64,000 bases of DNA. Origin: Alphaproteobacteria bacterium. GTDB lineage: Bacteria; Pseudomonadota; Alphaproteobacteria; MPNO01. Of this stretch, positions 1-64,000 are shown one piece after another. The stretch is taken from positions 3,149,909 through 3,213,908 of the forward strand of contig OZ219866.1 of the NCBI GenBank assembly GCA_964291675.2, given 5' to 3'. Made by a program: the position numbers and the translations under genes. Every line of letters starts with the position of its first letter. Positions within the stretch are counted from its first letter, which is position 1. Under the pieces are notes generated by a model. That model had not been told where the DNA came from, made no database searches, and worked only from the letters and a program-made list of their open reading frames with translations.

Positions 1-38
1 CGGTGCGCTTCGTGCAACGCCTGGCCGGAGGCCATTGA
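1..38 (+). CDS. rplP: 50S ribosomal protein L16, C-terminal end (partial, enters from upstream)
   Basis: Frame 3 reads ..VRFVQRLAGGH then TGA at 36-38. It lies directly upstream of L29, as in the conserved L16-L29-S17 order. Confidence 0.5.
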   Translation, partial: VRFVQRLAGGH

Positions 39-40
39 CG

Positions 41-247
41 ATGAAGGCCGCGGAAGTCAGGCAGAAGACGCCCGACGAGCTCGCCGAAATGCTGCGCGGG
101 CTGCGCCGGGAAGCGCTCAATCTCCGCTTCCAGCGCGCCAGCGGGCAGCTCGAGGCGACCTCGCGGGTGCGCGAGGTCAGGCGCGACATCGCGCGCATCC
201 AGACCATCGTCAACGAGCGCCGCCGCGCGGCCGAAAGGGAGGGCTGA
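41..247 (+). CDS. rpmC: 50S ribosomal protein L29
   Basis: MKAAEVRQKTPDELAEMLRGLRREALNLRFQ.. is a typical L29. GGAGG at 26-30 favours ATG 41 over the TTG 35 of the ORF track. Confidence 0.93.
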   Translation: MKAAEVRQKTPDELAEMLRGLRREALNLRFQRASGQLEATSRVREVRRDIARIQTIVNERRRAAEREG

Positions 248-250
248 GCG

Positions 251-502
251 GTGCCGAGACGGGTCCTGCAGGGCGTCGTGATAAGCGACAAGATGGACAA
301 GACCGTGGTGGTCAGGGTTGAACGCCGCGTGCGCCACCCGATCTACAAGAAGATCATCCGCCGGTCCGGCAAGTTCTCCGCCCACGACGCCGAGAACAGG
401 TGCAAGGAAGGCGATGTCGTGCGTATCCGCGAGTGCCGCCCGCTGTCGAAGTCCAAGCGGTGGGAAGTAGTCGACGAGTCCGGCGGTTCCGCGGCGACGT
501 GA
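251..502 (+). CDS. rpsQ: 30S ribosomal protein S17
   Basis: 83 aa with ..[31 protein letters not shown].. The GTG start is 3 nt after the L29 stop. Confidence 0.93.
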
Positions 503-509
503 GGGCGCA

Positions 510-878
510 ATGATTCAGGCCGAAAGCAATCTCGACGTAGCGGACAACTCGGGCGCCCGGCGGGTGCAGTGCATCCGCATCCTGGGCGGGTCGAGGCGCC
601 GCTGGGCGTCGGTCGGCGACGTGATCGTGGTCTCGGTCAAGGAGGCGATCCCGCGCGGACGGGTGAAGAAGGGCGATATCCACAAGGCGGTGGTGGTCCG
701 CACCGCCAAGGAAATCCGCCGGCCCGACGGCACCGCCATCCGGTTCGACCGCAACGCGGCGGTGCTGATCAACCCGGCCGGCGAGCCGATCGGGACCCGC
801 ATTTTCGGCCCGGTCACCCGCGAGCTGCGCGCCAAGCAGTACATGAAGATCATCTCGCTCGCGCCGGAGGTGCTGTGA
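510..878 (+). CDS. rplN: 50S ribosomal protein L14
   Basis: 122 aa. [27 protein letters not shown].. is a near-universal L14 N-terminus. Confidence 0.96.
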
Positions 879-879
879 C

Positions 880-1221
880 ATGGGACGCCGGGCGAACAAG
901 GGCGGCGGCATCAAGCGGATCCGCAAGGGCGACAACGTCATCGTGCTGACCGGGCGCGACAAGGGAAAGCGGGGCAGCGTGCTCAAGTCGATGCCGAAGG
1001 AAGGGCGGCTGATCGTCCAGGGCGTCAACGTGGTCAAGCGCCACACCCGCCCCTCGCAGACCCAGGCCGGCGGCATCGTCCAGAAGGAGGCGCCGATCCA
1101 TGTCTCCAACGTGGCGCTGCTCGACCCGGCCTCCGACAGGCCCACGCGCGTCGGCTTCCGGCTGCTGGAGGACGGCCGCAAGGTCCGCTACGCCAAGGCG
1201 TCCGGCGAGTTGATCGACTAG
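880..1221 (+). CDS. rplX: 50S ribosomal protein L24
   Basis: 113 aa with KOW motif [19 protein letters not shown]. The ATG is 1 nt after the L14 stop. Confidence 0.93.
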
Positions 1222-1232
1222 GGACGGAAACC

Positions 1233-1775
1233 ATGTCTGCCCGCCTTCAGGAACACTATCGAGAGGTCGTCCGGCCGGCGCTGCTGGAGGAGTTCGGCTA
1301 CGCCAACCCCATGCAGGTGCCGAGGCTGGACAAGGTCGTTCTCAACATGGGGGTCGGCGAGGCGGTCGGCGATTCGAAGAAGATCGACGCGGCGGCCCGC
1401 GAGATGGCCCTCATCGCCGGCCAGAAGCCGATCGTCATCCGCGCCCGCAGATCCGTCGCCCAGTTCAAGCTGCGCGAGGGCATGCCCGTGGGCGTCAAGG
1501 TCACGCTGAGGCGGACGATGATGTACGAGTTTCTCGACCGGCTGATCACCATCGCGCTGCCCAGGGTGCGCGACTTCCGCGGCCTGTCGCCGGCGAGCTT
1601 CGACGGCAGCGGCAACTATGCGCTGGGGCTGCAGGAACAGATCGTCTTCCCCGAGATCGACTACGACTCGGTGGACCAGATGCGCGGCATGGATGTCGTC
1701 GTCGTCACCACCGCGAAGACCGACGACGAGGCGAGATCGCTGCTCAGGGGATTCCAATTTCCCTTCGTGAACTGA
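1233..1775 (+). CDS. rplE: 50S ribosomal protein L5
   Basis: 180 aa with ..[15 protein letters not shown].. The position between L24 and S14 fits. Confidence 0.95.
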
Positions 1776-1797
1776 TGCAAGGACCGGGAACGATCGG

Positions 1798-2103
1798 ATG
1801 GCGAAAAAGAGCGCCGTAGAGAGAAACAGGAAGCGCCAACGGCTGGCCGCCCGCGACAGCGCCAAGCGCGCGGCGTTGAAGGAGATCGCGAACGACCGCG
1901 ACCTGCCGATGGAGGAGCGGTTCAGCGCCCGTCTCAGGCTCGCCAAGATGCCGCGCAACGGTGCAGCGGTGCGCGTGCGCAACCGCTGCGAGCTCAGCGG
2001 ACGGCCGCGCGGCTATTACCGCAAGTTCCGCATCTCGCGGATCGCGCTGCGCGAACTCGCGGCCTTCGGGTTGATCCCCGGCATGGTGAAGTCGAGCTGG
2101 TAA
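1798..2103 (+). CDS. rpsN: 30S ribosomal protein S14 (long form)
   Basis: 101 aa ending ..[29 protein letters not shown]. Confidence 0.95.
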
Positions 2104-2115
2104 GGAGTCGCGACG

Positions 2116-2514
2116 ATGACGATGAGCGACCCTCTCGGCGATATGCTGACGCGCATCCGCAACGGCCAGCGGGCGCACAAGTCGGCGATCGACGCGCCCT
2201 CTTCCCGGCTGCGCGCCAACGTGCTCGACGTGCTCCAGCGCGAGGGCTATATCCGGGGCTACAGCGAGAGCGAGCTGCGCAAGGGCATTGCCGAGCTCCG
2301 CATCGAGCTCAAATACCACGACGGAGAGCCGGTGATCCGCGAGATCCATCGGATCTCCAAGCCCGGGCGGCGGGTCTATTCCAAGATCAGGGATCTCGCG
2401 CCGGTCTATAACGGGCTCGGCATCTCGATCCTGTCCACCCCGCAGGGGGTGATGTCTGACAGCGAGGCGCGCGCCGCCAATGTCGGCGGCGAAGTCCTCT
2501 GCATGGTGTTCTAG
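2116..2514 (+). CDS. rpsH: 30S ribosomal protein S8
   Basis: 132 aa. The [18 protein letters not shown].. motif is present. Confidence 0.95.
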
Positions 2515-2522
2515 GAGGCGTC

Positions 2523-3056
2523 ATGTCGCGCGTGGGACAAATGCCGGTCACGCTGCCCGAGGGCGTCGAGGTGGCGATCGCCGGGCGCGAGGTCAGCGCC
2601 AGGGGCAAGCTCGGCGCGCTGTCGATGACGCTGTCGGACCAGGTCGAGCTGACACGGGAAGACGACAGGCTGACGGTGGCGCCGCGCGGCGAGACCAAGC
2701 GCGCCCGTTCGATGTGGGGAACCACGCGGAGCCTGTTGCAGAACATCGTCACCGGGGTCAGCGAAGGCTTCCGGGTCGAGCTCGCGATCAACGGCGTCGG
2801 CTACCGCGCCGCCGTGGACGGCGAGGAGCTGGTCCTCCAGCTCGGCTACAGCCACGAGATCAGGCACCCGATCCCCGAGGGGATCGCGATCGCCTGCGAG
2901 CGGCCGACCCATATCGCGGTCTCCGGCATCGACCGCCAGCAGGTCGGCCAGGTGGCGGCCGAGATCCGCGCCTATCGCAAGCCGGAGCCGTACAAGGGCA
3001 AGGGCATTCGCTATGCGGACGAGATCGTCGTCCGCAAGGAAGGCAAGAAGAAGTAG
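2523..3056 (+). CDS. rplF: 50S ribosomal protein L6
   Basis: 177 aa beginning MSRVGQMPVTLPEGVEV.. and ending ..KGKGIRYADE.. as in L6. Confidence 0.95.
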   Translation: MSRVGQMPVTLPEGVEVAIAGREVSARGKLGALSMTLSDQVELTREDDRLTVAPRGETKRARSMWGTTRSLLQNIVTGVSEGFRVELAINGVGYRAAVDGEELVLQLGYSHEIRHPIPEGIAIACERPTHIAVSGIDRQQVGQVAAEIRAYRKPEPYKGKGIRYADEIVVRKEGKKK

Positions 3057-3422
3057 GTGATGGCAAACCCGTCCGAACTCGCCGTCAGGCGCCGCGCCAG
3101 GGTGCGCCGCCGGCTCAGGCGCCGCAACACCGACCGGCCGAGGCTGTCGGTGTTCCGGTCGAACAAGAACATTTCCGCCCAGGTGATCGACGATCGCGCC
3201 GGGCGCACGCTGGCGTCCGCCTCCAGCCTGGAAAAGGAGCTGCGCTCGGGCCTCAAGTCGGGCGCCGACAAGGAGGCGGCGGCGCGGGTCGGCAAGCTGG
3301 TCGCCGAGCGCGCGCTGGCCAGCGGGGTCACGGAAGTTGTCTTCGACCGCGGCTCCTACCTGTATCATGGCCGGGTCAAGGCCCTGGCCGAAGCGGCCCG
3401 CGAGAGCGGTCTCGCGTTCTGA
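3057..3422 (+). CDS. rplR: 50S ribosomal protein L18
   Basis: 121 aa with an Arg-rich N-terminus and C-terminus ..[27 protein letters not shown]. The real start may be ATG 3060. Confidence 0.94.
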
Positions 3423-3432
3423 GGATTTGCAG

Positions 3433-4023
3433 ATGGCAAGAGGTCCACGATCCGAGCGCGGCGGCCGCCGGTCCGACGATTCCGAGCAGAGCGAGCTCGT
3501 CGACAAGCTGGTCAGCATCAACCGCGTCGCCAAGGTGGTGAAGGGCGGGCGGCGGTTCGGCTTCGCCGCGCTGGTGGTGGTCGGCGACGCCAAGGGGCGC
3601 GTCGGCTACGGCAGCGGCAAGGCGCGCGAGGTGCCCGAAGCGATCCGCAAGGCGACCGAGCAGGCCAAGCGCAAGCTGATCCGCGTGCCGCTGCGCGAGG
3701 GGCGCACGCTGCACCACGACATCGTCGGGCATTTCGGCGCCGGGCGGGTGGTGCTGCGCGCCGCGCCGCCGGGCACGGGGATCATCGCCGGCGGGCCGAT
3801 GCGCGCGGTGTTCGAGACCCTCGGCGTGCATGACGTGGTCGCCAAGTCGATCGGCACCGCCAACCCTTACAACATGGTCAAGGCGACCTTCGACGGGCTG
3901 TCGCGGCTGAACTCGCCGCGCGCGGTGGCAGCCAGGCGCGGCAAGAAGATCGGCGACATCATCGGCCGCCGCGCGGGCGAGGACGGGCGCGGCCAGGCGG
4001 CGGGAGCGGAGGCCAATGGCTAA
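3433..4023 (+). CDS. rpsE: 30S ribosomal protein S5
   Basis: ATG 3433 gives 196 aa with ..[27 protein letters not shown].. The ORF-track start at 3337 would overlap L18. Confidence 0.93.
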
Positions 4024-4207
4024 GCCCAAGACCGTCACCGTGACCCAGATCAAGAGCCCGATCGGCCGACCCAAGGACCAGCGCGCCACGCTGATCGGGC
4101 TTGGGCTCAACAAGCTGCATCGCAGCCGGGAGCTGGAGGATACGCCCGCGATACGCGGCATGATCCGCAAGGTCTCGCACCTGGTCTCCGTGCAGGAAGC
4201 GGACTAG
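4016..4207 (+). CDS. rpmD: 50S ribosomal protein L30
   Basis: 63 aa with ..[25 protein letters not shown].. It overlaps the S5 end by 8 nt. Confidence 0.93.
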
Positions 4208-4228
4208 GGCAAGGCCGGGAGCGATTCG

Positions 4229-4741
4229 ATGAGGCTGAACGAACTCCGCGACAATGCCGGCGCCAGACGGCCGCGCAAGCGCATCGGCCGCGGCGTCGGC
4301 TCGGGCAAGGGCAAGACCTCCGGCAGGGGCCAGAAGGGCCAGAAGTCGCGCAGCGGCGTCTCCCTGCTGGGCTTCGAGGGCGGCCAGATGCCGCTCTACC
4401 GGCGCCTGCCCAAGCGCGGCTTCCACAACCCGTTCCGCAAGCGTTACCGGGTGGTCAATCTCGGCCGGTTGCAGGCGGCGATCGACGCCGGCCGGCTCGA
4501 CCCCGGACAGCCGATCGACGAAGCGGCGCTGCTCGCCGCGGGTCTGGTAAAATCGCGCCGCGACGGCATCCGCGTCCTGGCCAAGGGCGAGATCACGGCG
4601 AGCGTGACCCTCGCGGTTTCGGGAGCGTCGAAGGCGGCGGTCGCGGCGGTGGAGAAGGCCGGGGGCAGCGTCTCGGTCGGCGCCGCTTCGCCCGCCGGGG
4701 CCGGGGCATCGGACGGGGACGGCGCAGGGTCGGGAGACTAG
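4229..4741 (+). CDS. rplO: 50S ribosomal protein L15
   Basis: 170 aa beginning [38 protein letters not shown].. It has a Gly/Asp-rich C-terminal tail. Confidence 0.94.
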
Positions 4742-4744
4742 CCC

Positions 4745-6084
<1,340 letters not shown>

Positions 6085-6088
<4 letters not shown>

Positions 6089-6741
6089 ACCTGATCATGC
6101 TGGGGCCCCCGGGCTCCGGCAAGGGCACCCAGGCGATTCGCCTCCAGGAATCGAGCGGGCTGGTCCAGCTGTCCACCGGCGAGATGCTGCGCGCGGCGGT
6201 GGCCTCGGGCAGCGAGACCGGCAAGCTCGTCGGCGCGATCATGGAGGCCGGCAGGCTGGTCCCCGACGACTTGATGGTGTCGATGATCGACCGGCGGATC
6301 GACGAGCCCGATTGCGCCGGCGGGTTCATCCTGGACGGCTTTCCGCGCACCGTCGCCCAGGCCGAGGCGCTCGACGGGATGCTCGCCCGCAAGGCCAGGC
6401 GGCTCGACGCGGTGATCGAGATCGCGGTCCCCGACGGCGCCCTGGTCGAGCGCATCGCCGGGCGGTTCTCCTGCGCCGATTGCGGGGCCGGCTATCACCG
6501 GCGCTTCCGGCCGACCGCCGTCGAGGGGGTGTGCGACCGCTGCGGCGGCACCCGGTTCACGCACCGCCCCGACGACAACGAGGCGACGGTGAAGACGCGT
6601 CTTGCCGCCTACCACGCCCAGACCGAGCCGCTGCTGCCCTACTACCGGACCCGCGGCGTTCTCAGGAGCGTCGACGGCATGGCGGGCATCGACGCGGTGA
6701 CCGCCGAGATCCGGGCCGCCCTCGGCGCGTCGGCCGCCTGA
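6085..6741 (+). CDS. adk: adenylate kinase (Cys4 lid type)
   Basis: ATG 6085 overlaps the secY stop (ATGA). It has the P-loop [17 protein letters not shown] and the lid CADC..(x16)..CDRC. Confidence 0.93.
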
Positions 6742-6770
6742 TTGACCCTTGTCCGGGCCGGGGCTAGGCT
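6742..6770 (+). promoter_or_regulatory. sigma70-type promoter: TTGACC - 17 nt - TAGGCT
   Basis: TTGACC lies at 6742-6747 and TAGGCT at 6765-6770, starting 1 nt after the adk stop and about 75 nt upstream of ATG 6845. The same -10 hexamer recurs at 32774, 63091 and 63945. Confidence 0.5.
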
Positions 6771-6844
6771 CCGCGCAATTCCCCCGGCCGCCCGACCCGA
6801 TGCCCCGATTTGTCGAGCGGCGGCGCTACAGGAGGAGTCCCGAC

Positions 6845-7975
6845 ATGGCGCAGAAGAAGGCCGTCTTCATCGACCGCAGCGGGTACACGACGCCCGAGCT
6901 CGATCTCTGGGAGCCGGTGGTGATCACCAGGGAGGAGATCGACGGCGAGGTCGAGCGGCTGGCCAGCCTGGCGCGGCCGGCCAACGGCCGGCGCCACTCG
7001 ATCGTCGCCCATCCCGACTGGCAGGCGCTCGGCGTCGGTCCCGGCCTGCAGCCCGGGGTGCGCGTCACGCTGGAGGTGCTGAAGCCCGGCGAGCAGTCGG
7101 CGCCGATCCGCCACAACTCGACCCAGGTGAATTTCTGCATCGGCGGCGGCGGGTACTCGATCGTCGACGGCAAGCGCATCCCGTTTGCGCTCTACGACGT
7201 GTGGAACTTCCCGTCGATGGCGACCTACTGGCACGTCAACGATTCCGACGACGTGCAAGTTCGGCTCTCCTACTCCAACGCGCCGCTCTTGGAGAAGATG
7301 AACGTCCACATCGTCGACGAGGAGCCGCCGCCGCCGATCGAGGCGGTCGGCGGCGGCGCGCAAGCCGAGGCCGAGGCGCCGCCCGATGCGCGCGACGTCA
7401 ACCCCTACGGCACCTTCCAGCTCACCGGGGACGGCGCCTGGCTGATGCCCTACGAGACGCTGATCAACCCCGAGGCGCTCGATTCGCCCGCGCTGCACTG
7501 GCCGTGGCAGGACGTGAAGCGCGAGCTCGACAAGCTCCAGGCCCTCGGCAAGGAGTATCGCGGCCGGCGGCTCTACCTGCTGTTCAACCCGATGACCGGG
7601 CGGTTCAACGGCACCACGCCGAGCTTCTTCGCCACCATGACGGTGCGCCCGCCGAAGATCGTCGACCGGCCGCACCGCCATGTCTCGGCGGCGATCAACT
7701 ACTATTTCTCGGGCAGCGGCCGGTCCACCGTCGAGGGCAAGGTCTATGAGTGGAAGGCGGGCGATCTGATGCTGTCGGCGCCGGGCTGGGCGGTGCACAA
7801 CCACGCCTCCTACGACGAGGCGGTCTACGAGCTGACCGTCCAGGACCAGCCGCTCAACATCGTCATGGAATCGCTCCTCTGGCAGGAGGACCTCAAGCAT
7901 CCGTGGTCGGTGCTCGGCGCCAATGTCGGCTTCGAGACCAACAAGGAGCAGGTCAGGGCGGCGCTCGGCGAATAG
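6845..7975 (+). CDS. bicupin protein, gentisate 1,2-dioxygenase-like family
   Basis: 376 aa from ATG 6845, with caggagg upstream. There are two cupin barrels. The C-terminal barrel carries PHRHVSAAINYYFSG...WAVHNH metal-ligand-like residues, while the N-terminal one has only RHNS. Assignment is at family level only. Confidence 0.6.
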   Translation: MAQKKAVFIDRSGYTTPELDLWEPVVITREEIDGEVERLASLARPANGRRHSIVAHPDWQALGVGPGLQPGVRVTLEVLKPGEQSAPIRHNSTQVNFCIGGGGYSIVDGKRIPFALYDVWNFPSMATYWHVNDSDDVQVRLSYSNAPLLEKMNVHIVDEEPPPPIEAVGGGAQAEAEAPPDARDVNPYGTFQLTGDGAWLMPYETLINPEALDSPALHWPWQDVKRELDKLQALGKEYRGRRLYLLFNPMTGRFNGTTPSFFATMTVRPPKIVDRPHRHVSAAINYYFSGSGRSTVEGKVYEWKAGDLMLSAPGWAVHNHASYDEAVYELTVQDQPLNIVMESLLWQEDLKHPWSVLGANVGFETNKEQVRAALGE

Positions 7976-7979
7976 CGCC

Positions 7980-8879
7980 ATGATGGACCTGCCGGAGGAC
8001 TTCCTGCGCGGCTCGATACCGCCGCTGATCACCCCGTTCCGCGACGGCGCCGTCGACTACGCGGCCTATGCCGGGATGGTCGAGTTCCAGATCCGCGAGG
8101 GCTCGCACGGCATCCTGGTCAACGGCACCACGTCGGAGCCCGCGACGCTCACGGTCGCCGAACGCAACCGGGCCGTCGACGTGGCGGTCGAGGCGGCCGC
8201 GGGAAGGGTGCCGGTCGTCGCCGCCACCGGGTCGCAATCCTTCGCCGATGCCGAGGCGCTGACCCTGCATGCCGACAAGGCGGGGGCCGACGCGCTGCTG
8301 ATCGTCACCCCCTATTTCATCCGCCCGCCGCAGCGCGGGCTCGCCGCCTACTACCTGGAGCTCGCCACGCGCACCGAACTGCCCTGGATGATCTACCACA
8401 TCCCCGGCCGGGCGGCGGTGAGCGTGACCCTGGAGACGCTGTGCGAGATCGCCGACAAGGCGCCCAACTTCGTCGGCATGAAGCACGCCGTCGACGATCT
8501 CGGCTTCGTCAGCCGCTGCCTCGCCCGGCTCGGCATGGATTTCCGCATCTTCGTCGGGCTGGAGGACCTCAGCTACCCGATGATGGCGGTCGGCGCCTGC
8601 GGGCTGATGAACGCGGTCGGCAATCTGCGCCCGGCGCGGCTGGCGGCGATGTGCGAGGCGGTCTGGGAGGGCGACCTCAAAAAGGCGCGGGACATCCACT
8701 ACGCGCTGTTCGAGATCAACCAGGCGGTGTTCTACGACACCAACCCGATCCCCATCAAATACATGATGAAGCGGGTCGGGCTGATCCCGGAGAACGCGCA
8801 CCGCCTGCCGATGGTCCCGGCGCTGCCCGAGCTCGAACGACGCCTCGACGGCGTGCTGGAGCGGGCGGGGATGGTGTAG
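7980..8879 (+). CDS. DapA/N-acetylneuraminate-lyase family class I aldolase (dihydrodipicolinate synthase family protein)
   Basis: 299 aa with ..PPLITPF..GILVNGTTSE..ATGS..YHIPGR..FVGMKHA.. (Schiff-base Lys context). ATG 7980 is 5 nt after the bicupin stop. Confidence 0.8.
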   Translation: MMDLPEDFLRGSIPPLITPFRDGAVDYAAYAGMVEFQIREGSHGILVNGTTSEPATLTVAERNRAVDVAVEAAAGRVPVVAATGSQSFADAEALTLHADKAGADALLIVTPYFIRPPQRGLAAYYLELATRTELPWMIYHIPGRAAVSVTLETLCEIADKAPNFVGMKHAVDDLGFVSRCLARLGMDFRIFVGLEDLSYPMMAVGACGLMNAVGNLRPARLAAMCEAVWEGDLKKARDIHYALFEINQAVFYDTNPIPIKYMMKRVGLIPENAHRLPMVPALPELERRLDGVLERAGMV

Positions 8880-8895
8880 CGCTCGCGCTCATCGC

Positions 8896-8947
8896 CGGCC
8901 CTGCGGCTCCATGGCGGCGGCGGATTTCGCCAGACGGACGAGGCCGA
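8896..8947. repeat. direct repeat, left copy (52 bp, 50/52 identical to 10356-10407)
   Basis: The core CGGCCCTGCGGCTCCATGGCGGCGGCGGATTTCGC is exact in both copies. On the minus strand this copy also reads GLVRLAKSAAAMEPQGRR, followed by TGA at 8889-8891. Confidence 0.9.
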
Positions 8948-9122
8948 GCCGCTCCCCGCCCCGAATGCGCCACAGCCTCGTCGCACCTCGCCCCCCGCGC
9001 CCCTCGACCCGCACCGTCTGCCTGACACGGGTTGACGGTTGCCCGCTCCAATTCAAGCCACCCAACCGAAACCTGTCTGTTCGCGAACCGATTTCAACCC
9101 TACGGATACCTCCGGAGCAGGG

Positions 9123-10145
9123 TCAATCCATGGGTCGTTCTACCCTACATTCGATGCCCGATCTCCCGTTGCGTGCCGTCCTGCGATGTCCCAGCAGCAC
9201 GGCCACGACCAGCAACGGCAGGTTGAAGACCGCCAGGTACACGGCGATGTCGGACGGCAACATCTGTCCGCCGTAGTACAGCGATTCGACAACCATGCCA
9301 GTCGTACCGACAAACCGAGGAGGAGCTATGGGCAGGAACAGCTCCATCGCCAGCATCACCAGCGCCGCCGTGCTCAACGCGGACACGACACCGACCGTCC
9401 ACGCGGCGCGTCGATACCCCAGGCGCCAGAGGAGCCGGCAAGGCAGTGCAATCATCAGACCAGCAGGCGAAAACACGAAGAGCGTCACCGCGAACATCGG
9501 CAGCAACCTGACCCACAATTGAACCTCGCCCATCGGCACGACGCCCAGCGGGGCCAGGAGCAACCGGAGCGCTTCTTGGGGAAGCGTGGCGCGCAGGGCC
9601 GGAAGAAGCTGGATCAGCATGCCCCCGCTTGCCTCTGCCGGAAGCCACAGCAATGCAAGGAGCCAGAAGCCGACACTCAAAGACCTCCGGCGAGGCGCTT
9701 CCGCATGGGTCGCTTCGGGACGCGGAAGCATCGCGATCGCGATCCAGACCAGCCCACCGACGATTGCCGGGTAGACGACAATCCAGACCGGCAATGTCAT
9801 CGCGAGGATACTCGGCGCAAACGCCAATGCGCCGATGATCCACTGCAGCGAGCGGATCAACTCGCCGTCCGAGGAAATGATCGCCGCCGTGGCGGCAAAC
9901 AGCACAATACCGGCCGACCAGGCCATGCGACGATATCCCAATCGCCAGAGCCACCTGCACAGCAGTGCGCTCGGCAACCCCATCGGGGCGAGGATCGGGA
10001 TCGCAAGGAGCAACCAAATCAGGGTCTGCGCAGGACCGACAGGGGGAACCACGGCGTCCATCCGGGGGACGAAGGAGACCAGGCGGTCTCCCACTTCGAT
10101 GGCCGGCACCCACATCAGCGCCAGCGCCCAGAAGCTGGCCGTCAT
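9123..10145 (-). CDS. hypothetical polytopic membrane protein with internal tandem duplication
   Basis: The ORF 9123-10280 has an internal ATG at 10145 (MTASFWALALMWVP..) that gives 340 aa. Two homologous halves share FW(A/L)LAL(M/L)W(V/L)PA.. and LPxxLLxRxLWRLGYRR(M/A)AW(S/T).G(I/V)V. I recognise no family. Confidence 0.6.
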   Translation of the reverse strand: MTASFWALALMWVPAIEVGDRLVSFVPRMDAVVPPVGPAQTLIWLLLAIPILAPMGLPSALLCRWLWRLGYRRMAWSAGIVLFAATAAIISSDGELIRSLQWIIGALAFAPSILAMTLPVWIVVYPAIVGGLVWIAIAMLPRPEATHAEAPRRRSLSVGFWLLALLWLPAEASGGMLIQLLPALRATLPQEALRLLLAPLGVVPMGEVQLWVRLLPMFAVTLFVFSPAGLMIALPCRLLWRLGYRRAAWTVGVVSALSTAALVMLAMELFLPIAPPRFVGTTGMVVESLYYGGQMLPSDIAVYLAVFNLPLLVVAVLLGHRRTARNGRSGIECRVERPMD

Positions 10146-10348
10146 GCCGGAAACCCGGCGGTCGGTATGTTGCAGGAATCGGAACCGCACGTGTGCTTCG
10201 AGCCTCAATGTCGATGCCGGCAATCCGGGTGGCAAAGTCTTCTCCCGCTGTTGCGTAGCTGCAACAACCGAAGCCCGCAACCGTTGCGGCAGGAGCGGAT
10301 GACCCCATGGTGGATGGCAGGAGGAACGGTCGCTGGGTGGGAAGGCGG

Positions 10349-12316
10349 TTACCGGCGGCCCTGCGGCTCCATGGCGGCGGCGGATTTCGCGAGCCGGACG
10401 AGGCCGACGAACTCGGCCCGGTAGCCGAACCGGTCCTTGCCCTTGGCCGCTTGAGCGGCGGCGAGGACGTCGTCATAGCCGTAGTCGCCGGTGTAGCGGC
10501 CGCCGCGCAGGATCTGCCCGAACGCGGCGACGGCGGCGGCGAAGCGGAGATCCCGCGGCGCCTCGTCCGCGTTCCCGAACGCATCGGCCGGGGTGACCTG
10601 CCGGGCCATCCTCGCGCTCTTCCCGGCGTCGGGCTTCTTGTAGCGGATGGAGACGGTGGCGAACTCGTTAACCGACCCGCCGCCCGTCCGGGCCTTCTGC
10701 CGGCCGTAGCGCAGCGGCGCGGTCAACTCGCCGCCCGAGCCCGCAAGCGCGACCTCGTAGAGCGCGGTCACCGTGTGGCCGGCGCCGATCTCGCCGGCGT
10801 CCACCTTGTCGTTGCGGAAGTCCTCGCGCGCCAGCATCCGGGTCTCGTAGCCGATCAGCCGGTATTCGGCGATGAGCGCCGGGTTGAACTCGACCTGGAT
10901 CTTGACGTCCCTGGCGATCGGGAAGAGCGTCGATCCCGCCTCCTGAACCAGCACCTTGCGCGCCTCCGACAGGCTGTCGATATAGGCCGCGTTGCCGTTG
11001 CCGCTCTGCGCAAGGCGCTGCATGAGTTCGTCGTTGTAGTTCCCCATGCCGAAGCCGAGGACTGAGAGATAGACGCCGCTGTCCCGCTTGCGCGCGATAT
11101 AGCCTTCCAGCTGCTCCGGATCGGCGATGCCGACATTGAAGTCGCCGTCGGTGGCGAGGATCACGCGGTTGATGCCGCCCTCGACGAAATGCTGCTCGGC
11201 GAGGAGATAGGCCTGGCGGATCCCCTCCGCGCCCGCCGTCGACCCGCCCGCATCGAGGCGGTCCAGCGCGGCGGCGATCTTCGCGGGCTCGGCCGCTTCG
11301 GTCGGGGGGAGCACCGTGCCCGCGGCGCCCGCATAGGTGACGATCGCCACCCTATCGTCGGCCGCCAGCGCGCCCAGCAACAGCTTGAACGAGCTCTTCA
11401 GGAGCGGCAGCTTGTCGGGCGCGTCCATCGAGCCCGAGCTGTCGATCAGGAACACCAGGTTGGCGCGCGGGCGAGACTCGCGCTCGGGAACGTAGCCCTT
11501 GATGCCGATATGCATCAGCCGCGTCGCCTCGTTCCACGGCGTCGGCATGAGCGAGGCGTGGACGGCGAACGGCGTCTCGCGGTCCTCCGGCGGCGCGTAG
11601 CCGTAGGGGAAGTAGTTGACCAGCTCTTCCGTGCGCACCGCGTTCGGCGGCGGCAACACGCCCCGGTTGAGCGAGGCGCGCATGAAGCCGTAGGACGCGG
11701 TGTCGACGTCGATCGAGAAGGTGGAGACCGGGTCCTCGGCGGCCCGCTTCACCGGGTTCGCGTCGAAGGATGAGAAACGGTCGCGGTGAGCCGAGCGGGG
11801 CGGCTCCGAGGGACGGTACATCGACAAGGCCCGTCCGGAGTCCTGCAACAGCAAGTGCTGCAGATCCTTCGACAAGGCCTCACGGGATGCCCCCTCCGTC
11901 TGAATCCGCCGCCAACGCTCCTCCATGGCCTTTCTTCCGGCGGCGGCCTGGCGCGATTCCGGCGGCGCCGGGGCCGGTTCCGATGTGCCGGGGCCCGGTC
12001 GGGCAGCGGCCATTTGCTGCTCCTCCGTGCCGGAACCGGGGAGCCAGAGTGTTCGGTATCCGACGACGCCGGCAACCACGAGACAGGCGGTCAGACCTGC
12101 AAGGGCGAGATGGGGACGGGGCATCGGGATCCTCCGCAGCCAGGACGTACCCTGTCCGGGTACACGCCCTATCTGACGGCTCCCGTGTCGAAATCCTTGG
12201 CGGTGTCGGTCGAAAGCGGCCATCGCCGCCTCCATCGTCCGCTCGCGGTCGCCCGGCGACGGGCGCGGCGGGTTGGCGTGGAGCGCCCTCTGCAACCTGT
12301 CGAAGTCGTCGTTCAC
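10349..12316 (-). CDS. anti-sigma factor fused to a periplasmic von Willebrand A domain (YfbK-like)
   Basis: GTG 12316 overlaps the sigma gene stop (GTGA). A short N-terminal region is followed by one TM (LALAGLTACLVVAGVVGY), the MIDAS motif LIDSSGSM, ..ILATDGDFNVG.., and a long C-terminal domain like YfbK-type vWA proteins. Confidence 0.8.
   Translation of the reverse strand: MNDDFDRLQRALHANPPRPSPGDRERTMEAAMAAFDRHRQGFRHGSRQIGRVPGQGTSWLRRIPMPRPHLALAGLTACLVVAGVVGYRTLWLPGSGTEEQQMAAARPGPGTSEPAPAPPESRQAAAGRKAMEERWRRIQTEGASREALSKDLQHLLLQDSGRALSMYRPSEPPRSAHRDRFSSFDANPVKRAAEDPVSTFSIDVDTASYGFMRASLNRGVLPPPNAVRTEELVNYFPYGYAPPEDRETPFAVHASLMPTPWNEATRLMHIGIKGYVPERESRPRANLVFLIDSSGSMDAPDKLPLLKSSFKLLLGALAADDRVAIVTYAGAAGTVLPPTEAAEPAKIAAALDRLDAGGSTAGAEGIRQAYLLAEQHFVEGGINRVILATDGDFNVGIADPEQLEGYIARKRDSGVYLSVLGFGMGNYNDELMQRLAQSGNGNAAYIDSLSEARKVLVQEAGSTLFPIARDVKIQVEFNPALIAEYRLIGYETRMLAREDFRNDKVDAGEIGAGHTVTALYEVALAGSGGELTAPLRYGRQKARTGGGSVNEFATVSIRYKKPDAGKSARMARQVTPADAFGNADEAPRDLRFAAAVAAFGQILRGGRYTGDYGYDDVLAAAQAAKGKDRFGYRAEFVGLVRLAKSAAAMEPQGRR
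10356..10407. repeat. direct repeat, right copy (inside the 3' end of the vWA gene)
   Basis: See 8896-8947. The two mismatches (10391, 10394) fall on third codon positions (CTC/CTG Leu, CGG/CGT Arg). Confidence 0.9.
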
Positions 12317-12876
12317 GGCGTCACCTCGCTGCCGGCCAGCATCGCGCGCAGCCGCTTGCGCGCCTCGTGCATGCGCCACGACACGGTGGATTCGGAGACG
12401 CCCAGCACCTCGGCGGCTTCCGCATGCCGCAACCCCTCCTCGATCACCAGGGTCACGGTCGTTCGCAAATCGGCGCCGAGCATCTCCAGCACCTGGCGCA
12501 GCCAGACGGCCTCGTCCTCGCGCTCGGCCTGTCCGGCCCGGGTCAGGGTGTCGATCTCGGCGAACGCCTGCTCGTTGCGCCGCCTCGCGCCGTCGCGCCG
12601 CAGGCGGTCGCGCGCGGCGTTGACCACCACCCGGTAGAGCCAGGTGGTGAACCGGCTCTCGCCCCGGTATGAGGCGAGCCGGGCGGCCAGGCCGACGCAC
12701 ACATCCTGCGCCAGGTCGGCCGCATCGTCCGCGTCGCCCAGCACCCGCGCGCCCACCCGGTATATCCGTTCGTAGTGACGCTCGATGAGCGCCGCAAAGG
12801 CGTCGCGGTCACCGGCCGCGGCTCGTCCGGCCAGCGCGCCGTCGGTCTCCCCGTTCATCTGGGCACAAGTGTCCAA
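12313..12876 (-). CDS. RNA polymerase ECF-type sigma factor
   Basis: Region 2 is ..FTTWLYRVVVNAARDRLRR.. and region 4 HTH is ..GLRHAEAAEVLGVSESTVSWRMHEARKRLR.. The start could be ATG 12858 rather than TTG 12876. Confidence 0.88.
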   Translation of the reverse strand: MDTCAQMNGETDGALAGRAAAGDRDAFAALIERHYERIYRVGARVLGDADDAADLAQDVCVGLAARLASYRGESRFTTWLYRVVVNAARDRLRRDGARRRNEQAFAEIDTLTRAGQAEREDEAVWLRQVLEMLGADLRTTVTLVIEEGLRHAEAAEVLGVSESTVSWRMHEARKRLRAMLAGSEVTP

Positions 12877-12922
12877 CGCGGTCCCACCCTATGGAGTTTG
12901 ACGCATCCCGGCGGCGAAATCC

Positions 12923-13786
12923 TTGGCCGGCTTGGCGGCGCGGTGCTACGGTCGCGTCATCCGACGGCGGGACGGGAGACGGCGCGTGCAAGTCACCCTG
13001 CTGGGCACCGGGCTGCCCTTCCCCAATCCGAAGCGGCGCGGCCCGGGCTACGCGGTGCGGGCCGGGTCGAACGGCTTCCTGGTCGATTGCGGCTCCGGCG
13101 TGGTGGTGCGGCTGGTCGAGGCGGGGGTACCGCTCGACAGCATCGAGCACGTCTTCATCACCCACCTGCATTCCGACCACTACATCGATCTCGGGCATTT
13201 CATCATCTGCCGCTGGATCCTGGGCGGCGACGCGCCGTGGCACATCTACGGGCCGCCCGGGCTTCGGCCGATGGTCGACCAGCTGCTCGAGATGCACCGC
13301 CCGGACCTCGAAAGGCGCATGAAGATCCGCACCGCGCGGCGGGAAATGCCCAATATCGTGGTGCACGAGATCGACCAGGGCCTCGCGGCCGAAATCGACG
13401 GGATCGAGGTCACCGCCTTCGATGTCGACCACTTCCCGCTGGAACAGCCCTTCGGCTACCGCTTCGAATCGAAGGACCGGCGGATCGTTCTGTCCGGCGA
13501 CACCTGCCCCTGCGAGAATCTGATCCGGCACGCGCACCGGGCGGATATCCTGATCCACGAATGCATGCAGTACGAGAAGTGGCGGGCGCCCGAGATCGAC
13601 AAGAGCCACACCGCGCACGCCCACACCTCGCCCGAACGGCTCTCGCTGGTCGCCCGGGACGCCGAGGTGAACATGCTGGTCACCACCCACATGATGCCCG
13701 ACGCGGTGCCCCGCGAGCTCAGCGAGATCATCCGCCGCGACTACCGGGGACCGCTCGCCATCGGCGAGGATCTGATGACGCTGTAG
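12923..13786 (+). CDS. MBL-fold metallo-hydrolase
   Basis: The HxHxDH motif ITHLHSDHYIDLGH is present. The N-terminus ..VTLLGTGLPFPN.. suggests the true start may be GTG 12986. Confidence 0.8.
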   Translation: MAGLAARCYGRVIRRRDGRRRVQVTLLGTGLPFPNPKRRGPGYAVRAGSNGFLVDCGSGVVVRLVEAGVPLDSIEHVFITHLHSDHYIDLGHFIICRWILGGDAPWHIYGPPGLRPMVDQLLEMHRPDLERRMKIRTARREMPNIVVHEIDQGLAAEIDGIEVTAFDVDHFPLEQPFGYRFESKDRRIVLSGDTCPCENLIRHAHRADILIHECMQYEKWRAPEIDKSHTAHAHTSPERLSLVARDAEVNMLVTTHMMPDAVPRELSEIIRRDYRGPLAIGEDLMTL

Positions 13787-13804
13787 GGGAACCTCGCCTA
13801 CAGC
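13780..13804. terminator. hairpin shared by two convergent genes (8-bp stem GCTGTAGG/CCTACAGC, 9-nt loop)
   Basis: The left arm contains the TAG stop of the MBL gene (13784-13786). The right arm contains the CTA (TAG on the minus strand) stop of the amidohydrolase gene (13798-13800). There is no U-tract. Confidence 0.3.
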
Positions 13805-14640
13805 CCGAGGACGGTCTCGGCGTTGCCGTGGAAGAATTTTTCTAGGAACGCGTCGCTGTAGCCGACCTTGCCCCATTCCTCGAACAGCCGCCCGTAGGGC
13901 ATCGAGGGGTAGTCGCTGCCGAACATCACCTTGTCCTTCAGGCGCGAGCGCATGTCGCGCAGCAGCGACTCGGGGATGTATTTGGGCGCCCAGCCGGACA
14001 TCTCCCAGAACACGTTGCCCTTGTGCAGCGCGACCGCCGTCATCTCCTCGATCCACGGCCAGCCGGGATGGGCGGCGACGATGGTGAGCGCCGGGAAATC
14101 CGCGGCGAGGTCGTCGATCGCCGACGGGTGGGCGTGGCGGATCCGGGCGCCGAGACCGCCCGGCATGCCGGCCCCCATGCCGGTGGTGCCGACATCGATC
14201 ATCACCGGCACGCCGAGCGCCGCGATCGCTTCCCATAGCGGGTAGAAGCGGCGCTCGTTGACCGCGAAGTGGCCCATGATGGGGTGGAAGTGGAAGCCCA
14301 GCAGGCCGAGATCGTTGACGGCGTGCTCGGCTTCCGCGATGGCGGCCTCGCCCTTCAGCGGGTCCACCGCCCCCCAGGCCTGGATGATGCGCTCGGGGTG
14401 GCGCTTCCACATGCCGGCGACGTAGTCGTTCGAGCACGGCGGCGTGCCCACCGTGGCTTCGAGGTCGAGCGCCACCAGCACCGCCTCCACCCCCGCCTCG
14501 GCGAAATCCCGGACCACCTCGTCCTCTTCTTTGGCCGACCACTCGCGCTTCCAGTACTCGGCGAGCGCCTTCACATAGGGCCCCTGGCAGTCGATCCAGG
14601 GCTGGGTGTTGGGATAGCAGTGCAGGTCGACAATGCGCAT
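13798..14640 (-). CDS. amidohydrolase-2 family protein (ACMSD-type metal-dependent hydrolase/decarboxylase fold)
   Basis: 280 aa beginning MRIVDLHCYP.. with ..VMIDVGT..HPGWPW.. Family-level recognition only. Its start is 2 nt downstream of the adenylase stop. Confidence 0.6.
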   Translation of the reverse strand: MRIVDLHCYPNTQPWIDCQGPYVKALAEYWKREWSAKEEDEVVRDFAEAGVEAVLVALDLEATVGTPPCSNDYVAGMWKRHPERIIQAWGAVDPLKGEAAIAEAEHAVNDLGLLGFHFHPIMGHFAVNERRFYPLWEAIAALGVPVMIDVGTTGMGAGMPGGLGARIRHAHPSAIDDLAADFPALTIVAAHPGWPWIEEMTAVALHKGNVFWEMSGWAPKYIPESLLRDMRSRLKDKVMFGSDYPSMPYGRLFEEWGKVGYSDAFLEKFFHGNAETVLGL

Positions 14641-14642
14641 GG

Positions 14643-16292
14643 CTAGCTGTTCGCCTCATCGGCGAGCTTGGCGGAGATCGTCTCCACTAGCGCCTTCTTC
14701 GAGACCTTGCCGAAGGCGGAGACCGGGAAGCTGTCGACGATCTCGATGCGCTCCGGCAGCTTGAAGCGCGCGATCTCCTTCTGCTCGAGGAAGCCAACCA
14801 GCTCGGCCAGCTCGATGTTGCGGCCGGGATGGAGGACGAGGTAGGCGCACATGCGCTCGCCGAGGCGCGCATCCGGCATCGGCACGCAGGCCACGTTGCG
14901 CACCGCGGGGTGCATGAGGATCAGGTTCTCGATCTCCTCGGCCGAGATCTTCTCCCCGCCGCGGTTGATCAGGTCCTTGATCCGCCCCTCGACGATGTAG
15001 TTGCCCGAAGAGTGCTGGCGCAGCAGGTCGCCCGAGCGGTAGAAGCCGTCATTGGTGAAGGCGCGCGCGTTGTGCTCGTCGGCCGCGAAATAGCCGCGCA
15101 GGGTATAGGGGCCGCGCACGCAGAACTCGCCCACCTCGCCGAACGGCACCAACTGGTCCTCTTCGTCGAGCAGCATGACCTCGTCGTCCGGGCACATCGG
15201 CTGTCCGACGGTCTCAAGCTGGGCGTCCTCGCTGTCGGTCCGCTTGACGAACATCAGCGTGCCCTCGGCCATGCCGAAATTCTCCTGCACGAAGGCGTTG
15301 GGATAGACCTCCCGCATCCGGCGCTTGACCTCGGGCTGGAGCCGCTGGCCGCCGCTGCCGATCATCCGCACCGACGACAGATCGTAATCGGCCGCCGCCG
15401 GATCGTTGATCCAGCCGATATGGAGCGCCGGCACGCCGATCACATGGGTCACGCGGTGCTTCTCGATCATCGCGAAGGCATCCGGCGCGCGGGCGCTGGT
15501 CGACAGCACCACGGCGGCGCCGTTGAGCAGATAGCCCTGCAAGCCGGGGCAGGCGAGCGGCAGGTTGTGCGCGATCGGCAGCACGATGAAGAGCCGCGAA
15601 TCGGGCGTCACCTCGGTCTCCCGCGCCGCCTGTTTCGAGTTGTAGGCGTAGTCGTTATGGGTGCGCGGGATCAGCTTGGGGATGCCGGTGGTCCCGCCGG
15701 AGAGCTGGAACACCGCGGGATCGGCGGGGTCGATCTCGATCGCGGCCAGCGCGTCCGCGCCGAGCGGCGACGGCCGTTCGATCAGCTCGCGCAGCGACAC
15801 CGAATCGCCCGTCGCCTCGCCCATGACGACGAGATGTTTCAGGCGGCCGTTCTCCGCCCGCACCCGCGCCGCCATGTCGCGGTAGTCGAAGCCGCGGATC
15901 GTGTCGGGAATGACGCAGGCGGTCGCGCCCGACAGCGCCACGAACTGGCCGATCTCGGCGAAGCGATGGGTGACCAGCGCCGCGATGGGGATGCAGCCGG
16001 CCTTCTGCAGCGCGACGTAGAGGACCGCGAACTCCTTCACGTTGGGGAGCTGGATCACCACCCGGTCGAGCGGTCTCAGCCCGAGCGCCACCAGGTTGAG
16101 CGCCAGATTGGTCGACATCCGGTCGAGCTCGCCATAGCTCAGCTCGCCGGTCTCGTCGATCACCGCGACCCGGTCGGCGAATTTCTTCAGGCAGGGCTGC
16201 AGCTCGTCGCGCAGCGCGCGGTCCTCCCAGTAGCCCTTGTCGCGGTAGAGCTTCTGAAACTCGGCGGGGTAGGGGACGACGCCTTGCAGCAT
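14643..16292 (-). CDS. aryl-acid adenylating enzyme, (2,3-dihydroxybenzoate/salicylate)-AMP ligase family (DhbE/EntE-like)
   Basis: 549 aa, collinear with DhbE as I recall it: ..FQLSGGTTGIPKLIPRTHNDY.., ..AHNLPLACPG.., ..FGMAEG.., ..YRSGDL.., ..GRIKDLINRGGEKISAEEIE.., ..GKVSKKAL.. Confidence 0.85.
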   Translation of the reverse strand: MLQGVVPYPAEFQKLYRDKGYWEDRALRDELQPCLKKFADRVAVIDETGELSYGELDRMSTNLALNLVALGLRPLDRVVIQLPNVKEFAVLYVALQKAGCIPIAALVTHRFAEIGQFVALSGATACVIPDTIRGFDYRDMAARVRAENGRLKHLVVMGEATGDSVSLRELIERPSPLGADALAAIEIDPADPAVFQLSGGTTGIPKLIPRTHNDYAYNSKQAARETEVTPDSRLFIVLPIAHNLPLACPGLQGYLLNGAAVVLSTSARAPDAFAMIEKHRVTHVIGVPALHIGWINDPAAADYDLSSVRMIGSGGQRLQPEVKRRMREVYPNAFVQENFGMAEGTLMFVKRTDSEDAQLETVGQPMCPDDEVMLLDEEDQLVPFGEVGEFCVRGPYTLRGYFAADEHNARAFTNDGFYRSGDLLRQHSSGNYIVEGRIKDLINRGGEKISAEEIENLILMHPAVRNVACVPMPDARLGERMCAYLVLHPGRNIELAELVGFLEQKEIARFKLPERIEIVDSFPVSAFGKVSKKALVETISAKLADEANS

Positions 16293-16310
16293 GGCGGGCT
16301 CCGGGGCGGA

Positions 16311-17075
16311 TCAGGTGACGGCGGCAAACCCGCCGTCGATGACGACGATGTGGCCGGTGACGAATTTGTTGCTCACGACGAGGCTGAGCACGGTCTCGGC
16401 CACGTCCTCGGCGGTGGCGACGCGCTTGAGCGGCGTGTAGCGCGCGCGCCTCGCCATCAGCCCCTCGTAGTTCTCCGCCAGGGTGCGCTCCATCCACTCG
16501 CCTTCCATCCAGCCCGGCGCGACCGCGTTGACCCGGATCTCCGGGCCGAGCGCGCCCGCCAGCGTCCGGGTCAGGTTGGCGACGGCGGCCTTGCTGGCGG
16601 CGTAGGGCAAGGGCTGCGGGCCGGGCCGCAGCCCGGCGATGGAACAGGTGTTGACGATGCAGGGCTCGGCGGATTTGCGCAGCAGCGGCACTGCGGCGCG
16701 GGTGACCTGGAACAGCCCGCGCACGTTGACCGCGAAGACCCGGTCCCAGGCATCGAGATCGACCGCGTCCATGTCCTTCGGTCCGGTCTCGATGGTGGTG
16801 CCGGCGTTGTTGACCAGCACGTCGAGGCGGCCGAAGGCGTCCTCGCAGGCGGCCAGCATCGCCTTGACCGCGCCGTCATCGGCGACGTCGCACCGGACGG
16901 CGAAGGATTCCGCACCCGCCGCCGCGCAGGCCGCCGCCGTCTCCTCCGCGCGCGCCCGGGAGGAGCCGTAATTGACCGCGACGTCATGGCCCGCGCGGGC
17001 GAGCGCGATCGCCGTCGCCGCGCCGATGCCGCTCGACGCGCCCGTGACCAGTGCCGTGCGCCGCTCTTCACTCAT
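16311..17075 (-). CDS. SDR-family oxidoreductase
   Basis: ATG 17075 gives MSEERRTALVTGASSGIGAA.. (TGxxxGxG), with ..NNAG.. and ..YAASKAAV.. catalytic motifs. Confidence 0.88.
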   Translation of the reverse strand: MSEERRTALVTGASSGIGAATAIALARAGHDVAVNYGSSRARAEETAAACAAAGAESFAVRCDVADDGAVKAMLAACEDAFGRLDVLVNNAGTTIETGPKDMDAVDLDAWDRVFAVNVRGLFQVTRAAVPLLRKSAEPCIVNTCSIAGLRPGPQPLPYAASKAAVANLTRTLAGALGPEIRVNAVAPGWMEGEWMERTLAENYEGLMARRARYTPLKRVATAEDVAETVLSLVVSNKFVTGHIVVIDGGFAAVT

Positions 17076-17156
17076 CCAGGGTTTCCGTATTTGGGCAGCA
17101 GGGTTGAAGCCGAAGGGGCCGATCCCCGTCAAGTCTTCCCATTGGAGGGCTGGCGT

Positions 17157-17915
17157 TCAACCCCGGCGCCGGCCGTCGCGGTCCCGCCTCCGCTTGCCGC
17201 TCAACGCTTCCGCCAGCGCGCCGTAGGTCGCCGAGAGCCTGACCCCGGGGCTGTCCGGGTCGGCGGCGCAGGTCTCGCACATGTTGAGGCTGGTATAGCG
17301 GGCGGGGCGCACGCTCACCGCGGTGGCCAGCAGCATGCGCTCCTCCTCGGTTTCCGGGCGCAGCGGCTCGGGACCCTCGGCGAGGCGTTTCATCTCTTCC
17401 TCGTCGCCGCCGGCGCGGCGCGACAGCAGCTCGTAGGTCGCGCGCTCGAAGGCGGAAGCGGCCCGGTAATGCGCCTCCACGCAGCAGAGCGGGAAGCCGA
17501 GCAGCCGCGCCTCCTGCTCGATCTCCGGGCGGCCGCCGTCGGCCAGCGCCTTGAGCTCGTCGGCGATCGCGCGTCCCTTGGCGATGTAATGCGCGCGGCC
17601 CTCGTCGAGCCCCTTGCGGCCGGTCTCGACGAACCAGCCGGGAAGGTCGGAGGACGGGCGGATGGCCTCCCAGTAGGGACCCGGGACGACATAGAGCCGG
17701 TTGGAGGCGGCGACTTCCAGCACCGCCGCCCGCCAGCCGTCGTGATCGAAGCCGCGCCCGGTCACGTAGACCGGCTTGATCCCCGCCATCATGGCGACGA
17801 AGTCGATCGCTTCCTGCGCCGCGGTGGCGCGCACGTAGCCGTCGGACCAGTCGATCTGCGCGGCATACAGCTTTCTGAGCGCCGAGCGCAGCCGGGGCTT
17901 GTTGGCGAGCTTCAT
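17157..17915 (-). CDS. hypothetical protein (no family recognised)
   Basis: ATG 17915 overlaps the emrB-like stop (ATGA) and gives 252 aa, MKLANKPRLRSALRKLYAAQIDW.. It contains ..LGFPLCCVEAHY.. and ..NMCETCAADP.. Confidence 0.55.
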   Translation of the reverse strand: MKLANKPRLRSALRKLYAAQIDWSDGYVRATAAQEAIDFVAMMAGIKPVYVTGRGFDHDGWRAAVLEVAASNRLYVVPGPYWEAIRPSSDLPGWFVETGRKGLDEGRAHYIAKGRAIADELKALADGGRPEIEQEARLLGFPLCCVEAHYRAASAFERATYELLSRRAGGDEEEMKRLAEGPEPLRPETEEERMLLATAVSVRPARYTSLNMCETCAADPDSPGVRLSATYGALAEALSGKRRRDRDGRRRG

Positions 17916-19447
17916 GCGCTTCTCCGGCGCCGCCGGGGCGGCCCCGCGGTCCGCAACAGGGCGATCAGCGGGATGGTCGCCAGCGCCGCGATGGCGAGGG
18001 CATGGAAGTCGTTGGCGAAGCCGATCGCCTGGGCCTGGCGGAAGATCTCGCCATCCAGCGCGGCGATGCCGGGGGACGAGGCGGGGTCCCACGCCTCCGG
18101 CAGGTATGGCGCCTGCGCGCCTTCGCGGTAGGGATCGACGCGCGCGGAGATCTCGCCCTCGGAGACCGCGCGGGTGCGGCTCAGGATCGCCACCACGACG
18201 GAGACGCCCACGCCCGAGCCGTAATTCCTAGCCAGGCTGGTCAGCGTCGACGCCTCGGTCCGATGTCGCGCGGGCAGGGTCTCGAAGGATATCACCGTGA
18301 GCGGCACCCAGATGAAGCCGATGCCGAGCCCGTTGACGAAGGCCGCCCAGGACACGTCGTAGAGGTCGACATCGGCCGAGAATGTCGAGAGATAATAGGA
18401 CGAGACGGCGACGCAGGCGAAGCCGAGCGCGCACACCGGCCTGCCGTCGACATGGCGCACCAGCCACCCCGCCAGCAGCAGCGAGGCGAAGGTGCCGAGA
18501 CCGCGCGGCGCCATCACATAGCCCGCCGTGATCACCGGAAGACCCCGCAGGACTTGCAGGAACATCGGCAGGATCACGTTGAGCGCCAGCACGCAGACCC
18601 CGAGCAGGAACATGAAGGCGAGGCCGAGCACGAAGTTGCGGTCGGACAGGATGCCGCGCGAGATGAAGGGGGTGTCCGTGGTGAGCGAATGGACCGTGAA
18701 GACGTAGAGGCCGAGCACCACGATCGCCGCCTCGACGACGATCTCGGGCGAGTCGAACCAGCCCTCCTGCTCGCCCCGGTCGAGCAGGAGCTGGAGCGCG
18801 GCAAGCGCGCAGGCGAGCGCGACGAAGCCGAACAGATCGAACGGCCGGTCCTGCTTCGCCAGGGTCTCCCGCATGAAGCCGAGGCCGAGCGCGAGCCCGG
18901 CCAGCGCGAACGGGATGCCGATGAAGAAGATCCACTGCCAGCCGTAATTCTCGGTGACGAAGCCGCCGACCACGGGGCCCATGACGGGCGCGAACATCAC
19001 CCCGGTCCCCCAGATCGCGAGCGCCGAGCCGTGCCGTTCCGGCGGGTAGTTGTCGAGCATCAGCGCCTGCGAGATCGGGATCACCGGCGCGCTCATCGCC
19101 CCCTGGCAGGCGCGCCAGACCAGGATTTCGGGCAGCGAGGTGGCGCTGCCCGACAGCATCGAGAAGCCCATGAACCCGGCGAGCGCGAGCAGGAAGGTGC
19201 GCTTGCGCCCCAGCCTGCCCGCCACCCAGCCGGTGCATGCCGTGGAGATCGCCTGGCAGACGAAATAGGTCGTCATCACCCAGCCGATCTGGTCCTGGCT
19301 GGCACCCAGATTGCCCTGCATGTGCGGCAGGGCGATCGAGGCGATGGTCATGTCGAGGATGACGACCGTGGTCGCCATCATCACCGCGACGGTGACCATC
19401 GACCGCGCCAGATCGGATCGCCGCGGATCCGGCTCGCCTTCGGTCAT
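17912..19447 (-). CDS. emrB: MFS efflux transporter, DHA2 (EmrB/QacA) family
   Basis: ATG 19447 overlaps the emrA-like stop. MTEGEPDP..VAVMMATTVVILDMTIASIALPHMQGNLGASQDQIGW.. is a typical DHA2 N-terminus, and the protein is about 14 TM. Confidence 0.85.
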   Translation of the reverse strand: MTEGEPDPRRSDLARSMVTVAVMMATTVVILDMTIASIALPHMQGNLGASQDQIGWVMTTYFVCQAISTACTGWVAGRLGRKRTFLLALAGFMGFSMLSGSATSLPEILVWRACQGAMSAPVIPISQALMLDNYPPERHGSALAIWGTGVMFAPVMGPVVGGFVTENYGWQWIFFIGIPFALAGLALGLGFMRETLAKQDRPFDLFGFVALACALAALQLLLDRGEQEGWFDSPEIVVEAAIVVLGLYVFTVHSLTTDTPFISRGILSDRNFVLGLAFMFLLGVCVLALNVILPMFLQVLRGLPVITAGYVMAPRGLGTFASLLLAGWLVRHVDGRPVCALGFACVAVSSYYLSTFSADVDLYDVSWAAFVNGLGIGFIWVPLTVISFETLPARHRTEASTLTSLARNYGSGVGVSVVVAILSRTRAVSEGEISARVDPYREGAQAPYLPEAWDPASSPGIAALDGEIFRQAQAIGFANDFHALAIAALATIPLIALLRTAGPPRRRRRSA

Positions 19448-20505
19448 TTCCCCGGCGCCATGAAGGCGAGCGCCGAGCCCACCGCGTCGAACAGCGTCAC
19501 CTCGCGCCCGGTGTCGATGCTGACCGACACCGTGGCCCCCGCCGGCATGGCGAAGGGCCGCCCGGTGCCGCCGTCGATCTCCAGCCGCACCGGCACCCGC
19601 TGGACGATCTTGACCCAGTTGCCCGACGCGTTCTGCGGCGGCAGCACGGAGAGCTCGGCGCCGGTCGAGGGGCTGATGCTGGCGACCCGGGCGCGCCACG
19701 ACAGCTCCGGGAAGGCGTCGACCACGATCTCCGCCGGCTGGCCGACCCGGACATGGGTGAGCTGGGTCTCCTTGAGATTGGCCTCCACCCAGGCCCGGCC
19801 GGTCTCGATCAGCGGCATCACCGGCCTGCCGGCATCGACATACTCGCCCCGTTGCAGCCGCACCCGGCCGATCGTCCCGTCCGCCGGCGCCCGGATCACG
19901 GTGCGTCTCACGTCGATCTCCGCCCGGTCGCGCGCGGCCAGCGCCTCGCGGAATTGCGGGCTTTGCTCGGCCTCGATCCCGGGCGCGCCGCCGAGCTCGG
20001 CGAGGATGGCGAGACCCTTCTGGCGCACCGTGCCGGCGCGCTGGCGGGCGGCGATCAGGTTCCGCTCCGCCTCCTCGAACCGGGTGCGCGAGGCGTGGCC
20101 GCGTCCGGCAAGCTTCTCCTGCCGGTCGAAGATGCGCTGGCGATAGGCGACCTCCTGCTCGGCCTCCCGCAGCTCCTCCCGGGCGCCGCGCCAGGACGCG
20201 CGCAGCGCGACCATCCGGTTGCGCACCGCAGCCAGCCTGGCATCGGCCTCGGCGAGCGCGACGCGAAACGGTTCCGCGTCGATCGAGAAGATCGCATCGC
20301 CCGCCCGGATGGCCGCGTTCTCCGCCACGAAGACATCGGCGACCCGGCCCGGGATCTCGGCGCTGATCTGGATCACGTTGGCCTTCACATAGGCGTTCTC
20401 GGTGGTCACGTAGCGACCCGACGCGACCCAGTAATGCGCGCTCACGACAATGGCCGCGGCCGGCACGACGACGAGCAGGACTATGCGAAGCAGCGCGCGC
20501 CTCAC
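19444..20505 (-). CDS. emrA: HlyD-family membrane fusion protein (EmrA-like)
   Basis: 353 aa with one N-terminal TM, ..YVTTENAYVKANVIQISAEIPGRV.., a coiled-coil middle and a beta-barrel end. Confidence 0.85.
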   Translation of the reverse strand: MRRALLRIVLLVVVPAAAIVVSAHYWVASGRYVTTENAYVKANVIQISAEIPGRVADVFVAENAAIRAGDAIFSIDAEPFRVALAEADARLAAVRNRMVALRASWRGAREELREAEQEVAYRQRIFDRQEKLAGRGHASRTRFEEAERNLIAARQRAGTVRQKGLAILAELGGAPGIEAEQSPQFREALAARDRAEIDVRRTVIRAPADGTIGRVRLQRGEYVDAGRPVMPLIETGRAWVEANLKETQLTHVRVGQPAEIVVDAFPELSWRARVASISPSTGAELSVLPPQNASGNWVKIVQRVPVRLEIDGGTGRPFAMPAGATVSVSIDTGREVTLFDAVGSALAFMAPGK

Positions 20506-20565
20506 CCCGCGGTTTCCTTCTCCAGCCTGTTGCGGAAGGAGTCCGGGCCGGGCCCGGAAACCGTT

Positions 20566-20593
20566 AGATTACTAACATTCTCCTTCCCGGCAA
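20566..20593 (-). promoter_or_regulatory. candidate promoter of the emrA operon (minus strand TTGCCG - 16 nt - TAATCT) with an overlapping near-palindrome
   Basis: The minus-strand -35 is at 20588-20593 and the -10 at 20566-20571. GTTAG-atta-CTAAC at 20563-20576 overlaps the -10. This AT-rich patch lies about 55-90 nt upstream of GTG 20505. Confidence 0.4.
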
Positions 20594-20646
20594 AGCGCGC
20601 AGAGGTCGGGCGCGTGCCGCCGTTTCGACCGGATCCCCGCCGGAGG

Positions 20647-21062
20647 CCACTGCTGTCCGGATTAGATGGGCTGGACGGGGCGCAAAGCCTTGTTCCGGGC
20701 GGGATATCGGCGCATCCGCCGGATCGGGACACGGATCGCCGCACGCCCGCACTTGCCGTCCCTGCCCCTCCGTTGTCACCCCGGCCTCGTTCCGGGCACC
20801 CACGGGCGGGGCGGGCCGCACCCGGCTCCCGTACTCCTCCACCGCCACCCCCACCCCGTCATGGCCGGACTTGATCCGGCCACCCATGCGCGGACTTGAT
20901 CCGCGCAACCACTGGCGCCACCGGTACAACGCCCCGTCCGGAGGAGCGGCGGCGCCAGTGGATGCCCGGATCAAGTCCGGGCATGACGATGGGGGGAGGC
21001 ATGGCGCTGGGCGGGGAACGCCGGGCGCGACCCGCGTCGAAGGCTAAACCGGACAGCAGTGG
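20647..21062. repeat. mosaic repeat cluster bounded by 19-bp inverted repeats CCACTGCTGTCCGG(A/T)TTAG (MITE/REP-like)
   Basis: The left IR is 20647-20665 and the right IR 21044-21062 (18/19). Internal modules recur at 62800-62900 (inverted, about 100 bp) and 63590-63667 (direct, about 80 bp). It contains GTCATGGCCGGACTTGATCCGGCC-type hairpins. Confidence 0.8.
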
Positions 21063-21118
21063 AACGAGTCCGGCCATGGCGGAGAAGGCCGGAGATGACG
21101 GGTGGCGGGCCGCGGATG

Positions 21119-21146
21119 TTGTCCGCGAGCCCCGCGGGCGTATTAT
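21119..21146 (+). promoter_or_regulatory. candidate sigma70-type promoter TTGTCC - 16 nt - TATTAT
   Basis: It lies 34 nt upstream of GTG 21180 of the first TauD/TfdA gene, just outside the repeat cluster. Confidence 0.4.
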
Positions 21147-21179
21147 TGGCCGGGGACGCAGAGGACGGGTTGCGAGACG

Positions 21180-22025
21180 GTGAGCCTGCGCATCGAAAAG
21201 CTGCATGAGGCGATCGGCGCCGAGGTGATCGGCGTCGACCTGGCGCGGCCGCTCGGCGCGGCCGAGATCGCCGGGATCGAGGCCGCCTGGCTGGAGCATG
21301 TCGTGCTGGTGTTCCGCGGCCAGGAGCTCGACCAGGAGGCGCAGCTCCGCTTCGCCGGCCAGTTCGGCACGCTCGGCGAGCGGTCGAGGCCGGCCGAGAT
21401 CAGGCCGGAGGGGGCCGATTTCCACCCCGCCGTCATGCTGGTGTCCAATATCCGCGAGAACGGCAGGCCGATCGGCTCGCTGCCCGACGGCGAGATGTGG
21501 TTCCACCACGACATGTGCTACGTGGCCGAGCCCTATCGCGGCACCATGCTGTACGCGATCGACATCCCGAGCCGCGGCGGCAACACGCTGTTCGCCAACA
21601 TGTACGCGGCCTATGACCGGCTCGATGCCGCGACGAAGGCGCGAATCGCCGGCGCCCGCGCGCTCCAGATCTACAACTACTCGGTCACCGAGAAGGTCTC
21701 GCTTGACGCCGACCTCGACGATTACCCGCATTTCGTCCAGCCGGTGGCGATCGCCCATCCGCGGACCGGCCGCAAGGCGCTCTACGTCAATCCGCTGATC
21801 ACCGCGCGGATCGAGGGGCTGCCCGAGGCCGAGAGCGACGCCCTGCTGGAAGAGCTGTTCGGCTTCACCGAAGATCGCGGGCTGATCTACGAGCATGTGT
21901 GGCGCGAGGGCGACCTGGTGATGTGGGACAACTGGTGCTCGTGCCACGCGCGCACGGACTTCCCGGAGAACGAGCGCCGCCTGCTCCGGCGGTGCACCAT
22001 CCTCGGCGAGGCGCTGGCCGAATAG
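21180..22025 (+). CDS. TauD/TfdA-family Fe(II)/2-oxoglutarate dioxygenase (paralog 1)
   Basis: GTG 21180 gives 281 aa. The HxD motif sits in ..MWFHHDMCY.., with the distal His in ..WDNWCSCHART.. and ..GGNTLFANM.. Confidence 0.85.
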   Translation: MSLRIEKLHEAIGAEVIGVDLARPLGAAEIAGIEAAWLEHVVLVFRGQELDQEAQLRFAGQFGTLGERSRPAEIRPEGADFHPAVMLVSNIRENGRPIGSLPDGEMWFHHDMCYVAEPYRGTMLYAIDIPSRGGNTLFANMYAAYDRLDAATKARIAGARALQIYNYSVTEKVSLDADLDDYPHFVQPVAIAHPRTGRKALYVNPLITARIEGLPEAESDALLEELFGFTEDRGLIYEHVWREGDLVMWDNWCSCHARTDFPENERRLLRRCTILGEALAE

Positions 22026-22036
22026 GAGGGCAGGAG

Positions 22037-22882
22037 ATGGCCTTGAGAACCAGGAAGCTTTCCCCGCATATCGGCGTCGAGGTCATGGATATCGACCTCG
22101 CGAGGAGGCCGGACGAGGCGACGATCCGCGAGATCTACCGGCTCTGGCTCGACCACATCATGGTGGTCTTTCGCGGCCAGTCGCTCGACCAGGAGAGGCT
22201 GCTCCAGGTCACCTCCTATTTCGGCACGCCCGGCGCCAACGCCAGGCCCAGGGAATACCGCACCTCGGGCCAGCACGACATGCTGCCCGGCATCATGCTG
22301 ATCAGCAACATCCGGGCCAACGGCGAGCCGATCGGCGCGCTCCCCGACGGCGACATGATGTTCCACCACGACATGATCCACGCCGACGTGCCCGACAAGG
22401 CGACCTGCCTGTATGCGGTGGAGATCCCGTCGGAGGGCGGCAACACGCTGTTCGCCAGCGGCTACGCGGCCTACGAGACGCTCGACGCCGGACTCCGCGA
22501 CTCGCTCGAGGGCAGGCGCGCCTTCCACCACTACAATTACGGCTCGCAGCACCGCGGCGACGACATCGGCACGCCGGCCTTCTCCGAGGCCGAGCACCCG
22601 GTGTTCCGCACCCATCCGGAGACCGGCCGCAAGGCGGTCTATGTCGACCGGCTGATCACCGCCTCGATCGTCGGCATGGAGGAAGACGAGAGCGAGGCCG
22701 CGCTCACCCGGCTGTTCGACCATTCGGAGAAGGACGAGTTCGTCTACGAACATGTCTGGCAGAAGGGCGATCTGCTGCTCTGGGACAACCGCTGCTCGAT
22801 GCATGCCAGGCGCGACTTTCCGTCCACCGAGCGGCGCCTGTTGTGGCGCACCACGGTGAGCAGCGAAGACCGGCCGGCCTGA
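22037..22882 (+). CDS. TauD/TfdA-family Fe(II)/2-oxoglutarate dioxygenase (paralog 2)
   Basis: ATG 22037 follows AGGAGGGCAGGAG. The 281-aa product is collinear with paralog 1 (..MMFHHDMIH.., ..GGNTLFASG.., ..WDNRCSMHARR..), with roughly 40-45% identity by eye. Confidence 0.85.
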   Translation: MALRTRKLSPHIGVEVMDIDLARRPDEATIREIYRLWLDHIMVVFRGQSLDQERLLQVTSYFGTPGANARPREYRTSGQHDMLPGIMLISNIRANGEPIGALPDGDMMFHHDMIHADVPDKATCLYAVEIPSEGGNTLFASGYAAYETLDAGLRDSLEGRRAFHHYNYGSQHRGDDIGTPAFSEAEHPVFRTHPETGRKAVYVDRLITASIVGMEEDESEAALTRLFDHSEKDEFVYEHVWQKGDLLLWDNRCSMHARRDFPSTERRLLWRTTVSSEDRPA

Positions 22883-22892
22883 GGGCGCGCCG

Positions 22893-23705
22893 GTGGGCAA
22901 GGCTCTGAGCGCGGCCGAGGTCGAGCGCTATCGCCGGGACGGCTTCGTGTTCCCGGTCCGCATCATGGACCGGGCCGCGGCGGATGCGCTGCGCGCGCGC
23001 TTCGATGCGCTCGAAGCCGAGACCGGGGCGGAGCCGCAGAGCCGCTTCAAGATCAAGGCCCACATGCCGCTCACCTGGCTGAACGAGCTGGTGCGCAACC
23101 CGGCGATGCTGGATGCGGTGGAGGACCTGATCGGTCCCGACATCTTGTGCTGGGGCTCGTCGTTCTTCACCAAGAAGGCGCGCGACCCGCGCTTCGTCTC
23201 GTGGCATCAGGATTCCACCTATTACGGGCTGCGCCCGGCCGAGACCGTCACCACCTGGGTCGCGTTTACCGACAGCCGGATCGAGCAGGGCTGCGTCCGC
23301 TTCGTGCCCGGGACCCATCGCGACGGCATCCTCGACCACGAGGAGACGATGGACCCGCAGAACCTGCTGATGAAGGGCCAGACCATCGCCGGGGTGGACG
23401 AGAGCCGCGCGGTCGATTGCGAGCTCTCCGCCGGCGAGATCTCGATCCACCACGAATCGGTGGTGCACGGCTCCAACCCCAATAGCTCGGACAAGCCGAG
23501 GATCGGGCTCTCGATCCACTACGTCGCGCCGCATGTCCGCCAGACCGCGTTCGAGGGCGCCTCCGCCCTGGTGGTGCGGGGCCGCGACACGCACGGCCAC
23601 TGGGAGCCCGAGCCCGAGCCGCGGCACGACCTCGACCCGGTCTGTCTCGCCGCCCTCGACGAGGTCTACGCCCAGTACCGCAGCGGCCGGGGCAAGCGGG
23701 GCTGA
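22893..23705 (+). CDS. phytanoyl-CoA dioxygenase (PhyH) family Fe(II)/2OG oxygenase
   Basis: 270 aa with ..YRRDGFVFPV.., ..WHQDSTYYGL.. (HxD) and ..ESVVHGSNPN.. Confidence 0.8.
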   Translation: MGKALSAAEVERYRRDGFVFPVRIMDRAAADALRARFDALEAETGAEPQSRFKIKAHMPLTWLNELVRNPAMLDAVEDLIGPDILCWGSSFFTKKARDPRFVSWHQDSTYYGLRPAETVTTWVAFTDSRIEQGCVRFVPGTHRDGILDHEETMDPQNLLMKGQTIAGVDESRAVDCELSAGEISIHHESVVHGSNPNSSDKPRIGLSIHYVAPHVRQTAFEGASALVVRGRDTHGHWEPEPEPRHDLDPVCLAALDEVYAQYRSGRGKRG

Positions 23706-23792
23706 GGCGGGCGATTCCATCTGGCACCGACAGGTCCGGGTGTATAGGTTGCCCGGATCGTGCCGTGCGTCCGATACAGGGAGAAACCGAAC

Positions 23793-24878
23793 ATGTCATC
23801 GTCCAGCAAGTTGAAATCGCTCGCCTTCGGCGTCGCCGCCCTCGGCCTGGCCGCGGCGGTACCGGTCTCGGCGGTCGACGCCAAGTCGTTCACGCTGCGC
23901 ATCGGCGCCGGCCAGGCGATGAAGCCGCTCGAGCCGATCTTCATGGCGAGCACCTATTTCGTGCCCACCGTCAAGGCGCGGGTCGAGAAGGAGACCGACC
24001 ACAAGATCCGCTTCATCGAGGCCTATGGCGGCACCGTCGCCGGGCCGTTCGATGTGCTGGAGTCGGTCGAGAAGGGGCTGTTCGACATCGGCCTCTGGTG
24101 CGCCTGCTTCGAGCCCACCAAGGCGGTCCATTTCGCCTTCCACTACTTCGTGCCGTTCGTCACCGACGATCCGGTGTTGCAGGACAAGATCACCCGGAAG
24201 ACCTACAAGCAGTTCCCGGCGTGGACCGAGTCGCTGCACAAGTATAACCAGAAGTGGCTCGGCGCCGGCACGTTCTCGTCCTACGGGCTCGGCACCAAGT
24301 TCAAGTGGTCCAAGATGTCCGACCTCAAGGGCCGCAAGATCGCCGGCGCCGGCCCCAACCTGCCGTGGCTGAAACTGTCCGGGGCGACCGCCGTCCAGAC
24401 CAGCCTGAACGAGTCCTACAACTCGCTCCAGTCGGGCGTCTATGAGGGGCTGGTGATCTTCCCGACCGCCTGGCTCGGCTTCAAGCTCAACGAGCCGGCG
24501 AAGGTGTTCACCGTGGTCGGCTGGGGCTCGACGTCGCTCTACCAGATGACGATGAACCTCAAGAGCTACAACAAGCTGCCGCCCGAGGTGCGGAAGATCA
24601 TCGACGAGGAGTCAGAGATCTGGATGGACAAGTCGGCCCAGGAATCCTCCAGGCGCTTCGATGCCTCGCTCAAGAAGCTCAAGGAGACCGGCAGCACGAT
24701 CCAGTACTTGCCCCCCGAGGAGCGCGCCAAGATGGCCGCGGCGCTCGGCGACTGGCCGAAGCAGAACGCCAAGAAGTTCGACGGCCAGGGCCTGCCCGGC
24801 ACCGCGCTGATGAAGGCCTATCTCGCGAACGCGGAAGCCGCCGGCATCAAGCTGCCGCACAAATACGATCTCGACTAG
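23793..24878 (+). CDS. TRAP transporter substrate-binding protein (DctP-type)
   Basis: ATG 23793 gives the signal peptide MSSSSKLKSLAFGVAALGLAAAVPVSA. The overall pattern is that of a TRAP solute receptor and resembles the second SBP at 60124. Confidence 0.7.
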   Translation: MSSSSKLKSLAFGVAALGLAAAVPVSAVDAKSFTLRIGAGQAMKPLEPIFMASTYFVPTVKARVEKETDHKIRFIEAYGGTVAGPFDVLESVEKGLFDIGLWCACFEPTKAVHFAFHYFVPFVTDDPVLQDKITRKTYKQFPAWTESLHKYNQKWLGAGTFSSYGLGTKFKWSKMSDLKGRKIAGAGPNLPWLKLSGATAVQTSLNESYNSLQSGVYEGLVIFPTAWLGFKLNEPAKVFTVVGWGSTSLYQMTMNLKSYNKLPPEVRKIIDEESEIWMDKSAQESSRRFDASLKKLKETGSTIQYLPPEERAKMAAALGDWPKQNAKKFDGQGLPGTALMKAYLANAEAAGIKLPHKYDLD

Positions 24879-24897
24879 CGCCGGATCGTTCGGGCGC

Positions 24898-24926
24898 GCC
24901 GCCCCCGCCCGCGCGGCGGGGGCGGC
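24898..24926 (+). terminator. perfect 12-bp GC hairpin (GCCGCCCCCGCC / GGCGGGGGCGGC, 5-nt loop)
   Basis: It lies 20 nt after the SBP stop and 33 nt before the next start. There is no U-tract, so function as a terminator or attenuator is uncertain. Confidence 0.35.
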
Positions 24927-24958
24927 CGCGACAGGCGTCAAGAAACGGGGAACGCAGC

Positions 24959-25954
24959 ATGATAAGGGCGGCGGTCGTCGGCCTCGGCTGGTGGGGCCAG
25001 CGGATCTGGAGCTCTCTCCAGGGAAGCGAGCGGATCGAGGTCGTGCGGGGGATGGATGTGACCTTCGACCACCTCGCCGAATTCGCCGAGCGGTCGGGGC
25101 TCCCGCTCACCCGGAGCTACGCGGAGGTGCTCGAGGATGCAGCCGTCGACGCGGTGATCCTCACCACCCCGCACGGGCTGCACGAGGAGCAGGTGGTCGC
25201 CGCTGCCGAGGCCGGAAAGCGGATCTTCTGCGAGAAGCCGCTGGCGCTCAACGGCGCATCGGCGGCCCGCATGCTGGAGGCGTGCACCGCGCGCGGGATC
25301 CTGCTCGGCATCGGCCACGAACGGCGCTACGAGCCGGCGCTGATCGAGGTCAAGCGCATGGTCGACGACGGCGAGATCGGGACGCTGCGCCATCTGGAGG
25401 TCAACTGGTCCTACAGCCTGTTGGCGGGGGCCGCGACGGCGGCCTGGCGCCAGGACCCGGCGCAGGCGCCGGCGGGGCTGATGACCGCGGTCGGCGTTCA
25501 CATCACCGACTACCTGCAAAGCATCGCCGGACCCGTCGCCGCGGTGGGCGCGACGCTCAGGCGGCACCGCGAGGACCGGCCCTCCGATGCGACGCTCTCG
25601 GTCCAGTTCGACTTCGCCTCCGGCGCGACCGGCTATATGTGCAATATCGGGCCGACGCCCTACTACCAGCGGATCACGCTGTTCGGCGACCGGGGCTGGG
25701 TCGAGCACCGCGAGACCGCCCACATCCAGGACCCCGACCCCGCGCTGGTGACCTGGCGGGGAGAGGACGAGGAGATCTGGTCGCGGACCTTCGATCCGAT
25801 CGACCAGGTGCGCGCCAATCTCGAAGCCTGGGCGGCGGCGGTCGAGGACGGCGCGGCGTACAAGTTCACCGACCGGCAGAAGGTCCACAATGTCGAGATC
25901 CTGGAGGCGATCGTGAAGTCGACCGAGTCCGGTCGCACCGAGACGGTCGGGTAG
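24959..25954 (+). CDS. Gfo/Idh/MocA-family NAD(P)-dependent oxidoreductase
   Basis: 331 aa beginning MIRAAVVGLGWWGQR.. (Rossmann), with ..EKPLAL.. motif. Confidence 0.85.
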   Translation: MIRAAVVGLGWWGQRIWSSLQGSERIEVVRGMDVTFDHLAEFAERSGLPLTRSYAEVLEDAAVDAVILTTPHGLHEEQVVAAAEAGKRIFCEKPLALNGASAARMLEACTARGILLGIGHERRYEPALIEVKRMVDDGEIGTLRHLEVNWSYSLLAGAATAAWRQDPAQAPAGLMTAVGVHITDYLQSIAGPVAAVGATLRRHREDRPSDATLSVQFDFASGATGYMCNIGPTPYYQRITLFGDRGWVEHRETAHIQDPDPALVTWRGEDEEIWSRTFDPIDQVRANLEAWAAAVEDGAAYKFTDRQKVHNVEILEAIVKSTESGRTETVG

Positions 25955-25960
25955 GGGCCG

Positions 25961-27262
25961 TCAGCGGGTCAGGAAGGTGGCGGTGACCGGCCAGATCCAG
26001 ATCACCACCATGACGATCAGCATCAGGATCCAGTAGGGGATCGAGCCGCCAAAGATCTCCTTCAGCGTGACCGAGGGGTCGGGCACCGCCCCCTTGACGG
26101 TGTAGACCAGGAGGCCGAAGGGCGGGGTCAGCAGGCCGGCCTCGATGGCGAGGATCCCGAAGATCGCAAACGCATAGGTGTTCCAGCCGCCGGCCTCCGC
26201 CAGCGGCCAGAAGATCGGCACCGTCAAGAGGATGATCGAGATCGAATCGATCAGCGTTCCCATGGCGAGCCAGATCAGGATCATCAGGATGGTCACGCCG
26301 AACGGGCCCAGCCCCATGCCGTCGATGAAGTCCTGGATCACCCCGATGATGCCGCCGAGCGCCAAGAACTTGGCGTACATCGAGGCGGTCATCAGGAGGA
26401 ACAGGATCGGCGCGATGGTCTTGCCCGAATCGATGATCGCCGTGCGGTAGTCCAGCCATTTCAGCCTTTTCATCGCCGAGAAGAGCAGCGCCCCGCCGCA
26501 GCCGACGGCCGCCGATTCGGACGGCGTGAACAGCCCCGCGAACAGCCCGCCGAGGACCAGCAGGATCAGCGCGACCACGCCGAGCCCGCTCACCACCTCG
26601 GCCAAAGTGGGCGGCTCCTCCGCCAGCGCATCCATGCTCGGCGCCGCCTCCGGCCGGAACCTGGCGTAGCCCGCGCAGTAGAGGCCCATCAGCGCGGCCA
26701 GGATCACGCCCGGGATGAAGCCGGCCAGGAACAGCTTGCCGATCGACTCCTCGATCACGATCCCCCAGACGATCAGCAGCACGCTCGGCGGGATCAGCAT
26801 GCCGAGGCTGGAAGACCCGGCGATCGCGCCGAGCGCATAGGACCGGTTGTAGCCGAAGCGCCGCATCTCCGGGTAGGAGATGCGCGAGAACGCCATCGCC
26901 GAGGCGATGCTGACCCCGGTCACCGCGGCGAAGACCGCGTTGCCGAACACGGTGGCCACGGCCAGCCGGCCCGGCAGCGCGCGCAGGAAATAGTTGCAGA
27001 TCTTGTAGAGGTCGCGCGCCATGCCCGATCTCGACATGAACTCGCCCATCAGCACGAACAGCGGGATCGCCGCGAAGACCGAGTTGCGCAGCACCGCATA
27101 GGCCGCCTGGTTGGCGAGCTCCATGGTGATGGCGAGGTCGTCGAACAGCAGGAAGGTGCCGCCGAGCGAGACCATCCCGAGCACGATGCCGATATGCAGC
27201 CCGGCGACGACCAGGCCGATCAGCGCGACCAGGATGATGACGAGGACGACCTCTGGCTCCAA
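25961..27262 (-). CDS. TRAP transporter large permease (DctM)
   Basis: 433-aa polytopic protein with ..VFAAIPLFVLMGEFMSRSGMARDL.., typical of DctM. Confidence 0.88.
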   Translation of the reverse strand: MEPEVVLVIILVALIGLVVAGLHIGIVLGMVSLGGTFLLFDDLAITMELANQAAYAVLRNSVFAAIPLFVLMGEFMSRSGMARDLYKICNYFLRALPGRLAVATVFGNAVFAAVTGVSIASAMAFSRISYPEMRRFGYNRSYALGAIAGSSSLGMLIPPSVLLIVWGIVIEESIGKLFLAGFIPGVILAALMGLYCAGYARFRPEAAPSMDALAEEPPTLAEVVSGLGVVALILLVLGGLFAGLFTPSESAAVGCGGALLFSAMKRLKWLDYRTAIIDSGKTIAPILFLLMTASMYAKFLALGGIIGVIQDFIDGMGLGPFGVTILMILIWLAMGTLIDSISIILLTVPIFWPLAEAGGWNTYAFAIFGILAIEAGLLTPPFGLLVYTVKGAVPDPSVTLKEIFGGSIPYWILMLIVMVVIWIWPVTATFLTR

Positions 27263-27292
27263 GATGCTCTCCCCGGCGCGGCTGCCGCGCGC

Positions 27293-27820
27293 CTATGCGG
27301 GTTCCGCTTCCGCCTTGCCGGTGACGGCGACGTAGAACAGTTGCACGTAGATCAGCGCGCAGATCGCGCTGAAGGCGAGGATCAGCGTTCGCACCGGGTA
27401 GATCGGCACCTCGAACGCGCCGGCGCCCTCGATCTCCCGGACCTCCCAGCTCACGATCATCGCGTCCCAGCCGCCGAAGATGATGGCGAGGAACAGCGCC
27501 GCCCCGAGCAGATAGGACGCGCAGTCGATGACGCGGCGCGGAATCCTGGAAACCGCGTAGTAGACGATGGTGGTGCGCAGCATCGCGCCGCGCTTGATGG
27601 TCGACGGAAGCTCGAGGAACAGGATGCCGACGATCGAGTTGCCGACGATCTCGTGGGTGCCGAGGAACGGCGTGTTGAACAGCTCGCGGCCGATGATGTC
27701 GTAGAGGAAGATCGCGGCCAGCAGCAGGATCCAGAACGCCGAGATCGTGCTCAGCGTCTCCGTCGCCCGCGTGACGAAGTCGGGCCTTGCCCCCTGCGCG
27801 GTGTCCGGATCGTCCGCCAA
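27293..27820 (-). CDS. TRAP transporter small permease (DctQ)
   Basis: Four-TM protein upstream of DctM. TTG 27820 is preceded by GGGAGG and gives 175 aa. The ORF track extends to GTG 27871. Confidence 0.75.
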   Translation of the reverse strand: MADDPDTAQGARPDFVTRATETLSTISAFWILLLAAIFLYDIIGRELFNTPFLGTHEIVGNSIVGILFLELPSTIKRGAMLRTTIVYYAVSRIPRRVIDCASYLLGAALFLAIIFGGWDAMIVSWEVREIEGAGAFEVPIYPVRTLILAFSAICALIYVQLFYVAVTGKAEAEPA

Positions 27821-27936
27821 CGGCCTCGCCTCCCTGCCCGTTGCACAGTAGAGGGATGGATTGGCATGCACAAATTCCTTCCCCCACCGGGCGCCCTCGC
27901 GCCATGATAGGGCAGACCAGCGAATGGAGGAGGGAG

Positions 27937-28515
27937 ATGGCGAATTCGATCCACACGCCGAGCAAGGCGGAGTTCGAGAGCCGCATCGGCAGGTTCGAGG
28001 ATTTGAAGCCGATGTCGACCGCGGGCGAGATCGGCTGGGTCGGGCAGGACGCGATGGACATCATCTTCGCCCGCAAGCTGATGCCGGTCATCCTGGACGA
28101 CGACACCAAGAACCCGTTCGGCAGCGACGCGCCGATCTTCGGCGCCGCCGGCTCGACCATGTTCATCTCGATCATGCCGCCGGGGCAGGGGCCCTGCCTG
28201 CACTCGCACAACACCACCTTCGAGACCTTCATGGTGCTGCAGGGCGAGATCGAATACTACGTCGGCGAGCCCGTCGAGCACCGGGCGCGGCTCGGCAAGT
28301 GGGACACCTTCTCCTGCCCGCCCGGCGTCTATCGCGGGTTCCACAATGTCGGCGACATCGACGCGGTTCAGCTCACCGTAATCACCGGGCTCGGCGAAGA
28401 CCGGGACGACGTCTCGATGCCCGACTCCATCGCCCGGCAGATCGAGGGCGCGCACGGCGACAAGGTGCTCGAAGCGATCCAGGGCGTGTTCCACTTCGAC
28501 CCGCCGGCGGCCTGA
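27937..28515 (+). CDS. cupin domain protein
   Basis: ATG 27937 follows GGAGGAGGGAG. A single cupin barrel has ..GQGPCLHSHNTTFETFMVLQGEIEY...GVYRGFHNVG.. Confidence 0.7.
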   Translation: MANSIHTPSKAEFESRIGRFEDLKPMSTAGEIGWVGQDAMDIIFARKLMPVILDDDTKNPFGSDAPIFGAAGSTMFISIMPPGQGPCLHSHNTTFETFMVLQGEIEYYVGEPVEHRARLGKWDTFSCPPGVYRGFHNVGDIDAVQLTVITGLGEDRDDVSMPDSIARQIEGAHGDKVLEAIQGVFHFDPPAA

Positions 28516-28517
28516 CC

Positions 28518-30896
28518 ATGGCTGAAGACCGCTGGATTCTCGACCGCCCCAACTCCTATATCGGGCGCAGCGTGCCGCGCCCCGACGCCAGGCGCCTGAC
28601 GCACGGGCGGGGCACCTTCGTCGACGACATCGTGCTGCCCAGGATGGTGCATGCCGCCTTCGTCCGCAGCCCGCACGCCCATGCGAGGATCGTCTCCATC
28701 GACACCGAAGCGGCCGCCGCCGCGCCCGGCGTGGTCGCGGTGGTGACCGGCGCGGAGCTCGCCCGCATCCACGAGCCCTGGGTCGGCGTGCTCACCCATC
28801 TCGAAGGGCTCAAATCCGCGCCCCAGCACGCGCTTCCCGTCGACGTCGCGCGCTGGCAGGGCGAGGCGGTGGTCGCCGTCGTCGCCGAGCGCCGCGAGCA
28901 GGCCGAGGACGCGGCCGAGCTGGTGGAGATCGAGTGGGAGGAGCTGCCGGCCGCGACCGACATGGAGACCGCGCTCGATCCCGGGACGCCGGTGATCCAT
29001 GCCGAGCTCGGCGACAACCTCGCCTGGCAGCGGCAATACGCGGCGGGCGACGTCGATGCCGCCTATGAAGCGGCCGACGCGGTGGTGGAGGAGACCTACC
29101 TGTTCGGCCGGCATACCGGGGTGACGCTGGAGCCGCGCGGCCTGGTCGCCGATTTCGACCCGTCGACGCGCAACCTGACGGTCCACCACTCCACCCAGTC
29201 GCCGCACATGATGCAGGGCATATTCGCGCTCCATTTCGGGCTCGAGGAGCATCGCGTCAGGGTGATCGCCAAGGATGTCGGCGGCTCGTTCGGCATCAAG
29301 GTGCACACCTATGCCGACGAGATGGCGACGGTGGGGCTGGCGATCGCGCTCAAGCGACCGGTCAAGTTCGTGGCCGACCGGCTGGAGTCGTTCCTCTCCG
29401 ACATCCACGCGCGCGACCACCGGATCGACGCCAAGATCGCGATGGCCAGGGACGGCCGCATCCTGGCGATGGAGATCGACGACCTCACCGGCGTCGGGCC
29501 GTATTCGATGTACCCCAGGACCAGCGCCATCGAGGCCAACCAGATCGTCAACATGATCGGCGGGCCCTACGCCTTCGACAACTACCGGGCGCGCGCCCGC
29601 GTGGTGTTCATGAACAAGAACATGATGTGCCAGTACCGCGCGGTCGGCCATCCGATCATGTGCGCGGTGACCGAGGGGCTGGTCGATTCGGGGGCCCGCG
29701 CGGTCGGCATGGACCCGGCCGAGATACGCCGGATCAACGTGCACCGCGACGGCGAGTACCCGAAGAAATCCGCCCAGGGGATGAATTTCGAGAGCCTCTC
29801 CCACCAGGAGAGCCTGAACAAGATCCTGGAGATGATGGACTACGGCGCGCTCTGCGCCGAGCGCGACCGCCTCAGGGCCGACGGCGTCTGGCGCGGTGTC
29901 GGGCTCGCCAGCTTCATCGAGGTCACCAACCCGTCGGCGATGTTTTATGGCATCGGCGGCGCCCGCATCTCGGCCCAGGACGGGGCGACGATGCGCCTCG
30001 ACGCGCGCGGCAACGTGTTCGTCTCGACCGGCGCGACCGAGCAGGGGCAGGGGATGGAGACCGTCGCCGCCCAGGTCGCGGCGACCGCGATGGGGGTTCC
30101 CATCGACCGGGTCCGGGTGATCTCCGGCGATACCGAGCACACCCCCTATGGCGGCGGCACCTGGGCGTCGCGGGCGGCCGGGATCGGCGGCGAGGCGATC
30201 GCCCAGACCGGGAAGGCGCTGCGCGCGCAGATTCTCGACGTGGCCGGCGTCATGCTGCAGGCCGAGGCCGGGAGCCTCGACATAAGGGGCGGGGTCGTGG
30301 TCGACCGCGAGACCGGGGTCGAGCGCATCGGCCTCGATGAGATCGGGCGCATCTGCTATTTCCGCCCCGACACCCTGCCGGTCGACTACCAGTCCGAGCT
30401 GATGGCGACCCGCCACTACGTGCCCAAGGACTACCCCTTCGCCTTCACCAACGGGGTGCAGGGGGCCTATGTCGAGGTGGACGCCGAGACCGGGTTCCTC
30501 ACCCTGCTCAACCACTGGTGCGTCGAGGATTGCGGCACGGTGATCAATCCGCAGATGGTCGACGAACAGATCCGCGGCGGCATCGTCCAGGGGCTGGGCG
30601 GCGCGCTCTGGGAGCACTGCGTCTACGACGAGGCGGGCCAGCTCCAGAACGGTACCATGGCGGACTACCTGGTCCCGCAGTCGAACGAGACGCCCGACAT
30701 CGAATGCGCCCACGTGGTCTCGATGACCGGCTCGTCCGAGCTCGGCGCCAAGGGCGCGGGCGAGGCCGGGACCTGCGGCGCGCCGGCGGTGGTGATGAAC
30801 GCGGTCAACGACGCGCTGGCGCCGTTCGGGGCGAAGGTCACCGCGATGCCGTTCACCCCGGGGCGGATCCTGGAGGCGATCGCCGCGGGCGGGTAA
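28518..30896 (+). CDS. xanthine dehydrogenase/aldehyde oxidase/CoxL-family molybdopterin-binding subunit
   Basis: 792 aa. MAEDRWILDRPNSYIGRSVPRPDARRLTHGRGTFVDDI.. is a typical N-terminus, with ..GGSFG.. and ..GATEQGQG..TV.. The ATG is 2 nt after the cupin stop. Confidence 0.88.
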   Translation: MAEDRWILDRPNSYIGRSVPRPDARRLTHGRGTFVDDIVLPRMVHAAFVRSPHAHARIVSIDTEAAAAAPGVVAVVTGAELARIHEPWVGVLTHLEGLKSAPQHALPVDVARWQGEAVVAVVAERREQAEDAAELVEIEWEELPAATDMETALDPGTPVIHAELGDNLAWQRQYAAGDVDAAYEAADAVVEETYLFGRHTGVTLEPRGLVADFDPSTRNLTVHHSTQSPHMMQGIFALHFGLEEHRVRVIAKDVGGSFGIKVHTYADEMATVGLAIALKRPVKFVADRLESFLSDIHARDHRIDAKIAMARDGRILAMEIDDLTGVGPYSMYPRTSAIEANQIVNMIGGPYAFDNYRARARVVFMNKNMMCQYRAVGHPIMCAVTEGLVDSGARAVGMDPAEIRRINVHRDGEYPKKSAQGMNFESLSHQESLNKILEMMDYGALCAERDRLRADGVWRGVGLASFIEVTNPSAMFYGIGGARISAQDGATMRLDARGNVFVSTGATEQGQGMETVAAQVAATAMGVPIDRVRVISGDTEHTPYGGGTWASRAAGIGGEAIAQTGKALRAQILDVAGVMLQAEAGSLDIRGGVVVDRETGVERIGLDEIGRICYFRPDTLPVDYQSELMATRHYVPKDYPFAFTNGVQGAYVEVDAETGFLTLLNHWCVEDCGTVINPQMVDEQIRGGIVQGLGGALWEHCVYDEAGQLQNGTMADYLVPQSNETPDIECAHVVSMTGSSELGAKGAGEAGTCGAPAVVMNAVNDALAPFGAKVTAMPFTPGRILEAIAAGG

Positions 30897-30920
30897 GGGC
30901 GCATCGAGGGGACGCCCGTA

Positions 30921-31622
30921 TCAGGGCCGCACGACCTCCAGCAGCCCCCTGAAGGGCCCCTTCGAGCGGATCACCAGCCCGGTGAGCGCGGCTCTCTTGC
31001 GCAGCCCCTCGCTCGCCAGGAAGCAGCTCCGGCGGGCGCGCCGCAGCGGATCCGAAGACGCCTCGATCGGCCCCACGCCTATCAACGAGGCGAGTCCCTC
31101 GCTTCGCGTTCGATGCTGAACCACGGCGGGGTCGAGACTGTACGTCTTCAGGCCGTGATGCCAGTAGCGCGCGAGCGACCTGTCGATGCCGTCGCGGATC
31201 AGCGGGTTCGCTTCCAGGAACCGCCGGGCCGCCTGGCGCGTGATCGCATAGCCCTGGGAGCCGAAATGGGACCAGCGGGTCCAGCCCAGGCGATGCCCGG
31301 TGGGCAGCGCCGCATGGGCAATGAACGGGCGCCTCGGCCCGTGGTGGAGGAATACGATCCCGAAGGGTTCCGTCGTCTCTTCCAGAGCCCGCAGCACTGC
31401 CGGGAATTCGGGCGAGAAAGTCGCGTCGTCCTCCAGCACGGTCATGATTTCGGGTCCGTTCTCCACCATGTCCAGCATGGCCTCGCGCTGGCTGATCCAG
31501 TTGGCGATGGACCCCATGCGGATGGGCCGCCCGGCCCGGCGATAGGCCGAACGGTCGATCAGGGGTTGGTATGCGGGCGGAAGATCGTGGCCGTCCACGG
31601 CGTCGCGCAGCTCGAACTCCAA
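30921..31622 (-). CDS. glycosyltransferase family 25 (LPS/LOS biosynthesis type); start uncertain
   Basis: ..AVDG..RMGSIANWISQREAM..VLEDDATFSPEF.. is GT25-like. The conserved N-terminal strand (LKIVVISLERAVERRRRI..) continues in frame up to 31700 but has no ATG/GTG/TTG. Confidence 0.7.
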   Translation of the reverse strand: MEFELRDAVDGHDLPPAYQPLIDRSAYRRAGRPIRMGSIANWISQREAMLDMVENGPEIMTVLEDDATFSPEFPAVLRALEETTEPFGIVFLHHGPRRPFIAHAALPTGHRLGWTRWSHFGSQGYAITRQAARRFLEANPLIRDGIDRSLARYWHHGLKTYSLDPAVVQHRTRSEGLASLIGVGPIEASSDPLRRARRSCFLASEGLRKRAALTGLVIRSKGPFRGLLEVVRP

Positions 31623-31713
31623 CCCCAGGGCGTGCAGGTCGGAAACGATCCTTCGCCGCCGCTCGACCGCCCTTTCCAGACTGATGACAACTATCTTCAG
31701 AGCGGACGACCGG

Positions 31714-32484
31714 TCAGAAATTGTCCTTGCGGGTGCGCACTTCGGCGAAGACCTCCACCGGCGTGCTGCCCTCCATCCCGAGCGCCGCCGCGAAGGCGGG
31801 GACGTCGGCGCGGAGGAAGGGGTTGGTCCGCCGCTCCAGCCCGAGCTGCGACGGCACGGTGCGCTCCCCGGCCGCCCGCTTGCGGTCTACCTCCGCGGCA
31901 TAGGCCGCGAGGTCGCCATTGTCCGGCTCCACCGTGACCGCGAAGCGCGCGTTGGACTGGGTGTATTCGTGCGCGCAATAGACCATGGTCTCGTCGGGCA
32001 GCGGCTTGAACTTGGAGATCGAGTTCCACATCTGCTCATGCGTGCCCTCGAACACCCGGCCGCAGCCCAGCGCGAACAGCGTGTCGCCGCAGAACAGGGC
32101 TTCCGATTCCGGGAACCAGTAGGCGATATGCCCGCGCGTGTGGCCCGGCACGTCGAACACCCTGGCCTCCGCCTCGTAGAGCATATAGGTATCGCCGTCG
32201 CCGACTTCGATGTCGATGCCGGGGATCCGGTCGCGGTCCGCGCGGGGGCCGACCACGGTGCAGCCGGTGCGCTGCTTGATTTCCGGCACGCCGCCGATGT
32301 GGTCGTTGTGGTGATGCGTCGCCAGCACGTGGGTGAGGTTCCAGCCGAGCCCGTCCAGCGCCTCGAACACCGGCGCCGCGTCCGAGGGGTCGACCACCGC
32401 CGCCTGGCCGGTCGAGGACTCGCGGACGAGATAGACGTAGTTGTCGACCCGCGTCGGGATCTGATGAATTTCGAGCGTCGACAT
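31714..32484 (-). CDS. gloB: hydroxyacylglutathione hydrolase (glyoxalase II)
   Basis: ATG 32484 gives MSTLEIHQIPTRVDNYVYLV.., with ..THHHNDHIGG.. and ..VPGHTRGHIAYW.. Confidence 0.9.
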   Translation of the reverse strand: MSTLEIHQIPTRVDNYVYLVRESSTGQAAVVDPSDAAPVFEALDGLGWNLTHVLATHHHNDHIGGVPEIKQRTGCTVVGPRADRDRIPGIDIEVGDGDTYMLYEAEARVFDVPGHTRGHIAYWFPESEALFCGDTLFALGCGRVFEGTHEQMWNSISKFKPLPDETMVYCAHEYTQSNARFAVTVEPDNGDLAAYAAEVDRKRAAGERTVPSQLGLERRTNPFLRADVPAFAAALGMEGSTPVEVFAEVRTRKDNF

Positions 32485-32623
32485 GGCAGCATGTTCTCCC
32501 GCGATCGGCACCGGCTGGCGGGGCGCAAACTAGCAGGAAGAAGCGGTCGATTCCATCCAGGCCCGGCGTCCGGTCACATCGGGCGTATCCGTTTCGCAAG
32601 GGACCGCCGACGCTTCCGAGGCC

Positions 32624-32731
32624 GTCCTTCGATACGCCGCCCTCCGGGCGGCTACTCAGGATGAGGAGGATTGTTGGCGGGCCATACCCCACCCTCATCC
32701 TGAGTAGCGGCGAAGCCGCGTATCGAAGGAC
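32624..32731. repeat. 108-bp nested-hairpin repeat, copy 1
   Basis: The outer arms are GTCCTTCGATACGCC / GCGTATCGAAGGAC and the inner arms GCTACTCAGGATGAGGAG / CCCTCATCCTGAGTAGC. The same architecture occurs at 56345 and 61317. Confidence 0.85.
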
Positions 32732-32749
32732 GCGCTTCAGCCGCAGGTC

Positions 32750-32779
32750 ATGACAGTGCCGGAGAATCCGGGCTAGGCT
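32750..32779 (+). promoter_or_regulatory. sigma70-type promoter ATGACA/TGACAG - 17/18 nt - TAGGCT; the ATG is 6 nt downstream (leaderless candidate)
   Basis: TAGGCT lies at 32774-32779, followed by GGCCGG and then ATG 32786. There is no room for a Shine-Dalgarno sequence. Confidence 0.5.
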
Positions 32780-32785
32780 GGCCGG

Positions 32786-33517
32786 ATGTGGACGGATGTG
32801 GTCGAGTTGCGGAACTTCTACCGCTCCCGGATCGGCGGCGTCGCGCGGCGCGCGATCCGCGACCACGTCCGCGCGTGCTGGGGCGAGGTAACCGGGATGA
32901 GCGTGCTGGGAATCGGCTATGCCACGCCCTATCTCGGCCAGTTCCGCGCCGAGGCGGAGCGGGTCGTCGCCGTGATGCCGGCCCGCCAGGGGGTGATCCG
33001 GTGGCCCGGCGAGGGGGCCAATTTGGCGGCGCTGGCGGACGAGGCGGAGCTCCCCTTGCCCGACCTCTCCATGGACCGGGTGATCCTGGTGCACGCACTC
33101 GAATCGGCCGAGCAGCTCCGGCCCATGCTGCGCGAGGTCTGGCGGGTGATGGCCGACGGCGCGCGGCTGGTCGTCGTGGTGCCCAACCGCACCGGAATCT
33201 GGGCGCGGCTCGACAGGACGCCGTTCGGACACGGACACCCCTATTCCCAGTCGCAGCTCTCCTTGCTGCTCAAGGACGCCATGTTCAACCCGGTCGCGGC
33301 GCGCTACGGGCTGTTCGTCCCGCCCAGCCGCCGCCGCGTCCTGCACGCCGCCGCCCCGGCATGGGAGCGCATCGGCGGGCGCTGGTTTCCCCGTCTCGGC
33401 GGCGTGCTGATCGCCGAGGCGACCAAGCTGATCTACGCGGCAACGCCGGCGGCCGCGGTCTCAGGCCGCCGCCGAATCCTCGCGCCGCAGCAGAAAGATT
33501 CCCTGCCGGCTCCTTAG
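32786..33517 (+). CDS. class I SAM-dependent methyltransferase
   Basis: 243 aa with ..VLGIGYATPYL.. (motif I-like) and ..DRVILVHALE.. It is divergent from gloB, a pairing common in Alphaproteobacteria. Confidence 0.7.
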   Translation: MWTDVVELRNFYRSRIGGVARRAIRDHVRACWGEVTGMSVLGIGYATPYLGQFRAEAERVVAVMPARQGVIRWPGEGANLAALADEAELPLPDLSMDRVILVHALESAEQLRPMLREVWRVMADGARLVVVVPNRTGIWARLDRTPFGHGHPYSQSQLSLLLKDAMFNPVAARYGLFVPPSRRRVLHAAAPAWERIGGRWFPRLGGVLIAEATKLIYAATPAAAVSGRRRILAPQQKDSLPAP

Positions 33518-34111
33518 ATTGGCGAACGGTCCGATCCTGCCGATCGCGCTGACGCGCCCGCCGCGGTCGAGCGAGACCGCGCGCTCCACCACCACCTCGA
33601 GGTCCTGGCACAGCTCCTGGAAGTCGCGGATCGTGCAGAGGTGGATGTTCGCGGTGTCGTACCAGCGCTCGCCCGGGCCGCCGATCACCGGCATGCGCCC
33701 CTCCCAGACGAGCCGCCAGCGCGTGCCGAGCTGGCCGAAATTGGTGAAGGAGACCACCACCCGCGTCGCGATGCGGAGAAGCTGGCCGAGGAGGTCGCGC
33801 GGCGCGCGCGTGGCCTGGAGGGTCTGGCTCAGAACCGCGTAGTCGAACGCGCCCGGCGGGTAGTCTTCGAGATCGGTGTCGGCATCGCCCTGGATGACCG
33901 GCAGGCCGCGAACCACGCAGGCGTTGACCCCGTCCTGGCTGAGCTCGATGCCGCGCGCGTCGACATTCTTGAAGTTGACCAGGTGATAGAGCAGCTCGCC
34001 GTCGCCGCAGCCGATATCGAGCACCCGCGAACCGGGCTCGATCATGTCGGCGATGATTTGCAGGTCGCGGCGGATCGCCGGCGCCCCGGCGCCGGCCGTC
34101 CCGGCGGTCAT
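33461..34111 (-). CDS. metW: methionine biosynthesis protein MetW
   Basis: ATG 34111 overlaps the metX stop (ATGA). It has ..[23 protein letters not shown].. and ..AVLSQTLQA.. Confidence 0.88.
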
Positions 34112-35283
34112 CCCCCGCCAAGGCCCCGGTGCTTCCCCGCACCGTCGAGAAAGCCGCGCAGCGTGGTGGCGAATTCGGGCTCGTCGAGCAGGAAGGCATC
34201 GTGCCCCTTGTCGGTCTTCACTTCGACGAAGCTGACATTCGCCGCGACCGCGTTGAGCGCCTTGACCACCGCGCGGCTCTCGACGGTGGGGAACAGCCAG
34301 TCGCTGGTGAACGAGAACAGGCAGAACCGGACCGGGGTGCCGGCGAAGGCCTTCGACAGCGCCCCGCCATGCTCCGCCGCGATGTCGAAATAGTCCATCG
34401 CGCGCGTGATGTAGAGATAGGAGTTCGCGTCGAACCGTTCGACGAAGGTAATGCCCTGGTGGCGCAGGTAGCTTTCCACCTGGAAATCGGCGTCGAAGCC
34501 GAAGCTGAGCGCGTCCCGCCCCTGCAGCCGGCGGCCGAACTTGCGGTGCAGCGCCGAGTCCGACAGGTAGGTGATATGCGCCGCCATGCGCGCCACGGCG
34601 AGGCCGCGGGTCGGCACCTTGCCGTGGCGCAGATACTCGCCCTGACACCAGTCGGGATCGGCCATGATGGCCTGGCGGCCGACCTCGTTGAACGCGATGT
34701 TCTGCGAGGAATGACGCGCGGCCGCGGCGATCGGAACGGCGGAGAAGACGCGCTCGGGATAGCGCGCCGCCCACTCGATCACCTGCATCCCCCCCATCGA
34801 GCCGCCGATCACGCAAAACAGCCGGTCGATCCCGAGATGGTCGAGCAGCAGCGCCTGGACCTGCACCATGTCGCTGATGGTGATCACCGGGAAGGCGAGA
34901 CCGTAGCGCTCCCCGGTTTCCGGGTTGATGTCCATCGGGCCGGTGGTCCCCATGCATCCGCCGAGCACATTGGCGCAAATGACGTGGTAGCGGTCGGTGT
35001 CGAGCACCTTGCCGGGCCCGACCAGAAGGTCCCACCAGCCCGGCTTGCCGGTGATCGGGTGGGGCTCGGCGACGAACTGGTCGCCGGTCAGGGCATGGCA
35101 TACCAGGATCGCGTTCGAGCGCTCCGCGTTCAGCGCTCCATAGGTCCGGTAGGCGACCGTGACCGGTCCGAGCGCGACACCGCAGTCGAGCAGCAACGGC
35201 TCGTCGGTCGCCAGACGCACATGCGTGCCCGGTATCTCCGCCGGCAACAGGGAGGTCGGGCGATTGAGCGCTACGGGCTTCAT
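34108..35283 (-). CDS. metX: homoserine O-acetyltransferase
   Basis: ATG 35283 gives ..CHALTGD.., ..[10 protein letters not shown].. (nucleophile elbow) and ..SDWLFP.. Confidence 0.9.
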
Positions 35284-35369
35284 CACCTGCGGCTCTGTAT
35301 AAGACCGCCGACGCAACGGCAACCGCGGAAATCCCTGTCCCCGGCAACGACCGGCATCGGCGGCGTCGA

Positions 35370-35398
35370 TTGTAACCAATGCAGGGGCTGGTTATAAG
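35370..35398 (+). promoter_or_regulatory. candidate promoter TTGTAA - 17 nt - TATAAG inside an imperfect 9-bp inverted repeat
   Basis: This is the only AT-rich patch in the metX/chorismate-mutase divergent region. TTGTAACCA...TGGTTATAA forms the inverted repeat. On the other strand TACAAT could serve metX. Confidence 0.4.
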
Positions 35399-35476
35399 TC
35401 GCTACGAAGATGTCATGTATTCACCCGGCCGAAGGCCCATGGCCAGGCGGGGGTTGCGGGGTGGGACGAAACCGAC

Positions 35477-36388
35477 ATGAGCCATTCCGGGGTGTCGCTC
35501 GCCGATGTGCGCAAGCGCATCGACGACATCGACGACCGCCTGCACGGGCTGCTGATAGAGCGGACCTCGCTGGCGCAATCCGTGGTCGAGGCCAAGAGCG
35601 GGTCGACGGCGCCGGTTTACCGCCCCGGCCGCGAGGCGGAGATCCTGCGGCGCCTGGTCCAGCGTCATGAGGGCGAATTTCCGAAGGTGCCGCTGACCCT
35701 GATCTGGCGCCAGATCATCTCGGCGACCCTCGGTCTGCAGGGAGATTTCGTCGTCGCGGTCTATGCCGCCGACGAATCGGACCCGCGCTGTGAAATCGTC
35801 GAGACCCATTTCGGCGCCGCGACGCCGCTTTCCCTGCACGGGACGGTTACCGGCGTGTTCATCGCGCTGACCCAGGGCGATGCGTCGGTGGGCGTCCTGC
35901 CGTTTCCCGCCGACAGCCAGGAAACCCCGTGGTGGCCGCGTCTCGCTCAGTACGGCGAGCGGGCCAGAGGCGCCGGCCGCCCGACGATCGTCGCCCGGCT
36001 GCCGTTCGTGCCGCTGCGGCGGCTATCGGGCGCCGGCCGCGGTTCGCTGGTCATCGCCATGCAGGCGCCCGAGCCCACCGATCGCGACCGCAGCTTCATC
36101 GTCGTCAGGGCCGGCGAGGATACCAGCCGGGCGCGGGTCCACGGCGCCTTCCAGTCTCGCGGGCTCGAGTCGCGGCTGACGCTCACCCATGCCGACGAGG
36201 TGGAGCCGGAGGCGACGCTTTTCCTGCTCGAGGTCGATGGGTTCGTCGAGAACGGAGACCCCAGAATCGCCGCCATTGCCGAGGAAATCGGCGGCGAGGA
36301 GAAGGTCGAGCTCAAGGTGCTGGGCGCCTATGCCGAGCCCTTTGCCGCCAGCGAGGTCGGGCCCCAGAGGGGCGTCAAGCAACCATGA
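35477..36388 (+). CDS. chorismate mutase (AroQ-type N-terminal domain plus a C-terminal domain)
   Basis: ..LADVRKRIDDIDDRLHGLLIERTSLAQSV.. is a CM_2 signature. It is followed by hisC and tyrC as in many Alphaproteobacteria. Confidence 0.7.
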   Translation: MSHSGVSLADVRKRIDDIDDRLHGLLIERTSLAQSVVEAKSGSTAPVYRPGREAEILRRLVQRHEGEFPKVPLTLIWRQIISATLGLQGDFVVAVYAADESDPRCEIVETHFGAATPLSLHGTVTGVFIALTQGDASVGVLPFPADSQETPWWPRLAQYGERARGAGRPTIVARLPFVPLRRLSGAGRGSLVIAMQAPEPTDRDRSFIVVRAGEDTSRARVHGAFQSRGLESRLTLTHADEVEPEATLFLLEVDGFVENGDPRIAAIAEEIGGEEKVELKVLGAYAEPFAASEVGPQRGVKQP

Positions 36389-37473
36389 GCGGGCCGACCC
36401 CGAGGCCAGGCATCCTCGACATCGCGCCCTACATACCCGGAGACTCGTCGATCCCGGGCCGGGCGCGGGTGATCAAGCTGTCGTCCAACGAGGGCGCGCT
36501 CGGCCCCAGCCCGGCGGCGATGCGCGCGCTGGCCGGGACCGCCGCCGACATCCACCGCTACCCCGACGGCGGCGCCGTCGCGCTGTGCGAGGCGATCGGC
36601 GCGGCGCACGGACTCGACCCGGGGCGAATCGTCTGCGGCGCGGGATCCGACGAGCTGATCACGCTGCTCGCGCGCGCCTATGCCGGACCCGGCGACGAGG
36701 TGCTGACCCATGCTCACGCCTTCGTCATGTACCGGCTCGCCGGGCTCAGCGTGGGCGCGCAGGTGGTCGAGGCGCCGGAACGGAATCTCACCGCCGACGT
36801 CGATGCCCTGCTGGCCGCGGCGACGCCCAGAACCCGGATCGTCTTCATCGCCAACCCCAACAACCCGACCGGGACCTACTTGCCGCTGGAGGAGATCGAG
36901 CGCCTGCGCGCCGGCCTGCCCGAAGACGTCGTGCTGGTGATCGATTCCGCCTATGCCGAATACGTGACGCGCAACGACTACGGCGCCGGCGAAGCGCTGG
37001 TCGATCGCGGGCAGAACACGGTCATGACGCGGACGTTCTCGAAGATCTACGGGCTCGGCGGGGTCCGGCTCGGCTGGGCCTATTGCCCGGAATCGGTCGC
37101 TTCGGTGCTGCATCGCATCCGCTCGCCCTTCAACATCAACGCCCCCGCCCAGGCGGCCGGAATCGCGGCGGTGCAGGACACCGACTTCCTGGCCCGGTCG
37201 CGCGACCACAACGCGGCCTGGCTCCCCTGGATCTCCGAGCGCATCGCCGCCGCCGGCTTCCCGGTGACGCCGAGCGTCGGCAATTTCGTCCTCGTCGAGT
37301 TCCCCGCCGACGAGGGGCGGAACGCCGAAGCCGCGCTCGCCCATCTCGCGCGCCACGGGTTGATCCCGCGCGCCGTCGCCGGCAACCGCCTCCCCGACCA
37401 TCTCAGGATCACCGTCGGGCTGGAAGACGAGATGCGGGCGCTGGTCGAGGCGATCGAGGCGTTCGCGGACTGA
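36385..37473 (+). CDS. hisC: histidinol-phosphate/aromatic aminotransferase
   Basis: ATG 36385 overlaps the upstream stop. It has ..IKLSSNEGALGPSP.., ..NPNNPTGT.. and ..RTFSKIYGLGGVRLGW.. Confidence 0.88.
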   Translation: MSGPTPRPGILDIAPYIPGDSSIPGRARVIKLSSNEGALGPSPAAMRALAGTAADIHRYPDGGAVALCEAIGAAHGLDPGRIVCGAGSDELITLLARAYAGPGDEVLTHAHAFVMYRLAGLSVGAQVVEAPERNLTADVDALLAAATPRTRIVFIANPNNPTGTYLPLEEIERLRAGLPEDVVLVIDSAYAEYVTRNDYGAGEALVDRGQNTVMTRTFSKIYGLGGVRLGWAYCPESVASVLHRIRSPFNINAPAQAAGIAAVQDTDFLARSRDHNAAWLPWISERIAAAGFPVTPSVGNFVLVEFPADEGRNAEAALAHLARHGLIPRAVAGNRLPDHLRITVGLEDEMRALVEAIEAFAD

Positions 37474-37476
37474 TCC

Positions 37477-38385
37477 ATGTCCAGCGACGTTCTGTTCCGG
37501 CGGATCGCCTTGATCGGAATCGGGTTGATCGGCTCCTCCCTGGCCCGCGTGGTCAAGCGCGACCGCCTCGCCGGCCACGTCGTCGGCTGCGCCCGCCGGG
37601 CGGAGACGCTGGCCGCCGCCGAGCGGCTGGAGATCGTGGACTCGACGACGCAGGATCCGTGCGAGGCGGCGGCGGGGGCCGATCTGGTGATCATCTGCAC
37701 GCCGCTCGGCTCCTATGGCGCCATCGCGCGCGCCATCGCCCCGAGCCTCGCGCCCGGCGCCATCGTCTCGGATGTCGGCTCGGTCAAGGGGGCGGTGCTC
37801 GAGGCCGTCCTTCCGCATCTGCCGGACGGCGTCCACTTCGTCCCCGGCCATCCGATCGCCGGCACCGAGAATACCGGTCCCGAGGCCGGGTTCGACACGC
37901 TGTTCGAGGGGCGCTGGTTCCTGATCACCCCGCCGCCCGGCACCGACGAGGCGGCGATCGAGCGGGTATCCGAGCTGTGGCGCCGCGCCGGCAGCATGAT
38001 CGCCAGGATGGATGCGGCCCACCACGACTACGTGCTCGCGATCACCTCGCATATCCCCCATCTGATCGCCTACACCATCGTCGGGACGGCGACCGATCTG
38101 GAGGATCATCTCAAGTCCGAGGTGATCAAGTATTCGGCCGCGGGGTTTCGCGATTTCACCCGGATTGCGGGCTCCGACCCGGTGATGTGGCGCGACATCT
38201 TCCTCAACAACCGCGACGCCGTGCTGGAGATGCTCGGCCGCTTCACCGAGGACCTGACCGCGCTCCAGCGGGCGGTCCGCGTCGGCGACGGGGCCGCTCT
38301 CGAATTGCTGTTCAAGCGCACCCGCGACATCAGGCGCGGCGTCGTCGCCGCCCAGCAGCACATCCCGCCGCAGCCCGACGGTTAG
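37477..38385 (+). CDS. tyrC: prephenate/arogenate (cyclohexadienyl) dehydrogenase
   Basis: ..IALIGIGLIGSSLA.. (Rossmann), ..GHPIAG.. and ..HDYVLAITSHIPHL.. Confidence 0.85.
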   Translation: MSSDVLFRRIALIGIGLIGSSLARVVKRDRLAGHVVGCARRAETLAAAERLEIVDSTTQDPCEAAAGADLVIICTPLGSYGAIARAIAPSLAPGAIVSDVGSVKGAVLEAVLPHLPDGVHFVPGHPIAGTENTGPEAGFDTLFEGRWFLITPPPGTDEAAIERVSELWRRAGSMIARMDAAHHDYVLAITSHIPHLIAYTIVGTATDLEDHLKSEVIKYSAAGFRDFTRIAGSDPVMWRDIFLNNRDAVLEMLGRFTEDLTALQRAVRVGDGAALELLFKRTRDIRRGVVAAQQHIPPQPDG

Positions 38386-39401
38386 AAGTTCCAGTCGATC
38401 CGCGGCAGCCGCATGACCGAGAGCGGCCCGAGATAGAGCCGGCGGTTCTGGATCGTTACCGGCAGCGCGGTCGAATCGCTCTGCCCCTTGTCCGCGCGGG
38501 CGAGGAGCTGGAGCCCGAGGCCGATGGCCCCGGCGTTCTTCTTCTCGACCGCGCCGAGGGCGACCAGCAGGCGGAGCAGGTCCTCGCGGCCGTCGATGCG
38601 AAAGGAGAACGCGGCGATCGGCTGAAGGTCGCGGTCGAGCGCGACGGTGCCCGAGCCGGCGACGCGCGCGCGCCGCGAGCGCAGCGCCGCGTTGCCGATC
38701 TCCACCACCCCGCCGCCGTCGCGCCACCGCGCGAGCCCCCGTGGCGTCGCCGCGCGCGGCAGCGGGCCGGTCAGTTTGGCCGCGAGCGAAAGCGAATCGA
38801 TCCCGCGCTCGGACCCGGCGATCTCGATCCCGGCGAGTTCGAGCGCGATCGTCGGCCCCGGCGGCTCGGGACCGCGCCCCCTATCGGCCCGCCCCGGCCG
38901 GTCGGGAAGGACGATCGAGGCCTCCGCCCCGGCGATCGAGCGCGGCGGCTTGCGCCCCGGCACCCGGATTTCGATATCGCCGAGCGCGAGGTCGATCCGG
39001 GTTTCCGCCGCCGGGCGCCGCAACGTCCCGGTGGCAACCCCCGCCCGCACCCGGATCGGCGCGGCATCGGCCCCGCCGGTCCAGACGCGGTGTTCGCCCG
39101 GGGCCGAGAAGGCGATGCGCGACGGGCTCCAGGGCCACGCCCGCGCGGCGATTCTCGGGCCTTCCCAGCGCCAGCCGGGAGCGGCGACCGAGGCTGCATC
39201 GACGCTGGCGACCAGCGGCCCCGGATAGCCCTCGATGCGGACCCGCTCGTAGACGACCTGCCAGCCGCGGCTCCGCATCTCGGCGGCCCAGCCGTCGAGA
39301 CCCGCGCGCAGCCCGTCGGCGGCGATCCACCAGACCGCGCTGTAGACGATGATCGCGAGGAGACTCAGCGCGGCCGCCCCGAACGCCGCCTTCCTGGCCA
39401 T
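38382..39401 (-). CDS. hypothetical signal-anchored protein (possibly DUF2125 family)
   Basis: 339 aa with N-terminal TM MARKAAFGAAALSLLAIIVYSAVWW. The DUF assignment is from memory of similar alphaproteobacterial proteins and is not verified. Confidence 0.5.
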   Translation of the reverse strand: MARKAAFGAAALSLLAIIVYSAVWWIAADGLRAGLDGWAAEMRSRGWQVVYERVRIEGYPGPLVASVDAASVAAPGWRWEGPRIAARAWPWSPSRIAFSAPGEHRVWTGGADAAPIRVRAGVATGTLRRPAAETRIDLALGDIEIRVPGRKPPRSIAGAEASIVLPDRPGRADRGRGPEPPGPTIALELAGIEIAGSERGIDSLSLAAKLTGPLPRAATPRGLARWRDGGGVVEIGNAALRSRRARVAGSGTVALDRDLQPIAAFSFRIDGREDLLRLLVALGAVEKKNAGAIGLGLQLLARADKGQSDSTALPVTIQNRRLYLGPLSVMRLPRIDWNF

Positions 39402-39508
39402 CCGCCGGTTATATGCGGCCCCGCGGCGGCGGTCGAGCGGAGGCGGGCCGGCCGCTATGGTGTTCCGATGGGCAAGACCCCCGATCCCGCGCAGGCGGCT
39501 CCCGCGCC

Positions 39509-40405
39509 ATGACCGGCGCGGACAGGTCCACCCCGCTCTGGGTGACGCTGACGCCGGTGCTGTTCGTGTTTTGCTGGGCGTCGGGCTTCCCGATCACCAG
39601 TTTCGGGATCGAATACGCCGAGCCGCTGACCCTGCTGGCGATCCGTTCCGCGCTCAACGTCATCGTCGTCGGCGCCGCGCTGCCCTTCCTCGCGGCTTCC
39701 TGGCCCGCGACCTGGCGCGAGGCGGGTCATATCGCCTTCGCCGGGTTCCTGCTCCACTCCGCCTATCTCTCCTGCATCTTCATCGCGCTCGGCGAGGGCG
39801 TGCCGCAGGGCACCGTCGCGCTGATCGCGGGGATGCAGCCGCTGGTCACCGCCATCCTCGTCGGACGCGCGCTCGGCGAACGGGTGGGCGCGATCCAGTG
39901 GACCGGCTTCGTGCTCGGCTTCGCCGGGCTTGCCTGCGTCCTCGGCGAGGGCGTGAGCGTGTCGTCGGGGACGCCGCTCGGCTACATCGTCGCGGCCTTC
40001 ACGCCTATCCTGATCACCGCCGCGTCGCTCTACCAGAAGCGCTACTGCGCGGCGATGGATCTGAGGACCGGGATGATAATCCAGCACGGCACGGCGTTCT
40101 TCACCACCGGGGCGCTGGCGCTCCTGATCGAGACCAACCGGGTGGTACCCGGCGTCGAGCTCGCGCTCGTCCTGGTCTGGCTCGTGCTGGTGCTCTCCGT
40201 CGCCGCGTCCAACCTGTACTACATACTGCTCCGGCGCGGCGAGGCGGCGCGGGTCTCCAGCCTGTTCTATCTCACCCCGCCGACCACCGTGCTGCTCGGC
40301 TGGCTGAGCTTCGGCGAGAGCTTCGGGCCGACCGCGCTGGCGGGGTTCGCGATCGCCGGCCTCGGCGTCTTCCTGGTGACCCGGCGCGGCGGGGCCGGGG
40401 CGTGA
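39509..40405 (+). CDS. DMT (EamA) family transporter, paralog 1
   Basis: ATG 39509 gives 298 aa and about 10 TM, with ..LYQKRYCAAMDLRTG.. Confidence 0.8.
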   Translation: MTGADRSTPLWVTLTPVLFVFCWASGFPITSFGIEYAEPLTLLAIRSALNVIVVGAALPFLAASWPATWREAGHIAFAGFLLHSAYLSCIFIALGEGVPQGTVALIAGMQPLVTAILVGRALGERVGAIQWTGFVLGFAGLACVLGEGVSVSSGTPLGYIVAAFTPILITAASLYQKRYCAAMDLRTGMIIQHGTAFFTTGALALLIETNRVVPGVELALVLVWLVLVLSVAASNLYYILLRRGEAARVSSLFYLTPPTTVLLGWLSFGESFGPTALAGFAIAGLGVFLVTRRGGAGA

Positions 40406-41280
40406 CCGCCGGGCGTTCCGCGCACGGGCTGTTCCTCGCCGCGGCGCCGCTGATCTTCGCGGCGATCTGGAGCACCGGCAACATCTTCACCAAGTACGGC
40501 ATGCCCTATGTCGAGCCGCTCACCTTCCTCGCGCTCAGGTTCGCCTTCGGGACGCTGTTCCTGGTCGCCGTCGCCGCCGCCTTCCGTGCGCCCGGGCCGG
40601 CCAGCGCCGCGGAGGCGGGGCACATCGCGGTGGCCGGGGTGCTGGTTCACTGCGGCTATCTGTGGTCGGTGTTCGTCGCCGTCGACGAGGGGGTGGCGAT
40701 CGGGACGCTTGCCCTGATCGTCGGGTTGCAGCCCCTGTTGACCGCGATGATCGTCGGCCGGGCGCTGGGCGAGACCGTGAGCGCGCGCCAGTGGGTCGGG
40801 CTGGTGCTCGGCTTCGCCGGCGTCGTCATGGTGGTCTGGCGCAAGATCGACATCGCCGAAGGCACGCTGTTCGGCATGGCGCTCGGCGCGACCAGCGTGC
40901 TCGCGCTCACCCTGGGCACGGTCTACCAGAAGCGTTTTTGCGCCGACATGGATCTGCGCTCGGGCACGGCGCTGCAAGCGGGGGTCAACGCGGCTCTCAC
41001 GATCGGCCTGGTGCTGCTGTTCGAGACGCGGGCGATCGACTGGACCGGCGAGTTCGTGTTCTCGCTGTTCTGGCTGGTCTTCGTGCTCACCATCGGCGCC
41101 TACAACCTGCTGTTCTACCTGCTCAGGCTCGGCGAGGCCTCGCGGGTGGCGAGCCTGTTCTACCTGACCCCGGCGATCACCGCCGTGATGGGCTGGCTGA
41201 TGTTCGACGAGGTCCTCGGCCCGGTCTCGATCGTCGGCATGGCGGTCGCGGTGACCGGCTTCGCGCTCGCCTCGCGATGA
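40402..41280 (+). CDS. DMT (EamA) family transporter, paralog 2
   Basis: GTG 40402 overlaps the upstream stop (GTGA). The 292-aa product is collinear with paralog 1 (..VYQKRFCADMDLRSG..). Confidence 0.8.
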   Translation: MTAGRSAHGLFLAAAPLIFAAIWSTGNIFTKYGMPYVEPLTFLALRFAFGTLFLVAVAAAFRAPGPASAAEAGHIAVAGVLVHCGYLWSVFVAVDEGVAIGTLALIVGLQPLLTAMIVGRALGETVSARQWVGLVLGFAGVVMVVWRKIDIAEGTLFGMALGATSVLALTLGTVYQKRFCADMDLRSGTALQAGVNAALTIGLVLLFETRAIDWTGEFVFSLFWLVFVLTIGAYNLLFYLLRLGEASRVASLFYLTPAITAVMGWLMFDEVLGPVSIVGMAVAVTGFALASR

Positions 41281-41846
41281 CCGCCAAGATCGTCTTCGAC
41301 GGGCCGGGCGATATCTGGTTCTTCGCCTACGGATCGCTGATGTGGGACCCCGGCTTCGCCTTCGCGGAGGCGAAGCCGGCGCTGCTGCGCGGCTACCATC
41401 GCCGGTTCTGCGTCGATTCGACGGTCTATCGCGGGACGCCCCAACGGCCGGGGCTGGTGCTCGGCCTCGATGCCGGCGGCTCGTGCCGCGGCCTTGCCTA
41501 CCGCATCGCCGAAGGCCGGCGCGAGGCGGCGGCGCGCTATCTCGACCGGCGCGAGTTGGCCGAAGACATCTATTTGCTGCGCAAGGTGAGGCTGGAGACG
41601 GCGGACGGTCGCTTTCCCGGCTACACGCTCGTGGTCGACCGCGGGACGCCCTACTACGCGCGCAGCCTGGCGCCCGGGGAAGAGGATCGCCGGATCGCCA
41701 CCTGCCGCGGCGAGCGGGGGACCAACGCGGCCTACCTGAAGGAGACCATCGCCCGGCTGGAAGCGCTCGGGGTGCGCGACGGCGGGCTGGTCGCGCTCAG
41801 CCGCCGCGTCGCCGCGTTGGCTCCTCAGGGCGCCGGCGCGGGCTAG
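41277..41846 (+). CDS. chaC: gamma-glutamylcyclotransferase, ChaC family
   Basis: ATG 41277 overlaps the upstream stop (ATGA). It has ..WFFAYGSLMWDPGF..YHRRFC..GTPQRPGLVLGLD.. Confidence 0.8.
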   Translation: MTAKIVFDGPGDIWFFAYGSLMWDPGFAFAEAKPALLRGYHRRFCVDSTVYRGTPQRPGLVLGLDAGGSCRGLAYRIAEGRREAAARYLDRRELAEDIYLLRKVRLETADGRFPGYTLVVDRGTPYYARSLAPGEEDRRIATCRGERGTNAAYLKETIARLEALGVRDGGLVALSRRVAALAPQGAGAG

Positions 41847-42086
41847 ATCCCGTCCTTTTTCGCGACCGCCGCCGCCGTTCTCGACGCCTCCATTTGCCAG
41901 TCCCATGCCTCGGACATCGGAGCATTACGCTCCGGGCTCGGGCGACCGGGCCCTGTGTTCGTTTGCGGCAGTCCAGGCACTCGAAGCAGTCGTACGTCAT
42001 CCCGGGCAGCGGTCGATCCTCGACCCGCTTTCCCACTCCGCATGAAGGTTGGCGCCGGGGCTTGATCGGCTGAGGCAGCCTTGCTG

Positions 42087-42122
42087 TTACACTTGTTTCT
42101 GTTATTCTTGTTATTACACTTG
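42087..42122 (+). promoter_or_regulatory. AT-rich patch with direct repeat TTACACTTG (42087-42095 and 42114-42122); candidate promoter/operator of the TA pair
   Basis: It lies 60-95 nt upstream of ATG 42182 and is the lowest-GC stretch in the neighbourhood. Repeats of TGTT(A/T) lie between the two copies. Confidence 0.35.
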
Positions 42123-42181
42123 AACGCATGCCCGCGCGCCGCGATCGAGGCACCGGCCCATTGCAGAGGAGGAGAATCGGG

Positions 42182-42637
42182 ATGAGCAACGCCACCGACG
42201 CGGTGGACCTGGGACACCGTCTTCCGACGCAGGACGAGATGGCCTGCGCTGCGCAAGCGGTAACGGCGCTTGCCCACGCCCGGGGCGGGAACGGCGTCCT
42301 CGCCATTCATCGCGAAGACGGCGAGGCCGTTCGCTTGGCACCCGCGATCGCCGACCTGGTGATCGATCTGCTGGGCGGTGTCGCGTCGGGCAAGACGGTC
42401 ACGCTGGTTCCGGCCGGCGCCATGCTGACCACGCAGCAGGCGGCCGACATCCTGGGTGTCTCGCGCCCGCACGTCAGCAAGCTGCTCAAGACGGGCACGA
42501 TCCCGTTCGTTTCGGTCGGTTCGCACCGTCGCGTCATGCACGCCGATCTGATGGCCTATATCGACCGTCGCGACGCCGTGCGCCGTGCGGCGCTCGACGA
42601 TCTTGCCCGTCTCGGTCAGGAGTTCGATGCGTCTTGA
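42182..42637 (+). CDS. excisionase/MerR-type helix-turn-helix DNA-binding protein, putative antitoxin
   Basis: 151 aa with ..MLTTQQAADILGVSRPHVSKLLKTGTIPFVSVGSHRRV.. Its stop overlaps the start of the PIN gene (TTGA). Confidence 0.7.
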   Translation: MSNATDAVDLGHRLPTQDEMACAAQAVTALAHARGGNGVLAIHREDGEAVRLAPAIADLVIDLLGGVASGKTVTLVPAGAMLTTQQAADILGVSRPHVSKLLKTGTIPFVSVGSHRRVMHADLMAYIDRRDAVRRAALDDLARLGQEFDAS

Positions 42638-43218
42638 CGCAGCTCGCGGACCCTCGCATCGCCCTGCTGGATGCAAACGTCCTGTTTCCCTTCCGCAAGA
42701 GGGACGTTCTCTTGCGCTTCCACCACGCCGGCTTGTTCCGGGCGCGATGGAGCGAGCGGATTCTCGACGAGTGGACGCTGAACCTCCTCGAACAGAAGCC
42801 GCATCTTGAACCGAGTGTCCGTTCCCAGCGCCATGCTATGAGCGAGCATTTCGCGGAGGCGCAGGTCACGGGATACGAGCCGTTGATCGGGACGCTCGAA
42901 CTTCCCGATGCCGACGACCGCCACGTCCTGGCGGCCGCGATCCGTTGCGGCGCCCGGTACATCGTCACCGATAACCTGGCCGACTTTCCGGCCGAGGTCC
43001 TCGGGCGGTTCGATATCGAGGCGGTCGACGCCGACGGGTTTCTGTCCCGGACGTTCGATCTCTACCCCTCCGAAGCACTTGGCGTGTTGAGCACCCTTCG
43101 GAAGGCGTACAGCAATCCGCCCTTCACGCCGTCGGAGTTCGTCCGCGACCTGGCGGCGAAGGGGCTTCCCCGGCTGGCCGCGCAGACGCGGGAGCGACGT
43201 TCGACGAACGCGAGATGA
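42634..43218 (+). CDS. PIN-domain protein, putative toxin
   Basis: 194 aa with ..ALLDANVLFP.. (first acidic residue), ..LPDADDRHVLAAAI.. and ..IVTDNLADF.. Confidence 0.7.
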   Translation: MTQLADPRIALLDANVLFPFRKRDVLLRFHHAGLFRARWSERILDEWTLNLLEQKPHLEPSVRSQRHAMSEHFAEAQVTGYEPLIGTLELPDADDRHVLAAAIRCGARYIVTDNLADFPAEVLGRFDIEAVDADGFLSRTFDLYPSEALGVLSTLRKAYSNPPFTPSEFVRDLAAKGLPRLAAQTRERRSTNAR

Positions 43219-43413
43219 TCGTCAGCAGCGGCCGGCCATCGACCCTGATACGTCACCCCGCGAACACCACCCCTTGAACTTCGGATTCGGCTCCCGATCT
43301 AGGCTGCGGACGGCGGCGAAAAAAGTGCTTGCATCCGACGCCGCCGAGCTTCATATCGCGGCGCCTCAGAGCGCTTGTGCAACCGTCCGACAAGGCCGCG
43401 TACCGTGGCGCAA

Positions 43414-44676
43414 ATGACCGCTTTCCTCGCCGAGCCGAGATCGATGTTCGCGCCCATCGCCGCCCTTCTGGCCGGCGTGGCGCTGCTGATGCTGGGCAAC
43501 GGGCTGTTTCTCACCCTGGTGCCGCTGCGCGCCGAGCTCGAGGGCTTCGGCGCGGTCTGGATCGGGGCCATCGGCGCGGCCTATTTCACCGGCTTCGTGC
43601 TGGGTTGCTATCTGGTGCCGCCGCTGGTCTCCCGGGTCGGCCATATCCGGGTCTATGCCGCGGTCGCGGCTCTCGGCGCCATCGTTCCGCTGCTGCACGC
43701 GCTGGCGCTGCTCCCGGCGGCCTGGATCCTGTTTCGCATCGTGCTGGGGCTGTGCATTTCCGGGCTCTACATGGTGATCGAGAGCTGGCTCAACGCCGCC
43801 TCGACCCCGCGCAACCGGGGCACCGTGTTCTCGGCCTATATCGCGATCCACCTGGCGGCCGTCACCGCGGGTCAATACCTCATCCTGATCGATTCTCCGG
43901 GCGGCCCGGAGCTGTTCTCCGTGGCGACGATCCTGTTCGCGCTCGCCGTCGTCCCGGTCTGCCTGAGCCGCGCGCCGTCGCCGTCGCTGCCGGTGCGGGC
44001 GCGGCCGGATCTGCGCAAGCTGTGGCGCAACTCGCAGGTCGGGGTGATCGGCTGCCTGACCAACGGCATGGCGAACGGCGCGGTCTGGAGCCTGGCGCCG
44101 ATCTACGCCAAGAGCCTGGGGCTGTCGCTTGCCGGCATCGCGGTCTTCGTCAGCATCGCGATCGTCGGCGGGGCGTTCGTCCAGTACCCGCTCGGCCGCC
44201 TCTCCGACCGCCTGCCCGACCGGCGCTGGCTGATCGCCGCGCTGTGCGCGATCGCCACCTGCGCCGGTCTGGCTCTCCTGCTGCTGGCGAGTGTCCTGCC
44301 CCTTCCCGTCGTCTATGCGGCCTATTTCCTGTTCGGGGCGGCGGCGTTCTCGATCTACGGCTTTGCCGTCGCCCATGCCAACGACCATGCGGATCCGGGC
44401 GATTTCGTCGAGATCAGCGCGGGCCTCCTGGTGATTTTCGGGATCGGCGCGGTTGTCGGACCGCTGCTCGCCTCGGCGCTCATGGAGGCGCTGGGGACCC
44501 GATACCTGTTCCTGTTCACCTGCGCGGTGCATGCCTCGGTGGCGCTGTGGACGGTCTGGCGGATGAGGCAGCGCGATGCCGTCGCGCCCGAAGACCGCGA
44601 GGACTACGTGCCGATGGTGCGGACATCGCCCAACGCCTTCGCCCTCGATCCGCGCGCCGACGACGAAGCGCCCTGA
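43414..44676 (+). CDS. MFS transporter
   Basis: ATG 43414 gives 420 aa and 12 TM, with ..GYLVPPLVSRVGHIR.. loop motif. Confidence 0.8.
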   Translation: MTAFLAEPRSMFAPIAALLAGVALLMLGNGLFLTLVPLRAELEGFGAVWIGAIGAAYFTGFVLGCYLVPPLVSRVGHIRVYAAVAALGAIVPLLHALALLPAAWILFRIVLGLCISGLYMVIESWLNAASTPRNRGTVFSAYIAIHLAAVTAGQYLILIDSPGGPELFSVATILFALAVVPVCLSRAPSPSLPVRARPDLRKLWRNSQVGVIGCLTNGMANGAVWSLAPIYAKSLGLSLAGIAVFVSIAIVGGAFVQYPLGRLSDRLPDRRWLIAALCAIATCAGLALLLLASVLPLPVVYAAYFLFGAAAFSIYGFAVAHANDHADPGDFVEISAGLLVIFGIGAVVGPLLASALMEALGTRYLFLFTCAVHASVALWTVWRMRQRDAVAPEDREDYVPMVRTSPNAFALDPRADDEAP

Positions 44677-44729
44677 CAGGGGCGCCGGCCGCGCCTATCC
44701 TCGCCGCCCGGAGCCAGCGGAGGGCGCAG

Positions 44730-45575
44730 ATGAAGCTGATCAGCTACCGCCATGCGGGCAGGGAGGGGTATGGCGCCGTCAGGGACGGCGGCATCGTCGA
44801 TCTCGGCGCCCGCGTCGGCGGCGAGTTCCCGACCCTGCAAGACGCGATCGCCGGGCTCGCCTTGTCGCGCATCGAGGCCGAGGCGGGCGCGGAGCCGGAT
44901 TTCGCCCTCGACGAGGTCGAGCCCATGTTTCCCGTGACCGCGCCCGGCAAGATCCTGTGCATCGGGCGGAACTATCGCGGCTACCACGAGGTGCTCGCCG
45001 ATGGCGGGCCGGAATGGCCGAGCGTGTTCCCCCGGTTCGCGTCGAGCTTCGCCGCGCATGGCGAGCCCGTCCTGAAACCCCGCGTGTCCGACGAACTGGA
45101 CTTCGAGGGCGAGCTCTGCGTCATCATCGGCAAGGCGGGGCGCCACATCCCGGAGGACCGGGCGATGGACTATATCGCCGGCTACACGGCGATGAACGAG
45201 GGCTCGGTGCGCGACTGGCAGAGCCGCGGGACGCAGAACTGCCCCGGCAAGAACTTTTACCGGGCCGGCGCGATCGGGCCCTGGATGGTGACGGCGGACG
45301 AGGTCGGCGATATCGGCGACCTCGCGATCCGCACCAGGGTCGACGGCGAGCTTCGCCAGGACGGCTCGACCGCGATGATGATCTTCAAGGTGCCGTTCCT
45401 GATCGCCCATATCTCGCGCTTCACCTGGCTGGAGCCCGGCGACATGATCGCGACGGGAAGCCCCGGCGGCTCGGCGGTGTCCGAGCAGACGCCGCGCTGG
45501 CTCCGCCCCGGCCAGGAGGTCGAAGTCGAGGTCGAGCGGATCGGCGTGCTGAAAAACCCGGTGGCGGCGGAATAG
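44730..45575 (+). CDS. fumarylacetoacetate hydrolase (FAH) family protein
   Basis: 281 aa with ..KILCIGRNY.., ..LDFEGELCVIIGK.. and ..GDMIATGSPGG.. Confidence 0.85.
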   Translation: MKLISYRHAGREGYGAVRDGGIVDLGARVGGEFPTLQDAIAGLALSRIEAEAGAEPDFALDEVEPMFPVTAPGKILCIGRNYRGYHEVLADGGPEWPSVFPRFASSFAAHGEPVLKPRVSDELDFEGELCVIIGKAGRHIPEDRAMDYIAGYTAMNEGSVRDWQSRGTQNCPGKNFYRAGAIGPWMVTADEVGDIGDLAIRTRVDGELRQDGSTAMMIFKVPFLIAHISRFTWLEPGDMIATGSPGGSAVSEQTPRWLRPGQEVEVEVERIGVLKNPVAAE

Positions 45576-45580
45576 CGGCG

Positions 45581-46639
45581 CTACCCGCGCGGGCGCCCGA
45601 GTTCTTCCGCGAGGCGCCTGATCTCGAGCACGCGTTCGCCCGTCGCGGGATGGGTCGACAGCCATGACGGTCCGCCGCCCGCATCGTCGGCGGAAAGCCG
45701 CTCGAAGAACCGCGTCAGCGCCGCCGGATCGTAGCCCGCCCTGGAAGCGATCCCCACGCCGATCCGGTCCGCCTCGCGTTCGTGCTCGCGCGAATGGGCG
45801 AGCGAGAGAAGCAGCCCGCCTTCCAGCAGCATGTCGTCCAGAACCGGGCCCACGTCGCCGACGATCACCGCGACAAGGAGATAGGTGCCGAGGCTGCGAT
45901 AGACGCGGCGTAGCCCGTGGGCCTCGGCGACATGGGCGATCTCGTGCCCCAGCACGCCCGCGATCACGTCGGGTTCGGGGAATGCCCTCACCAGCTCGTC
46001 GGTAACGACGATGGTGCCGCCCGGCAGGGCGAAGGCGTTCGGGCCCACTTTCGGCATGCTGCGGAACACCAGCTTGTAAGCGCCGAAGCGGGGCGCGGGC
46101 GCCACCGCCCCCAGCCGCTCGAACACCCCGCGCGTCCGGTTCCGTTGTTCCTCGTCCAGGCCCGACGGTTCGGCCAGCGTCCGGTCGGCGAAGGCGAGGT
46201 GGCCGTCGTCGACGGCGCGGGTGAGTGCGTCGGGGGTGAACGCCAGCGCGACGGCGACCAACGCGCCGAGCCCCCAGCGCCAGACCGCGAAGCCCGCCAC
46301 GAAGGCGAGCGCCACCACGAGGACCAGCCGCGGACGCCACGCCTCCCAGCGATGCAGGCGGTCGGTGCGGTCGGTTCCCAGCAACGCATCGACCGCGTCG
46401 TGATGGTGGCTGGTGAAGCGCCAGCCGCCGGGAAAATGGGCGGTGGCGGGCAGACTGCCCAGCCGGCGCTCGCGGCGGATCGCCGAAGGCGCTGCGCTCG
46501 CCAGCACCGTGCCGTCGTCGCGGTCGACCAGCTCGACGGCGCCGCCATCGGCCGCGGCGCGCAGACGGGCCGCGATCCGCCGCGACGATCCGGCGGCATA
46601 GGCCTCGCCCGTGGGCGCCTCAGGCGGCCGCCCCGACAT
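45581..46639 (-). CDS. M48-family zinc metallopeptidase with a soluble N-terminal domain and 2 TM
   Basis: It has HExxH in ..GVLGHEIAHVAEAHG.. and downstream ..EREADRIG.. The start overlaps the upstream DUF898 gene by 20 nt. Confidence 0.85.
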   Translation of the reverse strand: MSGRPPEAPTGEAYAAGSSRRIAARLRAAADGGAVELVDRDDGTVLASAAPSAIRRERRLGSLPATAHFPGGWRFTSHHHDAVDALLGTDRTDRLHRWEAWRPRLVLVVALAFVAGFAVWRWGLGALVAVALAFTPDALTRAVDDGHLAFADRTLAEPSGLDEEQRNRTRGVFERLGAVAPAPRFGAYKLVFRSMPKVGPNAFALPGGTIVVTDELVRAFPEPDVIAGVLGHEIAHVAEAHGLRRVYRSLGTYLLVAVIVGDVGPVLDDMLLEGGLLLSLAHSREHEREADRIGVGIASRAGYDPAALTRFFERLSADDAGGGPSWLSTHPATGERVLEIRRLAEELGRPRG

Positions 46640-47705
46640 CCGCGCCGCCTAAATCCATATAGGCATCGCCCACGGCCGATTGCCGGCATTCCGCCTCGCT
46701 GGTGAAGCGGTCGAGCGAACCCGCAGGCCTGATCCAGGTGTTGGCGCACAGATACCGCGCCACGCGGATGCGCGCCCAGGGCAGCAGCAACCCCAGCGAA
46801 GCGACGACGGCGACCGCATTGCTGATCGCGATCCACACCAGCCGCGTTGCCGAAATGGTCGATGCGAACCGGTGCCCGCCTTCGAGCGCGGTGCCGGCAT
46901 AGACGGCATTGCGCACGAACGCGCCATAGATCGTCTTCAGTGGCAGGACCGCGACCAGGATCAGGCCAATGAACGCGGCCATGCCGATATCGTGCTCGTA
47001 GCCGCTGCTGCGGATTGCGCGTTCGAAATCGTCCGCAAGCCCGCTTGCCGCCAGGACGCAGACAAACAGCACGAAGACCGCGACGAACCATGCCGCCGAC
47101 CATGCCGCCGTCAGGAGGAGGGCGCGATAGAACGGCCCGATCCCGCCGTTGAAGGAAAACCGCCGATCCCCCAGCGAATGCCCTCCGATCGTATACCGTT
47201 TCATCTCCCGCGCGGCGAAAGGGAATGCCAGAAAGAGGGTAGAGGCCGCGAGGAGAGGGAAGATAGCGAAAACGCTGATGGCTCGCTGTCCCGTCCCGTC
47301 GAAGCGGAATCGGACATCCGACCAGCTCGTTACCGACGCGTTGAACCTCAGCGCCTGATAAATGAACACGGGGGTGACGCCCAACAAGCCTATGGAACTG
47401 ATGGCGAAGTCAGGGTTGAGCGACGACCAAACGCCCATCGCCCCGAACAAGCCGACCACGATGGCGCGGCCGACGAGGACCTGACGGCCCGTGGCATGGT
47501 AGCCGAAGGGCCGGCCGCCGATGGTGGTGTTGCCGAGGAAGTACTTCTTGTTCCTGACCTTCGCCCAGGCCGAGTAGATGCCGAGCGTGGCGATCGACAG
47601 CAGCACGTTGACGATCCAGATGCCGAAATATTCGCGGGCATCGCCGGTAAACCGGACGGGGACGGTTTCGGTCGCACCATGCATCTCGCTCTGCCTTTGC
47701 TGCAT
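46620..47705 (-). CDS. DUF898 (YjgN-like) family membrane protein, paralog 1
   Basis: 361 aa with ..FTGDAREYFGIWIVNVLLSIATLGIYSAWAKVRNKKYFLGNT.. Confidence 0.75.
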   Translation of the reverse strand: MQQRQSEMHGATETVPVRFTGDAREYFGIWIVNVLLSIATLGIYSAWAKVRNKKYFLGNTTIGGRPFGYHATGRQVLVGRAIVVGLFGAMGVWSSLNPDFAISSIGLLGVTPVFIYQALRFNASVTSWSDVRFRFDGTGQRAISVFAIFPLLAASTLFLAFPFAAREMKRYTIGGHSLGDRRFSFNGGIGPFYRALLLTAAWSAAWFVAVFVLFVCVLAASGLADDFERAIRSSGYEHDIGMAAFIGLILVAVLPLKTIYGAFVRNAVYAGTALEGGHRFASTISATRLVWIAISNAVAVVASLGLLLPWARIRVARYLCANTWIRPAGSLDRFTSEAECRQSAVGDAYMDLGGADVGAAA

Positions 47706-47798
47706 GCGGTGCGTCCCGGATGCGCCAAGGCGCGCGGGCTGTCCATGCGGCGTTTCGCCGCGCCACGCCGGCAGCAGGGAAACCGGGGCGCCCCTGTC

Positions 47799-48863
47799 TC
47801 AGACGGCGGCGCCGACATCGATGCCCTCGATGTCCAGGAAAGCATCGCCGAACGCCGACTGCCGGCGCTCGGCCTCGCCGACGAAGTCGTCGAGCGAACC
47901 GGCGGGCCTTATGAAGGTATGGGCGCACAAATAGTGCGCCACGCGAATCCGTGCCCAAGGGAGCAGCATTCCCATCGAGAAGACGACGGCGAGTGCGTTG
48001 CTGATGGCGATCCAGACCAGCCTGGGCGGCGCGATCGTCGATTCGAAGCGGTGGCCGCCTTCGAGGGCGGTTCCGGCGTAAATCGCGTTGCGCGTGAAGG
48101 CGCCGTATATCGTGGCCGCGGGAAACAGCGCCACGAACCAGATCGCCGCGGCGACGAACAGCATGAGGATGGTGACGCCGTCGGACGGATCGCCGGTCTG
48201 GAGGTCGAGCATGACCCGCTCCGCCATCCCGCTGTTCAGGATCACCCCGAGGGTCAACGCGATGCCGACGACGGCCCATATGGCGGTGCAGAGGAACGCG
48301 ACGTAGAACGGTCCGATCCCGCTGTCGAAGGCGAAGCGGTGCCCGCCCAGCCGATGTCGACCGATTCTGTATCGCGCGGCGGCCCTGGTCACGTAGGGAA
48401 GTGCCAGATAGAGGCTGAAGAGCGCAAGAAACGGGTAGAGCAGGAACACGAGGAAAGCGGGCCAGTAGCTCCCTTCGAACCGGAAGCGCAGATTGGACCA
48501 GCTGGTCATTGCCGCGTTGAAGCGCAGCCCCCGATTGATCAGCCAGGGCAGGATCGCCGCGTACAACAGGACCAGAACAGGCACCGCGACCGGAAGGAAG
48601 GTCGAGGCGACGGAATACAGCGCGATCGCCGCGACCACGATGGCGCGGCCGATGAGTATCTGGAGGCCCGCGGCGTGATACGCGAACGGCCGGCCGTCGA
48701 TGCTCGTGTTGCCCAGGAAGTACTGCCTGTTTCGCACCTTCGCCCAGGCCGAGTAGACGCCGAGCGTGACGATCGACAGCAGCAGATTGATCAGCCAGAT
48801 GCCGAAATATTCCCGGGCGTTGCCGGAGAATTGCACCGGGATCGCCGAAGTTGCAAACTGCAC
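47799..48863 (-). CDS. DUF898 (YjgN-like) family membrane protein, paralog 2
   Basis: 354 aa with ..FSGNAREYFGIWLINLLLSIVTLGVYSAWAKVRNRQYFLGNT.. It is collinear with paralog 1. Confidence 0.75.
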   Translation of the reverse strand: MQFATSAIPVQFSGNAREYFGIWLINLLLSIVTLGVYSAWAKVRNRQYFLGNTSIDGRPFAYHAAGLQILIGRAIVVAAIALYSVASTFLPVAVPVLVLLYAAILPWLINRGLRFNAAMTSWSNLRFRFEGSYWPAFLVFLLYPFLALFSLYLALPYVTRAAARYRIGRHRLGGHRFAFDSGIGPFYVAFLCTAIWAVVGIALTLGVILNSGMAERVMLDLQTGDPSDGVTILMLFVAAAIWFVALFPAATIYGAFTRNAIYAGTALEGGHRFESTIAPPRLVWIAISNALAVVFSMGMLLPWARIRVAHYLCAHTFIRPAGSLDDFVGEAERRQSAFGDAFLDIEGIDVGAAV

Positions 48864-48945
48864 GCGCTATTTCTTTCCATGCGGGTGTCCCGCCTACATG
48901 GGGATGGCCGCGAGGCGTGTCAATTGGCCGCCGCGCCGGGCGGGA

Positions 48946-50922
48946 TCAGTGGAACAGCAGCGACGGGTACCAGAGCACCGCGACGATGCGGTCGAACATG
49001 ACATAGAGGAAGACCCATCCCGCCGCCGCGTAGATCGCCGCGATCCACCACCGGTAGCGGCCCCAGACCAGGAGGTAGAGGGCGACGAACAGGGGAAGGG
49101 CGACGAGCTGGCCGGCGGCGACGGTGACCGCGAAGAGGCCGATCCACCAGAGATAGAGCTGGCCCACGCGGAAAAGCTCGCGGCCTACCGGGAAGACCTC
49201 GCCGCCCTCGGCGCGGAGGCGGCGGATCTCCCGCGCGCCCTGCCAGAGGGCGACCGCGGCAAGGCAGATCGCCGGGATCATGGTGATCATCGGGGTCCCG
49301 CCGACATCGGCCGGCCAGGCGAAGGTCGGCACCAGCCCGTAGACGCAGGCCGCGAGCAGTATGCCGACCGCGACCATGGACACCGTCGGGTCGGTGCGCC
49401 CGAGATCGGCGACGATGCTGGTTCCCGCCTCCCGCCGCGTCCGGCTCCGCCGGACCGCGAAGACGATGGAAAGCACGATCAGCACGCCGATGACCAGGCA
49501 GATCGGCCGTCCGAGCCAGGACAGGCCGTCATGCGCCGAGCTGGTGATGAACAGCGCGTTCTCCATGATCGGGCCGATCACGAAGCCCAGCACCATCGGC
49601 GGGCGCGGCACCCCGCCATGCTTCATCGCGTAGCCGACCAGGCCGAAGACCAGCAGCGCGATCCAGTCGCCGATATTGGAGTTGGCGAGCCACGCGCCCA
49701 TGAACACGAAGAGCACGATCGCCGGCACCACCAGATGTCCCGGCAGGAAGGTCACCCTCGCCACCTGCCGGGCGAGCAGCATCAGCAGCAGCGCGCCCGC
49801 GACATTGGCGATCACCAGCGTCCACATCAGCGAGAAGGTGATGTCGAGCTTGCTGGTCAGCATCTCCGGCCCGGGCGTCATGTCCTGGATCATCAGCGCG
49901 CCGAGCAGGATCGCCATCGAGGCGCTGCCCGGGATACCGAAGGCGACGGTCGGGATCAGCGCGCCCCCTTTCATCGCGTTGTTGGCGGTCTCGGGCGCGA
50001 TCACCCCGCGCACGTCGCCCTTGCCGAACCCTGCCTTGTCCTTCGCGCTCTGCACCACGTGGCCGTAGGCGACCCAGTCGACGATGGAGCCGCCGAGCCC
50101 GGGCAGCATCCCGACATAGGCGCCGATCGCCGTCGAGCGCAGCACCAGCCACCGGTTGCGCCAGGCGTCGCGGATGCCGGTCATCATCCCGCCCGCCATG
50201 CGGTCCTCCGGCACGCGCGAGATCGAGCTGTTGCGGATCGCGAGGTCGATCACCTCCGGCAGGGCGAACAGCCCGAGCACGACCGGGATCAGCGGCAGCC
50301 CCTCCAGCAGATAGGTCGTGCCCAGCCAGTAGCGCGGCACCGCGCCGTTCTCGGCATAGCCGACATAGGAAAGGCCCAGCCCGCAGAGGGCGGCGAGCAG
50401 GCCGCGCAGGATCGAATCGCCCGACAGCGAGCCCACCATGGCGAGGCCGAGCAGGCCCAGCATGAAGAACTCGGCCTGGGTGAAGGAGAGGATCAGCGGC
50501 TTGACGATGGGGATCGACAGCCCCAGCACCACCGCGCCCAGCAGACCGCCGACGGCGGACACGGTGAACGCCGCGCCGAAGGCGCGCGAGGCCTCGCCCT
50601 TCATCGCCATCGGGTAGCCGTCCAGGATGGTCGCCTGCGAGGCGGCGGTCCCGGGAATGCCCAGCAGCACCGAGGCGATGGTGTCGCTGGTGGTGGTGAC
50701 CGCGAACATGCCGAGCAGGAAGGCGAGCGCCGGCACCGGCTCCATCGAGAAGGTGAAGGGCAGCAGGATCGCCATCCCCACCAGCCCCGACAGGCCGGGG
50801 ACCGCGCCGAAATAGAGCCCGATGAAGACGCCGAGGAAGAGGTACCCGATGGCCGGCCAGGCGACCACCGATACCAGCCCGCTCAGCGCCGCATCGAACA
50901 TCGGGATGTCCGGACAGGACAC
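48946..50922 (-). CDS. tripartite tricarboxylate transporter permease TctA with a C-terminal TctB-like 4-TM extension
   Basis: 658 aa. The first approx. 500 aa are TctA-like (..GLYFGAVPGLSG.., ..IPGSASMAILLGA..). The last approx. 150 aa form four further TM helices. The start may be Met8 (50901). Confidence 0.8.
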   Translation of the reverse strand: MSCPDIPMFDAALSGLVSVVAWPAIGYLFLGVFIGLYFGAVPGLSGLVGMAILLPFTFSMEPVPALAFLLGMFAVTTTSDTIASVLLGIPGTAASQATILDGYPMAMKGEASRAFGAAFTVSAVGGLLGAVVLGLSIPIVKPLILSFTQAEFFMLGLLGLAMVGSLSGDSILRGLLAALCGLGLSYVGYAENGAVPRYWLGTTYLLEGLPLIPVVLGLFALPEVIDLAIRNSSISRVPEDRMAGGMMTGIRDAWRNRWLVLRSTAIGAYVGMLPGLGGSIVDWVAYGHVVQSAKDKAGFGKGDVRGVIAPETANNAMKGGALIPTVAFGIPGSASMAILLGALMIQDMTPGPEMLTSKLDITFSLMWTLVIANVAGALLLMLLARQVARVTFLPGHLVVPAIVLFVFMGAWLANSNIGDWIALLVFGLVGYAMKHGGVPRPPMVLGFVIGPIMENALFITSSAHDGLSWLGRPICLVIGVLIVLSIVFAVRRSRTRREAGTSIVADLGRTDPTVSMVAVGILLAACVYGLVPTFAWPADVGGTPMITMIPAICLAAVALWQGAREIRRLRAEGGEVFPVGRELFRVGQLYLWWIGLFAVTVAAGQLVALPLFVALYLLVWGRYRWWIAAIYAAAGWVFLYVMFDRIVAVLWYPSLLFH

Positions 50923-50973
50923 CCGGACGGCATCGCTCCGCCCGGGTGCGTCAGTGCCTCGGGAACGCTTCGG

Positions 50974-52038
50974 CTACTTGCGGCCGATGAGGTCCTTGAA
51001 GAAGGCGACGATCTCGGGCGAGACCTTGCCCGCCGCGTCCACATGCGCCTGCGCCGCTTCCGCGAGGATGATGTTCGGCGGCGCCTTGATCACCTTGGTG
51101 TAGTCGGCGGCGAAGTCCTTGTCCGTGGCCACGGCGGCCCAGGCCGCGCGCAACGCCTTGACCGCCTCGTCGGGCGTACCCGCCGGGACGAAGGAGCCGC
51201 GCAGCATGCTCACCGACAGGTTGTTGATGAGCTGGAAGGCATCGTACTGCACGCCCGAGGGCGTCTTGCCCTTGAGCTTCCGATAGACGTCGAGATAGGT
51301 CGGGATGCCCTTGAGATGCGGGTTGCGCACCTCCTTGCCGTCCGCGCCGACCGCCGAGTAGTACCACAGCGCGATGGCGTGGCCGGGCTGGATCAGGTTG
51401 GGCTCGACGTTCTTGCGGAAGCCGGGCACCGAGCCGCAGGAGAACTGGGTCTCGTTCTGCATCACGCCCGCGACCACCTTGGCGAGACCCTTGTAGCCGG
51501 TGACGTATTTGTAATCCGCGCCCAGCAGGTCGAGCGCCATGCGGAAGCGGAGATCGTGCGACGACGTGACCCGCATGCCGGCGGCCTTGAACCCCTTGAT
51601 CTTCAGCAGGTCGTCGACCTTGCTCACGCCCGCGTCCTTGCGGATGTAGCACACCTGCGGGTGGCCGATGCCGGCGAGCCAGACGAACTTGGAGAAGTCG
51701 ACGCGCAGCCCGGGGTCCTGGAGCACCTGCGAGATCAGCGGCGGGGTGAAAATCGCGAGCGACAGCCCGTCCGGCCTGGCGACCTGGCCCATGTAGTTGG
51801 ACCCGGTGATGCCGCCCGCGCCGGGGACGTTCTTCACGATGATATCGGGGTTGCCCGGGATGTGCTTGCTCAGATGCTTGGCGACCAGCCGGCCCTCGAT
51901 GTCGGTCGGCCCGCCCGCCGAGTAGTTGATCAGGATGGTGATGCGCTTGCCCTTGTAGAACTGCGCCTCCGCCGCGCCGGCAAGGCCGATCACGGCGGCA
52001 ACCGCGCCCGCCAGAGCTACGCTCAGCAGTCGTTTCAT
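50974..52038 (-). CDS. tripartite tricarboxylate transporter substrate-binding protein (TctC/Bug family)
   Basis: It has the signal peptide MKRLLSVALAGAVAAVIGLAGAAEA, with ..AGGPTDIEGRLVA.. and ..VPGAGG.. Confidence 0.8.
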   Translation of the reverse strand: MKRLLSVALAGAVAAVIGLAGAAEAQFYKGKRITILINYSAGGPTDIEGRLVAKHLSKHIPGNPDIIVKNVPGAGGITGSNYMGQVARPDGLSLAIFTPPLISQVLQDPGLRVDFSKFVWLAGIGHPQVCYIRKDAGVSKVDDLLKIKGFKAAGMRVTSSHDLRFRMALDLLGADYKYVTGYKGLAKVVAGVMQNETQFSCGSVPGFRKNVEPNLIQPGHAIALWYYSAVGADGKEVRNPHLKGIPTYLDVYRKLKGKTPSGVQYDAFQLINNLSVSMLRGSFVPAGTPDEAVKALRAAWAAVATDKDFAADYTKVIKAPPNIILAEAAQAHVDAAGKVSPEIVAFFKDLIGRK

Positions 52039-52060
52039 CGTCGTCTCTCCCCTTGATGTA

Positions 52061-52909
52061 TCAGTCCCGCTGGTCGGACAGCATCGTCCCCAGCTTGAAC
52101 GGCTCGAAGGTCGGCTTGTAGCTCTTCTCGTCGAGGAACTGGCGCAGCCCGGTGTTGTAAGAGTCCTCGGCGTCGCCGACCTTGATCGACTGGCCCTTGG
52201 CGGCGAGGTAGTCGTAGGCCTGGTCGAAATCCATCGTGCGCACCTGGCGCACCGCCTGTTTGGTCGCGCGCAGCACCGCCGGGCTCTTCTTCATCAGCTT
52301 CCCGGCGAGCTTGACGGTCTCCGCCTCCAGCTCGTCGTCCGGCACGGCGTAGTTGACCATGCCGATGCGCGCCGCCTCGTCGCCGTCGAACGGATCGCCG
52401 AGGCAGGCATAGTAGAGCGCGTGGCGGGGCAGCACCGCGTCGGAGATCGCCTTGGCGACCAGCGCGCCCGGCAGGATTCCCCAGTTGACCTCGGACAGCG
52501 AGAAGGTCGCGCTCCTGGCGGCGATCGCGAAATCGGCCGCCAGCAGCTGCATGAACGCGCCGCCCACGCAATAGCCGTGGATCATCGCGATGGTCGGCTT
52601 GTCGTAGTTGTAGAGCCGCTGCCAGCGCCAGCTATTGGCGTGGCGCTGCGCCTTCTTGCGCTCGAAGGGGTCGTTCTCCAGCTCGCGGAAGAATTTCTTC
52701 AAGTCCTGGCCGGCGCTGAAATTGCCGCCCGCGCCGGTCACCACGATCACCCGCGCATCCGCGTCGGTCTCCAGCCGGCCGAGCGCGTCGTCCATGTCGT
52801 AGTGGAGCTGCGGGCTCATCGCGTTGCGCTTCTCGGGACGGTTCATGATCGCCCAGGCGATGCCGTCCCGCAGCTCGACCTTGACGCATTCGTAGTTGTA
52901 ATCGGCCAT
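52061..52909 (-). CDS. hydroxycinnamoyl-CoA (feruloyl-CoA) hydratase-lyase family, crotonase fold
   Basis: 282 aa sharing long strings with the Pseudomonas HCHL as I recall it: GIAWAIMNRPEKRNAMSP, KPTIAMIHGYCVGG, SEVNWGILPG, LRQFLDEKSYKP. Confidence 0.75.
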   Translation of the reverse strand: MADYNYECVKVELRDGIAWAIMNRPEKRNAMSPQLHYDMDDALGRLETDADARVIVVTGAGGNFSAGQDLKKFFRELENDPFERKKAQRHANSWRWQRLYNYDKPTIAMIHGYCVGGAFMQLLAADFAIAARSATFSLSEVNWGILPGALVAKAISDAVLPRHALYYACLGDPFDGDEAARIGMVNYAVPDDELEAETVKLAGKLMKKSPAVLRATKQAVRQVRTMDFDQAYDYLAAKGQSIKVGDAEDSYNTGLRQFLDEKSYKPTFEPFKLGTMLSDQRD

Positions 52910-52988
52910 GACCCCTCCTTAGGACGTTCCGTCGTCGCGACCCCAAAAGCTTATCGGAGCGTGGCGGGGAGGCAAACCAGGGTAGAGC

Positions 52989-54146
52989 TCACCCGCCGTA
53001 TTCCCGCAACACGCGCCGCGCCAGCGCCATCTTGAGGATCTCGGTCGGGCCCTCGGTGATCACGAAGCTCCGCTGGTCGCGCCACATGCGCTCGATCGGC
53101 AGGTCGGTGGTGAGCCCGATGCCGCCATGGATCTGGAGGCAGCGATCCGCCGCCTCGAAGGACCGGGTGTCGCCGAGATACTTGCACATATAGGCCTCGT
53201 AGCGGACGTCCTCGCCGCGATCGGCCTTCCAGGCGGCGTGGTGGACCATCAGCCTCAGCCGGTGCAGCTCGGCATAGGTGTCGACCAGCATCCACTGCAC
53301 CGCCTGGCGCTCGGCGAGCTTCTCGCCGAAGGTGACGCGCTGCCCGGCGTAGGAGGCGCCGAGCTCGAGGCAGCGCTCCATCACCCCGATGCCGCGCGCG
53401 CCGTGGCGGATCCGTCCCGCGCTGATCCAGTTCTGCGCGAACCTGAAGCCGTCGCCCTCCTCGCCGATGCGGTTCTCGACGGGAACCCGCACCTCCTCGA
53501 AGGCGATCTCCCACGGCCGGTCGTCCATCATCGTTTCCTGCGGGCGCAGCAGCGTCACCCCGGGCGTGTCCATGTCGACGAGGAACGCGGAGATCCCGCC
53601 GCGCGAGCCCTTGGCGCGGTCGGTGGCGGCGAACACCTGGGCGAAATCCGCCTCGTCGGCGCCGGTGATGAAGCGCTTGGTGCCGTCGATCACGTAGTAG
53701 TCGCCGTCGCGCACGGCAGTCGAGCGCATGGCGCCCGGATCGCCGCCCGCGTCGGGCTCGGTCTGGGCGAAGCAGGCCTTCTTCTCGCCGGCGACGACCG
53801 GCAGCAGATAGCGCTCCTTCTGCGCTGCGTCGAGGAAGTAGAGGATCGGGCTCACCGCCGGTCCGAAGATGCTGGCGTTGCGCGAGGGGAGCGCGATGGT
53901 GCGGCCGAGCTCGGCCCACACCACGGCGCGGGCCAAGAGCCCGAGCCCGAGCCCGCCATATTCCTCCGGCACGTCGTAGAGCCAGAGCCCGAGCGCCTTC
54001 GCCTTGTCCTCCAGCACGGCGCGCACGTCCGGCTTGAGCTTGCCGCCCTCGCAGGTCTCGCGCTCGATCGGGATCAGCTCGCGGTCGACGAAGCGCCGCA
54101 CCGTCTGCTTCAGCATCGCGAGCTCTTCCGGCAGGTCGAAATTCAT
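52989..54146 (-). CDS. acyl-CoA dehydrogenase
   Basis: 385 aa with ..CFAQTEPDAGGD.., ..KRFITG.. and ..QIHGGIGLT..E.. Its start overlaps the upstream stop. Confidence 0.88.
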   Translation of the reverse strand: MNFDLPEELAMLKQTVRRFVDRELIPIERETCEGGKLKPDVRAVLEDKAKALGLWLYDVPEEYGGLGLGLLARAVVWAELGRTIALPSRNASIFGPAVSPILYFLDAAQKERYLLPVVAGEKKACFAQTEPDAGGDPGAMRSTAVRDGDYYVIDGTKRFITGADEADFAQVFAATDRAKGSRGGISAFLVDMDTPGVTLLRPQETMMDDRPWEIAFEEVRVPVENRIGEEGDGFRFAQNWISAGRIRHGARGIGVMERCLELGASYAGQRVTFGEKLAERQAVQWMLVDTYAELHRLRLMVHHAAWKADRGEDVRYEAYMCKYLGDTRSFEAADRCLQIHGGIGLTTDLPIERMWRDQRSFVITEGPTEILKMALARRVLREYGG

Positions 54147-56245
54147 CGCCGCGCGGTCTCCCTGATATCGACCGCCCGCACGCCGTCGCCCTCGGCGAGC
54201 ACCGTCAGCGGGTTGATCTCGAACTCGGCGAGGCGGTGGCGCATGCCGGGGAACAAATCCGCGGCGGCCAGCATCGCGGCGACCAGCGCGTCGACATCGC
54301 GCGGCGCCTGGCCGCGGAACCGGCCCAGCAGCGCGGCTGCGCGAAGCGAGCCCAGCATGCCGCGCGCCTCCGCCTCGTCGATCGGCAGCAGCCGGAAGGC
54401 GAGGTCGCGCAGCACCTCCACATGGATGCCGCCGAGCCCGGCTGCGATGACCGGGCCGAATTGCGGGTCGTCCCTGAGACCGACGAAGAATTCGAGCCCG
54501 TCGACCATCTCCTGCACCAGGAACCCGTCGAGCCGCGCGCCCGGACGGGCGTCCTCCAGCCGCGCGGCCATCCGCGCCGCCGCGCGCGCGACGGCATCCG
54601 CGTCGCCGAGCCCGAGCGCGACGGCGCCGACCTCCGTCTTGTGGACCGCCTGCGGCGAGACGATCTTGAGCGCCACCGGATAGCCGATCTCGTCGGCGAG
54701 CGCTGCCGCCTCGGCGGCGGTCGCGGCGCGCCCGCCTCGCGGACCCGGCACCCCGGCGGCGGCGAGCAAATCGGCAACCGGTTCCGGCGAGGGTACGATC
54801 TCAGGCCGGGCGGGGAGGCCGCGCCGCCGGCGTTCGGCATAGCGCCCGAGCGCCTTCAGTGCGCGCACGGTCTCCGGCAGGCCGTGCAGGAAGGGAACCC
54901 CCGCCGCCGCCTGGAATTCGCGCCCCGGCCCGGTCACGTTCTGGCCCATCCGCCCATGCGCCACCACCGAGGCCGCGCCTTGTGCCGCCGCCGCGAACAC
55001 GCCGGGGTCGCCGCGCTCGCCGTCCTCCGCCGGGAGCTGGCCCTGCATCGACAGGATGTCGACCCCGGGGTCGTCGGCGATCGCCCGGCAGATCTTGCGG
55101 AAATCGTCCTGCCGGCCGGCCAGCCCGGCGCCGCCGTCGAGCGGGTTGCCGGGGCGGAGCCCGCGGTCGAGCAGCGGCGCGATGGCCGCCGCGGTCTCCG
55201 CGCCGAGCTCCGCCACCGGCAACCCGGCCTCGCTCGCATAGTCGAGGAACAGCCCGGTCGCCCCGCCCGAATACCCGGCGAAGGCGACCCTCGGCCCCTT
55301 GGGCAGGCGCACGGTGCAGAACATCAGCGCGGTCTCGATCAGATCGTCGAGCCCGTGACAGCGCGAGATGCCGTAGCGGTCGCAGACCGCGTCAAAAATG
55401 TCGTCGTCGCCCGCCACCGCCCCGGTATGGCTCTCGGTCGCCGCCCGCCCGCGCTCGCTCGCCCCGGTCTTGACGGCGACGATGGGCTTCCCCGCCGCGA
55501 GCGCCTTTTCGGCCGCCGCCATGAACGCTTCGGGGCGGCGGATGCCCTCCAGCATGCAGGCGATCACCCGCGTGCCGGGATCGTCGACCAGGAAGGCGAT
55601 GTAGTCGGCCGCGTCGAGGTCGAGCTCGTTGCCGCTGGAGACCGCGTAGCTGAAGCCGAGCCCGCGCACCGCCCCCTGGCCGAGCCAGTACTGGAAGGTG
55701 CCGCCCGACTGGAAGACCACGCCGACCCCGCCCTTGGGCAGCGCGCGCACCCGTTCCGCCGGGTAGAACAGGTTGGACTCGGGCAATCCCAGCGCGCCCA
55801 TGCAGTTGGGACCGCAGACCCGGAGCCCGCGTTCGCAGAGCGCGGCCAGCGCCCGCGAACGCTCTCCCCCGGCCTCGTCCCCGCCCTCGCCGAACCGGGC
55901 GGCGAAGACCAGCGCCGTCTTCAGCCCGTGGTCGAGCCCCTCGGCCAGCGCGTCGGCGACGCGTTCCGCCGGGATCAGGGTGAGCGCGAGGTCGACCGGC
56001 TCCGGCAGGCTCGCGAAGGACGGGTGCACCTCGCGGCCCCACAGAAGGTCGCGCCGCGGGTTGATCAGATAGACCGGAACCGGGAAGCCGGCATGCTCCA
56101 GATTGGCGTAGATCGCCCGCGGCCAGCCCCCCGCGCCGCTGTCCGAGGCACCGACGATGGCGATGGAGCGCGGCCTGAAGAGCTGCTCGACCGATCTGAA
56201 CACGTCGACTCCGCCGGGACCGCGACCGGAGGCCAGTATCGGCAC
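54143..56245 (-). CDS. ADP-forming acyl-CoA synthetase (CoA-binding plus ATP-grasp fusion; acetate--CoA ligase family)
   Basis: 700 aa from GTG 56245. N-terminus ..PRSIAIVGASDSG.. (CoA-binding); C-terminus ..YPVALKIVSPQAVHKTEVGAV.. (ATP-grasp). Confidence 0.8.
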   Translation of the reverse strand: MPILASGRGPGGVDVFRSVEQLFRPRSIAIVGASDSGAGGWPRAIYANLEHAGFPVPVYLINPRRDLLWGREVHPSFASLPEPVDLALTLIPAERVADALAEGLDHGLKTALVFAARFGEGGDEAGGERSRALAALCERGLRVCGPNCMGALGLPESNLFYPAERVRALPKGGVGVVFQSGGTFQYWLGQGAVRGLGFSYAVSSGNELDLDAADYIAFLVDDPGTRVIACMLEGIRRPEAFMAAAEKALAAGKPIVAVKTGASERGRAATESHTGAVAGDDDIFDAVCDRYGISRCHGLDDLIETALMFCTVRLPKGPRVAFAGYSGGATGLFLDYASEAGLPVAELGAETAAAIAPLLDRGLRPGNPLDGGAGLAGRQDDFRKICRAIADDPGVDILSMQGQLPAEDGERGDPGVFAAAAQGAASVVAHGRMGQNVTGPGREFQAAAGVPFLHGLPETVRALKALGRYAERRRRGLPARPEIVPSPEPVADLLAAAGVPGPRGGRAATAAEAAALADEIGYPVALKIVSPQAVHKTEVGAVALGLGDADAVARAAARMAARLEDARPGARLDGFLVQEMVDGLEFFVGLRDDPQFGPVIAAGLGGIHVEVLRDLAFRLLPIDEAEARGMLGSLRAAALLGRFRGQAPRDVDALVAAMLAAADLFPGMRHRLAEFEINPLTVLAEGDGVRAVDIRETARR

Positions 56246-56344
56246 CGCCCTTCGGGCGTCAACCGGCGGCGGGCGTTCCTGGCTCGACGCCCGAGGGTCT
56301 TGAGCGTATCCGGTTCGGGTGGAACCGCCGACGCGGCCGGGACC

Positions 56345-56452
56345 GTCCTTCGATACGCCCCCTTCGGGGGCTACTCAGGATGAGGAGGCGGTTGGTAGGC
56401 CGCAACCAAATTCCCTCATCCCGAGTAGGCGCGAAGCGCCGTATCGAGGGAC
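56345..56452. repeat. 108-bp nested-hairpin repeat, copy 2
   Basis: GTCCTTCGATACGCC..GCTACTCAGGATGAGGAG..CCCTCATCCCGAGTAGG..GCCGTATCGAGGGAC. It lies in the divergent intergenic region. Confidence 0.85.
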
Positions 56453-56575
56453 GCGGCGCCGCATCGGTTCTACCTGAAACGGACACGCTCTAGACTGACG
56501 GGCGGAGGCCCGGATGAAGGTAGCACCGAGCGCTGGCGGCGCTGCAAGCTGACCAGTTGACGCGGCTGCGGGCCG

Positions 56576-58225
56576 ATGGAGCGGGACATGGACGGGATCG
56601 AGGCGGTGGATCTGCTCTGCGTGGGCTCGGGGCTGGCCGGGCTCGCGGCGGCGCTCGCCGGCGCGGGGGGCGGGCTAAGAGTTTGCGTCGTCGAGAAATC
56701 GGCCCGCATCGGCGGCGGCAGCGCCATGTCGTCCGGCGGGGTGTGGATCGGGGCGAACCATCACCAGGCGGCGCACGGCCTGTCCGACAGCAAGGAGGAG
56801 ACGCGCGCCTATCTCGAATTCATCGCCGGCGGGGCGTCGGTTCCCGAGAACCTCGCGGCGCTCGCCGACAGGTCCGACGAAGCCCTGGGGGCGTTCGAGG
56901 AGCTGGGCGTGTCGCTCCTGCTGCGCCCCCGCGTGCCGGACCAGTTCTACCCCCAGGCGCCGGGCTCGACTTCCGCCGGCCGGTCCTTGAACGCCGCGCC
57001 GATCGCCCGCGCCGAGCTCGGCGCGTGGTCCGACCTGCTCCAGGACAACCCCTATTTTCCGCCCGGCATGTCGAGCACCGACATGGTCGCCTGGGGCGGG
57101 CTCGGCAGCATGAAGGACTGGGACCCCGACCTCCTGCGCGAGCGGGCCGAGAGCGGCCGGCTCGGCACCGGTCAGGCCATCGTGGGCCAGTTCCTGGCCG
57201 GGCTGAGACGCGCGGGCGTGCCCATCCTGACGGAGTTCGAGGCCGGCTCGCTGATCCTCGACGACGGAAGGGTGGCGGGAGTTCGCGGCCGGCACGCCGG
57301 CCGCCCGGCGGAGATCGCGGCGAGACGCGGCGTCGTGCTGGCGACCGGCGGCTATGAGAGCAACCCGGATCTGGTGGCGCGGTTCGAAGGCGTGCCCGGC
57401 TGGCGCTCCATGTTCCCGGCCTCGATCACCGGCGACGGGATGACCATGGCGAGCGAGATCGGCGCCGCCATCCACCGGGTGCCCGAGAATTTCTTCTTCT
57501 TTCTCGGCTACGACATCCCGGCCGAGCGGCAGGGCGAGCCGGCGCGGTTCCGCATGACCGGCTTCACCGAGCTCAGCTATCCGCATTGCATGGTGGTCAA
57601 CCGGGCGGGGCGCCGGTTCTTCGACGAATCGAGCTTCCAGAAGGGGGTGAGGGCGATCAAGGCGTACGACCAGGCGAAGCGCGAGTTCGCCAACCTGCCC
57701 TGCTTCATGATCTTCGACAGCCGGTTCCAGCAACGCTACTCCTTCGCCGGACGGCCGCCGGGCGCGCCGGCGCCGGAGTGGCTGGCGCGCGCCGATACGC
57801 TCGCCGGACTCGCCGCCGGGCTCGGCATCGACGCATCGGCGCTCGACGAGACCGCCGCCCGCTTCAACCGCGGCGCCGCCGAGGGCCGCGATCCCGAGTT
57901 CGGCCGCGGCGAGTTCCTGTGGATCCAGGTGCTGTCGGGCGACAGCGCGCATCCGATCCACCCCAACCTGGCGCCGGTCTCCGAGCCGCCGTTCTACGGC
58001 GTCCGCCTGCATCCCAGCGGGTCGAGCTCCGCCGGCCTGCTGACCGACGCCGACGCAAGGGTGCTGCATGTGCGCGGCCACCCCATCGCCGGGCTCTATG
58101 CCTGCGGCGGCGCCGCGGCGCAGACCGATTTCGGGGTCGGCTACCAGGGCGGGCTGCTGCTGGTGCGCGGCATGACCTTCGGCTATCTCGCCGCGCGCCA
58201 CGCCGCCTCGGCCGGCGGCGATTGA
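56576..58225 (+). CDS. FAD-binding oxidoreductase (fumarate reductase/KstD-like flavoprotein family)
   Basis: ..VDLLCVGSGLAGLAAAL..VVEK..IGGGSAMSSG.. is the dinucleotide fold, with C-terminal ..GLYACGG.. The start is either ATG 56576 or ATG 56588. Confidence 0.8.
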   Translation: MERDMDGIEAVDLLCVGSGLAGLAAALAGAGGGLRVCVVEKSARIGGGSAMSSGGVWIGANHHQAAHGLSDSKEETRAYLEFIAGGASVPENLAALADRSDEALGAFEELGVSLLLRPRVPDQFYPQAPGSTSAGRSLNAAPIARAELGAWSDLLQDNPYFPPGMSSTDMVAWGGLGSMKDWDPDLLRERAESGRLGTGQAIVGQFLAGLRRAGVPILTEFEAGSLILDDGRVAGVRGRHAGRPAEIAARRGVVLATGGYESNPDLVARFEGVPGWRSMFPASITGDGMTMASEIGAAIHRVPENFFFFLGYDIPAERQGEPARFRMTGFTELSYPHCMVVNRAGRRFFDESSFQKGVRAIKAYDQAKREFANLPCFMIFDSRFQQRYSFAGRPPGAPAPEWLARADTLAGLAAGLGIDASALDETAARFNRGAAEGRDPEFGRGEFLWIQVLSGDSAHPIHPNLAPVSEPPFYGVRLHPSGSSSAGLLTDADARVLHVRGHPIAGLYACGGAAAQTDFGVGYQGGLLLVRGMTFGYLAARHAASAGGD

Positions 58226-58277
58226 CGCGCGTTCCGGGCGGGGCCGATAATCGGGAGACGGGAGGGCGATTGCCGGG

Positions 58278-58790
58278 ATGAACGACACCGCCGGGCCTGA
58301 CTTCCCCACTTGGCTGCGCATCCCCTCGGATTCGCTCGCCGCGGTTGCCGGCGTGCTCATCCTGGTGATGATGGTGCATGTGACCGCCGACGTGTTCGGC
58401 CGTCTCGCCTTCAGCGCGCCGATCGACGGCACGCTGGAGATCGTCGCCGGCTACTACATGGTGGCGGTGGTGTTCCTGCCGCTCGCCCATATCAGCCGCG
58501 GCGAGGGGCATATCTTCATCGAGCTCTTCACCCGCGGGCTGCCGCAGCGCGTGCGGTCCTGCCTCGACGCGGCGGCGGCCACGCTCACCCTGTTCTATGT
58601 CGCGCTGATGGCCTGGCAGACCGCCATCGAGGCGCTGATCCAGACCGAGGGCGGCGAGCTGTGGGAGACCGCCGACGACCTGATCGTCATCTGGCCGAGC
58701 CGCTGGCTGATCCCCATCGGCTGCGCGCTGATGGCGGTGCTGTTCGCCTGCCTGGTGCTGCGCCACGCCCGCGCGGGCAGCGCGCGGTGA
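58278..58790 (+). CDS. TRAP transporter small permease (DctQ)
   Basis: 170 aa with 4 TM. Its stop overlaps the DctM start. Confidence 0.8.
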   Translation: MNDTAGPDFPTWLRIPSDSLAAVAGVLILVMMVHVTADVFGRLAFSAPIDGTLEIVAGYYMVAVVFLPLAHISRGEGHIFIELFTRGLPQRVRSCLDAAAATLTLFYVALMAWQTAIEALIQTEGGELWETADDLIVIWPSRWLIPIGCALMAVLFACLVLRHARAGSAR

Positions 58791-60094
58791 CCCCCCTCGA
58801 CATCGGCTTCATCGGGATCGGCGCGGTGATCGTGCTGATCGCGCTCCGCGTGCCGATCGGGGCTGCGCTCGGCCTCGTCGCCTTCTTCGGGATCGTCAGC
58901 CTGCGCAATGTCGACGTCGCCTTCTCGGCGCTGAGGACGACGCCGTTCGAGTTCGCCGCCCACTGGTCGCTCTCGGCCATCCCGATGTTCCTGCTGATGG
59001 GGGCGGTCGCCTATTACTCGGGGATCAGCTCGGCGCTGTTCAACGCGGCGAGGCTGTGGCTGGGCGCGCTGCCGGGCGGGCTCGCCGTGGCGGCGACCTT
59101 CGCCTGCGCCGGCTTCGCCGCGGCGTCGGGCGCATCCATCGCCACCGCGGCGGCGATGGGCCGCATCACCATCCCGGAGATGCTCGCCATCAACTACGAC
59201 AAGGGGCTGGCGGCCGGGGTGGTGGCGAGCGCGGGCACGCTGGGGACGCTGATCCCGCCCTCGATCCTGATGGTGCTCTACGGCATCTTCGCCGAGGTCT
59301 CGGTGAGCAAGCTGTTCATCGCGGGCATTCTGCCGGGCATCCTGACGGCGTTCGTCTACAGCGCGATGATCGTGGTGCGCTGCCGGCTCAACCCGGCGCT
59401 CGCGCCCAATATCGACTTCGAGGCCACCTGGGGCGAGCGCTTCGCCGCGCTCAAGGAGATCTGGCCGCTGGCCGCCCTGGTGGCCGGCATCATCGGCGGG
59501 CTCTATGCCGGCGTGTTCACCGCGACCGAGGCCGGCGCCGCCGGCGCCTCGCTCGCCATCGTCATCGTATGGCTGCAGGGCAAGCTCACCCTGGAGCGGC
59601 TGAAGCTGAGCGTGCTGGAGGCGCTGAGCAGCACCGCGCGCATCTTCTTCGTCGCGGTCGGGGCGGTGCTGCTGACCCGCTTCCTGGCGCTCACCGGGGT
59701 GCCCGGGTATCTCGCCGAGGTGGTCGGCGGCTGGGCCGGCGATCCGCTGCTGCTGGTGATCGCCGCCTCGCTGATCTACATCGTGCTCGGCATGTTCCTC
59801 GACCCGCTCGGCGTGATGCTGCTCACGCTGCCGCTCTTCCTGCCGATGTTCACCGCGCTCGACCTGGACCTGATCTGGTTCGGCATCCTGGTCATCAAGT
59901 ATCTCGAAATCGGGATGATCACCCCGCCGGTGGGCATGAACGTCTATGTCATCAAGAGCGTGGTCGGCGACAGGATCGAGCTCGAAACGATCTTCAAGGG
60001 CGTCGCGTGGTTCCTGGTCTGCGACATCGTGGTCATCGCGCTGATCGTCGCCTACCCCGACATTGCGCTGCTCCTGCCCGGCATGATGAGATGA
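58787..60094 (+). CDS. TRAP transporter large permease (DctM)
   Basis: GTG 58787 (GTGA overlap) gives 435 aa with ..SAIPMFLLMGAVAYYSGISSALF.. Confidence 0.88.
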   Translation: MTPLDIGFIGIGAVIVLIALRVPIGAALGLVAFFGIVSLRNVDVAFSALRTTPFEFAAHWSLSAIPMFLLMGAVAYYSGISSALFNAARLWLGALPGGLAVAATFACAGFAAASGASIATAAAMGRITIPEMLAINYDKGLAAGVVASAGTLGTLIPPSILMVLYGIFAEVSVSKLFIAGILPGILTAFVYSAMIVVRCRLNPALAPNIDFEATWGERFAALKEIWPLAALVAGIIGGLYAGVFTATEAGAAGASLAIVIVWLQGKLTLERLKLSVLEALSSTARIFFVAVGAVLLTRFLALTGVPGYLAEVVGGWAGDPLLLVIAASLIYIVLGMFLDPLGVMLLTLPLFLPMFTALDLDLIWFGILVIKYLEIGMITPPVGMNVYVIKSVVGDRIELETIFKGVAWFLVCDIVVIALIVAYPDIALLLPGMMR

Positions 60095-60123
60095 CCGCAA
60101 CCGAAAAACGGGAGGAAGGGAAC

Positions 60124-61239
60124 ATGAAACGGCTTGGATACGCGGCGCTTCTGGCCGCCGGCGCGCTCGCGCTCGCGCAGCACGCCGCGGCGCGCGATCT
60201 GGTGTTCGGCAGCGCCCTGCCGCCGCAGCACAACGTCAACACAAAGGGGCTCGCCCCCACCTTCGAGGCGCTCGCCAAGGCGACCGGCGGCAAGCTCAAG
60301 TGGAAGCTGCTCACCGGCGGCCAGCTCTTCGGGCTGCGCGCCTCGCTCACCAATGTCGGCGGCGGGGTGGCGGACGGCGCGATCATCATCCCGAGCTTCG
60401 TCCAGTCCAAGATCCCGCATGTCTACACGATCACCGACATGTCGCTGTTCGCCGAGGATCCGCTGGTGGCGGCGGGTGCTTCCGCCGAGACGATCTTCCA
60501 CGACTGTCCGGAATGCCTGGCCGATTTCCGCAAGCAGAAGACCGTGCCGCTCGGCTTCTACGGGCTCAACACCTACAAGCTCCTGTGCAACACCAGGGTG
60601 ACCAGCCTCGCCGAGGTCAAGGGCAAGCGCATGCGGACCTCCGGCGCCGCCGGGCGCTGGGCCAGGGCGATGGGCGGGACGCCGGTCTCCATGAGCGGCT
60701 CCGACATGATCGAGGCGCTGCAGCGCGGCCAGATCGACTGCGCGATCGGCCCGCTGGCCTGGGTCAAGGCCTATTCGATCGGCGAGCACATCAAATACGT
60801 GCTCGATTTCCCGATGGGCAATTTTGCCGCCGCGGCCCATTTCGTGATGAACCGGGGAGCCTGGGACGCGCTGCCGCTCGAACACAAGCAGGCGCTCGTC
60901 GACGCCATGCCGCTGTCCGGGGCGATGACCACCATCGACGGCTACGCCAGGGACGAGAAGACCGGCATCGAGATGGTGCTCTCGGCGGGCGGCGTGTTCA
61001 CCAAGGGCGGCAAGGAGTTCTCCGACCTGAGGGCGGGCTACCTCGCGAAGGAGCTGGACGCCGTCATCGCCGGCGCCAAGAGGCGCCGGGTCGAGGACCC
61101 GCAGAAGGTCATCGACGCCTATCGCGCCAATGTCGCGAAGTGGGAGAAGCTGCTCGCCGGCAAGACCCGCGACACCGCGACCTTCCAGGCGCTGCTGAAG
61201 GAGCACGTCTACGACCGGATCGACCCGGCCAAGCTGTAG
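60124..61239 (+). CDS. TRAP transporter substrate-binding protein
   Basis: ATG 60124 follows GGAGGAAGGG. It has the signal peptide MKRLGYAALLAAGALALAQHAAA and resembles the SBP at 23793. Confidence 0.75.
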   Translation: MKRLGYAALLAAGALALAQHAAARDLVFGSALPPQHNVNTKGLAPTFEALAKATGGKLKWKLLTGGQLFGLRASLTNVGGGVADGAIIIPSFVQSKIPHVYTITDMSLFAEDPLVAAGASAETIFHDCPECLADFRKQKTVPLGFYGLNTYKLLCNTRVTSLAEVKGKRMRTSGAAGRWARAMGGTPVSMSGSDMIEALQRGQIDCAIGPLAWVKAYSIGEHIKYVLDFPMGNFAAAAHFVMNRGAWDALPLEHKQALVDAMPLSGAMTTIDGYARDEKTGIEMVLSAGGVFTKGGKEFSDLRAGYLAKELDAVIAGAKRRRVEDPQKVIDAYRANVAKWEKLLAGKTRDTATFQALLKEHVYDRIDPAKL

Positions 61240-61316
61240 GGCCGTTGCGGGCGGCCATGGACGGGGCCGCGACAGGCTCCGAATGCGCATGAAATTCTGA
61301 AACGGGACGCCGGGGC

Positions 61317-61424
61317 GTCCTTCGATACGCCCCCTGCGGTGGCTGCTCGGGACGAGGAGAGGTTGGTAGGGCGCAAGAAAAACCCCTCGTCCCGGGCAGG
61401 CGCATCGGCGCCGTATCGAGGGAC
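61317..61424. repeat. 108-bp nested-hairpin repeat, copy 3 (more diverged inner arms)
   Basis: GTCCTTCGATACGCC..GCTGCTCGGGACGAGGAG..CCCTCGTCCCGGGCAGG..GCCGTATCGAGGGAC. The ORF-track start 61339 of the next gene runs through it. Confidence 0.8.
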
Positions 61425-61440
61425 GCCCGGCGCGGTCCAC

Positions 61441-62556
61441 ATGCGGGACCGGCTGGCGATGCACAACGCCAACCGGTTCAAGCTCGGGCTGTTCGGCGCC
61501 AACTGCTCGTCGGGCCGGGCGGTGACCGGGGTGCCCGAACGCTGGTCTGGCAACTGGCCCGACAATTTGGCGCTGGCGCGGATGGCGGACGAGGCCGGCA
61601 TCGACTTCATGCTGCCGATCGGCCGCTGGAAGGGCTATGGCGGGGACACCGACTACCAGGGGGAAACCCTCGAATCGGTAACCTGGGCGACCGCGCTGCT
61701 GGCGCATACGAGGCGCATGACGGTGTTCGCGACGGTGCATGCGCCGCTGCTGCATCCGGTCATCGCCGCCAAGTCCTTCGTCACCGCCGACCTGGTGGGG
61801 GAGGGGCGGTTCGGCGTCAACATCGTCTGCGGCTGGAACGAGGGCGAGTTCGCCATGTTCGGCGTCGCCCAGCGCGACCACGAGGCGCGCTACGCCTACG
61901 GCCAGGAATGGATCGACGCGATCCGCGCGATGTGGCAGCGCGACGACGCGTTCGATTTCGACGGTGAGTTCCTAAGACTCCGCGAGGTACGCTCCGCGCC
62001 CAAGCCCTACGGGAAGTCGCGGCCGCTGCTGATGAACGCGGGCGCTTCGCCGACCGGGCGGGAGTTCGCGGTGCGCAACTGCGATGCGCTGTTCTCGACG
62101 CGGCGGCAGGCGGCGACGATCGACGAGTTCGCCGCGGACATCCGCGCCGCCAAGCGCCTCGCCGCCGAGCACGGCCGCGAGATCGACGTCTACTCGGTGG
62201 GCGTGGTGACCTGTCGGCCGACGATGCGGGAGGCCGAGGAGTACCACCGCCGCTGCGTCATCGACCACGCCGACTGGGCGGCGGTCGACAACATTCTGGC
62301 GATGCGAGGGATGCACCCGAAAGACTTTCCCGCCGCCGAGTTCGACGAGCTTCGCAGGCAGATCGCGCACGGGCTCGGCGGCATCCCGATCGTCGGCGAC
62401 CCCGACCGTGTCGCCGCCGAGATCGCCCGCTTCGCCGAGGCCGGGCTGCGCGGCATCGGCGTCTCCTTCGTCAACTACGCCGCCGAGCTGCCGTTCTTCT
62501 GCGCCGAAATCCTGCCCCGCCTGGAGCGCATGGGCCTGCGCGAGAAGCGGCGGTAG
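61441..62556 (+). CDS. LLM-class (luciferase-like) flavin-dependent oxidoreductase
   Basis: ..NRFKLGLFGANCSSG.. is an N-terminal motif typical of this class, with ..GFDFMLP-like.. and ..PLLMNAGASPTGREFA.. The start is ATG 61441 or, more likely, ATG 61459. Confidence 0.8.
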   Translation: MRDRLAMHNANRFKLGLFGANCSSGRAVTGVPERWSGNWPDNLALARMADEAGIDFMLPIGRWKGYGGDTDYQGETLESVTWATALLAHTRRMTVFATVHAPLLHPVIAAKSFVTADLVGEGRFGVNIVCGWNEGEFAMFGVAQRDHEARYAYGQEWIDAIRAMWQRDDAFDFDGEFLRLREVRSAPKPYGKSRPLLMNAGASPTGREFAVRNCDALFSTRRQAATIDEFAADIRAAKRLAAEHGREIDVYSVGVVTCRPTMREAEEYHRRCVIDHADWAAVDNILAMRGMHPKDFPAAEFDELRRQIAHGLGGIPIVGDPDRVAAEIARFAEAGLRGIGVSFVNYAAELPFFCAEILPRLERMGLREKRR

Positions 62557-62623
62557 CGGGGCCGCCGCCCGCGAGGCGAGCGGTGGCGAGAGGTGCCGGC
62601 GCCAGTGGATGCCCGGACCGGTT

Positions 62624-62905
62624 CCATTGCTGTCCGGTTTGGTATTTCGACGCGGCCTCCGTGACCATGAGCATCGACGTCTCGGCCCCCCTTTTGTCAC
62701 CCCGGACGCCGATCCGGGGGAAGCCGGGCGACGACGGTGCCCGTGGCTCTGGGCCCCGGATCAAGTCCGGGCTGACAAAAGGGGGGACAGAGACGGCAAA
62801 TGCGGACGTGCCGCGATCCGTGTCCCGATTCGGCCGATGCGCCGATATCCCGTCCGTAGCAAGGGCTTGGACCCCGTCCAACTCAGCTAAACCGGACAGC
62901 AGTGG
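62624..62905. repeat. mosaic repeat element with inverted termini CCA(T/C)TGCTGTCCGGTTT(G/A)G
   Basis: The left IR is 62624-62642 and the right IR 62887-62905. An internal 20-bp inverted repeat CCCCCCTTTTGTCA..TGACAAAAGGGGGG is present. Positions 62800-62900 are the inverted match of 20648-20746. Confidence 0.75.
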
Positions 62906-63067
62906 ATCGAGTCCGGCCATGACCGGGCGGCGACGTTCCGGGCATTCATGGGCGCCGCCTTTCCCCACCGGCCGCCTGGCGGGCGGAGAGGGTCGGGCCG
63001 TGTTTCCCGGCTGAAGCCGCGCGCCGCATCGACGATCGCGGCGAGAAGGCCGAAGCCTGCGAGCTCC

Positions 63068-63096
63068 TCGACAGCCCGCCGGATCGCGGCTAGGCT
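63068..63096 (+). promoter_or_regulatory. sigma70-type promoter TCGACA - 17 nt - TAGGCT; the ATG is 6 nt downstream (leaderless candidate)
   Basis: TAGGCT lies at 63091-63096, followed by CGCGCC and then ATG 63103. The whole block is duplicated at 63922-63950. Confidence 0.5.
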
Positions 63097-63102
63097 CGCG
63101 CC

Positions 63103-63375
63103 ATGTCCGCCGAGCTGATCGCCATAATCGCCGTCGGGGTCGCCTTGGGATCGCTCACGGCGGGTCTGATTCTGCGGATCGACCGGCGGATGGACCGGCT
63201 CGAAACCCGGATGGACCGGCTCGAAACCCGGCTCGAAACCCGGATCGACGGCTATATCGCCGAGGCCGGCAACGACCGCCGCGCGTTCCAGGCCGCGATG
63301 GACGACTTCCGCCGGGAGATGCAGCGCCTCGCCGAGCGCCAGTCCCACGTCGAAGGCCTGCGCGCCGCCGAGTAA
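63103..63375 (+). CDS. small single-pass membrane protein with a coiled-coil tail (hypothetical)
   Basis: 90 aa. The N-terminal TM is MSAELIAIIAVGVALGSLTAGLILRI, followed by RMDRLETRMDRLETRLETR.. heptad-like repeats. Confidence 0.6.
   Translation: MSAELIAIIAVGVALGSLTAGLILRIDRRMDRLETRMDRLETRLETRIDGYIAEAGNDRRAFQAAMDDFRREMQRLAERQSHVEGLRAAE
63187..63240 (+). repeat. in-frame tandem repeat: 2 x 21 bp (CGGATGGACCGGCTCGAAACC) plus a 12-bp partial unit
   Basis: Units at 63187-63207 and 63208-63228 are identical, with a partial unit at 63229-63240. Together they encode RMDRLET RMDRLET RLET. Confidence 0.9.
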
Positions 63376-63558
63376 GCGGCCGCCTCCTCGCCGCCGTCCC
63401 TGCGGCGGCTTCCCTCGCCGTCGCCGATGCGCTCGAACCCCTCAGGGTCCGCCACGCCGACCTGCCCGCGACCTCGCAACCGATGTGGCGCGCGATCCGC
63501 GACGCGGCGGTGGGGCAAAGCGTCCTTCGACACGCCCCGGATCGGGTCCGGGGGTGTT

Positions 63559-63790
63559 CCACTGCTGTCCGGTCTGGATTTTCGACGCGGGCCGCACCCG
63601 GCTCTCCTTGCTCCTCCACCGCCACCACCCCGTCATGGCCGGACTTGATCCGGCCATCCATGCGGCATCCGCGCGCACGGCGATCCGGCTGGAAGGATGC
63701 CGATGGGGCGGGCCGCACCCGGCTCGCCATGCACAGCCCATGGATGCCCGGATCACCCCCGGACTTGATCCGGGGGCCGGGCATGACGAC
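63559..63790. repeat. mosaic repeat cluster (partial element plus hairpin modules)
   Basis: It starts with CCACTGCTGTCCGGTCTGG. Positions 63590-63667 match 20811-20890 (..CTCCTCCACCGCCACC..GTCATGGCCGGACTTGATCCGGCC..). A second hairpin CCCCGGACTTGATCCGGGG lies at about 63757-63777. Confidence 0.75.
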
Positions 63791-63921
63791 ATGAGGGCAG
63801 GTAGGACGTCGACCATGACCGGCGGCGGTCCCCTCGTCGATCCGCGCCATCCGACAGCTCGTCAAGTAATCTGGATAAGCCCCTATCGAAGAACGGCCCC
63901 GGTGCGGAGCCTGCGAGCTCC

Positions 63922-63950
63922 TCGACAGCCCGCCGGATCGCGGCTAGGCT
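63922..63950 (+). promoter_or_regulatory. duplicate of the 63068-63096 promoter
   Basis: It is identical in sequence, at an 854-bp offset. Confidence 0.45.
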
Positions 63951-63956
63951 CGCGCC

Positions 63957-64000
63957 ATGTCGGCAGAGCTGATCGCCATAATCGCCGTCGGGGTCGCCCT
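63957..64000 (+). CDS. second copy of the small membrane protein gene (5' end only, runs off window)
   Basis: It encodes MSAELIAIIAVGVAL.. identically to 63103. All three nucleotide differences in the overlap are synonymous. Confidence 0.55.
   Translation, partial: MSAELIAIIAVGVA

Follow-up and report, generated by a model that had tools for sequence, protein, structure and literature searches.

A foreign membrane-protein gene apparently inserted at the 3′ end of an anti-sigma/vWA gene, between two diverged copies of that gene end

The stretch of alphaproteobacterial DNA analysed here (64,000 nt, in the following the window) contains a GC-poor islet at 8948-10348 that, judging from the related loci, is a lineage-specific insertion into the 3′ end of an anti-sigma/vWA gene. 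The islet is bordered by two copies of this gene end, which are diverged alleles of a working gene end and not a target-site duplication, and it arose, somewhat more probably than not, through a Campbell-type insertion, i.e., one reciprocal crossover of the native vWA end with its counterpart from a homologous vWA gene on an incoming molecule. The event opens no new mechanism.

The recipient locus is an operon on the minus strand, in which a gene for an ECF sigma factor (12313-12876; Pfam Sigma70_r2, r4_2 and ECF, NCBIfam sigma70-ECF) comes first and is followed by the anti-sigma/vWA/YfbK_C gene (10349-12316, 655 aa; Pfam vWF_A, VWA, YfbK_C), the body of which is native, that is, similar to the relative L085. 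Convergent with this operon, a DHDPS/DapA-family gene on the plus strand (7923-8879; Pfam DHDPS, 1e-69) forms the left native flank, with 96-97 % nucleotide identity to L085, L120, L121, and L004. Its product matches TIGR00674 (NCBIfam dapA) with 250.1 bits, above the curated cut-off of 206.15, and scores higher against TIGR02313 (HpaI-NOT-DapA), where its 298.7 bits lie below that model's cut-off of 396.7. The neighbours within about 10 kb of the islet are housekeeping or metabolic genes. As a separate mosaic signal, dS is raised and patchy further into the vWA and sigma genes.

The two copies form a direct repeat of 63 nt with 90 % identity (8885-8947 and 10345-10407), spaced 1460 nt from start to start. 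Within it, the 50/52 identity between 8896-8947 and 10356-10407 and the exact core of 35 nt (8896-8930 and 10356-10390), both described in the initial annotation, were reproduced, so that the earlier description stands apart from the greater length of the repeat. A 34-nt core pattern, searched with up to three mismatches, matched exactly twice in the window and never in 100 shuffles. Read on the minus strand, each copy encodes GLVRLAKSAAAMEPQGRR followed by a stop, TAA at 10349-10351 in the right copy (10349-10407, 18 codons, the vWA end now in use) and TGA at 8889-8891 in the left copy (8889-8947, 18 codons), again as previously read; the repeat register matches the vWA reading frame, and the peptide from the old end equals that from the new one. 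The left copy, 8889-8947, is to be annotated as a dead orphan gene end. Among the 57 duplicated coding nucleotides the copies differ at five, and every one of these differences is silent (P=0.0014 if substitutions had fallen at random). The earlier statement that the mismatches are synonymous therefore holds for CGG/CGT and CTC/CTG, while its count of two was too low, as two further silent differences lie in the last two codons (CGC CGG vs CGG CGA). Since all differences are silent, the copies diverged while each was a functional gene end in a lineage of its own, and a target-site duplication made in situ is ruled out by this pattern together with the flank of the right copy, which is of a foreign-locus type. 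Homology between the copies stops sharply at 8947/8948, and the sequence at 8948-9133 has no similarity to vWA, which rules out a decayed vWA paralog remnant.

Between the copies, the DNA is indeed less GC-rich than its surroundings and carries a single orphan membrane-protein gene, as had been noted: the islet has a GC content of 0.644 vs a window mean of 0.690 +/- 0.021 for 1.4-kb stretches, the lowest value in the window and within the lowest 0.3 %, and the GC3 of the cargo gene (0.76-0.78) is the lowest among the approximately 50 genes of the window, whose median lies near 0.92. This gene (9123-10145, minus strand) is intact and is the sole ORF of the islet with coding-like composition. 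It is followed downstream by a foreign 3′ spacer (8948-9122, minus strand) with no blastn match in 121 fetched loci and neither a terminator nor an Rfam match. The islet as a whole contains no tRNA gene, no Rfam match, and no predicted promoter or terminator. The absence of an integrase, transposase, or inverted termini from the islet, recorded initially, was borne out, and the roughly 10 kb to each side, in the window as well as in the syntenic relatives, showed no recombinase gene or remnant. No terminal inverted repeats pairing the islet ends were detected, and the duplication of 59-63 nt is far from the 2-15 bp target-site duplication expected of a transposon, IS, or MITE. Inspection of 8948-9122 and 10146-10348 by eye for attC core sites (RYYYAAC ... 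GTTRRRY) yielded none, only short hairpins in the leader.

The cargo gene encodes an all-helical membrane protein of 340 aa that belongs to no Pfam or NCBIfam family and consists of two tandem units of roughly 150-170 aa each; its AlphaFold model (pLDDT 45) is unusable. It has 44 homologs, nearly all from metagenome assemblies. Upstream of the gene lies a conserved leader of 143 nt (10146-10288, minus strand) that travels with it; its identity is 89.5 % with L083, about 80 % with L001, and 77 % with L087, and every leader alignment stops at window positions 10288-10291, a 5′ boundary common to four unrelated settings. A structured RNA is indicated neither by an Rfam match nor by covariation in this leader. 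The cargo gene is co-directional with the sigma/anti-sigma operon and starts 203 nt behind it with no terminator predicted in between, and may be co-transcribed with the ECF sigma operon; a shared ECF-type promoter was tested for, and the sigma motif AAGGATTT...GCGTCAAAC is absent upstream of the cargo gene. Homologs of the cargo occur in seven further genomes, each time in a different setting; in two of these (L083 and L084) they adjoin sigma-vWA operons, so that three of the eight cargo loci examined do so. Transposase or recombinase genes are often found near them (L001, L084, L088). None of the seven other loci (including L001, L002, L083, L084, L087, and L088) has flanking repeats, and a search upstream of the cargo in L083 revealed no vWA remnant.

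The vWA and DHDPS genes of five independent syntenic relatives (L085/L086, L120, L121, and L004) are convergent and meet at a single gene end with no cargo, which is the arrangement that had been predicted for an empty site. Among them L004 is the outgroup, with a flank dS of 0.11-0.20 to the window vs 0.06-0.12 between the window and L085. With cargo-free, single-end loci in all these relatives including the outgroup, a gain in the lineage of the window is the parsimonious reading. Neither a cargo homolog nor a second end copy beside the vWA 3′ end was found in any of 85 other vWA loci.

The origin of the two copies can be followed arm by arm. In the right copy, the distal part equals L085, and the first 480 nt of the vWA gene beside the islet (10349-10828) show a dS to L085 of 0.085, equal to that of the DHDPS side, which rules out replacement of the whole vWA allele along with the cargo. 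Its last codons, CGC CGG TAA, are in contrast of the L083/L003 type, and the foreign spacer that leads from the vWA stop to the cargo leader (10289-10348, minus strand) shows homology, over the 16-26 nt closest to the stop, with the sequence downstream of vWA in L003/L083. Here the anchored identity to L003 is 12/16, an outlier among 85 vWA loci, which typically reach 3-7 with a next best of 9. The left copy has the opposite composition: its stop-proximal codons CGG CGA are those of L085/L090, and the adjoining native spacer of 9 nt between the DHDPS stop and the left-copy stop (8880-8888) is L085-like, corresponding to the 31-nt spacer of L085 minus 22 internal nucleotides, whereas its distal codons CGT CTG GCG carry three clustered differences from all close relatives. 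All four arms, with about nine informative sites plus the flank, thus fit a reciprocal chimera, in which the left copy would be native at the stop and foreign distally, and the right copy native distally and foreign at the stop and in the adjoining 16-26 nt or so of flank. The GCG codon does not fit simply; both copies share it, close relatives carry GCC instead, and it needs heteroduplex repair or a native polymorphism. On this pattern, the replacement end appears to be a real vWA end with its own downstream flank, derived from another sigma-vWA locus, and not an att mimic.

These observations are consistent with the following course of events. A foreign DNA molecule would have entered an ancestor of the window genome, carrying the membrane-protein gene with its 143-nt leader and, just upstream, the last 60 nt or so and the downstream flank of the vWA gene of another locus. 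A single reciprocal crossover with the native vWA gene, inside the identical stretch of about 35 nt near the stop codon, would then have integrated this molecule, which as a Campbell-type substrate should have been circular or circularised. The reaction was most likely RecA-dependent; RecA recombination requires a minimum of roughly 25 nt, a length that the exact core of 35 nt exceeds. As an outcome, 1460 bp would have been inserted, the vWA frame would now end in imported codons for the same 18 residues, and the native end, now a dead orphan, would have been displaced 1.46 kb downstream to a place beside the DHDPS gene. For the left spacer of 9 nt vs 31 nt in relatives, a second event, a 22-nt deletion, has to be invoked. 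We infer the circular intermediate, the dependence on RecA, and the route of DNA entry, and a circle of exactly this make-up is assumed. Duplication of a segment in place of its deletion is the experimental signature that sets a single crossover by a circle apart from homology-facilitated illegitimate recombination (PMC3240628). Donors with the cargo gene beside a vWA end are plausible because cargo homologs adjoin sigma-vWA operons in L083 and L084. A donor with vWA, 60 nt, cargo, and 186 nt in this order was not found, the 90 % cluster of the cargo consists of the window sequence alone, an exact 30-mer of the leader has no match in JGI metagenomes, and a protein-based donor scan returned only distant single-unit relatives, none of which adjoins sigma, vWA, or DHDPS genes.

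Among the competing explanations, one that we regard as unlikely, though still to be reckoned with, combines homologous recombination at one end with an illegitimate join at the other, either as homology-facilitated illegitimate recombination or as repair of a break in vWA from a donor template. A donor segment of vWA end, 60 nt, cargo, and 186 nt would here be anchored in vWA, while its far end was joined, with no homology involved, 59 nt upstream of the native stop. A linear donor fragment with the cargo downstream of vWA would suffice, the same final structure and the same pattern of silent differences would be expected, the abrupt end of homology at 8947/8948 is what an illegitimate joint would leave, and this mechanism was put forward to explain the displaced gene ends of T6SS and Rhs loci (PMC5361080). 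However, its classical outcome is a deletion in the recipient, the E. coli duplications being single crossovers of circles (PMC3240628), whereas here the last 59 nt of the recipient were kept and duplicated. It further predicts a wholly native left copy and a wholly donor-derived right copy, yet the three clustered differences in the left distal arm are unexpected in native DNA at a divergence of about 4-6 %, and the native-like body to the right of the repeat would demand a donor that resembles L085 in the body and L003 at the very end only. The initial annotation had proposed a site-specific insertion with an incoming replacement end; the insertion at the vWA 3′ end and the foreign last codons and flank withstood the analysis, whereas site specificity proved unneeded, given the 0/85 vWA loci and the seven repeat-free cargo loci. 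Accordingly, a non-autonomous, cis-mobilisable-like cassette with an att site mimicking the vWA 3′ end, moved by a tyrosine or serine recombinase encoded elsewhere, is in our view improbable. It would account for the direct repeats with an exact core around the insert, the restored gene end, the discrete 5′ boundary of the cargo unit in four settings, and the frequent proximity of cargo homologs to transposase or recombinase genes, but is opposed by the lack of a recombinase in and around the islet and in the syntenic relatives, by the same two surveys of vWA and cargo loci, and by the fact that the supposed att copy runs on into genuine vWA downstream flank, as expected of a piece of a real locus.

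It is very improbable that the two-copy islet is ancestral and was lost from the relatives through recombination between the repeats. Precise deletion between direct repeats of 59 nt would be easy and would leave single-copy relatives as seen, but at least two independent losses would be required (in the L004 lineage and in the L085/L120/L121 lineage), the GC3 of the cargo is foreign, foreign-type sites are absent from the single copies of the relatives, and an earlier insertion event would still be needed. An assembly chimera, in which two strain haplotypes from a metagenome were fused into one genome, deserves hardly any credence: the window does come from a metagenome-derived contig of 3.66 Mb and the two copies do resemble two alleles, but the 8947/8948 joint lies outside shared sequence, where an overlap-based false join is unexpected, and the cargo gene is intact with both junctions clean and in register. 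A further suggestion, which we think quite doubtful, is that the cargo and its leader form a small cassette, non-autonomous and in circulation among sponge-symbiont-like bacteria, with captured ends of sigma/anti-sigma-vWA genes serving as portable homology or att sites; if so, the cargo would land behind sigma-vWA operons that remain unbroken, and would come under ECF-sigma control.

Under the favoured reading of a single homologous crossover, the locus resembles known systems to different degrees. As in Campbell-type integration, the segment of homology, and nothing beyond it, is directly duplicated on either side of the insert, the copies are consistent with reciprocal chimeras of resident and incoming DNA, the gene is left unbroken since the homology spans its end, and neither a recombinase nor inverted repeats are needed. 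A decayed or trans-mobilised element or a non-canonical mechanism, the options offered initially, is therefore unnecessary, since one homologous crossover would yield such reciprocal chimeric arms. Single-crossover duplications in E. coli measured 109-950 bp (PMC3240628). Unlike the plasmid constructs used for such integrations, the homology here amounts to only 59-63 nt with an exact core of 35 nt, the circle is assumed, and the event is a natural one in an uncultured symbiont-like alphaproteobacterium. The orphan 3′ ends of Rhs, CDI, and T6SS loci, for which a displacement model has been put forward (PMC5361080), are similar in that an incoming module recombines in a conserved part of the resident gene and supplies a new 3′ end and a downstream gene, with the old end shifted downstream as a fragment. 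In contrast to these systems, the vWA anti-sigma protein (vWF_A/VWA/YfbK_C) is not a polymorphic toxin and has no variable toxin tip, the 18 residues at the tip, and with them its function, are the same for the old and the new end, there is one orphan and no array, and the payload is a membrane protein and not an immunity gene. Like integrative and cis-mobilisable elements that target 3′ ends, the islet has a direct repeat at each junction and a reading frame that is restored, and like the cis-mobilisable ones it lacks an internal integrase; it departs from them in that no recombinase was found, the target shows no reuse among the 85 other vWA loci, the presumed att copy is a genuine gene end followed by its natural flank, and the size is only 1.46 kb.

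The locus illustrates cleanly, and in a natural setting, how a few dozen shared bases at a gene end can capture a foreign gene with neither damage to the resident gene nor mobile-element machinery. It also supplies criteria by which a capture of this kind can be distinguished from target-site duplications and att sites, namely differences that are exclusively silent, reciprocal chimeric arms, and an apparent att copy that runs into genuine flank. For the annotation of this genome, the membrane-protein gene counts as a strain-specific acquisition, into which transcription from the ECF sigma operon may read through.

The right copy of a direct repeat in the window sequence (8885-8947 and 10345-10407; 63 nt, 90% identity, 1460-nt spacing, exact run 8896-8930 = 10356-10390) is the true 3' end of the vWA gene (10349-12316, minus strand; 655 aa, vWF_A, VWA and YfbK_C), which follows with a 4-nt overlap the first gene of its operon, encoding an ECF sigma factor (12313-12876, minus strand). 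The left copy, read on the minus strand, specifies the identical 18 residues and a stop codon, with a 9-nt gap to the stop codon of the convergent DHDPS-family gene (7923-8879, plus strand). With at most 3 mismatches allowed, a 34-nt core pattern occurs at two sites in the 64 kb, both of them repeat copies, and at none in 100 shuffles. The sole intact gene between the copies encodes a membrane protein (the cargo; 9123-10145, minus strand), whose GC3 of 0.76-0.78 is the lowest among about 50 window genes (median about 0.92), and no other 1.4-kb stretch of the window is as poor in GC as the islet (0.644 vs 0.690 +/- 0.021). Repeat, reading-frame and windowed composition checks thus bear out the initial annotation, which had described a repeat-bracketed low-GC islet, and the islet is clearly bounded. 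The second lowest-GC stretch (46600-48900, about 0.645; two minus-strand genes with GC3 of 0.82-0.86) may be a further acquired segment.

Relatives came from a vWA protein search of species-representative genomes and then from look-ups within the vWA 90% cluster. Five independent loci (L085/L086, L120, L121, L004) share the gene order of the window, that is, ribosomal proteins, SecY, Adk, cupin and DHDPS, then convergently vWA, sigma factor, MBL-fold hydrolase, amidohydrolase and AMP-ligase; L085 and L086 are two records of one population, one of them labelled Defluviicoccus sp. MAG. All of these loci carry a single gene-end copy and lack the cargo, with a vWA-DHDPS gap of 30-31 nt in L085, L120 and L121 and 84 nt in L004, and this alignment upholds the earlier claim of an insertion. 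Since the dS of flanking genes nests the window with L085 (closest, 0.06-0.12) and places L004 outside (0.11-0.20), one gain in the lineage of the window is the simplest history. Among the 85 vWA loci collected, none has a cargo homolog or a second end copy downstream of the vWA 3' end; L083 and L084 have the cargo next to the operon, but arranged differently. Between the left copy and the DHDPS stop codon, the spacer (8880-8888) is shorter than in the relatives and aligns as the L085 spacer minus a 22-nt internal deletion. In L089, a close relative on a short contig with 2x coverage (vWA 89% identical at the nucleotide level, matching MBL-sigma-vWA side), other low-GC foreign DNA (2790-3486; partial ORF with weak TPR matches) directly follows the vWA stop codon and the DHDPS gene is missing there; the vWA/DHDPS junction looks like an insertion hot spot. 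The middle of the vWA gene together with the sigma factor gene (10829-12876) shows a patchy, two- to threefold higher dS to the syntenic relatives (0.22-0.49 vs 0.06-0.20 in the flanks), which suggests mosaic allelic recombination inside the sigma/anti-sigma operon, separate from the islet.

The 57 duplicated coding nucleotides differ at five positions, all silent: four third-position synonymous changes (CGG/CGT, CTC/CTG, CGC/CGG, CGG/CGA) and TAA/TGA. Two synonymous mismatches had been recognized before, but the two in the last two codons had been missed. With substitutions placed at random in the repeat sequence, five silent ones are expected with P = 0.0014, so the copies diverged in different lineages, each while functioning as a gene end. 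A target-site duplication made on the spot was rejected, as a dead copy would escape such constraint.

When both copies are compared with relatives in coding orientation, the distal arm of the right copy (CGG CTC) and the adjoining 480 nt of gene body are L085-like (dS 0.085, equal to the DHDPS side). Its end, CGC CGG TAA with the flank CCGCCTTCCCACCCAG, matches L083, a locus carrying a cargo homolog (CGC CGG CAA CCGCCATCC), and L003, a vWA locus of similar type (CGC CGA TAA CGGCCATTCCAACCAG); stop-anchored flank identity to L003 is 12/16, the other 84 loci mostly reaching 3-7 and the next best 9. The earlier proposal that the insertion brought a replacement gene end was therefore right, the last codons and flank of the right copy being of foreign type. 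Conversely, the last codons of the left copy (CGG CGA) and the 9-nt spacer resemble L085 and the locus L090, while its distal arm (CGT CTG GCG) differs from all close relatives at three clustered sites but recurs in more distant alleles, for example, L012 and L016. GCG stands in both copies and GCC in close relatives, which calls for either heteroduplex repair or a native polymorphism. With few informative sites, the arms fit a reciprocal chimera, the pattern that a single reciprocal crossover inside the shared core produces.

The structure of the islet points to a Campbell-type insertion, in which a circular or circularised molecule with a vWA end would recombine once with the resident vWA end, duplicating the shared segment and keeping the vWA gene intact; the islet would be a foreign gene captured by ordinary homologous recombination, with the displaced orphan end left behind. 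In E. coli assays for homology-facilitated illegitimate recombination, most events were single crossovers of this kind, recognisable because the homologous segment was duplicated and not deleted (PMC3240628). The main rival combines one-ended homologous recombination with an illegitimate joint placed 59 nt within the native gene; it would end in an identical map and has been put forward for displaced effector ends at T6SS and Rhs loci of Vibrio (PMC5361080). Under this rival, the left copy should be native throughout and the gene body of donor type, and the few informative sites favour neither of these two predictions. An assembly chimera, judged from the assembly sequence, is unlikely because the 8947/8948 joint lies outside the shared sequence. 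The initial annotation had considered a new or site-specific insertion system, from which the evidence leads away towards homologous capture: a trans-acting site-specific recombinase may have acted but is not needed, as no recombinase gene lies nearby, the vWA target shows no recurrence, and what would be the att copy is a genuine gene end followed by its natural flank.

The foreign DNA spans 8948 to about 10356. Its parts are a 3' spacer of 175 nt (no match anywhere searched), the cargo gene, its 143-nt leader, a spacer of 60 nt and the foreign gene end. The leader (10146-10288, minus strand) is conserved in L083 (89.5%) and in the cargo loci L001 and L087, with a 5' limit that coincides to the base in the window and these three loci; it opens with short hairpins (CCGCAAC-G-GTTGCGG and GTTGC-AGCTAC-GCAAC) and gave neither an Rfam match nor covariation. 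Near the vWA stop codon, the 60-nt spacer consists of vWA flank of the L003/L083 type, so the donor would have carried the cargo about 60 nt downstream of such a sigma-vWA operon.

The cargo product is a 340-aa all-helical membrane protein of two tandem units without a Pfam or NCBIfam match. The units measure about 150-170 aa each, with a nucleotide echo (9529-9565/9979-10015), and both halves align to single-unit proteins of distant JGI metagenome relatives (within L091-L119). The family is small, with 44 proteins; almost all come from metagenome assemblies, and many of these assemblies appear to be sponge-associated. Seven other cargo loci gave seven different settings, none with flanking repeats, including an island that also holds recombinase and transposase genes (L001), an ordinary chromosome where a DHDPS fragment follows (L002), a convergent arrangement with another sigma-vWA operon (L084), a position between hydantoinase and peptidase genes (L087) and one adjoining a transposase gene (L088). 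In L083 (9535-10600), the nearest relative (92.7% nucleotide identity), a cargo truncated at the equivalent of window position 9490 directly precedes, at a distance of about 70 nt, a sigma-vWA operon with 87% identity to that of the window; the order is cargo-sigma-vWA there and sigma-vWA-cargo in the window. The DHDPS-family fragments of L001 (11274-11720) and L002 (11266-11805), truncated, N-terminal and co-directional behind the cargo homolog in two unrelated genomes, belong to a paralog that shares only about 34% identity with the DHDPS of the window; counting the full-length neighbour in the window, DHDPS adjacency is seen at three of eight cargo loci. A sigma-vWA operon likewise stands beside the cargo at 3/8 loci including the window, far above chance, which makes a donor of the proposed type plausible and may hint at a functional link between the two.

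The vWA protein has kept its C-terminus exactly. The break falls within the YfbK_C domain match, seven residues deep, so that the domain would have been truncated had the insertion brought no replacement end. The cargo is now co-directional behind the sigma/anti-sigma operon with no terminator predicted between them, and co-transcription is possible. Upstream of the sigma factor gene (12877-12940, minus strand), the motif AAGGATTT-N12/13-GCGTCAAAC(T), kept in all close relatives including L085, L004 and L003, is probably an autoregulated ECF promoter; it is absent upstream of the cargo. Read as a homologous capture, the islet would be a further example of an already known kind of event.

Follow-up and report, generated by a model that had tools for sequence, protein, structure and literature searches.

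Two separable modules, an EmrAB-type pump operon and a predicted catabolic ligase-dehydrogenase-amidohydrolase cassette, lie side by side in an alphaproteobacterial genome

The 64,000-nucleotide stretch of DNA analysed here (the window) contains six consecutive genes on the minus strand, and the strand and junctions given for them in the initial annotation matched exactly when the coordinates were re-checked. In the direction of transcription these encode an EmrA-like HlyD-family membrane-fusion adaptor (19444-20505, 353 aa), an EmrB-like DHA2-family MFS efflux permease (17912-19447, 511 aa), a 252-aa protein with no sequence match in Pfam, NCBIfam or the PDB (17157-17915), a classical FabG-like SDR (16311-17075, 254 aa; Pfam adh_short and adh_short_C2), an adenylate-forming enzyme of the EntE/DhbE clade (14643-16292, 549 aa), predicted to be an aryl or β-hydroxy-acid CoA ligase, and an amidohydrolase-2 protein (AH2; 13798-14640, 280 aa; PF04909, 5.8e-43) of an HpeF/CouO-like subfamily, a predicted β-ketoacyl-CoA (C-C) hydrolase. 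The emrB gene overlaps each of its neighbours by 4 nt (ATGA), and the remaining gaps are 81 nt before the SDR gene, 18 nt between the SDR and ligase genes and 2 nt between the ligase and AH2 genes. Two promoter-like sites are present on the same strand: one upstream of emrA (20563-20593), with a -35 element TTGCCG (20593-20588) and a -10 element TAATCT (20571-20566), and a TTGAAC-17-AAGACT motif (17132-17160) 5' of the SDR gene, the -35 element of which overlaps the stop codon of the preceding gene. Divergent from the pump genes, on the plus strand, are three Fe(II)/2-oxoglutarate dioxygenase genes identified by Pfam, in the order TauD (21102-22025), TauD (22028-22882) and PhyH (22893-23705). 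The two pump genes and the gene for the 252-aa protein are referred to below as module A, and the SDR, ligase and AH2 genes as module B or the trio.

Within module A, EmrB scored above the TIGR00711 cut-off (349.5 against 230.2 bits), whereas EmrA, matched by Pfam HlyD_D23 and HlyD_3, fell below that of TIGR00998 (230 against 390.8 bits). The 252-aa protein is Cys-rich, with an invariant EARLLGxPxCCVxxHY and a near-invariant TSLNMCxxC motif, and its AF2 model (pLDDT 89.4, pTM 0.85) had no fold match in the PDB at E<=0.001. Homologs numbered 61 among 5.8e9 proteins and 292 cluster representatives among 1.84e9, and weak PF04467 matches were found in 10 of 24 family members; on these sequence comparisons, the protein appears to belong to a rare family with DUF483 as a distant relative. 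Of 33 loci encoding it, approximately 27 have TauD/PhyH genes beside it and approximately 19 have EmrAB.

The near-palindrome previously noticed over the predicted -10 was recovered as GTTAG-TAAT-CTAAC at 20563-20576, overlapping TTGCCG-16-TAATCT. It is kept in 10 relatives with invariant arms and a variable spacer, and a symmetric variant, GATAG-N4-CTATC, is present in three others, a pattern supporting its behaviour as a real operator. Only two copies occur in the 4.8-Mb genome, the other lying ~75 nt upstream of a marR-MFS operon 1.34 Mb away, which suggests this remote MarR as the pump repressor. The same palindrome arrangement at marR-MFS was seen in four related genomes (G401, G402, G410 and G411), and all three tested relatives without the emrA palindrome were also without this MarR. 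In two genomes (G403 and G405) the emrA site is the GATAG variant, and no palindrome lies closer than 170 nt to the marR ortholog. Taken together, emrA is probably repressed through GTTAG-N4-CTAAC by the remote MarR, so that the earlier statement that no MarR/EmrR-type regulator is encoded holds for the operon itself but probably not for the genome, in which the candidate marR sits with its own MFS pump.

The initial annotation had also treated the six genes as one conserved functional set, and neighbourhood comparison did not bear this out: modules A and B are separable, and the six-gene set is not conserved outside one sub-clade. The region is two independent modules, side by side only in a single Defluviicoccus-like sub-clade. 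Pump and trio remain adjacent in approximately 10 related genomes, in which the 252-aa proteins are 66-96% identical, and this protein co-occurs with the trio in the closest relatives only. In two close relatives the trio lies away from the module A locus, by ~600 kb (L004) and ~1.1 Mb (L014), and in a third (L003) the ligase is frameshifted and AH2 lost with emrA, emrB and the third gene still intact. Adenylase orthologs were found away from the EmrAB locus in five further genomes (G403, G405, G406, G409 and G411), with the complete trio away from it in G403 and G405, and among more distant relatives the modules are separate in all. Module A is kept across Rhodospirillales beside the divergent TauD/TauD/PhyH genes, and the order of the trio is unchanged at no fewer than 11 genomic positions unrelated to one another, some of them on Burkholderiales catabolic plasmids. 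A TTGAAC-17-RANACT motif travels with the trio, 5' of the SDR gene both in loci adjoining module A (the window and four relatives) and in two relatives with the trio elsewhere. No terminator-like site was found on scanning the 81-nt spacer before the SDR gene, so that read-through from the upstream gene, and hence a functional link between pump and trio, is possible.

Across all trios examined the SDR gene is immediately 5' of the adenylase gene, and the ligase gene is always between those for the SDR and AH2. On Burkholderiales plasmids and chromosomes these are arranged in a row with LysR and TctC upstream and an optional carboxylesterase, a PcaF-like thiolase (annotated pcaF, 3-oxoadipyl-CoA thiolase) and two ECH genes downstream, with no acyl-CoA dehydrogenase in these neighbourhoods; taken over all its other contexts, the trio neighbours TRAP or TctC uptake, LysR, thiolase/ECH and ring-cleavage genes. 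Elsewhere an efflux pump never adjoins the trio, uptake transporters and β-oxidation genes being found there instead, and within the window it is linked neither to an enoyl-CoA hydratase or thiolase gene nor to an uptake transporter. A related AH2 in Variovorax is accompanied by an SDR and by a PaaK-type CoA ligase, and the best PDB matches of the SDR are 5iz4 and a FabG, 4dml. The trio is a widespread, uncharacterised three-gene cassette, probably mobile, self-promoted and catabolic. A biosynthetic role, in which the trio would make a small acylated or aryl product exported by EmrAB, with the 252-aa protein as tailoring or immunity factor, would suit the pump genes upstream on the same strand, the translational coupling of the third gene to emrB and the frequency of DhbE-like ligases in natural-product pathways (PMC5416915). 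It is highly improbable, given that an acyltransferase, carrier protein, condensation domain and precursor-supply gene are all absent and that the trio contexts elsewhere are catabolic.

The earlier assignment of the adenylase as DhbE/EntE-like was upheld by PDB matches and pocket alignments. Its best match, with full-length homology, is the salicylate-AMP ligase CahJ (1.2e-144), DhbE also matches at full length (1.4e-136), and its AHNLPLACPG segment aligned with AHNYPLSSPG in DhbE (1md9) and with AHNFPLACPG, AHNFALACPG and AHNFTLCCPG in the salicylate enzymes MbtA (5kei), CahJ (5wm2) and PchD (7tyb). The Cys proposed as a salicylate-type signature is indeed present at the position of DhbE S240, accompanied by the salicylate-type Leu at V337, and the Asn that binds the 2-OH (DhbE N235) is retained. 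The motifs HNLPLACPG and QENFGM(A/S)EG(T/V)(L/I)MF are invariant across 119 orthologs, as are the clade-specific substitutions of Leu for Tyr/Phe236, Glu for Gln328, Asn for Val329 and Met for Asn338. Homology to DHB- and salicylate-AMP ligases, the top named matches, is what might be expected of a remnant of an NRPS-dependent, aryl-capped siderophore pathway; that origin is effectively refuted by the surrounding data. The absence of a carrier protein, NRPS and isochorismate genes reported for the window extends genome-wide: the 4.8-Mb genome, of which roughly 6% is unassembled, contains zero condensation domains, no isochorismate synthase above cut-off, and PP-binding domains at distant loci only, leaving the adenylase an orphan, and a carrier protein is missing from every one of the more than 20 trio contexts. 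Moreover, the ligase scores below the TIGR02275 equivalog cut-off (526 against 723.55 bits), and its conserved clade-specific pocket argues for an active, different function. Carrier-free activity has a precedent in Ccb2, a DhbE-like salicylyl-CoA ligase working without a carrier protein (PMC5416915).

For AH2, a suggested closeness to hydroxybenzoate decarboxylases did not hold up, as these align in profile comparisons with no more than residues ~57-150, roughly one third of the protein (E 3e-14 to 6e-4), and AH2 is ~50-90 residues shorter than ACMSD-family decarboxylases. Full-length matches were instead obtained to BB4693 (3irs), the best in the PDB, and, at 38% identity across 264 aa (E 6e-67), to the AH2 encoded in an hpe-like cluster of Rhodococcus, called HpeF-like by synteny only. 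HpeF and CouO are amidohydrolase-superfamily β-ketoacyl-CoA hydrolases (PMC9618137, PMC4737184), and AH2 is predicted to be of this type. Its chemistry may differ, because two putative metal ligands of CouO-like proteins are replaced, the HxH by HCY (within DLHCY) and the strand-5 His by Asp. The reading of the six genes as one hydroxybenzoate module, in which AH2 would (de)carboxylate a phenol or hydroxybenzoate, the adenylase activate salicylate or dihydroxybenzoate and EmrAB export the compound or its product, draws on the Cys and Leu of the pocket, the tight spacing with its terminator-free junction, the adjacency in approximately 10 genomes and the apparent MarR control of the pump, MarR/EmrR regulators being classical salicylate sensors. 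It is nevertheless unlikely, as the modules are apart in L004, L014 and all more distant relatives, the trio comes with a promoter-like motif of its own and elsewhere sits with uptake and β-oxidation genes but never a pump, and the decarboxylases cover so little of AH2.

The explanation favoured here, with moderate confidence, is a lineage-specific juxtaposition of a MarR-controlled pump module with an autonomous catabolic CoA cassette that would activate, oxidise and hydrolyse its substrate. The ligase would convert an imported ortho- or β-hydroxylated, salicylate-shaped acid into its CoA thioester, a step suggested by the 2-OH-binding Asn, the salicylate-type Cys and Leu and the clade-specific Leu, Asn, Glu and Met of the pocket, and by the salicylyl-CoA made by its relative Ccb2. 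The SDR may then carry out β-hydroxy/β-keto redox on the thioester and AH2, by homology, hydrolyse the β-ketoacyl-CoA C-C bond, with the products passing to thiolase and hydratase steps, the genes for which adjoin the trio in Burkholderiales and lie at other loci in this genome. The probable role of the trio is to degrade a salicylate-like acid via its CoA thioester, not to assemble a siderophore, and the earlier view that it belongs neither to a siderophore pathway nor to a described degradation pathway is supported. Reductive, oxygen-independent ring opening is a rather improbable variant, in which the ligase would form a (poly)hydroxybenzoyl-CoA (e.g. 2,4- or 2,6-dihydroxybenzoyl-CoA), the SDR use NAD(P)H to reduce this activated ring to a cyclic β-ketoacyl-CoA, and AH2 open the ring hydrolytically. 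The invariant extra polar Asn at the DhbE V329 position is consistent with this, a ring-opened dicarboxylyl-CoA would fit pcaF and two ECH genes without an acyl-CoA dehydrogenase in Burkholderiales, and phenolic ester feedstocks would fit the carboxylesterase in the same operon; however, the scheme is purely inferential, to our knowledge no SDR reduces a benzoyl-CoA-type ring, and a non-aromatic β-hydroxy acid accounts for the same data more simply.

Among known systems, module A resembles E. coli emrRAB in its DHA2 MFS permease and HlyD-family adaptor encoded by overlapping genes and in a palindromic operator that covers the -10 and is the probable binding site of a MarR-family repressor, but differs in having its candidate regulator outside the operon and a third, translationally coupled gene after emrB. 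AH2 shares PF04909 and the TIM-barrel superfamily with the ACMSD-family decarboxylases (γ-resorcylate, 2,3-DHB, salicylate and LigW), but aligns with these only in part. Likewise, the ligase shares full-length homology, the N235 Asn, the salicylate-type Cys (S240) and a Leu/Ile (V337) with DhbE, EntE, MbtA, PchD and CahJ, but is flanked by an SDR and AH2 in a host genome without ArCP, NRPS or isochorismate genes. Sdg of Streptomyces sp. WA46 is partnered by salicylyl-CoA 5-hydroxylase and gentisate dioxygenase, not by an SDR and an amidohydrolase. Both Sdg and Ccb2 of celesticetin biosynthesis are, like the trio ligase, DhbE-like and act carrier-free, converting salicylate to its CoA thioester (PMC5416915); the partner of Ccb2 is the acyltransferase Ccb1. 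The trio further resembles the Rhodococcus pathways for p-hydroxycinnamate (CouL/CouN/CouM/CouO) and acetovanillone (HpeE/HpeF), in which an AMP-forming ligase thioesterifies the acid, an SDR-type β-hydroxyacyl-CoA dehydrogenase (CouM) follows and an amidohydrolase cleaves the β-ketoacyl-CoA hydrolytically (PMC4737184, PMC9618137). The trio ligase and AH2 genes are adjacent, like hpeE and hpeF, but the ligase is of the EntE/DhbE clade and not of FadD or Acs type, the metal site of AH2 departs from that of CouO/HpeF as described above, and the trio has no enoyl-CoA hydratase, so that its substrate should already bear the β-oxygen.

The apparent six-gene operon joins two independent modules. Family models supported the assignments made for its genes in the initial annotation, and the layout described there, comprising six minus-strand genes with two ATGA overlaps and gaps of 81, 18 and 2 nt, was matched exactly. 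The first module consists of emrA (19444-20505; HlyD-type adaptor, below the TIGR00998 cut-off), emrB (17912-19447; DHA2 EmrB, above the TIGR00711 cut-off), which overlaps emrA by ATGA, and a gene for a 252-aa protein with no match to family models (17157-17915). The second is a trio encoding a classical SDR (16311-17075), an AMP-binding adenylase or ligase (14643-16292) downstream of it, and an amidohydrolase-2 (AH2) of family PF04909 (13798-14640), whose gene starts 2 nt past the ligase stop. Scanning for relatives of the 252-aa protein gave 33 loci, every one of them in a Rhodospirillales-like MAG, and the window's proteins were mapped onto these. EmrAB precedes the 252-aa gene in approximately 19 of the loci, and the closest relatives (L001, L002, L005-L011) are the only ones in which it is followed by SDR-ligase-AH2. 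The single functional set proposed initially is thus not one conserved unit: the neighbourhood is conserved as two modules which separate in relatives, but the full six-gene arrangement is kept only in the closest of them. At locus L004, an MBL gene directly follows the 252-aa gene and the trio lies ~600 kb away in the same genome, at 89% identity; in the genome of L014 the trio is ~1.1 Mb away, among housekeeping genes; and at L003 (11617-13186) the ligase gene has a frameshift around residue 268 and is cut short at residue 524, with AH2 missing, reflecting either cassette decay or assembly error. Together, these patterns indicate that the modules behave independently.

The window, with a G+C content of ~69%, shows a catabolic cassette recruited next to an efflux operon in a sponge-associated Defluviicoccus-like bacterium; the closest related locus, L001, is from a Defluviicoccus sp. 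MAG from a sponge (96% identity over the 252-aa protein), and the sequencing runs containing the region are mostly labelled sponge metagenome. These runs are Logan contig sets, none identified as RNA and none giving direction, with fragmentary coverage only, and an Rfam scan of 12500-24000 returned no RNA family. Two further elements border the six genes. An MBL-fold RNase Z/GntH-like gene (12923-13786, plus strand) converges on the AH2 gene, with 11 nt between their ends, and was found only in the closest relatives L001, L002 and L004. A repeat element of ~440 bp (20644-21082), present in the genome as ~40 near-full and up to ~290 partial copies, fills most of the intergenic region between emrA and the first TauD gene, and contig depth over it was 1,400-5,000x against ~20x in three runs, one labelled sponge metagenome.

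Beyond this setting, the trio is found as a cassette in its own right. The ligase orthologous group comprises 119 full-length clusters (63-100% identity), and in every context examined the ligase sits between the same SDR and AH2, with gene order kept and flanks unrelated. The trio lies inside a larger operon, placed in aromatic-catabolic neighbourhoods, in Hydrogenophaga-like genomes as well as on plasmids from Sphaerotilus sulfidivorans and Acidovorax sp. DW039; the order there is LysR, TctC, SDR, ligase, AH2, an optional carboxylesterase, a PcaF-like thiolase and two enoyl-CoA hydratases. The cassette is patchy, since a ligase ortholog was present in none of 400 other genomes from a phylum-wide sample (E<=1e-150), which thus added no contexts for the trio. 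A promoter-like motif, TTGA(A/G/C)C-17-(A/G)A(G/A/T)ACT, occurs 82-107 nt upstream of the SDR start both beside the 252-aa gene and where the trio sits elsewhere (L038, L048), so the cassette appears to carry its own promoter; read-through from the 252-aa gene into the SDR gene would also be possible, because no terminator-like site was seen in the spacer between them. At L038 (9130-9180) and L048, where the trio lies away from the 252-aa gene, the stretch from the promoter-like motif to the SDR start contains two or three direct repeats of (C/G)ACGATAC(T/C)GG; absent from the window's copy, they may constitute a regulator-binding site. Several relatives have the trio divergent from a MetE-like (Meth_synt_2) or homocysteine S-methyltransferase-like gene (L059:4677-7155, L060:5828-7438, L038:8055-9017), a possible sign that the substrate is methylated or methoxylated.

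The ligase is, as judged from its alignment and genomic setting, an orphan with a salicylate-like pocket. It scored 526.2 bits against the DhbE-EntE equivalog TIGR02275, below the cut-off of 723.55. Alignment to solved structures placed its AHNLPLACPG motif against AHNYPLSSPG of DhbE, AHNFPLACPG of MbtA, AHNFALACPG of CahJ and AHNFTLCCPG of PchD, the last three being salicylate enzymes, and so upheld the salicylate-type Cys that had been recognised in this motif. The catechol-pocket residues Tyr236, Ser240 and Val337 of DhbE are replaced by Leu, Cys and Leu, of which the Leu at Val337 is also salicylate-like. However, the pocket is not simply of the salicylate type: in 119 of 119 orthologs it comprises Leu (DhbE 236), Glu (328), Asn (329), Leu/Ile (337) and Met (338), together with an invariant Cys at 240, a set which points to a specific substrate.

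The absence of siderophore partners, originally reported for the window, extends to the whole 4.8-Mb genome, in which there were no condensation domains, no isochorismate synthase above cut-off, and PP-binding domains at distant loci only. Nor was there an aryl carrier protein, NRPS condensation partner or isochorismate gene in any trio context examined, as might have been expected of relatives had the adenylase been an ordinary siderophore fragment. An EntA-like role for the SDR was likewise rejected, as its best NCBIfam models were glucose 1-dehydrogenase and FabG, with no EntA/DhbA model among the best 25 matches listed. Activation independent of a carrier protein has precedent in the DhbE-like Ccb2, which has been shown experimentally to make salicylyl-CoA (PMC5416915).

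The initial annotation had connected AH2 with hydroxybenzoate decarboxylases of the ACMSD family. The AH2 family profile matched those decarboxylases over approximately residues 57-150 only, and a single-sequence PDB search with AH2 returned none of them at E<=1e-3; its sole full-length PDB relative is the uncharacterised BB4693. The full-length likeness is instead of the CouO/HpeF type. A tblastn search of plasmids found an AH2 homolog in Rhodococcus sp. JS3073 (38% identity to the window's AH2 over 264/280 aa, E 6e-67), whose gene lies beside those of a biotin carboxylase, a HAD phosphatase and an Acs-like ligase, the same arrangement as hpeA-hpeD-hpeE-hpeF in the acetovanillone cluster (PMC9618137); the homolog is called HpeF-like by synteny with that cluster and not by direct comparison with CouO. 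Another relative, in Variovorax, adjoins an SDR and a PaaK-type CoA ligase. This AH2 subfamily is thus found repeatedly together with a ligase and an SDR, the ligase family differing between cases, and on sequence grounds AH2 is CouO/HpeF-like rather than decarboxylase-like. A benzoxazole-type NatL2/NatAM pair was considered and rejected, the PDB amidohydrolase matches being only BB4693 and LigJ and the top ligase matches DhbE-type.

Taken together, the likeness of AH2 to the hpe-type enzyme, the Variovorax cluster and the Ccb2 precedent suggest a simplest mechanism of three steps, in which the ligase would make the CoA thioester of an acid already bearing a beta (ortho) oxygen, the SDR would carry out a redox reaction on the thioester, and AH2 would hydrolytically cleave the resulting beta-ketoacyl-CoA. 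Another reading, which we regard as improbable, is an unrecognised, oxygenase-independent ring-opening route for salicylate- or resorcylate-type acids, in which CoA activation would be followed by SDR action, either NAD(P)H-dependent reduction of the ring or beta-oxidation, and then by hydrolytic retro-Claisen ring cleavage by the amidohydrolase, with a MarR-controlled pump in the sponge symbiont acting on that toxic acid as well. The original suggestion of something that is neither a siderophore pathway nor a known degradation pathway still holds for the adenylase, and a literature search for the SDR-ligase-AH2 triad found no paper describing this conserved catabolic cassette. The ligase orthologs are currently annotated as "2,3-dihydroxybenzoate-AMP ligase" or "AMP-binding protein" and would be counted as siderophore genes; defining the trio's substrate would correct these annotations, would add a new ligase clade to those that work with hydrolytic C-C cleavage of the CouO/HpeF type, and might uncover a new way for phenolic or alicyclic acids to enter catabolism.

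For the pump module, the near-palindrome previously noted over the predicted -10 is present at 20563-20576 as GTTAG-TAAT-CTAAC, overlapping the -10 of a TTGCCG-16-TAATCT promoter-like site. Across L001-L010 its arms are invariant and its spacer variable, and in the next clade (L012, L013, L019) there is a symmetric double change to GATAG-N4-CTATC, the pattern expected of a dimer-binding operator. The statement that no MarR/EmrR-type regulator is encoded is true within the window, but GTTAG-N4-CTAAC occurs only twice in its genome, and the second copy (G000 C2:1826811-1826824; L062:4012-4025) lies ~75 nt upstream of a marR gene (C2:1826898-1827356, 152 aa) 1.34 Mb from the emrA operator. This gene overlaps that of a 401-aa MFS transporter (both L062:4099-5759), and the pair is transcribed divergently from a gene for an enoyl-CoA hydratase. 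The same palindrome is upstream of the marR orthologs in four relatives' genomes (G401, G402, G410, G411), and in three others (G404, G406, G407) the emrA palindrome and this MarR are both absent; the exceptions are G403 and G405, in which emrA has the GATAG variant of the operator but the marR ortholog has no palindrome nearby. The second palindrome and the co-occurrence in relatives led us to propose the remote MarR as repressor of emrAB and the 252-aa gene, a proposal with about an even chance of being correct. The 252-aa protein was itself considered as an operator-binding regulator, its gene being divergent to oxygenase operons in every context, and was down-weighted because the same palindrome sits at the marR gene. 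A third GTTAG-N4-CTAAC site with an AT-rich spacer, ~90-120 kb from emrA in G402 (C1:1425678) and G410 (C2:1481551), may mark another member of the same regulon.

The 252-aa protein belongs to a rare family (61 clusters among 5.8e9 proteins; 292 representatives among 1.84e9) in which EARLLGxPxCCV is invariant and H149, Y150, C213 and C216 are near-invariant. Its AF2 model is confident (pLDDT 89.4, pTM 0.85), with an alpha/beta N-terminal half and a helical, Cys-bearing half, and returned no PDB fold match at E<=0.001. A profile search with the family returned only further uncharacterised proteins of ~250 aa; DUF483 (PF04467) matched 10 of 24 family members weakly (best E 0.0043) but not the window's protein, and a literature search for DUF483 matched only DUF483x names. 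Across the 33 loci, the gene almost always adjoins divergently transcribed TauD-family and PhyH genes, and on its other side it usually faces convergent DHDPS-like and bicupin genes, whereas at the most distant loci it is divergent to a DLH/cupin/HpaB-like operon and not to TauD genes. The protein could be an accessory metal-binding enzyme or sensor. The surrounding Rhodospirillales locus is itself conserved (window 6746-8879 and 21102-24878; L012-L030), with two or three TauD-family and one or two PhyH genes, an alpha/beta hydrolase, a SAM methyltransferase, a DHDPS-like aldolase, a bicupin and a TctABC or TRAP transporter, a gene set suggestive of an uncharacterised Fe/2OG-dioxygenase pathway in bacteria from marine and sponge habitats.

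Compared with known systems, the pump resembles EmrAB-type pumps in encoding a DHA2 14-TMS-type permease together with a periplasmic adaptor, but differs in that the cognate MarR-family (EmrR) repressor is not in the operon. The ligase shares with salicylate adenylases the Cys at DhbE-240, Leu/Ile at DhbE-337 and a retained Asn235; its LACPG is that of MbtA and CahJ, and its GTLMF aligns with GLLNY. However, MbtA, CahJ and PchD have Phe at DhbE-236 and Val at DhbE-329, where the trio ligase has Leu and Asn, both clade-invariant. AH2 showed no full-length homology to gamma-RSD, 2,3-DHBD, salicylate decarboxylase or LigW. It is like the CouO/HpeF type in that its gene adjoins that of an AMP-forming ligase with an SDR upstream, in an order kept in all contexts, but the clade of trio AH2 proteins carries D-L-H-C-Y instead of the HxH seen in the HpeF-like, Haloferax and Variovorax relatives (L045, L043, L046), and Asp in place of the strand-5 His shared by the HpeF-like and Haloferax relatives (L045, L043).
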